The notes beneath the pieces were generated by a model. It worked only from the letters and a program-made list of their open reading frames with translations, had not been told where the DNA came from and did no database searches. Shown here in pieces: positions 1 to 20,622 of a DNA stretch of 20,622 nt. Position numbers and translations under genes: made by a program. The stretch spans positions 1 through 20,622 of the forward strand of contig CAYJJI010000017.1 in NCBI GenBank assembly GCA_964370475.1, in the 5' to 3' direction. Numbering within the stretch: position 1 is the first letter of the stretch; the number at the start of each line of letters is the position of its first letter. This DNA comes from an uncultured Muribaculaceae bacterium. Lineage in GTDB: Bacteria; Bacillota_I; Bacilli_A; RF39; UBA660.

Positions 1-1250
1 TGCATTCAAGAGCAGGAGCTCAAGTTCCATTTTCATCAATAAATTTTGGAACTGACACATCAGCAGAAGGAAGAATGGTAACTAAAAATTATTTACTATC
101 AGTTGATGCAGGACTGGGACATAACGAAACCCCAATATTCCCAATATCGATTTTCAAGGTAAAAGAAGGAGTAAATTATAATCCAGGAGATTTAAATTAC
201 GACCTATTTCAATTATCATGTAAAGTATCAGCAAAAAGACTGTTTCCAAACTTCTCATTTATAGATTCACCGTTTAATAAAATGTACTATAAAGAAGGAG
301 ATTACAGAACAGAAGTTGGATATATGGGTTGCCGTACTAGAGTTTTAGGCAATAATGCAGATCCAGATAAATCAATAACACCAGGAAGAGGAAACTTATC
401 ATTTACATCAATAAACTTACCAAGATTAGGAATAAAGCATGGTATAGTAGGTGGAACTGAAAGAACTAAAGCAGATATAAAAGGTTTTTATGAAGAACTA
501 GATGAACTAATGGATATGATAAAAGATCAACTACTAGAGAGATTTGAAATTCAATGTAACAAAAGAATTTCTAACTTCCCATTTTTACTAGGTCAAAACA
601 TCTGGATTGATTCAGAAAAATTAAAACCAAATGATCGTTTGAGAAAAGTACTAAAACATGGTACACTTTCAATTGGTTTTATAGGTTTAGCAGAATGCTT
701 AAAAGCATTAATTGGAGAACATCATGGAGAAACAGAAAAAGCTCAAAAACTAGGGTTAGAAATTATAAGCCACATGAGAGAGGTTTGCGATAACTTCGCA
801 GAAAAAACAAACCTAAACTTTTCACTACTTGCTACACCAGCTGAAGGGTTATCGGGAAGATTCACATCAATAGATAAAGCGTTATATGGAAAAATAAAAG
901 GAGTAACTGATAGAAATTACTATACTAATTCATTCCATGTACCAGTTTATTATGATACAACAATAGCTAAAAAGATAAAGAAAGAAGCCCCATATCATGC
1001 ATTTACTAATGCAGGACATATTTCATATATTGAACTAGATGGAGATGCAACAGAAAACTTAGAAGCATTCGAAAAAATAGTAAGATTAATGAAAGAAAAT
1101 AATATGGGATATGGAGCAGTAAATCATCCGGTAGATCGCGATCCAGTATGTGGATACGTTGGTGTGATTAAAGATGTTTGCCCAGGGTGCGGAAGAAGAG
1201 AAGGCGAAGCAGTAAAATATGAAGATCTACAATATACTTGTAGTCATTAA
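1..1250 (+). CDS. nrdD: Anaerobic ribonucleoside-triphosphate reductase (class III RNR) catalytic subunit, 5'-truncated by the window edge. The ORF ends just after the C-terminal Cys-rich zinc ribbon (PVCGY...CPGCG).
   Basis: The reading frame is open from nt 3 with no upstream stop. The C-terminal region has the NrdD-type Cys4 zinc-ribbon spacing (C-x11..-CxxC). Overall length and position match NrdD architecture, and the glycyl-radical motif lies in the next in-frame ORF. Confidence 0.8.
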   Translation, partial: HSRAGAQVPFSSINFGTDTSAEGRMVTKNYLLSVDAGLGHNETPIFPISIFKVKEGVNYNPGDLNYDLFQLSCKVSAKRLFPNFSFIDSPFNKMYYKEGDYRTEVGYMGCRTRVLGNNADPDKSITPGRGNLSFTSINLPRLGIKHGIVGGTERTKADIKGFYEELDELMDMIKDQLLERFEIQCNKRISNFPFLLGQNIWIDSEKLKPNDRLRKVLKHGTLSIGFIGLAECLKALIGEHHGETEKAQKLGLEIISHMREVCDNFAEKTNLNFSLLATPAEGLSGRFTSIDKALYGKIKGVTDRNYYTNSFHVPVYYDTTIAKKIKKEAPYHAFTNAGHISYIELDGDATENLEAFEKIVRLMKENNMGYGAVNHPVDRDPVCGYVGVIKDVCPGCGRREGEAVKYEDLQYTCSH

Positions 1251-1268
1251 GAAAGAAGGAGAGTAAAA

Positions 1269-1448
1269 ATGAAAAAAGTAGAAAAAAAAGAAATCAAAGA
1301 AGTAGACAAAAAAATAGTTGGAGAAGGACAAGGTGTAGGATTCGATAGAATTAGAAGAATTACAGGATATCTAGTTGGAACAGTAGACAGATTTAATAAC
1401 GGGAAAGCTTCTGAAGAAAGAGATAGAGTTAAGCATCAAGCTGCTTAA
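1269..1448 (+). CDS. 59-aa stand-alone glycyl-radical module corresponding to the extreme C-terminus of NrdD (GFDRIRRITGYLVG...FNNGKASEERDRVKH).
   Basis: It carries the RxxGY glycyl-radical motif and the NrdD C-terminal tail (compare the E. coli NrdD end ...RRVCGYLG...NAGKQEEVKRRVKH). It is in the same frame as the upstream nrdD ORF, separated from it by a single TAA at 1248-1250, and has its own RBS GAAGGAGAG 7 nt before the ATG. Confidence 0.65.
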   Translation: MKKVEKKEIKEVDKKIVGEGQGVGFDRIRRITGYLVGTVDRFNNGKASEERDRVKHQAA

Positions 1449-1461
1449 TTCTTTTATTTGT

Positions 1462-2106
1462 ATGAAAAAATTAAAAATAATATATGAAGATAAAGACATA
1501 ATAGTTGTCGATAAACCAAGCAATCAACTAACAATAGCAACAGCTAAAAAAGAACAAAATACCTTGTATCAAGAAGTAAGTGACTATCTAAAGAAAAAAC
1601 ATAAATCCAATAAAGTGTTTATAATTCATCGATTAGACAAAGATACTTCAGGGGTAATTATATTTGCTAAATACCCTAAAATCAAGACGGTTTACCAAGA
1701 TAATTGGAACAGGTTATGCAAAACTAGAGAATATATAGCTATAGTAGAAGGAAAAATGCCTAAAAAAGAAGATAGATTAGAAAACTATTTGAGTGAAACA
1801 AAAACTTTCTTAACTTACGTTAGCGAAAGCGGTTCGTTAGCTATAACTAATTACAAAGTAATTAAAGAAGATAATGTTTACTCAAAATTATCAATAAATA
1901 TTGAAACAGGTAGAAAAAATCAAATAAGAGTTCAACTTGCTCACATTGGTAATCCAATTATAGGTGATAAAAAATATAACTCAAGAAAAAATCCTATTAG
2001 AAGATTAGGTCTTCACGCAAATAGATTAGTTATTAAAAATCCAATAACTGGGGATATAATGGAATTTACAGCAAAAGAACCTTCTAATTTCACTAAAATT
2101 ATATAG
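1462..2106 (+). CDS. RluA-family 23S/tRNA pseudouridine synthase (no S4 domain).
   Basis: The N-terminus IIYEDKDIIVVDKP is typical of RluA-family enzymes. The catalytic-Asp motif HRLDKDTSG is present, and the length is about 214 aa. Confidence 0.85.
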   Translation: MKKLKIIYEDKDIIVVDKPSNQLTIATAKKEQNTLYQEVSDYLKKKHKSNKVFIIHRLDKDTSGVIIFAKYPKIKTVYQDNWNRLCKTREYIAIVEGKMPKKEDRLENYLSETKTFLTYVSESGSLAITNYKVIKEDNVYSKLSINIETGRKNQIRVQLAHIGNPIIGDKKYNSRKNPIRRLGLHANRLVIKNPITGDIMEFTAKEPSNFTKII

Positions 2107-2149
2107 GATAAATTTAAAAAAAGTAGTATAATTATATCAGGAGGAAAAT

Positions 2150-2992
2150 ATGGAAATTATAATAATAGCTATAGTAATAATACTCGCAATGTCTGTAAGA
2201 CAAATAAACGAATATGAAAGAGGATTATTATTCTCATTTGGTAAGTTCACAAAAATTTTACAACCAGGATGGAGAATAGTACTACCATTGATTCAATTTT
2301 ATAATAAGGTAGATATTCGTACTAAAGCAGTAGATGTACCAGAACAAGAAGCTATCACAAAAGATAACGTATCAGTTAAAATCAACGCAGTTATATACTA
2401 CAAGATATTTGATGCAAAAAAAGCAGTAATAGAGGTAGAAAATTATTTCTTTGCAGTAGGCCATCTAGCTCAAACAACTATGAGAAATATAGTAGGTTCT
2501 GTAACGTTGGATGAATTACTTTCAGATAGAGAAACTATTTCATCTAAAATATGTGAAGTAATAGATAAAGCAACAGATAGTTGGGGCGTTAAAGTAGAAA
2601 ATGTAGAATTAAAAGACATTGCTCTACCAGAAGAAATGAAAAGAGTAATAGCAAAAGTAGCAGAAGCTGAAAGAGAAAAACAAGCTGTAATTACAAAAGC
2701 GAATGGAGAAGTAGAAGCAGCAGATAACTTAACGTTAGCAGCAGGTAAAATGGCATCTGTACCAGGAGCATTACATTTAAGAACTCTAGCAACATTAAAT
2801 GACTTAAGTAGTGATCAATCAAATACGGTAGTATTTGCAATACCTGTAGAAGTATTAAGTGCATTCCAATCAATAGCTGACAGTAAAAAAGAATCAACAA
2901 TATCAAGAGAAGTAATGGAATCTATCGAAAAACTAATAATTAATAAGAACGGAAATGTTTCAAAACATAATATAAAAAATAATGAAAAGTGA
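2150..2992 (+). CDS. SPFH / band-7 (stomatin-prohibitin-like) membrane protein.
   Basis: It has an N-terminal TM helix followed by an SPFH core (YERGLLFSFGKF...DVPEQEAITKDNVSVKINAVIYYKI...) and a coiled-coil AEAEREKQA segment. The RBS is CAGGAGG. Confidence 0.85.
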   Translation: MEIIIIAIVIILAMSVRQINEYERGLLFSFGKFTKILQPGWRIVLPLIQFYNKVDIRTKAVDVPEQEAITKDNVSVKINAVIYYKIFDAKKAVIEVENYFFAVGHLAQTTMRNIVGSVTLDELLSDRETISSKICEVIDKATDSWGVKVENVELKDIALPEEMKRVIAKVAEAEREKQAVITKANGEVEAADNLTLAAGKMASVPGALHLRTLATLNDLSSDQSNTVVFAIPVEVLSAFQSIADSKKESTISREVMESIEKLIINKNGNVSKHNIKNNEK

Positions 2993-3557
2993 TATATTTA
3001 AAAAAGAAATAAGTTACATCAATGATAAAAAATATCAAGTATTAGCAAAAGAAATATTAGAACTATTACCAGATTATTTTTACGAGGTACCAGCGTCATC
3101 AACAGGAAAATATCATCCAGAATATACAACCGGTACTGGAGGTTTAGTAAGACATACTAAATCTGCAGTAAAAATAGCACATGAATTAATGGGTAATAAA
3201 TCTATAAACGGATATAACAATAGAGAAAAAGACCTAACAATCATATCGTTGCTAATACATGACGGATTGAAAAGTGGACTAGAAAAAAGTGAATACACAA
3301 AATTCGAACATCCGCTTTTAATAGGAAAATACATAGAAGATAACAAACAAGCACTTGAATTAGATGAAGAAGATTTACAAATGATAAAAGAAATGACATC
3401 AAGTCATATGGGAGAATGGAATACTAATCAATATAGTAATATAACATTACCGCTACCAGTGACAAAATTTCAAAGATTTGTTCATATGTGTGATTATTTA
3501 GCAAGTCGTAAATTTTTAAATGTAAACTTCGACTTAAATAATAATATTGTTGAATAG
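2982..3557 (+). CDS. HD-domain (metal-dependent phosphohydrolase-like) protein, overlapping the upstream SPFH gene by 11 nt (translational coupling).
   Basis: It contains His ... HD ... motifs (GKYHPEY, VRHTKSAV, LLIHDGLK). The ATG lies within the 3' end of the SPFH ORF. Confidence 0.55.
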   Translation: MKSDIFKKEISYINDKKYQVLAKEILELLPDYFYEVPASSTGKYHPEYTTGTGGLVRHTKSAVKIAHELMGNKSINGYNNREKDLTIISLLIHDGLKSGLEKSEYTKFEHPLLIGKYIEDNKQALELDEEDLQMIKEMTSSHMGEWNTNQYSNITLPLPVTKFQRFVHMCDYLASRKFLNVNFDLNNNIVE

Positions 3558-3582
3558 AAGAGTGAAAACTCTTTTTTTTTTA
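3558..3582 (+). terminator. Rho-independent terminator (AAGAGTgaaaACTCTT + T9).
   Basis: A perfect 6-bp stem is followed by TTTTTTTTT immediately after the HD gene stop. Confidence 0.6.
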
Positions 3583-3621
3583 TAAAAAGATGATATAATT
3601 AATAAAGATAGAGGTGTGTAT

Positions 3622-5034
3622 ATGATAACAATATTAATTATAGGAGTAATAGTTCTTTTTTTAACATCAACAATTTTAATTTATTCACAATCAACTACAA
3701 ATAAAAGAAGAACTACAATAAGAAAGATAGATTTAAATAGAGATTATCTAATAAATAAGATGATAGGATTCAATCAATTATTAGATAAAATGATCCCAGA
3801 AAATATAGAAAACAAATCTTTAGTAGATGAACTTACAAAATTAAAAAATACAATATCAGTTGAATCTAACGATATAGAAGTAAGTATAAATAAAAGCAAT
3901 GAAATATTTGAAATGATGAACAATACTGTTCTAAACGATGAAAACAACAAAATTACCAAAGATGAAATAGAAAAGCTATACAATCAAGGATATACAGAAG
4001 AATTAAAAGTAGAACGTATTAATTTTAATCAATCTGCAGAAAAATTTAATAATCAAATAGTTTCGTTTCCAGGGTCAATAGTAAATAAGGTACTAACTCT
4101 AAAAAAAATTACTATATTTAGTGATGTAGTAGAAGATGTAAAAGTAAAAGTCAAAAATAGTGCATCACATTATAATACAGAGTTTAATATCAATCAAGAA
4201 ACAATAACATCTCCTACACCAGTGGAAGAAAAAGAATTGAATTTGTACAATGCTAATAAAGTAAAACCAACAAAATCAGAAGTGAAATTCGAAACAAAAG
4301 AAGAAATAACAAACAGTAACGAAATGTTAACAATTAATCCAGAAATAAATCAACAAAATGTAGAAATTGAAAACAAAACAGAATTAGAACAAATAAATTC
4401 AACACCAGAACAAAATGCAGAGGTAGCAACTCCAATAGAAGAAATGAACATGCCTATAATAGAGCCAACAGCTACACAAACTCAAGAAATAACACCTCAA
4501 CAAAATCAACCATTATCAGTAGCGCCACAAGTAATTGTTGAAAGTATTCCAAATACTCAACCAGAACAGATAACGCCATCCGTAATGGACTCAACTGTAG
4601 AAAAAAATTTAATCCCAGAAGTGAAAGAAGAATTAGTACCAGATGTTAATAAAGAAGCATTACAAGTAGAAATTCCTTCAGTAGAACCATTTGTTCAAAA
4701 CGAAACAGGTGCAACAACACAAGAATCTAATCAAGAAAGTATAGAAACAATTGAGAATATAGAAGTTAATCCCAATCTACAAATAAATAGTGAACAAACA
4801 ATTGATATTCAAGCTAGTCAGCTAATGGTTGAAGACAATATAATAAACAACACATCAATACAAACAGAACCAATTGTTGAACAAGGATTAGAACCAAAAC
4901 CAGTAGTTGAAATTACACAAGAAAAAAAATCAGTAGAAAATACTGATCAATCATTAACTAATAAATTTTGCCCACAATGTAATACAATAACTGAACTAGA
5001 ATATTGTCCAAATTGCGGTACACCAACAGAATAA
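3622..5034 (+). CDS. LemA-family membrane protein, fused to a ~290-aa low-complexity (E/N/Q/T/P/I/V-rich) linker and a C-terminal Cys4 zinc ribbon (CPQCN...CPNCG).
   Basis: It has an N-terminal TM anchor. The LemA-like segment ...YNQGYTEELKVERINFNQSAEKFNNQIVSFPGSIVNKVLTLKKITIF matches the LemA C-terminal consensus YNxxVxxYNxxIxxFPxNIVAxxxGF. The RBS AGAGGTG sits 5 nt before the ATG at 3622 (the ORF track's GTG at 3616 is less likely). The gene ends with CPxC-x8-CPxC. Confidence 0.6.
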   Translation: MITILIIGVIVLFLTSTILIYSQSTTNKRRTTIRKIDLNRDYLINKMIGFNQLLDKMIPENIENKSLVDELTKLKNTISVESNDIEVSINKSNEIFEMMNNTVLNDENNKITKDEIEKLYNQGYTEELKVERINFNQSAEKFNNQIVSFPGSIVNKVLTLKKITIFSDVVEDVKVKVKNSASHYNTEFNINQETITSPTPVEEKELNLYNANKVKPTKSEVKFETKEEITNSNEMLTINPEINQQNVEIENKTELEQINSTPEQNAEVATPIEEMNMPIIEPTATQTQEITPQQNQPLSVAPQVIVESIPNTQPEQITPSVMDSTVEKNLIPEVKEELVPDVNKEALQVEIPSVEPFVQNETGATTQESNQESIETIENIEVNPNLQINSEQTIDIQASQLMVEDNIINNTSIQTEPIVEQGLEPKPVVEITQEKKSVENTDQSLTNKFCPQCNTITELEYCPNCGTPTE

Positions 5035-5037
5035 AAA

Positions 5038-5064
5038 AACTAGCTTAAAGCTAGTTATTTTTTA
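5038..5064. terminator. Bidirectional rho-independent terminator (AACTAGCTTaAAGCTAGTT flanked by an A-run and a T-run).
   Basis: A 9-bp perfect stem has A6 upstream and T6 downstream. It lies between the convergent LemA gene (+) and tRNA-Asn (-). Confidence 0.7.
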
Positions 5065-5065
5065 A

Positions 5066-5141
5066 TGGCGCCTGATGTAGGACTCGAACCTACGACCTAA
5101 CGGTTAACAGCCGTGTGCTCTACCAACTGAGCTAATCAGGC
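5066..5141 (-). tRNA. tRNA-Asn (anticodon GTT), 76 nt with the 3' CCA encoded.
   Basis: Reverse complement: GCCTGAT TA GCTC AGTTGGTA GAGC A CACGG CTGTTAA CCGTT AGGTC GTAGG TTCGAGT CCTAC ATCAGGC G CCA. The acceptor stem is a perfect 7 bp, and the D, anticodon and T arms all fold. U33 and A37 flank the GUU anticodon, and the discriminator is G. Confidence 0.9.
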
Positions 5142-5152
5142 ACTGCTATTAC

Positions 5153-5182
5153 ATTATATACTAAATAAATCATAAGTGTCAA
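5153..5182 (-). promoter_or_regulatory. Consensus sigma-A promoter for tRNA-Asn (TTGACA - 18 nt - TATAAT on the minus strand).
   Basis: The minus-strand sequence reads TTGACACTTATGATTTATTTAGTATATAATGTAATAGCAG, immediately upstream of the tRNA 5' end. Confidence 0.55.
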
Positions 5183-5251
5183 GAAAAAAAGTAAAAAAAA
5201 GAAAAATTTACTTAATTAAAGCTATATGATACAATGTTATTGGTGAATTAT

Positions 5252-6172
5252 ATGAATGAAAAAGTAAGTATTATTAAAAGATATGGGGAAGATTTAATTA
5301 ATAAAGAATATATAACTGACCCTGCAATAGCAAGGGATCAAGAAATAAAAGAAGTTATACTAACATTATTATCTCCAGAAAAAAGTGCTCTATTAGTAGG
5401 TAAACCAGGAATAGGTAAAACAGCAATAGTAGAAGGTCTAGCATACAGAATAAAAAATAATATGGTACCAAATGCCTTATTTGGTTATGAACTATATAAA
5501 CTAAACGTAACTAGTTTGTTAGGAACCACTGAAAGTGAAGGACAAATAGAAAATAGAGTTGATTTGTTAGTGAAAGAACTAGCTCAAAGAGAAAAAACAA
5601 TATTATTTCTAGACGAAACTCACGTATTAGTAAACAAAAATCAAGGCGGAGAATCCGGAATCGATTTTGCAAATATGTTTAAAGCAGGATTAGATCGTGG
5701 AGAAATTAAAATGATCGGTGCAACAACAACTGAAGAATATGAACAATATATAATAAGAGATAGAGCATTCCTAAGAAGATTTCAAAAAGTAGATGTATTG
5801 GAAGCAGATCAACCTACAGTAGTAAAAATACTTATGGGAACTTATCCTAAACTAGAAAAAAAACTAGGTGTTAAACTAGGTTATAGTGATTTCGTCAAAG
5901 AAAGAATAATGAAATTTATTGTAGAAATGACTGATGAATACAAAAGAATTTATGAAATAGCAAGTAGATATCCAGATATATGTTTAGCATTGTTATCTAA
6001 TGCATTCACAAACGCATTGTATTCAAACGAAACAACAGTTACTATAAAACATATATACCAAGCTATAGAATCTACAAAAAGTATTTACGAAGATGTAAAA
6101 GTAAAAGAAAAAATTAGGTTTAAATCAGAATTTGATGACATCATTAGAGAAGAGAACATTACTTTGGACTAA
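5252..6172 (+). CDS. Orphan single-domain ClpA/ClpB-type D1 AAA+ ATPase (large + small subdomain only). There is no N-domain, M-domain or D2.
   Basis: It aligns motif-by-motif with the Clp D1 domain: [31 protein letters not shown] (Walker A), ILFLDETH (Walker B), [25 protein letters not shown] (sensor / Arg finger). The RBS GGTGA is 5 nt before the ATG at 5252 (an in-frame ATG at 5234 is also possible). A TATGATACAAT -10-like element lies upstream. Confidence 0.75.
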
Positions 6173-6752
6173 GCAGTCCTTTTTTTTCTGTCAAAAAAAT
6201 GAATAATATCAAATATAAAGTACTAAATAAATAAGCAGCAACTACATCTGAAAAATAATGAACTCCCAAATAAATTCTAGAGCATCCAATTAATATTAAA
6301 ATAATACTAAGTCCAATATACATAAAAGAATGATACTTCTTATCAATTTTTTTACAAATTAAATAACACATATATCCATAAAAAGCAGTACTTATCATCG
6401 TATGTCCAGAAGGAAATGAATAGCCTAACTCATTATAAAATTCTATACCAACAGGCCTCTCTCTAAAAAATAATAATTTTAATAAATTATTTAGAATAAC
6501 AATATCAACTACTAAAACAATAATATTAACAACTTTATCTTTAAATAAAATCAAACTCAAAACACTGAAAATACCAATAAGTAATATTCCACCAAAATCA
6601 GTGATAAAATACATGAAACTAGTCATAAAATCGCTCTCAAAACCAATAATTAAATTATATATAAAATTATCTATATCAACAGTTAAATTAAAACATACTA
6701 ACCCACATATACAAACTAACAATAAACATAAAATTCCTATTAAATACTTCAT
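6159..6752 (-). CDS. PAP2-family membrane phosphatase (undecaprenyl-diphosphate / phosphatidate phosphatase-like).
   Basis: The three PAP2 signature motifs are present in order ([26 protein letters not shown]), with multiple TM helices. It is convergent with the Clp-like gene and overlaps it by 14 nt. Confidence 0.85.
6166..6188 (+). terminator. Putative terminator of the Clp-like gene (GGACTaagcAGTCC + T8), lying inside the 3' end of the convergent PAP2 ORF.
   Basis: A 5-bp stem is followed by an 8-T run directly after the TAA at 6170-6172. Confidence 0.4.
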
Positions 6753-6856
6753 AAATACCTCATACTATATATGATATCACATTAAAATAAGTAATAGAAC
6801 AAAAAGGTATGGAAAAATATCAAAGGTATAGTATAATACAACAAGAAGAGGTAGTT

Positions 6857-8605
6857 ATGAAAAAAAAGAAAAGACAAAAAAATACAGAAAATATTAAATA
6901 TATAAAAAAAGTATTAAAACAAATATTCAGTAATAAAAAACTAATGATTGGTTGGATAATAACACTAATATTAAGTGTTACAATAAACGCAATTACACCA
7001 CTAATTGATGCCAATATTTTAACGTCAATAACAAATTTTATCCCAAATAAAATAATTACTTTTTTACTGATAGCTTTAGGAATAAGATTATCTAATAGTA
7101 TTATAAATTACTATATAACGCTTATGACTGAAAAAGTAGAACAAGATCTAATTCTAAACCTAAAACACGATTTTACAAAAGAAGTTTATGATTTAGAGAC
7201 TAAAAACTTCGATAGAGAAGGTACAGGAGTATTTGCTGAAAGAATAAATAGTGAACCACCAGCAATTGCATATTCAATTTATGGTTTTAGATATAGAATA
7301 TTACAAATAGTAAGCTCATTAGGAGTATACGTATATCTATTGATAATTAGTTGGCAAATCGCTATATCAGTTGCTTTATCATCGGTAATATTGGTTATAG
7401 TAGAAAAGAAAAGAATATCAATATACAAAAAACATTCAGAGGAAAAAAATGTTCTAAACGAAGATAGATTCAGCGATTTCAACGAATTTATTAGAGGCGT
7501 AAGAGATATAAAAGTTCTAAATATAAAAGATTTTGTTTTGAAAAAAATATATCGTGATCAAAAGTATATAGCAGATAAAGACATTAATCACTTAAAAAAG
7601 ACTAAACTATTTGTAAATTTCTCTTACATATATAATGATTTATCAAAATTTCTTATAATTCTATTGGGTATATATTTAGTATATCAAAACGAATTAGTAT
7701 CAACGAATTTAATAATAATTTATGTATATTTAAATAAAGCATTATATTTATCTAGTGACATGACCCACTTATATGAAGAACTAGTAAATATAAATATTTC
7801 AGTTACAAGATTGACAGAAATAAACGATGAAGAAAAGTATCCAAAAGAAAAATTTGGAAATAAAAATATAAAAGTACTAGAAGGACAAATAAAATTGAAA
7901 AACCTAAACTTTGAGTACACTGAAGGTAACAAAGTATTAAAAAACATTAACTTAGAAATAGATAAAAATACAACTGTAGGTTTTGTAGGTGAATCCGGTC
8001 AAGGAAAAACAACTATCTTTAATTTAATTTCAAAACTATACCAAGTAGATGACAAGTCGCTTTTTATAGATGGTTATGACATAAATGAACTATCAGAAAA
8101 TTCAATAAGAAATAATATATCAGTTATCACCCAAAATCCATATATATTTAACACTACAATAAGAGAAAACTTAAAGATGGTAAATTCAAAAATCACAGAT
8201 GAAGAATTAAACAAAGTATTAAAAAGTTGCCAATTAGATAAATTTATTAAAGAACTAGAAAACGGATTAGACAGTAAAGTAGGAGAAGGTGGAGTTACAT
8301 TATCGGGAGGTCAAAGACAACGTTTAGCTCTTGCAAGAACAATGGTGAAAAAATCAAATATAATTTTATTAGATGAAGCAACAAGTGCTTTAGATAATAA
8401 AACACAAAATGAGATTCAAGAAGCTATTAAAGAAGTAGGTAAAGAAAAAACAATGTTAATTGTTGCGCATAGATTATCAACTGTCATAAATTGCGACAAA
8501 ATATTTGTTATTGATAATGGAAAAGTAATAAGCCAAGGAACACATAAAGAACTAATGAAAAGTTGCAAAAAATATAAAGAGTTATATCAAGTAGAAAAAG
8601 ATTAA
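6857..8605 (+). CDS. Fused permease/ATPase ABC exporter (6-TM domain + NBD), with no C39 peptidase domain.
   Basis: Motifs present are Walker A GESGQGKTT, ABC signature LSGGQRQRLALAR, Walker B ILLDEATSALD, and H-loop AHRLST. There are N-terminal TM segments. The RBS AGAGG precedes the ATG at 6857; the ORF track's ATG at 6809 overlaps a TATAAT box and is less likely. Confidence 0.85.
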   Translation: MKKKKRQKNTENIKYIKKVLKQIFSNKKLMIGWIITLILSVTINAITPLIDANILTSITNFIPNKIITFLLIALGIRLSNSIINYYITLMTEKVEQDLILNLKHDFTKEVYDLETKNFDREGTGVFAERINSEPPAIAYSIYGFRYRILQIVSSLGVYVYLLIISWQIAISVALSSVILVIVEKKRISIYKKHSEEKNVLNEDRFSDFNEFIRGVRDIKVLNIKDFVLKKIYRDQKYIADKDINHLKKTKLFVNFSYIYNDLSKFLIILLGIYLVYQNELVSTNLIIIYVYLNKALYLSSDMTHLYEELVNINISVTRLTEINDEEKYPKEKFGNKNIKVLEGQIKLKNLNFEYTEGNKVLKNINLEIDKNTTVGFVGESGQGKTTIFNLISKLYQVDDKSLFIDGYDINELSENSIRNNISVITQNPYIFNTTIRENLKMVNSKITDEELNKVLKSCQLDKFIKELENGLDSKVGEGGVTLSGGQRQRLALARTMVKKSNIILLDEATSALDNKTQNEIQEAIKEVGKEKTMLIVAHRLSTVINCDKIFVIDNGKVISQGTHKELMKSCKKYKELYQVEKD

Positions 8606-8639
8606 AAATCTATTTAAATTTTAATTTATATCTGATATA

Positions 8640-8655
8640 CTTATACTAGTATAAG
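8640..8655. promoter_or_regulatory. 16-bp perfect palindrome CTTATACTAGTATAAG overlapping the RBS of the 854-aa gene.
   Basis: The sequence is self-complementary and overlaps the TAAGGAG Shine-Dalgarno of the ATG at 8663. Confidence 0.35.
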
Positions 8656-8662
8656 GAGTAGT

Positions 8663-11227
8663 ATGAAAAATATAAAAAATAAACTATTTTATATTATCAT
8701 TGTATGTAGTGTATTGTTAGTGATTGTTTCAGTTGGTACTTATGCAAAATACATAGGTAACTCCATATGGGATTATTATATAGAAAGTCAAGGATTCTAC
8801 TTTTTCAGTGATAAATTAAGTGGTGAAAAAAATGTTAACAACGGATGGAATGGGACACCAGTATTATTTGACATAAGGAATTATAACGAAGAAAATGAAG
8901 TTTCAGACTTTCAAATAGAATATGAAATTACATGTACTATAACAAGCATTAATGCAAGCGATTTAGAATGTTCCGTAAACGGTTCAGGAACAAATACCTA
9001 CACAGGTGTATTAGAACAGACTAGAACATGCCAGAACACAAAAGGTGATGGAGTTAACACTTCGAATTTAAATGAATCAACTTGTACAAGTAGAGGATAT
9101 ACTTGGATAGATGGAAATACAAGTATTAATAATTTCTTTGAAATTAATAAAATAGACCCAAACACAGAAATTGGTGAAGTAACTGTTGAAATAGAAGCTA
9201 AATCATTATCACCATATAGTAAAACATTAAAGGGTGAATTTTATTTAAAAGAAAATGCAGCTATAGTAGAAGAAGAAATAATTTTTGAACATCAAAGTTA
9301 TAGTGATTACGAAAAAGTAATCATAACTAATAATTCATATAAAGACAGAACTTTCTTTCTAAGATGGGACCAAAATATATTAAGTATAGCTAAAGGAGAC
9401 TATATAATTTCCGGAGTTAGCTTAGGGAATATAAATGAAATTGAATTTGATATAGCAAAAGGTGAAACACTAACATATTCGTACTATAAAAAAAATAGTA
9501 GTGACGAAATAACTATCGAAGACTTCATTCTTCTTGATAAACCAGAACCACCAGCTATAAGGGTAAGCAGCATAGAACTATACTCAACAACTGGTGGAGC
9601 AGTAGAACTAAGTCCGGCAACATTTACTGAAGACACTACTAAAATAAACTTGTCCTTGCCTTCCGATACATCAACATTTACTTACGTAGTAACCATTGAA
9701 AATACAACAAATGATTATTACCATTTAAAGGGTATAGATCAACTACTAAATACCGCTAAAGCCGAAACAGTAACTAACGGTATGAGTTTATATCACGAAT
9801 TTGCACCAGGTACACTTTCGACATTTACCTTAACATATAAAGGAATATCAAATTTAACACAAAGTGAATTAGTATTAGAGGTACTATACGAATTCGCATT
9901 AGGTGAGGTGTATAAAGACGAAACTCTAAACGGAGCAACACCAGAGATTATAGATGGTCTAGTACCGATTAGTTATGATGAAACACTCAATGAATGGGTA
10001 AAAGCAGACTTAATAGAAAATGAATGGTATGATTATTCGATTATGAAATGGGCAAATGCCGCCAGCGTAATAAGCTCACAAAGAGACTTCTACACAGAAG
10101 CAGAAGCAGGAACTGTAGTAAGTATGGATCATATGACTTCAATGTTAGTGTGGATACCAAGATATTCATACACTATAAGAGAGACATTAGGATTCCATGT
10201 TCCAGGTGCTGGAAGTGTAAGTTTAACTACACCAGGAGCAATAGATATAATATTCCCTGGTATAGAAACTACCCACTTAGGAAGTGCTACTTATACAGGA
10301 ACAGAAGCAGAAAATTACTATACACCATCATCATTTTGTTGGGGTAACTCATGTGATGACCCAACAACGAGAAGTGATGAAGAAAATGAAGAAATAAAAG
10401 GATTTTGGATAGCTAAATTTGAAGCATCAAAAGTTAATAACATATTATATTCAAAACCAAACATGACACCAATGATTAATTATACAATTGCTGCTACATT
10501 CTATTATGTTCAAGAATTAATGAATGGAACTAACGGATACAATAACTACGGCTACGTAGGATATGTTGATGCTCACTTAATTAAAAATACAGAATGGGGA
10601 GCAATTGCATACTTAAGCCAATCTATTTATGGAAAATATGGAAATCCAGACTATACAGGAGCAAATAAAGAAATTTATTTAAATACATGTAGTACATATC
10701 GAACTGGAATAGGGGGATCATCAGCAGCAGATGGAAGAACTACAGCTTCTTGTTATAACTCTGATCATATGTATGATTCTTACAACGGAATGGGAGCATC
10801 AACTACAGGAAATATCTATGGAGTATACGACATGATAGGTGGAACGTTTGATAGAGTTATGGGAATAGTTTTAGGCCCTAATGGAGAGTTTATCCCAGAT
10901 TTATCAGGATTTACATCACTTCCAGAAGGAAGATATATTAACATATATCCTTATGGAACATACACTCAAGGTGATATATCACCGATTAAAGGTGATGGGC
11001 TTACAGAAACATTATATTTTTACAGTGATAGATATCTAGGAGATCCTAGGTTCTCATCCACTAATTATTATGACTATCATTGGTTATATAGAGGAGGAAG
11101 TTTATTTTTCTCAAACACAGCAGCCAACGGAATATTTTCTTATACTTTATTTAATGGCCAAGCTGATTCTCATCATTCATCAAGATTTACAATAACAATG
11201 ACAGGCTCACTAGTAACTAGTTTATAA
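8663..11227 (+). CDS. Large secreted or cell-surface protein (854 aa) with a TasA/camelysin-like N-terminal signal/motif region, a ~500-aa Thr/Ser/Asn-rich central region, and a C-terminal FGE/SUMF1-like (formylglycine-generating-enzyme family) domain.
   Basis: There is an N-terminal hydrophobic segment. The motifs GTYAKY and FYFFSDKLSGEKNVNN resemble the TasA/CalY GGGTFAFFSDKEVSNN region. The C-terminal region carries FGE-family hallmarks: FWIAKFEAS, NTEWGAIAYL (compare TEAEWEYAA), GVYDMIGGTFDRV (compare YDMSGNVWEW) and YRGGSLF (compare RGGSW). It lies 57 bp downstream of the ABC exporter and is probably in the same operon. Confidence 0.5.
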   Translation: MKNIKNKLFYIIIVCSVLLVIVSVGTYAKYIGNSIWDYYIESQGFYFFSDKLSGEKNVNNGWNGTPVLFDIRNYNEENEVSDFQIEYEITCTITSINASDLECSVNGSGTNTYTGVLEQTRTCQNTKGDGVNTSNLNESTCTSRGYTWIDGNTSINNFFEINKIDPNTEIGEVTVEIEAKSLSPYSKTLKGEFYLKENAAIVEEEIIFEHQSYSDYEKVIITNNSYKDRTFFLRWDQNILSIAKGDYIISGVSLGNINEIEFDIAKGETLTYSYYKKNSSDEITIEDFILLDKPEPPAIRVSSIELYSTTGGAVELSPATFTEDTTKINLSLPSDTSTFTYVVTIENTTNDYYHLKGIDQLLNTAKAETVTNGMSLYHEFAPGTLSTFTLTYKGISNLTQSELVLEVLYEFALGEVYKDETLNGATPEIIDGLVPISYDETLNEWVKADLIENEWYDYSIMKWANAASVISSQRDFYTEAEAGTVVSMDHMTSMLVWIPRYSYTIRETLGFHVPGAGSVSLTTPGAIDIIFPGIETTHLGSATYTGTEAENYYTPSSFCWGNSCDDPTTRSDEENEEIKGFWIAKFEASKVNNILYSKPNMTPMINYTIAATFYYVQELMNGTNGYNNYGYVGYVDAHLIKNTEWGAIAYLSQSIYGKYGNPDYTGANKEIYLNTCSTYRTGIGGSSAADGRTTASCYNSDHMYDSYNGMGASTTGNIYGVYDMIGGTFDRVMGIVLGPNGEFIPDLSGFTSLPEGRYINIYPYGTYTQGDISPIKGDGLTETLYFYSDRYLGDPRFSSTNYYDYHWLYRGGSLFFSNTAANGIFSYTLFNGQADSHHSSRFTITMTGSLVTSL

Positions 11228-11229
11228 AA

Positions 11230-11256
11230 TTGATAATTAAAATTATCAATTTTTTT
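11230..11256 (+). terminator. Terminator of the 854-aa gene (TTGATAATTaaAATTATCAA + T7).
   Basis: A 9-bp perfect stem is followed by TTTTTTT. Confidence 0.6.
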
Positions 11257-11260
11257 ATAT

Positions 11261-11286
11261 AAAAAAAGATAGATAATTATCTATCA
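11261..11286 (-). terminator. Terminator of the minus-strand HD gene (A7 + GATAGATAATTATCTATC palindrome).
   Basis: The palindrome overlaps the stop codon of the convergent gene and is followed by a T-run on the minus strand. Confidence 0.45.
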
Positions 11287-12063
11287 ATTATTACTTATAA
11301 AATCATCGATATATTGGAGTACAAAACACCTTAATTCTTCCATAGTATTTTTAGTAGTAACATTTTTATAATTAATTCTATCAATAATTATATTTATATA
11401 ATTATTATTTCTAATAACTTCAACACAATATTTATAATTAAAATCAAAGATAAATGCAATATAAGAAATCCAAATATCTAAAGCGGTTTTCCTAGTAGAA
11501 CTTAGTATTGTTGATTTACTATAAAAAGATTTTAATACATCATCGGATATAACATCGAACTCCAATACATTATCTATTAACTTAGGACTCATAGATAACT
11601 TGTCTTCAAAGCTCTTAACTCTAAAATTATCTAATTTATCAGCATCTCTAATAATTTTAGCAAATAACAACATTCTTTCATCACTTACTTTTTCAATTTC
11701 AAATTTATTGTGATTCAAAATAGCAAAACTAATAATATCATCAAATTTATTAGTATCTATATATTTTCTAATGTAATTATCTTCAAAAAGAAGATTTACA
11801 CCATGAACAGCATGATTAAATCTACCAGCATCCATCTCTCCTAAAAACCTGATCTCATCAAATCTTCCAATATCATGTAATAAACCAATTAACTTTGCTA
11901 ATTCAATATCAGATTCACAAAGACTAAGATTATTTGCAAGAGCTTCACAATCATTCATCACATGAAATGTATGCTTAACTTTATTTTTAGTACTTATATC
12001 GTTCATATCAAATAAACTAACATATTCATTAAACTCACTAACTGCTTTTTTAAAATCTATCAT
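11284..12063 (-). CDS. HD-domain metal-dependent phosphohydrolase.
   Basis: The His/Asp motif series HTFHVMNDCEALA, LIGLLHDIGRF, HAVHG and IRDADKLD is present. Confidence 0.75.
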   Translation of the reverse strand: MIDFKKAVSEFNEYVSLFDMNDISTKNKVKHTFHVMNDCEALANNLSLCESDIELAKLIGLLHDIGRFDEIRFLGEMDAGRFNHAVHGVNLLFEDNYIRKYIDTNKFDDIISFAILNHNKFEIEKVSDERMLLFAKIIRDADKLDNFRVKSFEDKLSMSPKLIDNVLEFDVISDDVLKSFYSKSTILSSTRKTALDIWISYIAFIFDFNYKYCVEVIRNNNYINIIIDRINYKNVTTKNTMEELRCFVLQYIDDFISNN

Positions 12064-12085
12064 ATAACAACCTCTTACATAAAGT

Positions 12086-12116
12086 ATAACATTAAAGTAA
12101 ACGTTTATGTTATAAT
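12086..12116. promoter_or_regulatory. Nested palindrome (ATAACAT-taaag-TAAACGTTTA-tGTTAT) overlapping an extended -10 (TGtTATAAT) in the divergent HD / NT5C promoter region.
   Basis: A 10-bp perfect palindrome TAAACGTTTA is flanked by the 7-bp inverted repeat ATAACAT/ATGTTAT. TGTTATAAT follows immediately. Confidence 0.35.
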
Positions 12117-12148
12117 AATGTAATTAACAAAGTGATTAGGAGATAAGT

Positions 12149-12709
12149 ATGAAGAAACTAATTTTAGATGTAGATGATGTAATAACAGGTGGAACATTTC
12201 TAAATGCTATTAACGAATTTTTAAATACTAACTACAAAGAAGATGAAGTAAAGAATTATTACATTCAAGATTTACTAGGAGAAAAAAAGGACGAATTTTT
12301 TGAAAAATTCGAAGAAATAGATCTATATAAATCAGCAAAATTATATGATAATTGTTATGACGTATTAAAAAGACTAAACGAAAAATATGACATTTACCCA
12401 TGTTCCGCATTCGTTTGGAGAGAAGTACCAGAAAAGAGCAGTGGAAACTTAAAAAATAAATACGATTTTCTATACAAAGAGTTACCATTTATTGACCCAA
12501 ATAAATACATATTCACAACTAGTAAAAATATAATAAAAGCTGACATAAGAATAGATGACAAAATGGAAAATTTAACAGATGCAAATCTAAATATATTATA
12601 TACAGCTTACCATAATAAAAACATCAACCAAGAAGAATTAGATAAGAATAATATCATTAGAGCAAATAATTGGCTAGAGATAGAAGAAATAATAAATAAT
12701 TACCAATAG
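12149..12709 (+). CDS. 5'(3')-deoxyribonucleotidase-like HAD hydrolase (NT5C family).
   Basis: The N-terminal DxDxV/T motif (LILDVDDVITGG) is present, the length is about 186 aa, and an RBS AGGAGA precedes the start. Confidence 0.6.
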   Translation: MKKLILDVDDVITGGTFLNAINEFLNTNYKEDEVKNYYIQDLLGEKKDEFFEKFEEIDLYKSAKLYDNCYDVLKRLNEKYDIYPCSAFVWREVPEKSSGNLKNKYDFLYKELPFIDPNKYIFTTSKNIIKADIRIDDKMENLTDANLNILYTAYHNKNINQEELDKNNIIRANNWLEIEEIINNYQ

Positions 12710-12751
12710 TAGAAAAAATAGAAATACAATAATTAAGTAGGAGATAATAGA

Positions 12752-13417
12752 ATGAAAACCAAAGAAAAACACACCTTTATCGCAGATAACACAGGGAAAA
12801 TTCACGCATACCAAGGAGATAGTGAAAATTCAAAAAGAACTAAAATTTATATAAAAAGAATTGGAAAATCAACATTCATAATTGAAGGTGAAGAAACAAA
12901 AAATTGTGTTTTATCTTTTTTTGGTCTAATTGAATATATTAATGAAATAGCAAATATTGAAAATGAAATAATAGTTAGAAATTTATCTAGAGCTAATGTT
13001 GGTGCAATATTGAAATTATGTAATGAAAACAAAGAAAGAGAAAATCAAGAAACTGATCACAATCACAGCCAAGCACTTGCAATTGAAATAGCAAATAGAA
13101 GATTAATTGAATTGTTTGGAATCACTTATGAAGAATTCAGTAATTTAACTTGCCTAGAACAGAACGAATTAATGGAGATAATATATGCTAAAAAAGAAGA
13201 AAAAGATACAAATAAGGTAATGATTGAATCAGGAGATAATGCGTTATTCATCAAGAAAAAACTAGATGAAAAAGTAATGCTAGCTGATGGAACTTTCGTG
13301 AAAGTAGGAGATAATCCTTATCAAAGTAGAAAAAGAATAGATGAAAAACTAGATGAAATGGTTAATGAAAAAGAGTCGTTTGTAAGAAAATTAATTAAAA
13401 AAGTTGGTAGAAAATAA
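12752..13417 (+). CDS. Hypothetical cytoplasmic protein (221 aa). Its 3' end and terminator are duplicated at 14.9 kb.
   Basis: RBS is AGGAGA, and the protein has no TM segment or signal peptide. The last ~10 codons plus the hairpin (AAAGTTGGTAGAAAATAACTTCTATCAA) recur at 14914-14946. Confidence 0.5.
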   Translation: MKTKEKHTFIADNTGKIHAYQGDSENSKRTKIYIKRIGKSTFIIEGEETKNCVLSFFGLIEYINEIANIENEIIVRNLSRANVGAILKLCNENKERENQETDHNHSQALAIEIANRRLIELFGITYEEFSNLTCLEQNELMEIIYAKKEEKDTNKVMIESGDNALFIKKKLDEKVMLADGTFVKVGDNPYQSRKRIDEKLDEMVNEKESFVRKLIKKVGRK

Positions 13418-13436
13418 CTTCTATCAATTTTTTTAT
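13398..13436 (+). terminator. Hairpin terminator, a variant of the array hairpin family (AAAAAGTTGGTAGAA-aataac-TTCTATCAA + T7).
   Basis: The stem has one G-T wobble and is followed by TTTTTTT. It overlaps the stop codon of the 12752 gene. Confidence 0.6.
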
Positions 13437-13479
13437 ATACAAATGAATAATATGATAAAATACAATTAAAGAAGCTAAT

Positions 13480-13611
13480 ATGAATATTGAAAAAATATAT
13501 AGTAAATTAAACGAAAATATACGCTTAACTTTTGCAATAGTTAATAATCAAAACAACAAAAAAAGAATAGCTCATTTAAGAGCATATGAGAAAATAGAAT
13601 ATATTTTATGA
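13480..13611 (+). CDS. Possible 43-aa small ORF (MNIEKIYSKLNENIRLTFAIVNNQNNKKRIAHLRAYEKIEYIL). Weak.
   Basis: It is an ATG-initiated ORF in an otherwise ORF-free 420-bp gap, with only a weak AAAGAAG RBS. It is not in the supplied ORF track. Confidence 0.15.
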   Translation: MNIEKIYSKLNENIRLTFAIVNNQNNKKRIAHLRAYEKIEYIL

Positions 13612-13840
13612 CAATGTTCGCAACATCATTTTGTAACGAACTAAAACAATATAATGAAGTATTAATATGAGGTATGAGTAGTAATTCTAAAGTAGATCAC
13701 GACGAGTAAGGATTTCCTATATTTGAAAAGGGATATGCAAATAATATGACTGGTAAAATAGAGTGTAACAGCAATACTTCATTTAATAAATTAAATGTGC
13801 TATAATTAAAAGGTAATTAAAAATTGCTTTTGGAGGAAAA

Positions 13841-14536
13841 ATGAAAAATAAAAAAGGATTAAAAATAATTTTAGGTATTGTAGGAGTTATATTATTAATT
13901 TTCGCATACTTTATAAGTAGAGATTTAAATCAAGAAGACACACTAAGAGATACAATAAACAATTATATAGAAAATCAGATTGTACCAGATAAACCAAGTA
14001 CATCAGGAGAATACTATAAAATTGAAAAAGAAATTTTGAATTATTTAACAACTACTAGTAAATATACAGAAGAATTAACAGCTATTTTTAAAGAAATATA
14101 TGATTTTGAATTTTATTATTCTACTCATGCCTATGAGTCATTAAAAGATGACTTCAGTGCTGATTTAGAAAAAATAGAAAAGCTTAAAAATAATTTAAAT
14201 AATAAAATAAATCAATTTATAGAATTAAATAATTATGAAACATTACTAGAAAAGCATAATAGTGATGATGAATACTATAATGACTTATATATAGAACTTC
14301 TAGGAAGTGAAGAAGAATTTGATAATGTAAATAAATCATACAATGAAATTAAAACTATATATACAGATTATTTTATTAATGCTAATAATTATATCGAATT
14401 TTTAAAAAATTCATCACTTACTATTGATGATAATAAAGAAAATATGACATTTGATACTGATGAAGAAATCTCTAAATATGGACAATTAGCAGATGCATTA
14501 AACCTTAGTCTAGGTGAAATTGTAGCCACTGATTAG
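13841..14536 (+). CDS. Hypothetical membrane-anchored protein (N-terminal signal-anchor/TM followed by an acidic Asn/Glu/Tyr-rich extracytoplasmic domain).
   Basis: RBS is GGAGGA, and a hydrophobic segment LKIILGIVGVILLIFAYFI follows a Lys-rich N-terminus. Confidence 0.5.
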   Translation: MKNKKGLKIILGIVGVILLIFAYFISRDLNQEDTLRDTINNYIENQIVPDKPSTSGEYYKIEKEILNYLTTTSKYTEELTAIFKEIYDFEFYYSTHAYESLKDDFSADLEKIEKLKNNLNNKINQFIELNNYETLLEKHNSDDEYYNDLYIELLGSEEEFDNVNKSYNEIKTIYTDYFINANNYIEFLKNSSLTIDDNKENMTFDTDEEISKYGQLADALNLSLGEIVATD

Positions 14537-14594
14537 TTAAGAAACTATATTAATCTTAAAAATAAAATTAGTATTAGATATAGGAAAACCAAGC

Positions 14595-14935
14595 TGTCAT
14601 TTTATAAATGATAGAGGTACTTCGTCATATCACAATCATCCTAACAAATCAGCTAAATATGCATATGATATATTAAATAGACTAGATTATGAAAATGATT
14701 ATATCAAAAAAATAGTTTCTTGATAAAAGAACATGATACAAAAATAACAATAGATAATATAAAAGAATTTTATATAGAACCGTTAAATCTACTGATAAAA
14801 GTTCAAACAGCATATGCTTATGCACATCGTCCTGATTATTAAAAAAAAGAATCAAATATATTAGCAAATTTAAAGAATTAATTAAAACTAAAGTTGAAAA
14901 TAAAAAGTTAAATAAAGTTGGTAGAAAATAACTTC
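14595..14935 (+). pseudogene. Decayed gene remnant. Three short reading-frame fragments are separated by stops/frameshifts, and the last fragment (...KVENKKLNKVGRK*) is paralogous to the C-terminus of the 12752 gene (...VNEKESFVRKLIKKVGRK*).
   Basis: The translated fragments are LDIGKPSCHFINDRGTSSYHNHPNKSAKYAYDILNRLDYENDYIKKIVS*, KEHDTKITIDNIKEFYIEPLNLLIKVQTAYAYAHRPDY* and KKESNILANLKN*/LIKTKVENKKLNKVGRK*. The 3' terminal ~30 nt plus the hairpin are near-identical to 13401-13431. Confidence 0.4.
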
Positions 14936-15014
14936 TATCAACTTTATTTTTATAATAGGATTGTTTTAACACTAGATGTTAACTTATTTAAATAGAGAAT
15001 AACTCTAATATTTT
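14915..15014 (+). repeat. Inter-cassette repeat module, copy A (hairpin AAAGTTGGTAGAA..TTCTATCAACTTT + a more divergent conserved block ...GTTTTAacactAGaTGTTAACTTatTTAAATAGAGaATAACTCTAAtATTTTATAA).
   Basis: It aligns with the modules at 17317, 18449, 19317 and 20526. TATAAT follows at 15034-15039, then the RBS AGGAGATGAGG and a GTG start at 15064. Confidence 0.7.
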
Positions 15015-15063
15015 ATAATTCAACATAATTTGCTATAATATAATTAATTTAGGAGATGAGGCT

Positions 15064-16281
15064 GTGGCACAAATAAACGTTAAAGAATTAAATGATTATT
15101 TTAAATCTAAAAAAACTGGTTCAATGGAATTATTTTTTAAATACAAAAATGAAGAGTACGCTTTAACGTTGTATTTAGAAAAAGAAAAAGTATCTTTTCA
15201 AAAAATAAGTAAAGAGAATACCGATAAAGAAAAATATTATTACAACATTAATGATTTATTAAATGAAGAATATATTAATAAAGAAAAACTTATAGATATT
15301 TTTGATAAGTTCAATTTTTATGAAGAGTATAGTATAGAAGAAATTAAAAAAAATATTATTTCAAAAAAAGTGTATAGTTTATCAGGAAACATGTTAGATG
15401 GAATTAATGTATTTATAAATAACAAAAAAGCTGTATATAAATACAAACTTAATGAAAATAAAATAACCTTACAATTGAAAAATTATGTAGGTTTTAAAAA
15501 TTTAGAAGTAGTTTACGATGAAAATATATATCTTCATTTAAATAATGGCATAAATAATAATTATATCGATCCATGGAAATTTACTGTCGACTTAAAAAAA
15601 GAAATTAAAAAAATTATAATTATTGAATTTGAAATAAACTATAAATATTTTGTAAAAACAGTTTTCAAGTATATAAATAAATTTTTAGATAAAGATAATT
15701 TACTTTTAGAAATGAAACTGTTAAAAAATTTCAACATCTTTAATAATTATGCAGACGAAGTGGATAATCTCATATCTGAAATAGATTCTAAATCAATTAT
15801 AGATTTATTATTAGAAGAAAATAACGAATATGATAGAATATGCAAACTATTAATAAATAGTGAAATGTATAAAGAATTATATAATAAAATAGACTATAAA
15901 GATAAAATGTTAATTATAACTAATTATATTTCTTGTCCAAAACCTTTTGAAGTAAATCAAGAAGAATTTAATAAATTAGTAGAATCCGCAATTGAGTATA
16001 AAGTATCATTAGAATCTGTATGGAGACTCGCAATGTCTTATGATATGAGAAATTTAAACTATGATATAATTGATAGATTCTTTATAGATAAAAAAGATAT
16101 TTGGTATTTGGGTGAATATATAAGCGGAGTACAACAAATCAACACAGAAAATATAATAAATCTAATAATTAATACCAAAGATATTGAATATATAACTAAT
16201 ATACTTAATGATGAATGGGTTATAAATCATTTCAATAAAAATTGCATAGAAAAGTTAAAAAAGTATATAGAAAAAAGTTGA
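15064..16281 (+). CDS. Hypothetical cytoplasmic protein (405 aa, Asn/Lys/Ile-rich) with no recognised domain. GTG start.
   Basis: It is a long ORF with a strong RBS, and its stop codon is embedded in the left arm of the next hairpin. Confidence 0.5.
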   Translation: MAQINVKELNDYFKSKKTGSMELFFKYKNEEYALTLYLEKEKVSFQKISKENTDKEKYYYNINDLLNEEYINKEKLIDIFDKFNFYEEYSIEEIKKNIISKKVYSLSGNMLDGINVFINNKKAVYKYKLNENKITLQLKNYVGFKNLEVVYDENIYLHLNNGINNNYIDPWKFTVDLKKEIKKIIIIEFEINYKYFVKTVFKYINKFLDKDNLLLEMKLLKNFNIFNNYADEVDNLISEIDSKSIIDLLLEENNEYDRICKLLINSEMYKELYNKIDYKDKMLIITNYISCPKPFEVNQEEFNKLVESAIEYKVSLESVWRLAMSYDMRNLNYDIIDRFFIDKKDIWYLGEYISGVQQINTENIINLIINTKDIEYITNILNDEWVINHFNKNCIEKLKKYIEKS

Positions 16282-16357
16282 TAGGCATTAAATACATCAA
16301 CTTTTTTATTCGAAATTATTGTATAACAACTTAACTTCCTAATTGAAATAATTAGTA
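16271..16357 (+). repeat. Inter-cassette repeat module, degenerate copy (hairpin AAAAAAGTTGAT-aggcattaaatac-ATCAACTTTTTT, plus a remnant of the conserved block AACTTAACTTCCTAATTGAAATAATTAG).
   Basis: The outer 11 bp of the stem are conserved while the inner AGA/TCT part is replaced. The downstream block retains AACTTCCT..TTGAAATA. Confidence 0.55.
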
Positions 16358-16363
16358 GAAAAA

Positions 16364-16392
16364 TTGACTTTTTAAAAGTTATTAAATATAAT
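16364..16392 (+). promoter_or_regulatory. Near-consensus sigma-A promoter (TTGACT - 17 nt - TATAAT) for the 16423 gene.
   Basis: The sequence is TTGACTttttaaaagttattaaaTATAAT, with the RBS AAGGGAGA following. Confidence 0.5.
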
Positions 16393-16422
16393 ACACTTTA
16401 TATAAAAAGGGAGAAAAACTAT

Positions 16423-17313
16423 ATGAATAATTTATTTAATAGAGCTTTCATAACTGTAGATACAGCTAATTTGAAAAAAGAATTGGAAATTCCGATTCAA
16501 AGACCCAGAGGAATTTCTTTTAAACCTCGTAAAGGATTATGGGCAACCACTTATATTGGTGAAGATGGTAATATATGTGACTGGTTAAATTATATACAAA
16601 AATATCATAGAAATATGATGTTTAATAAAGCTTGTATCTTCACTTTAAAAAAAGATGCAAATATATATACTATAGACAATGTTGATTCAGTTATACAAGC
16701 TAGCATAAAATATCCTTCATTACATCATAAATTATTGCAATGTAATTCTTCTTTTAAACGCTCATTACCTAATAAGTTACCAATTAATTATGAAGCACTA
16801 CTTGATGAATATGATGGTGTTTACATAAATTTAGAAAATTTACCACATCAAATGTTAATTGAAGATGGTGAATTTAATAGGTTTGATGTTAATTCCTTAA
16901 TTATCTCAAATATAGATAGTATTGAACATTATCAAAGCTTGGCGTTATCAAAGGATGAAAACAATTTATATTCTATTTCTAGTATAAGTGAACACAAGCA
17001 TATTTCTTCATTAAACCCATTGTTTCTGTCAATTTTAGAAGAACTTAAAAATAAAGTTCAATTAGAAATAGAAAATAATCAATATTATCAATTACAAGAA
17101 AATTATGAAGACTGTTATAGAGAACTTGATGATTTAATTCATAGAGCAATCAATCGTATTTATTATCAATATGAAAGTGATTTTCATCAATTGAACTATG
17201 AATTAATGTGTAATGGATTTTACCCAATACAAGTTGTTATGTCACAAATAGTATTATCTGAACAACTAAGAAAAGGGGACCAAACTTACTTTAGAAGATA
17301 TTTAAATAAATGA
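16423..17313 (+). CDS. Hypothetical cytoplasmic protein (296 aa) with no recognised domain.
   Basis: ORF with RBS AAGGGAGA. It is immediately followed by an array hairpin. Confidence 0.5.
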   Translation: MNNLFNRAFITVDTANLKKELEIPIQRPRGISFKPRKGLWATTYIGEDGNICDWLNYIQKYHRNMMFNKACIFTLKKDANIYTIDNVDSVIQASIKYPSLHHKLLQCNSSFKRSLPNKLPINYEALLDEYDGVYINLENLPHQMLIEDGEFNRFDVNSLIISNIDSIEHYQSLALSKDENNLYSISSISEHKHISSLNPLFLSILEELKNKVQLEIENNQYYQLQENYEDCYRELDDLIHRAINRIYYQYESDFHQLNYELMCNGFYPIQVVMSQIVLSEQLRKGDQTYFRRYLNK

Positions 17314-17316
17314 ATT

Positions 17317-17420
17317 AAAAAGTTGATAGAAATTTAATCTATCAACTTTTATTATCTTAATAGGCGGTTTTAGTTGAAGTGGTTAACTTCATTTAAATAG
17401 CGTATAACTAAAATATTTTA
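17317..17420 (+). repeat. Inter-cassette repeat module, copy B (hairpin AAAAAGTTGATAGA-aatttaa-TCTATCAACTTTT + block taataggcGGTTTTAGTTGAAGTgGTTAACTTCaTTTAAATAGcGTATAACTaaAatATTTTa).
   Basis: It has a 13-bp perfect stem and a T-tract, and the conserved block aligns with copies C, D and E. An extended -10 TGaTATAAT lies at 17437-17445, and the RBS is TAGGAGA. Confidence 0.75.
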
Positions 17421-17492
17421 AACCTTTAATAGGTTGTGATATAATTTAACTGTATTAAAAATAAAAGTAAAAAAATTAATAGGAGATAAATA

Positions 17493-18449
17493 ATGAAAAA
17501 CAAAGAATATTTTTTTAAAATAATAATAAATTATTTAAATAAAAACAAAAAAATTAGAGTTAACAGATTTATTCAAAGTTTATATGATCAATATGGATAT
17601 GGTTATGACGAAATAAGCGATGCTAATTTATTGATGAGTTTACAAGGCTATAATATGAATTTAGAAATTCCTCTCTTAGCTACTGGGCAAAATGGTTATT
17701 TTAATGACCAAATAGAAAAAAATGGACTAACATCACAAACTTTAGATGAACAGGACTTAGAAGATGCAAAATTTATAGCAGAAAGTTTTGGGAAAAATAC
17801 AAATTATGGAAACAACAATGTTCCAATAAACTATATTACAATGCTCGGGTCTACTGAATTTAATTATGCTTCACAATCTTTTCCAGCAGGAATTTTGGAA
17901 GATGTTTTTCAGTGTAGTCCTAATCGAGATTTCCCTATACAATTGATTTTGGGTGAAAGAGAACAAGATTTTTATTTAAGATTGTTACATTTCCAAATGA
18001 AAAACATTGAAACTTTTGATACAAATAAAGAAATAGAAGTAATTAATAGAGCCAGAAGATTATTAGAAAATTTTTGTAAAAATAAAAACAGAGTATATAT
18101 AATTGGATTGGATGATGTTTTGAATTGCAAAGCTGCTGCTGGAGATGTTCTTGGTCTTAGAGATGGCAGTTTATCAAATGAAGAAGCGATAAACAAAATA
18201 GAATCTTTAGATACTTTTGAACAATTATTAAATAGTTTTAATATAGATTCAACAAACATGTTTCATGATCAAAATCTAAACGGAGAATATGGAATTTCTG
18301 TATATAGTCCAATACCTAGGAATAAATTAAGTTATATCGAAGTAGAAAGATCTTATATTTTATTGCAAAAGAGAGCCTTCGATTTAGGTTACAAGATTGG
18401 TGATGAAATATTAATACATGAAAAATCACAAGAACAACACATTAAATAA
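17493..18449 (+). CDS. Hypothetical cytoplasmic protein (318 aa) with no recognised domain.
   Basis: ORF with RBS AGGAGA. It is followed by an array hairpin. Confidence 0.5.
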   Translation: MKNKEYFFKIIINYLNKNKKIRVNRFIQSLYDQYGYGYDEISDANLLMSLQGYNMNLEIPLLATGQNGYFNDQIEKNGLTSQTLDEQDLEDAKFIAESFGKNTNYGNNNVPINYITMLGSTEFNYASQSFPAGILEDVFQCSPNRDFPIQLILGEREQDFYLRLLHFQMKNIETFDTNKEIEVINRARRLLENFCKNKNRVYIIGLDDVLNCKAAAGDVLGLRDGSLSNEEAINKIESLDTFEQLLNSFNIDSTNMFHDQNLNGEYGISVYSPIPRNKLSYIEVERSYILLQKRAFDLGYKIGDEILIHEKSQEQHIK

Positions 18450-18550
18450 AAAAGTTGATAGAATCTAATCTATCAACTTTTATTTTCCTAATGAACAGTT
18501 TTAGTAGAAGTTGTTAACTCATTTAAATAGAGTATAACTCTAACATTTTA
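18449..18550 (+). repeat. Inter-cassette repeat module, copy C (hairpin AAAAAGTTGATAGA-atctaa-TCTATCAACTTTT + block taatgaacAGTTTTAGTaGAAGTTGTTAACTcaTTTAAATAGAGTATAACTCTAACATTTTATAAATGCAA).
   Basis: The block contains the perfect palindrome TAGAGTATAACTCTA. Two -10 boxes follow: TATAAT at 18560-18565 and a TATGATACAAT element around 18612-18622. Confidence 0.75.
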
Positions 18551-18653
18551 TAAATGCAATATAATTTGTTAATCAATTTATAAAGTAAAGTATAATTCTG
18601 ATTTTGATTAAATCAATGATGTATGATACAATAACACTTAGGTGAATGTACTG

Positions 18654-19271
18654 ATGAATGAACAAATGTATAAAAATTTTGTCTATTGTTGTAATAGTGT
18701 AGCTATACAATTACACTTTGACAATAGTAATGATGGATATATCAATAATTTATTAGCTTTTGAAAATCATGATGGAACTTTTATAGATACAATTACTAAA
18801 AATAATAATATTATTAAAGGAACGCACTATGGTGTTTGTTTCACTATGGCTTGTTATATATTTAATTTGCTTACTGAGATGGGAGCTGAAGAATATTATT
18901 TAATGTCTTCTTCTAATGGTAGAGAACCAAATACGGTTGTTTTATATAAATATGATAATGAATATAAGATATGTGATTTAGGTAGAGGAGTTGTATTTTT
19001 CGAACGAAAAATTAATGATTTATTTGAAGGTTTAATTTCAAATGTAGTAGATATAAGTGATATGCAAAGTTTAAATGATTTAAAAACAGAAATAGGAAAT
19101 CAAAAATTTTATGATATATCGGTTGACGAGTATATAAAAATATATCCTAAAATAACTTGTGATGTTATATTACATAGTGGTAACGAAGATAAGCCATTTT
19201 TTGAAATTCCAAGAGTAAATATAGAAGAGTTTATACAAAATAAATTAAACAGTTCTAAAAGTGTTAAATAA
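18654..19271 (+). CDS. Hypothetical protein (about 205 aa; start ambiguous among ATG 18642, 18654 and 18666), with a possible Cys-centred motif (HYGVCFTMACY).
   Basis: GGTGA is at 18636-18640, and the spacing favours the ATG at 18654. No confident domain assignment can be made. Confidence 0.4.
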   Translation: MNEQMYKNFVYCCNSVAIQLHFDNSNDGYINNLLAFENHDGTFIDTITKNNNIIKGTHYGVCFTMACYIFNLLTEMGAEEYYLMSSSNGREPNTVVLYKYDNEYKICDLGRGVVFFERKINDLFEGLISNVVDISDMQSLNDLKTEIGNQKFYDISVDEYIKIYPKITCDVILHSGNEDKPFFEIPRVNIEEFIQNKLNSSKSVK

Positions 19272-19288
19272 TTTAAGAAGAATAAACT

Positions 19289-19316
19289 TTGACACATTAT
19301 AACAATTATATATAAT
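19289..19316 (+). promoter_or_regulatory. Consensus-like promoter (TTGACA - 16 nt - TATAAT) located immediately upstream of the copy-D hairpin.
   Basis: The sequence is TTGACAcattataacaattatataTATAAT. Transcripts would start inside or at the hairpin. Confidence 0.3.
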
Positions 19317-19412
19317 AAAAAAGTTGATAGAAATTAATCTATCAACTTTTATTTTTTTAATGGGGCAATTTTACTTGAAGTTGCTAACTTCCTTTAAATA
19401 GAGTATACCCGA
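19317..19412 (+). repeat. Inter-cassette repeat module, copy D (hairpin AAAAAAGTTGATAGA-aattaa-TCTATCAACTTTT + block taatggggcAaTTTTAcTTGAAGTTGCTAACTTCCTTTAAATAGAGTATAcCCgaAtATTTcgTAAATGCAAG).
   Basis: The inverted repeat GAAGTTgctaAACTTC is perfect here. An extended -10 TGaTATAAT lies at 19438-19445. Confidence 0.75.
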
Positions 19413-19462
19413 ATATTTCGTAAATGCAAGAAAATTTGATATAATTAATACGGGTGAAGAAT

Positions 19463-20008
19463 ATGGAAACACTTTATACTAGCAGACTAATATTAAAAAA
19501 AGGTAATTTAGATGATTATAAAAAAGTCTTTGAATACGACTTTAAAAAATTAATGAATGTTGATAATGTATTTGAATATGTAAAAAAAGATGACGATATT
19601 AGCGTTAAACAGTTAGAAATTATGGTTAATAGACCAGAAGAAAAAGATTATTATGAATATATAATATATCTAAAAGATACAAACGAACCAATTGGTCATA
19701 TTATTGCAGATAGAAAAAATAAAGAATATAATGCATTAGAACTAGGCTATGATTTACACCCTGATTATTGGAATAATGGATATATGACAGAGGCAACTGT
19801 TAAATTTATTAACTTTTTATTTTCAAGAGGTTATGATAATGTTTTAAGTGGATATGCAAAAGGTAATTTTAAATCCAAAGGATTACTAGAAAAACTAGGA
19901 TTTAAAGAATTTGAAGAGGGAATAATGTATGTATCACCAACAAAAACTGTTCCACAGTATCATTGTATATTAAGTAAAGATATTTTTATGAAGACTATTA
20001 TTATGTAG
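19463..20008 (+). CDS. GNAT-family N-acetyltransferase (RimJ/RimL-like, Acetyltransf_3 type).
   Basis: The GNAT core reads ...NALELGYDLHPDYWNNGYMTEATVKFINFLFSRGYDNVLSGYAKGNFKSKGLLEKLGFKEFEEG. GGGTGAAG precedes the ATG at 19463 (the ORF track's GTG at 19454 is less likely). Confidence 0.75.
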   Translation: METLYTSRLILKKGNLDDYKKVFEYDFKKLMNVDNVFEYVKKDDDISVKQLEIMVNRPEEKDYYEYIIYLKDTNEPIGHIIADRKNKEYNALELGYDLHPDYWNNGYMTEATVKFINFLFSRGYDNVLSGYAKGNFKSKGLLEKLGFKEFEEGIMYVSPTKTVPQYHCILSKDIFMKTIIM

Positions 20009-20037
20009 GTAAATGGTCAAGAGAAGTAGAAAACTTT

Positions 20038-20514
20038 ATGTATTCATTTTGTGAAATATATCCAATTGAAGATGGAGAAGTACCAGAATATATTTTTATG
20101 GATGATAAAGTAAACAGAGCATTTAAATTATGTGAAAAAACAAACGAAAATGTTATTAGAATAGCTATATATAATGTGAAAGGTGAAGTTGTATATGAAA
20201 AAAAGTATGTGGTATATACAAATGAAAATATAAATTCTGAAATTACTGAAAAATTATATAGATTATGTGTTGATAACTATGATAGAATAACTCCAAGTGA
20301 CAAATATAGGGATAAGGTATTAAAATTACTAAAAAAAGATTTAGAAAATTTTGAATGTATTGTAGCAATATATGAGGATGATAATTTAATAGGATATTCA
20401 GCAGGTAATGGATACCTTGAACAGATTTGTGTTGTAAAAAAATATGATAATAGAAAGTTAAAAAAAGTATTGATTGATTATATATCGGAAAATAAATTTT
20501 TAAAAATAAAATAA
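20038..20514 (+). CDS. Hypothetical small protein (158 aa), possibly a second GNAT-like fold (weak), co-transcribed with the upstream acetyltransferase.
   Basis: It starts 30 nt after the GNAT gene with no intervening repeat module. The C-terminal segment LIGYSAGNGYLEQICVVKKYDNRKLKKVLIDYI is loosely GNAT-like. Confidence 0.35.
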   Translation: MYSFCEIYPIEDGEVPEYIFMDDKVNRAFKLCEKTNENVIRIAIYNVKGEVVYEKKYVVYTNENINSEITEKLYRLCVDNYDRITPSDKYRDKVLKLLKKDLENFECIVAIYEDDNLIGYSAGNGYLEQICVVKKYDNRKLKKVLIDYISENKFLKIK

Positions 20515-20525
20515 TAAACGAGAAA

Positions 20526-20622
20526 TAAAAAAGTTGATAGAAACTAATCTATCAACTTTTATTTTCCTAATGGGGCAGTTTTAGTTGAAGTTGCTAACTT
20601 CCTTTGAATAGAGTATAACTCA
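20526..20622 (+). repeat. Inter-cassette repeat module, copy E (hairpin AAAAAAGTTGATAGA-aactaa-TCTATCAACTTTT + block taatggggcAGTTTTAGTTGAAGTTGCTAACTTCCTTTgAATAGAGTATAACTCa), truncated by the window end.
   Basis: It is near-identical to copy D over 90 nt. Confidence 0.75.

Follow-up and report, generated by a model that had tools for sequence, protein, structure and literature searches.

A terminator-like spacer module with sequence of the tRNA-His locus separates unrelated genes in a single-locus array of a gut Bacillota bacterium

Introduction

The PeSL cassettes of T4-type phages are a precedent for the shuffling of genes by homologous modules (PMC2839356, PMC4122927), and integrating elements are known to leave partial tRNA genes as a footprint (PMC9897764). 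Here, a contig of 20,622 nucleotides (the window, i.e., the whole stretch of DNA analysed) is described in which a hairpin-plus-block module recurs between unrelated genes. A first-pass annotation had deduced at least seven cassettes, a lower bound as the window is the whole contig and ends inside the last module (F). Contigs from related low-GC gut metagenome-assembled genomes (MAGs; numbered with the prefix L) served as comparison set, every comparison being made between different species-level MAGs.

Results

The module is found at 13.4-20.6 kb in five full or nearly full copies, one degenerate copy and one consisting of the hairpin only, all between co-oriented unrelated genes, and nhmmer detects none at 1-12.7 kb. 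Perfect hairpins with a 13-bp stem (AAAAGTTGATAGA-N6/7-TCTATCAACTTTT) occur four times (17318-17350, 18450-18481, 19319-19350 and 20529-20560), two variants (GTTGGTAGA...TCTATCAA(C/T), chance expectation of 0 in the pattern search) lie at 13400-13431 and 14914-14945, and a degenerate hairpin spans 16271-16307. A scan of 11-20.6 kb returned 9 terminator-like sites versus 0.7 expected. The block behind the hairpin is a true repeat whose copies align with each other (a 94-nt family of four copies plus an 85-nt pair), with nhmmer E-values of 1e-21 to 1e-35 for the copies at 14909, 17311, 18442, 19313 and 20523. Hence, the module as first annotated is real, and its count of six copies plus a lone hairpin at 13398 holds overall, except that the copy at 16271 is degenerate and has retained little of the block. 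The identity above 90% ascribed to modules D and E, however, belongs to another pair: copies 18449 and 19317 are only 62% identical ungapped and 74% gapped, whereas 19317 and 20526 share 94% over 94 nt. With fold energies of -14.7 to -18 kcal/mol, T-tracts on either side and G.U pairs favouring plus-strand folding in two copies, the hairpins behave like predicted terminators and not like attC sites, as had been proposed.

From position 12149 onward, every real gene is on the plus strand; a minus-strand ORF at 14682-14972, overlapping a pseudogene and module A, was rejected as spurious. Upstream of the array, an 854-aa secreted protein is encoded at 8663-11227, followed by HD and NT5C genes. 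The ORF list and sequence give as first cassette gene 12752..13417 (221 aa, no known domain, no match in Pfam, PADLOC or NCBIfam), the final codons of which enter the hairpin-only copy at 13397..13433 (GTTGGTAGA...TCTATCAAT, plus strand, no block, 0 expected by chance in the pattern search), which puts the stop codon of the gene within the loop. This hairpin folds better as plus-strand than as minus-strand RNA (-15.8 versus -8.7 kcal/mol) because of G.U pairs. In L004, a homologue with 56% identity is followed by a full module. The second cassette gene (13841..14536, plus strand, 231 aa, hydrophobic N-terminal anchor) is preceded by TGCTATAAT at 13797-13805. Behind it, the decayed gene suspected at 14.6 kb could be confirmed by blastx as the frameshifted C-terminal part of an HD-like protein of ~190 aa (14556..14890, plus strand), matching L028 2541-3122 (two frames, 65 and 46% identical) and L031 8012-8566; in relatives, the intact gene directly follows the phosphoketolase gene (XFP).

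Module A (14909..15039, plus strand, E=2.7e-21) comprises the variant hairpin 14914-14945 (-18.0 kcal/mol on the plus and -15.3 on the minus strand), a diverged block and a putative plus-strand promoter TGCTATAAT at 15031-15039. The next gene (15064..16281, plus strand, 405 aa), with its stop codon inside the 5' arm of a hairpin, belongs to a family of about 40 members from gut Bacilli-type MAGs, and its AF2 model (pLDDT 78.5) gave no informative fold match. The degenerate module B (16267..16345, plus strand) has an 11-bp stem at 16271-16307 and only 'TAACTTCCT' as block remnant, with a predicted plus-strand promoter TTGACT-17-TATAAT nearby at 16364-16392. It precedes an ORFan (16423..17313, plus strand, 296 aa) whose single homologue among 5.8 billion proteins is from another organism and adjoins a tRNA-Leu 3' end without a module.

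Module C (17311..17445, plus strand, E=3e-28) contains the hairpin 17318-17350, a segment resembling the 5' half of tRNA-His at 17364-17387 (GCGGTTTTAGTTGAAGTGGTTAAC) and the predicted plus-strand promoter TGATATAAT at 17437-17445; the gene behind it (17493..18449, plus strand, 318 aa) possibly encodes an ADP-ribosyltransferase-like fold. In module D (18442..18571, plus strand), hairpin 18450-18481 is followed by a block with a D-arm-like motif ending at 18518 and, on the minus strand, promoter-like TTGCAT (complement 18554-18559) and TATACT (complement 18531-18536) separated by 17 nt. Its gene encodes 205 aa without known domain (18654..19271, plus strand, from ATG 18654, whereas the ORF list starts at GTG 18642). 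Module E (19313..19445, plus strand, E=4.5e-34) has its hairpin at 19319-19350, its block at 19362-19409, a minus-strand promoter-like TTGCAT (complement 19424-19429) and TATACT (complement 19402-19407) with a 16-nt spacer, and the predicted plus-strand promoter TGATATAAT at 19437-19445. A two-gene cassette follows (19454..20514, plus strand), encoding a GNAT acetyltransferase (19454/19463-20008) and a 158-aa protein (20038-20514). Of the GNAT proteins supposed to close the array, the former is corroborated (19454-20008, Pfam Acetyltransf_3, E=1.2e-19), while Pfam and further searches detect no domain in the latter. Module F (20523..20622, plus strand), with hairpin 20529-20560 and block, is cut by the contig end and 93% identical to the L030_2740 module of another genome.

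As first annotated, the cassette proteins are mutually unrelated and mostly domain-less. With the GNAT protein, the possible ADP-ribosyltransferase-fold protein and ORFans in the window, and an AAA_15/21 ATPase in relatives, the cargo seems to be of an accessory or conflict type. The formerly noted resemblance to orphan immunity-gene arrays of polymorphic-toxin loci or to phase-variable surface-protein families would agree with one gene per unit, small unknown proteins and the large secreted protein upstream. Nevertheless, this reading is very improbable: domain-profile, family and repeat searches revealed no LXG, Rhs, T7SS or Imm/SUKH family, no paralogy among the cassette proteins, no simple-sequence tracts and no promoter-flanking inverted repeats, and the HD and NT5C genes lie between the large protein and the array.

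Each genome has the module at a single locus only. In each of six species-level representative genomes, one contig alone carries the exact hairpin; arrays of the window and its relatives hold 23 copies in about 27 kb versus none in about 93 kb of their non-array (housekeeping) flanks, and 22 kb of a 206-kb contig contain only three copies, all ≤2 kb from tRNA-His. An ordinary genome-wide intergenic repeat (REP/BOX/RUP/MITE-like), dense here by chance, which the first-pass annotation had named as refuting its proposal, is consequently highly improbable. The same stem does occur as a lone terminator in unrelated metagenome contigs and one Acinetobacter genome, and copies may be missed in MAG assemblies, which are incomplete and interrupted at repeats, but those unrelated matches are hairpin-only and lack the block. 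Since the L008 array comes after dnaA-rpmH-rnpA-yidC-jag-trmE-gidA-gidB-parB and no phage, plasmid or IMG/VR matches were obtained, the array can be assigned to the chromosome of a gut Bacillota bacterium with a low GC content (about 25%).

Wherever a genome shows the array end, tRNA-His follows on the opposite strand, its 3' end directly adjoining the same hairpin. ARAGORN places tRNA-His(GTG) directly after hairpin and trailer in L001, L002, L003/L030, L004, L006/L027 and L029, and contigs L028, L031, L032 and L034 start at the tRNA-His 3' end (L028 exactly) or no more than ~50 nt from it, suggesting that assembly broke there at a repeat. This anchoring is seen in relatives, the window stopping inside module F, short of any tRNA-His junction. 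Modules and junction have the hairpin, the trailer and 'TGGGGC' in common, and their identity ends right after this motif. Part of the tRNA-His 5' half recurs, inverted, in the block: local alignment gives z=11.4 for module C (0/300 shuffles as good) and z=5.3 for module D, and the D-arm 15-mer, present in module C with 1 mismatch, has 5 matches versus 0.2 expected. Judged by sequence, the spacer of ~130 bp, a predicted terminator plus promoter, is in part built from pieces of the tRNA-His locus. Neither this derivation nor the link to the tRNA-His 3' flank nor the minus-strand promoter-like element of the block had been part of the first-pass annotation.

Such anchoring could also result from integron- or CIME-like site-specific capture, in which an integrase encoded elsewhere inserts small circular one-gene cassettes at tRNA-His and duplicates a site composed of hairpin (13-bp arms, 6-nt spacer) and 'TAATGGGGC' with each insertion, the newest cassette adjoining the tRNA. 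The 13-6-13 geometry is similar to tyrosine-recombinase core sites. In line with this, arrays abut the tRNA-His 3' end, identity stops right after 'TGGGGC', the tRNA gene (about 83%) is less conserved between species than the hairpin stem, and cassette boundaries coincide with ORF ends; moreover, integrating elements are known to leave partial tRNA genes behind (PMC9897764). However, neither the window nor the roughly 130 kb of related loci encodes a recombinase (integrase, resolvase or transposase), integration normally leaves a 3'-end direct repeat and not an inverted 5' half, and hairpin loops vary within the window (AATTAA, AACTAA, ATCTAA, AATTTAA). In addition, T-tracts and strand-specific G.U pairs are expected of RNA terminators, and some genes occur with and without upstream module (L008 9361/10001), making such capture quite unlikely.

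Promoter and terminator activities of the module are predictions. The block carries on its minus strand TTGnnn-16/17-TATACT, laid out like the genuine tRNA-His promoter and back to back with the TGnTATAAT found upstream of cassette genes; homology of this promoter half to the real tRNA-His promoter was without statistical support. Of the 11 copies that include the -35 region, 10 have TTGnnn-16/17-TATA(C/A)T, with TTG and TATAxT positions conserved amid variable ones. The block might accordingly be kept for a function of its own, either as a tRNA-His-derived minus-strand small gene or as operator of one DNA-binding regulator. In the RNA version, TTGCAT-17-TATACT would drive an RNA of ~80 nt with a 5' stem-loop and C-rich 'CUGCCCCA', ending at the shared terminator; RNA or regulator would co-ordinately control or antisense-silence adjacent cassettes, the array being a regulon and recombination secondary. 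Corroborative are the L004_7344 copy beside a convergent gene, which retains the whole minus-strand unit without plus-strand promoter, a block identity of 85-94% across genomes where proteins are about 70% identical, a minus-strand fold with two hairpins (z about -4.9), and the motif AGTTGA in the hairpin arms as well as in the block. On the other hand, the RNA has no Rfam family, its 5' stem shows no compensatory changes among copies, only the loops varying, the promoter scores under the consensus threshold of the scan, copy C is crippled in the -10 (TATACG) as well as the -35, and no regulator gene is in view. As tRNA-His anchoring and cassette turnover would also be left unexplained, this reading is unlikely, albeit the least so among the alternatives.

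Cassette content at the same anchor differs from genome to genome, which agrees with the hotspot first proposed. L027 and L030 have the tRNA-His/XFP flank in common but different cassettes, and homologues of window genes 15064 and 12752 are found in other orders and contexts, those of 15064 in different neighbourhoods of L007 and L008. Modules of L004 and L008 even have the promoter and the 5'UTR in common as far as the ATG, while the downstream proteins are unrelated (E>0.4). Between genomes, module identity reaches 93-94%, equal to the similarity within genomes, versus about 70% for XFP at the protein level.

Discussion

To be explained are the anatomy of the array, its restriction to one locus, its tRNA-His anchoring in relatives, the tRNA-derived segment, the differing cassette content and the conservation of modules across genomes. 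Our preferred reading, to which we would give about an even chance, is a tRNA-His-anchored, lineage-specific flexible gene array, with modules that insulate genes and act as portable homology. In relatives, such arrays begin directly behind the tRNA-His 3' end, and a composite module of ~130 bp lies on either side of each gene or gene pair. On the plus strand, it comprises a predicted AT-rich bidirectional intrinsic terminator identical in sequence to that terminating tRNA-His, a short trailer with 'TGGGGC' common with the tRNA-His junction, a relic of ~45 nt including the tRNA-His 5'-half fragment, a predicted minus-strand TTGnnn-16/17-TATACT promoter in the layout of the real tRNA-His promoter and, back to back with it, a predicted plus-strand extended -10 promoter (TGnTATAAT) with ribosome-binding site for the next gene. 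The modules would turn every cassette into an insulated transcription unit and, as direct repeats in co-resident lineages, might act as portable homology by which whole genes are gained, lost and exchanged, via unequal crossing-over, excision of one-gene circles with Campbell-type re-insertion, or replacement after DNA uptake.

The local hotspot of unrelated genes between homologous modules, as first proposed, fits the data, and its genes may be captured or shuffled by homologous recombination. The longest perfectly identical tracts between modules of the window, however, are 12-29 nt, which is marginal for RecA-dependent exchange, and the window's array may therefore be old and static. The genes that occur with as well as without an upstream module (L008 9361/10001) also speak against the preferred reading. 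Likewise, the strong conservation of the block across species could reflect a sequence-specific function as RNA or protein-binding site and not mobility. Under the preferred reading, the array seems to parallel, in a bacterium, the gene-shuffling regulatory cassettes of T4-type phages: PeSLs insulate genes and act as portable homology, and the modules described here would combine the same two roles.

A Repeated Hairpin-Plus-Block Module Delimits Co-Oriented Genes

In the AT-rich window (GC content of 19 to 35%), all credible genes from position 12149 to the end lie on the plus strand, in agreement with the common orientation of the array genes proposed in the first-pass annotation. A terminator scan gave nine terminator-like sites between 11 and 20.6 kb, with 0.7 expected, and four perfect hairpins with 13-bp stems (AAAAGTTGATAGA-N6/7-TCTATCAACTTTT) at 17318, 18450, 19319, and 20529. 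Two variant copies at 13400 and 14914 were retrieved by a relaxed pattern search with zero matches expected by chance, and a degenerate copy is located at 16271. The sequence following the hairpin is likewise repeated, as a 94-nt family with four copies plus one 85-nt pair, all alignable across copies, and the block profile matches at 14909, 17311, 18442, 19313, and 20523 with E-values from 1e-21 to 1e-35, while the first 12.7 kb of the window gave no match. Terminator scan, repeat families and profile E-values thus confirm the claim of a repeated module consisting of a hairpin and a conserved block. The value of more than 90% identity assigned to the copies at 18449 and 19317, however, has to be corrected, as these share 62 to 74%, whereas the pair exceeding 90% is 19317/20526 (94%). 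The window spans an entire contig, which stops inside the last copy, module F. The gene at 14.6 kb (14556 to 14890), already recognized as decayed, encodes part of an HD-like protein and is frameshifted. Besides, the intergenic region between the HD and NT5C genes (12064–12148) contains AAAGTATAAC and TGTTATAAT, both resembling the module's right half, and on contig L004 of a related genome the HD gene sits within the array and adjoins a module. Therefore, the left border of the window array may reach left of 12752.

According to the module profile, contigs of other genomes bearing the module are L001–L004, L006–L008, L027, L029, and L030. In these relatives, copies are always found within short arrays of accessory genes of one orientation. 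In total, 23 copies are present in about 27 kb of arrays versus none in about 93 kb of other DNA, the latter comprising positions 1 to 12.7 kb of the window, the L008 region from dnaA to parB, 20 kb surrounding the array of a 206-kb contig and, for L028–L030, the flanks facing XFP, a phosphoketolase gene. Moreover, the exact hairpin is confined to a single contig in each of six species representatives, all incomplete MAGs. Within the limits of these MAGs, the module is accordingly not the genome-wide intergenic repeat that had been considered in the first-pass annotation, and a dispersed repeat of the REP/BIME, BOX, RUP, or MITE type is improbable, copies being limited to arrays. A hairpin scan of JGI metagenomes returned 15 unrelated contigs (L012–L026) with the stem as a lone terminator, and the 12- to 13-nt hairpin arm found in L005 (Acinetobacter sp. 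NIPH 298) is a solitary terminator stem of the same kind. Such matches in unrelated organisms are to be expected, since only one arm of a palindromic terminator needs to match, and the recurrence in L005 and L012–L026 is probably due to chance. As the block is missing from them, the JGI matches are uninformative on the module.

Host Chromosome

When one genome per species was considered, the exact hairpin was present in six contigs from mouse-gut MAGs (project ERP123703) and in the chance terminator of Acinetobacter. The six contigs are labeled "uncultured Muribaculaceae" and have a GC content of 21 to 27%. A further MAG of the same project, L008, shows the origin region dnaA-rpmH-rnpA-yidC-jag-trmE-gidA-gidB-parB. 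Lineage contigs encode the sporulation proteins cotJB, cotJC, and a SpoIID-like protein (L001, L002, and L004) as well as phosphoketolase (XFP), pheST, polA, and ffh, and remoter protein relatives come from sources named "Bacilli" or "Mollicutes bacterium." Judged from gene content, GC content and these source names, the host chromosome is that of a low-GC and probably spore-forming member of the Bacillota, neither phage nor Bacteroidota. Consequently, the Muribaculaceae label of L001–L004, L006, and L007 (records CAYJ...) looks wrong, given 21 to 27% GC and genes of the Bacillota type. Megablast of both window halves against phage and plasmid collections gave nothing but a tRNA-Asn match and a hairpin scan of IMG/VR gave no hit, hence phage or plasmid origin was rejected.

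Elsewhere in the window, the anaerobic ribonucleotide reductase NrdD is split over two adjoining ORFs (75–1250 and 1269–1448), the second of which encodes the C-terminal glycyl-radical end in 59 aa (positions 533–562 of Pfam NRDD). This could reflect a frameshift, a sequencing error or a genuinely split gene. The product of 8663–11227 (854 aa) carries a membrane anchor at its N terminus, belongs to no Pfam, NCBIfam, or PADLOC family and lacks near-identical relatives in the protein collection.

Arrays Are Anchored at tRNA-His

The feature is real, occurs at one locus only and is anchored at tRNA-His. Wherever the array end is assembled, the last hairpin with its trailer ("...TCTATCAACTTTTATTTTCCTAATGGGGC") abuts the 3′ end of an opposite-strand tRNA-His(GTG), a junction present in L001, L002, L003/L030, L004, L006/L027, and L029. 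This anchoring is observed in relatives, and in the window, with its contig end in module F, such a junction would lie farther on; that the window belongs to the same neighborhood is indicated by the 14.6-kb pseudogene, which derives from the gene following XFP in relatives. On the opposite side of tRNA-His, conserved XFP, pheST...XFP, or cotJB/cotJC are found. The arrays occupy the 3′ flank of the tRNA gene, and therefore the classical position of horizontally acquired DNA.

Four additional contigs (L028, L031, L032, and L034) start at or within about 50 nt of the tRNA-His 3′ end, L028 with its first base exactly at TGGGGCG. In L031 (1–25), L032 (1–47), and L034 (1–35), all from genomes with the pheST-XFP arrangement, the contig starts inside a different hairpin, TTGCCAACC-AATTA-GGTTAGCAA, adjoining the tRNA-His 3′ end, which suggests an analogous repeat family at the tRNA-His site. 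An arm of this hairpin has the 11-mer AAGTTGCTAAC in common with the window module block. Since assemblers break at repeat boundaries, contig starts near tRNA-His can be understood, and the systematic MAG breaks at this gene are explained by the array of repeated modules. In L001 (5443–5690), about 190 nt free of ORFs separate a partial module, made up of a different terminator hairpin and the block, from the canonical hairpin and tRNA-His, which looks like an empty cassette slot.

Anatomy and Origin of the Module

With predicted RNA folding energies of −14.7 to −18 kcal/mol and with A-runs and T-runs flanking it on both strands, the module hairpin has the form of a bidirectional intrinsic terminator. 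Two variant hairpins are more stable on the plus strand due to G.U pairs (−15.8 versus −8.7 and −18.0 versus −15.3 kcal/mol), which argues for a function at the RNA level. Comparing modules with the real tRNA junction, identity stops just past TGGGGC. Over the next 27 nt or so, the plus strand of the module is similar, in sense orientation, to the tRNA-His 5′ half with its acceptor strand and D arm. This similarity is strongest in module C (GCGGTTTTAGTTGAAGTGGTTAAC versus GCGGTCTT-GGTGAAGTGGTTAAC of tRNA-His; z = 11.4), followed by module D (z = 5.3), while the remaining modules only reach z-values of about 2, yet are homologous to C and D. In addition, a D-arm 15-mer gave five matches against 0.2 expected, with modules C, D, and F matched. 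An antisense derivative of the adjoining tRNA generated by internal deletion was rejected, as antisense alignments are not significant whereas those of the sense 5′ half are; the relic is therefore no simple internal deletion of this tRNA. ARAGORN and Rfam did not call a tRNA in this segment, and Rfam at gathering and relaxed thresholds returned nothing but tRNA-Asn and chance miRNA-like hairpins, so that a known RNA family was rejected.

The minus strand of the segment TTTAAATAGAGTATAACTC...AAATGCAAG shows TTGnnn, a spacer of 16 or 17 nt and TATACT or one of the −10 variants TATAAT, TATGCT, and TATTCT in 10 of the 11 copies that include the −35 region, two further copies ending at a contig end before it. 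TTG and the −10 box are conserved, while neighboring bases are variable. Transcription from this predicted promoter to the shared terminator would yield an RNA of about 80 nt, which matches no Rfam family. Back to back with it, a predicted extended −10 motif (TGnTATAAT) and an RBS for the next gene are found on the plus strand. The minus-strand promoter agrees in layout with the genuine tRNA-His promoters of this lineage (cTTGCaT/TTGCTT-17-TAAAAT/TATACT). Homology of the two is not supported beyond this layout, as a profile of the module promoter half only finds modules and no real tRNA-His promoters. The real tRNA-His/XFP intergenic region consists of terminator, minus-strand tRNA, tRNA promoter, TGnTATAAT, RBS and XFP, and because this architecture is the same, the module can be read as a rearranged copy of the tRNA-His/XFP transcription-unit boundary in which a putative relic of about 45 nt replaces the tRNA body.

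In a rival reading of the arrays, cassettes would be captured site-specifically at the tRNA-His 3′ end via the 13-6-13 hairpin and TAATGGGGC, which would account for their anchoring and for the abrupt end of identity. Against this, the tRNA relic represents the wrong half in the wrong orientation, the hairpin loops differ between copies, and the search for a recombinase advised in the first-pass annotation yielded none in the window or the related loci, both sides of tRNA-His included (about 150 kb).

Cassette Genes and Their Turnover

As described in the first-pass annotation, the cassette proteins show no relationship among themselves in direct comparison and are mostly without recognizable domains. 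Searches against Pfam, PADLOC, NCBIfam, and PDB sequences only gave GNAT (19454) and the NT5C-like protein encoded at 12149, and a defense, immunity or toxin annotation of the cassette proteins was consequently rejected. One GNAT acetyltransferase at the array end is thus demonstrable, but not the further one that had been suspected. Likewise, the supposed resemblance to immunity-gene arrays of polymorphic-toxin loci has no support, as Pfam, PADLOC, and NCBIfam scans were negative for toxins (LXG, Rhs, CdiA, or similar) and Imm families, and neither has phase variation, as simple-sequence tracts and invertible-promoter repeats were not found. For the 16423 protein, 5.8 billion proteins yielded only one homologue (50% identity; L033, 319–1348). 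Its gene, from a different low-GC organism, directly adjoins the tRNA-Leu(CAA) 3′ end and is accompanied by unrelated terminators and no module. An AF2 model of the 15064 family predicts a beta-rich domain plus a helical repeat without specific fold match, and structure searches with two cassette proteins were uninformative or ART-like.

At the common tRNA-His/XFP anchor of L027 and L030 (XFP 71% identical), the cassettes differ, with a 249-aa protein, an AAA_15/AAA_21 ATPase and a CHC2 zinc-ribbon protein in the former, and two minus-strand unknowns, a methyltransferase fragment and an ECF-type sigma factor with a DUF3221 protein in the latter. L004 carries a homologue of window 12752, the HD gene, a GNAT, and an unknown protein. 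Hence, in these comparisons between species-level genomes, L027, L030, and L004 differ in their cassette sets at one anchor. AAA_15/21 ATPases are common in defense systems, and the accessory genes of the arrays may be conflict or defense genes. A homologue of window 15064 follows gidB-parB in L008 with no upstream module, while that on the small contig L007 has a module downstream.

Similarity of the modules L004_5240 and L008_10934 extends over promoter, 5′UTR and RBS as far as the ATG, beyond which the encoded proteins are unrelated (E > 0.4). Copies are equally similar between genomes and within one, with 93% identity for window F and L030_2740 and 94% for L004_5240 and L008_11655, compared to 69 to 87% among the window copies. 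Across these genomes, identities only amount to about 70% for XFP proteins and about 83% for tRNA-His genes. The two L004 modules have the left half in common and differ in the right half, pointing to mosaicism inside the module.

Insulation and exchange via the module is the reading best supported by these analyses. The module would set each gene apart as its own transcription unit and, as a direct repeat common to co-resident lineages, would provide portable homology, which might lead to deletion, duplication, circle formation and re-insertion, or replacement after DNA uptake. Exact identity tracts of just 12 to 29 nt between window copies and the presence of some genes without a module count against exchange. 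Of the recombination hotspot suggested in the first-pass annotation, varying cassettes between homologous modules are seen across species, and the exchange as such, which we infer, is the best current explanation. The extreme conservation of the block would be accounted for if it were kept for a sequence-specific function of its own, as a tRNA-His-derived small RNA or an operator, which is compatible with either exchange or site-specific capture. We consider it rather improbable that the arrays represent an undescribed gene-capture platform of Bacillota, with single ORFs being inserted beside tRNA-His by a dedicated, unlinked mechanism. The agent could then be a recombinase directed by hairpin or tRNA structure, the module would serve as attachment site and ready expression slot (terminator, promoter and RBS), and a part in targeting or cassette silencing might fall to the minus-strand RNA (about 80 nt), some of which is antisense to the 5′ half of tRNA-His. 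If true, the platform would functionally amount to an integron analogue with an evolutionary origin of its own in Gram-positive gut bacteria.

Comparison With Known Cassette Systems

To our knowledge, most documented cases of plug-in terminator/promoter modules allowing for independent expression and swapping of unrelated genes come from T4-type phages. In hyperplastic regions of these phages, promoter-early stem-loop (PeSL) motifs lie next to ORFans, mark the limits of indels that distinguish related genomes and give rise to mini-circles (Arbiol et al., 2010, PMC2839356; Comeau et al., 2014, PMC4122927). The module shares with PeSL the short intergenic composite of a terminator stem-loop and a sigma-70-type promoter extending up to Shine-Dalgarno sequence and start codon (predicted here), the stop codon of the upstream gene at the left edge (here at or inside the hairpin), the clustering in an ORFan-rich variable region (here all copies are within the array) and motif-bounded differences between related genomes (here between species). 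In contrast to T4-type phage residence and early phage transcription, the arrays occur at a single tRNA-His locus of a bacterial chromosome without phage match, together with dnaA...gidB-parB in L008 and with housekeeping genes in the window. Furthermore, the module is longer (about 130 bp) and far more conserved in sequence, and the tRNA-His origin of the boundary element with its relic as well as the second, oppositely oriented promoter are new here. Mini-circles are known from the phage cassettes, whereas for the arrays they would be a prediction.

When single-gene cassettes form arrays in bacteria, they are commonly taken for integrons, which, as far as we know, have not been found in Bacillota, Gram-positives being thought to lack them. 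Integron cassette arrays, sedentary chromosomal integrons and CALINs have co-oriented single-ORF cassettes of about 1 kb, conserved palindromic repeats of about 100 bp, and ORFans plus acetyltransferases as cargo. The array is similar in cassette size and orientation, palindromic repeat and ORFan/acetyltransferase cargo, so that the likeness to integron arrays noted in the first-pass annotation stands for the layout. It fails for the machinery, as intI, attI, and Pc are missing in an array whose far end in the window lies beyond the assembly, the perfect 13-bp stems with T-tracts are, by their sequence, terminators rather than bulged attC sites, and every cassette has its own promoter-like site, whereas integron cassettes are generally promoterless.

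Variable DNA at a tRNA 3′ end (L001, L002, L004, L027, L029, and L030) is reminiscent of tRNA-linked islands, CIMEs and IMEs, for which tRNA gene fragments are known integration footprints (PMC9897764). Tandem repeated units with tRNA-locus sequence and without their own integrase are a further similarity. However, each unit is one gene of about 1 kb, and from the tRNA 3′ end the repeat includes just 6 nt (GCCCCA), joined by about 50 nt of trailer and terminator sequence. The tRNA-like piece is an inverted 5′ half, and no cognate integrase is encoded in the 150 kb or so examined. In Neisseria, inverted repeats of DNA-uptake sequences double as terminators and NIME/dRS3 arrays have been proposed to promote exchange (PMC3898611). 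Minimal mobile elements (MMEs) of this genus are whole-gene cassettes swapped between conserved sequences by homologous recombination, as would be the case here (PMC3898611). The Neisseria repeats, however, are genome-wide with about 700 to 2000 copies, in contrast to one locus with promoters, and MMEs are defined by conserved flanking genes instead of repeated modules.

Taken together, the array is chromosomal and tRNA-anchored in uncultured low-GC gut bacteria, with a boundary element recycled from a tRNA transcription unit that is 85 to 94% identical across species whose proteins share about 70%. This suggests a simple route for small genomes to keep a flexible pocket of accessory genes. 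Among known systems, the array is best classified as a variant of PeSL-like regulatory cassettes and tRNA-linked flexible islands.

Follow-up and report, generated by a model that had tools for sequence, protein, structure and literature searches.

What is the non-coding block of about 60 bp that recurs between the genes of this contig, and which genes does it serve? The window analysed here, 20,622 nucleotides long, is a whole contig whose end falls inside the last copy of the repeat, as expected for an assembly broken in repeated sequence. The initial annotation had read the block as a shared operator or structured leader for the genes on its right. Its five copies (A to E) are borne out: a degenerate pattern of 23 positions drawn from the block matches the window at 14964, 17368, 18499, 19369 and 20579, all on the plus strand, with 0 matches in 100 shuffles (chance expectation none), and MAFFT alignments reproduce its consensus. 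The conserved unit exceeds that description: its left edge is the A-run belonging to the terminator hairpin upstream (19314, for example), and some copies extend through the plus-strand −10. Two inverted repeats lie in the block: IR1 (GAAGTT-GCT-AACTTC), whose spacer is 3 nt and not the 4 nt first given, and IR2. The units and the cassette genes between them are listed below, with predicted RNAs and candidate minus-strand promoters.

13397–13433: copy Z, hairpin only, an A-variant terminator hairpin 92% identical to that of copy A, with no block after it
14911–15039: module copy A, with the greatest divergence (74% identity to copy E; nhmmer E 3e-19); variant hairpin with a G·T pair 14917–14942, block 14950–15023
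14996–15023, minus: candidate promoter of copy A, −10 TATTCT 14996–15001, −35 TTGAAT 15018–15023, 16-nt spacer
15034–15039, plus: TG-extended −10 TATAAT of copy A
14911–14989, minus: predicted RNA of copy A, a diverged form lacking IR1
15064–16281, plus: cassette gene, 405 aa
16271–16392: copy X, a module in decay that has ~55% identity with the others; hairpin GTTGATAGG..ACATCAAC 16277–16301, then the remnant 'AACTTAACTTCCT'
16364–16392, plus: strong promoter of copy X, TTGACT-17-TATAAT
16423–17313, plus: cassette gene, 296 aa
17313–17445: module copy B; hairpin 17322–17346, IR1 17376–17390 (GAAGTGGTTAACTTC, 5+5)
17401–17406, minus: weakened candidate −10 of copy B, TATACG, with no TTG −35
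17440–17445, plus: −10 TATAAT of copy B, within TGATATAAT ending at 17445
17314–17394, minus: predicted RNA of copy B
17493–18449, plus: cassette gene, 318 aa
18445–18565: module copy C; hairpin 18454–18477, IR1 with a 1-nt deletion 18507–18520, IR2 18528–18542
18531–18559, minus: candidate promoter of copy C, −10 TATACT 18531–18536, −35 TTGCAT 18554–18559, 17-nt spacer
18445–18524, minus: predicted RNA of copy C, IR1 and C-run degraded
18642–19271, plus: cassette gene, 209 aa
19314–19445: module copy D; hairpin 19323–19346, IR1 19377–19391
19402–19429, minus: candidate promoter of copy D, −10 TATACT 19402–19407, −35 TTGCAT 19424–19429, 16-nt spacer
19440–19445, plus: −10 TATAAT of copy D, within TGATATAAT ending at 19445
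19314–19395, minus: predicted ~80-nt RNA of copy D (IR1 5′ hairpin, unpaired AAGUAAAAUUGCCCCAUUAAAAAAAUA, terminator, U-run), its start placed about 7 nt past the −10
19454–20008 and 20038–20514, plus: cassette genes (GNAT; 158 aa)
20524–20622: module copy E, truncated where the contig stops, with 97% identity to copies from two further species; hairpin 20533–20556, IR1 20587–20601
20612–20617, minus: candidate −10 TATACT of copy E
20524–20605, minus: predicted RNA of copy E, consensus sequence

The hairpin and block recur in other species. A genome scan recovered both in four other MAG species; downstream of two of those copies there is no plus-strand gene. An exact-pattern search of 185,579 species genomes gave 4 loci, and JGI metagenomes and viral, phage and plasmid collections gave none. 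As far as these scans reach, the module belongs to one small group of uncultured Bacilli from the gut. The comparison set comprised 13 copies from five fragmentary assemblies, the window and four loci (L001 to L004, with copies L1a to L4). Core identity among copies E, L3b and L4 is 96–97%, above that of tRNA-His between L003 and L004 (87%), which argues for constraint on the block; the earlier reading holds in so far as the block is a shared non-coding element under selection. ParB is 81% identical in nucleotides and 70% in amino acids between L001 and L002. The block has a G+C fraction of ~0.33, compared with 0.12–0.15 in other intergenic DNA. Copies A, X, L1a and L3a are clearly decaying.

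Genes flanking the copies show no such conservation. Cassette genes between modules in the window are mutually unrelated, and across species near-identical copies adjoin unrelated genes (ORFans, GNAT, NUDIX and similar). The L001 and L002 arrays both follow parB with wholly different gene content, L2a and L4 have block and plus-strand promoter in common with different next genes, and two gene families recur across arrays at differing positions.

The block's constant neighbour is the terminator. It sits ~15 nt past the hairpin, constant within 1 nt in 13/13 copies. This hairpin has 13 bp and is predicted to terminate transcription on both strands; its 5′ A6 run, the U-run of the minus strand, is ~95% conserved whatever the upstream coding sequence. 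The G·T pairs in variant hairpins (A, Z and L1a) would be functional in the plus sense only, and L1c carries two mismatches in the left arm despite a consensus block.

Conservation within the right half of the block is promoter-like, on the minus strand. The initial annotation described IR2 as a palindrome, and it is indeed a perfect 6+3+6 repeat in copy C and 5+5 in copy A. Across the five genomes, perfect symmetry occurs in just 2/13 copies (C and L1c); most read TAGAGTATAACTCAA, keeping only GAGT-ATA-ACTC, and IR2 is not a conserved feature. The AGTATA inside it is the reverse complement of TATACT, and a minus-strand −10 there reads TATACT in nine copies and TATAAT, TATGCT, TATTCT and TATACG in the other four. 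TA at positions 1–2 is invariant, T6 is present in 12/13 and changes fall mostly at positions 3–5. ATGCAA, which ends the earlier consensus, is the reverse complement of a −35, TTGcat; TTG lies upstream of the −10 in nine of the 11 complete copies, at 17 nt in seven and 16 nt in two, and these include L2a/L4, L3a and L3b, whose spacers align neither to the others nor to one another. TTGNNN-N17-TANNNT has a frequency of 9e-4 per position in the window. The −35 hexamers match 3/6 consensus positions (TTG only), and the sites are absent from the list of a generic promoter scan.

Transcription from such a promoter would cross IR1 and the terminator, and the likely product is a small RNA of ~80 nt. 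Folding the consensus 82-mer gives a hairpin, an unpaired stretch and a terminator at −19.1 kcal/mol (shuffles, −7.6 ± 2.6; z = −4.5). The predicted RNA would comprise a 5′ IR1 hairpin (GAAGUU-AGC-AACUUC), ~27 unpaired nt (AACUAAAACUGCCCCA; AACUAAAACUGCCCCAUUAAGAAAAUA), the terminator hairpin and U6; the C-run of the unpaired stretch (GCCCC) is only ~79% conserved. From GCCCCA onward its sequence is homologous to a neighbouring tRNA-His gene, of which it matches the 3′ end, trailer and terminator: in L003 (4481–4594) and L004 (5417–5529) hairpin and linker follow tRNA-His on the strand of the predicted RNA, and the profile match ends exactly at GGGGC. In copy B the RNA is possibly inactive, its promoter being weakened. 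IR1 is perfect in D and E, as first described, and degenerate in A. Of the two copies noted for partial pairing, B keeps 5+5, and the 3′ arm of C has lost one nucleotide. Compensatory changes, looked for in the alignment of copies, are lacking in IR1 and limited to one covarying pair in the terminator, which leaves the RNA structure a prediction; with half-sites conserved and spacer variable, IR1 may just as well be a palindrome that binds protein. Firmicutes multicopy sRNAs, such as the Listeria LhrC1-5/rli22 clan and the pneumococcal csRNAs, are ~80–110 nt long, with a 5′ stem-loop, an unpaired C-containing stretch, an intrinsic terminator and several near-identical copies per genome. The predicted RNA is alike in all these respects. 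It differs in being interleaved with cassette genes instead of free-standing, and has no sequence or structure match to them: in Rfam, the highest-scoring hit, rli22, lies on the other strand and reaches 18 bits where the threshold is 80 bits.

We therefore propose, as an evenly balanced judgement that takes in the minus-strand promoter and the exchange homology jointly, that the block forms the middle of a composite module of ~125–150 bp, and that it probably does not act as an operator on the genes to its right. The module would combine an intrinsic terminator working in both directions (A6-GTTGATAGA-loop-TCTATCAAC-T4) and ending the upstream cassette gene; the body of a minus-strand short gene, formed by the left two-thirds of the block (GGGGCAG TTTTAG TT-GAAGTTGCTAACTTC-C); that gene's sigma-70 promoter (−10 TATACT, −35 TTGcat), which would fire and let the RNA accumulate; and, in the ancestral form, a TG-extended −10 promoter that stands back to back with it and serves the next plus-strand cassette gene.

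The unit could instead be an att-like site, in which hairpin plus GCCCCA would be a core from the tRNA-His 3′ end and the block the recombinase-binding arm of small mobile cassettes, inserted serially in integron fashion by a recombinase encoded elsewhere. We consider this unlikely. In its favour, tRNA-His bounds the array in both loci where it was seen, L003 and L004; after the last hairpin comes the tRNA and no block, the topology expected for serial insertion at a tRNA 3′-end core. Near-identical units in different species, the conserved IR1 half-sites with their variable spacer and unrelated accessory genes of types common in chromosomal integrons (GNAT, NUDIX, a methylase fragment, ORFans) also fit. 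Integron cassette arrays (attC sites) and the integron-like rAID-1 arrays of Bacteroidales (Ross et al., bioRxiv 10.1101/471110) are comparable: there too, accessory genes unrelated to one another share an orientation and alternate with a non-coding, partly palindromic, clade-conserved repeat. The present arrays differ in that they adjoin no IntI or XerD-family recombinase, lack attC core sites, give each cassette its own promoter and terminator, and have a repeat that includes an opposite-strand promoter-like unit. Against insertion, the part in common with the tRNA is 6 nt only, and no integrase or recombinase gene was found in the window or L001–L004, nor attC R″/R′ cores or an XerD-type arm; arrays also follow parB and NT5C/HD genes, and the right homology limit varies (after ACTC, TTG or the plus-strand −10), giving no single crossover point. 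The segment ACTTCCTTTAA resembles the XerC arm of B. subtilis dif (9/11 positions); the XerD arm is absent (2/11). Xer-dependent dif modules and IMEX elements (for example, PMC6449649) are likewise small one- or two-gene units bounded by a repeated short site, whereas the sites here are in direct, not alternating, orientation. Canonical XerD-arm repeats, different in look from the module, are present in a more distant Bacilli contig (L014).

Quite improbable is the earlier proposal itself, in which IR1 and/or IR2 would serve as operator or activator site and co-regulate cassette promoters that lack a −35, or the block would be a transcribed 5′ leader. Its account of those promoters was sound: the TATAAT boxes of A, B and D are real, with TG extensions in B and D and, we add, in A, and are of the −35-less, TG-extended type. 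From AGTATA to the plus-strand −10 is 32–33 nt in A, B, D, L2a and L4, which puts IR1, with its conserved half-sites, near −70, where a class I activator could plausibly bind. The supposed tie to these promoters fails across the whole set, in which the distance from block to next plus-strand −10 spans 23 to ~165 nt: L1c and L3b, 94–97% identical to the consensus, lie about 72 and about 165 nt off, and L1b (L001:3121) and L3a (L003:194) are followed by a convergent gene of the minus strand, its 3′ end first, with no plus-strand promoter. The block follows the terminator, not the promoter, and IR2 lacks conservation. The only regulator gene in the arrays, in one L003 cassette, is for an ECF sigma, and the motif expected of it is absent; by-eye inspection found no ECF-type or other motif to support the suggested alternative sigma factor. 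A leader fares no better, since the block, placed between a strong terminator and the plus-strand −10, would be absent from the plus-strand mRNA barring read-through. No leader peptide is conserved across copies, as was already noted; the mini-ORF of copy D, given as MGQF*, has 13 codons (MGQFYLKLLTSFK*).

A selfish or relic repeat (MITE- or REP-like, or residue of old duplication) carrying the terminator along, with promoter-like features incidental to AT-richness, would suit the intergenic position right after stop codons, the palindrome (as in REP/BIME and Correia-type elements) and the decay of some copies, and is very improbable given cross-species identity above that of tRNA-His, no terminal inverted repeats or target-site duplications, the few loci found by exact pattern and restriction to accessory-gene arrays, not dispersal among core genes.

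The composite module has its closest parallel in the promoter-early stem-loops (PeSLs) of T4-type phages (Arbiol et al. 2010, PMC2839356; Comeau et al. 2014, PMC4122927). Both are small composite motifs of terminator and sigma-70 promoter that recur between unrelated, mostly ORFan genes of hyperplastic regions, span from the upstream stop codon to the next gene's 5′ UTR and are proposed as transcription insulators and as homology for modular shuffling. The module differs in residing in bacterial chromosomes (uncultured Bacilli), not phages, in being longer (about 130 bp) and in its extra ~60-bp conserved core, opposite-pointing promoter and predicted small RNA. By terminator, RNA antisense to read-through and fresh promoter, it would insulate adjacent cassettes from one another. 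As the sole homology common to otherwise unrelated cassettes, it may also be the recombination substrate through which these Bacilli gain, lose and swap them, as PeSLs may be in T4-type phages.

The window spans the complete, very AT-rich contig, and its 3' end falls within the fifth copy of a conserved ~60-bp block. Open reading frame translations placed ordinary chromosomal genes at 1-12,700 (an NrdD fragment, a pseudouridine synthase, an SPFH protein, tRNA-Asn, an ABC transporter and others), while from ~13.4 kb onward the contig carries short plus-strand transcription units, or cassettes, with mutually unrelated products. The repeated block proposed in the initial annotation was borne out with small corrections: a 23-position degenerate pattern matched five times in the window, compared with zero matches expected by chance. 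A repeat finder run on the window returned this block together with a preceding hairpin as a single 94-nt family. The hairpin is a perfect 13-bp stem (arms AAAAAAGTTGATAGA-loop-TCTATCAACTTTT, flanked by an A-run and a T-run), lies at a constant ~15 nt before each block and scored as an intrinsic terminator on both strands, with nine sites found by pattern scan versus 0.7 expected. We refer to the ~130-bp spacer containing hairpin, block and flanking promoter sequences as the module.

Copies of the block and partial copies of the module in the window
13397-13433: copy Z, partial, hairpin only
14964: block, copy A
16271-16392: copy X, partial, decayed module
17368: block, copy B
18499: block, copy C
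19369: block, copy D
20579: block, copy E

Just before copy A, at 14560-14890, an HD-domain gene survives as remnants interrupted by in-frame stops; these duplicate part of the intact HD gene at 11284-12063 (minus strand) in inverted orientation. The segment at 13434-13840 also resembles degraded coding sequence. A perfect TTGACA-16-TATAAT promoter (12/12 positions; 19289-19316, plus strand) was observed only at copy D, within the 45 nt that separate hairpin D from the stop codon of the gene at 18642-19271, and a plus-strand transcript from it would begin right at that terminator hairpin.

In one scan of 185,579 species genomes, the block pattern was found in four contigs (L001-L004), all from metagenome-assembled genomes (MAGs) of one project with Bacilli-like gene content and ~25% G+C. 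Their records are titled 'uncultured Muribaculaceae' and one homologue elsewhere is named 'Bacilli bacterium'; based on the low G+C and Bacilli-type genes, the Muribaculaceae label looks like a batch mis-assignment. Reading these loci and then searching with a profile of the copies gave a total of 13 module copies across the window and L001-L004, with no others in the 257 kb of DNA searched by profile. The block pattern had no matches in JGI metagenomes and IMG/VR, and the hairpin pattern had none in IMG/VR; each of the 20 metagenome loci that it matched was an ordinary terminator lacking the block. Phage and plasmid collections likewise lacked the block by blastn, the sole match being one C. 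perfringens plasmid segment that resembles the hairpin, and so the block is clade-specific. Contigs of more distant Bacilli, reached via homologues of the NT5C gene and of a 405-aa cassette protein, contained no module. The parB terminator of L001 (L001:1690-1725; GTTAATAGA..TCTATTAAT) represents a variant form of the module hairpin that carries compensating G:C-to-A:T changes and lacks a block, and that of L002 is unrelated to it. Contig ends fall within a module copy in the window (20622) and in L002 (4998), and ~1.1 kb past the last copy, still in the array, in L001 (5286). Because the ~100-bp repeat evidently disrupts short-read assembly, arrays are systematically under-represented in the MAGs and probably exceed, in both length and number, what these reveal.

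Conservation of the module exceeds that of the genes used for comparison. Copies from three species (copy E of the window, L3b and L4) are 96-97% identical from the A-run through ...AGTATAACTC, compared with 87% for tRNA-His between L003 and L004 (66/76 positions) and with 81% (nucleotide) or 70% (amino acid) for the conserved N-terminal part of ParB between L001 and L002. Within the window, copies A, B and C are 74%, 86% and 90% identical to copy E, all below the identity of the foreign copies. The genes adjoining the three near-identical copies are mutually unrelated, and so co-transfer of the unit with a gene fails to explain their identity. These comparisons suggest that the unit is either under strong purifying selection or homogenised or mobile by itself.

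Evidence for a minus-strand promoter comes from where the alignment decays: past ...AACTC, a 'CAA' persists at a fixed distance, corresponding to TTGnnn-N17-TATACT on the minus strand. The -10 reads TATACT in nine copies and otherwise TATAAT, TATGCT, TATTCT or TATACG; the TA at positions 1-2 never varies, 12/13 copies have T6 and changes fall mainly at positions 3-5, a pattern that would be expected of a working -10. TTG occurs 17 nt upstream in seven and 16 nt upstream in two of the 11 complete copies, including L2a/L4, L3a and L3b, whose spacers past the first 6 nt are related neither to one another nor to those of the remaining copies. With background rates in the window of ~9e-4 per position for TTGNNN-N17-TANNNT and of 1.3% of positions for TTG, three independent retentions in the same register are unlikely by chance. 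On the other side, the A6 run before the hairpin is ~95% conserved whatever coding sequence precedes it, and would serve as the U-run of a minus-strand terminator. The predicted transcript would start ~7 nt after TATACT and extend for ~80 nt (AAAGGAAGUUAGCAACUUC AACUAAAACUGCCCCAUUAAGAAAAUA AAAGUUGAUAGA..UCUAUCAACUUUUUU). In its predicted fold (-19.1 kcal/mol, z = -4.5), a 5' hairpin formed by the inverted repeat IR1 (GAAGTT-GCT-AACTTC) is followed by a 27-nt unpaired stretch containing AACUAAAACUGCCCCA and by the terminator. With regard to a putative trans-acting small-RNA gene, the locus shows a promoter-like conservation pattern, a terminator with a U6 run and no ORF. Inspection of the aligned copies found no conserved ORF on either strand, in agreement with the initial annotation, which considered a leader peptide unlikely, and a small ORF was likewise dropped.

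Searches against Rfam 15 returned nothing at E<=1 in 12000-20622 except chance miRNA hits, and the best match to a single unit was rli22 (18 bits versus a gathering threshold of 80), so a known RNA family was rejected. A tRNA or tmRNA-like gene was also dropped, as ARAGORN detected no such gene apart from tRNA-Asn in the window and tRNA-His in L003 and L004. By eye, IR1 gave no convincing alignment with a T-arm. Mimicry of the tRNA-His acceptor stem (GGAAGUU pairs at 6/7 positions with AACUGCC before the CCA) was discarded, as no variant copy supports it and the IR1 hairpin is stabler.

A rightward TG-extended -10 lies only ~10 nt past the leftward -35, placing the two promoters back to back, where they would probably compete for polymerase. 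Taken together, we give about even credence to a composite module in which a bidirectional terminator is combined with two promoters, one leftward and yielding an ~80-nt RNA, the other rightward. Such a module would punctuate arrays of accessory genes and, by inference, probably act as a substrate for their rearrangement. If this reading is wrong, the element would still be a clade-specific non-coding sequence under unusually strong constraint (97% across species versus 87% for tRNA-His).

In L003 (4481-4594) and L004 (5417-5529) the array ends at tRNA-His, which shares its strand with the predicted RNA and whose CCA end is followed by the module's linker and hairpin. There, profile homology to the unit ends exactly at GGGGC (GCCCCA on the RNA strand), which makes the 3'-terminal ~50 nt of the predicted RNA homologous to the 3' end, trailer and terminator of tRNA-His. 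Every module copy has this CCA end, trailer and terminator hairpin in common with tRNA-His. One possible reading is that the unit arose from a tRNA-His locus; a doubtful alternative takes the hairpin-plus-CCA segment as the att-like core of a tRNA-directed insertion site, where serial insertion would yield the observed order of gene, hairpin, block, cassette, hairpin, block and so on to hairpin and tRNA. A direct-repeat test for a tRNA-targeting element recovered GCCCCA, trailer and terminator at tRNA-His in L003 and L004, with only 6 nt of the tRNA shared and no integrase found. Against the insertion-site reading, no recombinase of the intI type or otherwise was found in the window or L001-L004, although all of these arrays are truncated by contig ends. 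In addition, parB (L001, L002) and NT5C/HD genes (window) also precede arrays, and homology has more than one right-hand limit. The attC cores and the XerD arm are missing. The tRNA-Asn of the window (5066-5141, minus strand) has a similar CCA-TTAA trailer and a different hairpin.

The block had originally been proposed as a shared operator or structured 5' leader for the downstream plus-strand promoters, and as an operator for the cassettes it now appears improbable. Its distance to the next plus-strand -10 is 32-33 nt in copies A, B and D, L2a and L4, but ~72 nt in L1c and ~165 nt in L3b. What follows L1b (L001:3121) and L3a (L003:194) is a convergent minus-strand gene, stop codon first, so neither has a plus-strand promoter, yet the block persists in every one of these copies. 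Because it lies after a strong terminator and before the -10, it falls outside the plus-strand mRNA, which argues against a leader. The palindrome IR2 (TAGAGT-ata-ACTCTA; 15 bp), also suggested as an operator, is perfect in only 2/13 copies. Recognition by an alternative sigma factor gained no support either: by eye, the spacing and -10 of the block misfit an ECF-type promoter, which was dropped as a candidate. Protein binding in a broader sense competes with the RNA reading of IR1, with IR1 and TAGAGTATAACTCTA as candidate binding sequences. The loop of IR1 changes (AGC, AGA, GGC, AACC) over an unchanged stem with no doubly changed pair, and conserved half-sites around a variable centre suit the palindrome of a dimeric protein equally well. 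In the terminator, one pair shows two independent double changes (G:C to A:U and U:A). Across the alignment as a whole, pairing holds in 94% of cells, and most pairs are invariant.

A selfish or relic repeat is very improbable: REP/BIME or MITE families occur in many copies between core genes and have either terminal inverted repeats with target duplications or a RAYT transposase, but here there are few loci, no such repeats or duplications by inspection of the 14-copy alignment and no transposase in the examined loci.

Among the cassette products of the window, only a GNAT acetyltransferase matched Pfam, NCBIfam or PADLOC, and the three compared with PDB sequences had no matches there; across loci, the same four resources assigned GNAT, NUDIX, TfoX_N and ECF sigma functions, the rest being ORFans. 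Arrays directly after parB in L001 and L002 contain entirely different genes. The 405-aa gene of the window (15064-16281) has a 61-63% identical homologue with different neighbours in the L002 array, and an L002 gene has a frameshifted homologue adjoining tRNA-His in L004. L2a and L4 share the block and 40 nt, including the plus-strand promoter, ahead of different genes; homology stops just after the -10, indicating that units bracket essentially the transcribed part of each gene. The ~300-aa family of the 405-aa protein is a single syntenic chromosomal gene in more distant Bacilli (L011/L014), flanked by a prepilin-type N_methyl gene on one side and a Coat_F gene on the other, and thus at least one cassette gene has core-genome relatives elsewhere.

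Among known systems, the module resembles the promoter-early stem-loops (PeSLs) of T4-type phages, composite terminator/promoter motifs that flank ORFans and allow modular shuffling via homologous recombination (PMC2839356, PMC4122927). Here too, a terminator hairpin (9 versus 0.7 expected) precedes a TG-extended -10 (copies A, B and D, L2a, L4), and unrelated ORFans flank this composite motif. PeSL recombination involves indels or replacements between close relatives and mini-circles; the signs here are indirect: the differing contents of the parB arrays of L001 and L002, and gene families that recur in different arrays. Arrays of rAID-1 (10.1101/471110) have similarly repetitive intergenic sequences, but module arrays lack their recombinase. 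An attC/integron identity was rejected: the cores R'' (RYYYAAC) and R' (GTTRRRY), which in attC flank an imperfect palindrome, are missing from both strands of the consensus unit, and no R''..R' pairs occur in the window. Integrons also have a neighbouring intI tyrosine recombinase with attI and Pc, and their cassettes are mostly promoterless, whereas module cassettes each have their own -10. Xer/dif sites (dif modules, IMEX) comprise 28 bp, with a XerC arm, a 6-bp centre and a XerD arm (TTATGTnAAnT), and were dropped because the unit has no XerD arm, the sole window match being outside the array at 11747 (minus strand). Separately, L014:3071-6143, from more distant spore-forming Bacilli, contains three tandem ~1.26-kb repeats adjoining a Zip transporter gene, each bearing a dif-like motif (CTTCCGGTATATTATGTAAAAT) whose XerD-type arm is canonical; these resemble tandem Xer-dependent (IMEX or dif-module-like) insertions.

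Classical integrons are not known from low-GC Gram-positive bacteria. A bolder and rather speculative proposal is that an uncultured gut Bacilli clade assembles chromosomal arrays of single-gene mobile cassettes on an undescribed ~130-bp module, derived from the tRNA-His 3' end and terminator, instead of attC/IntI, and that this module, with its multicopy small RNA, would insulate cassettes and serve in their capture and exchange. It would parallel integrons and PeSLs in a Gram-positive setting, either without an integrase or with a new recombinase. If the composite-module reading is right, the element would provide a new multicopy small RNA whose 3' end is, oddly, tRNA-His-like, and a concrete, testable case of accessory-gene array organisation and possible exchange in low-GC Gram-positive bacteria.
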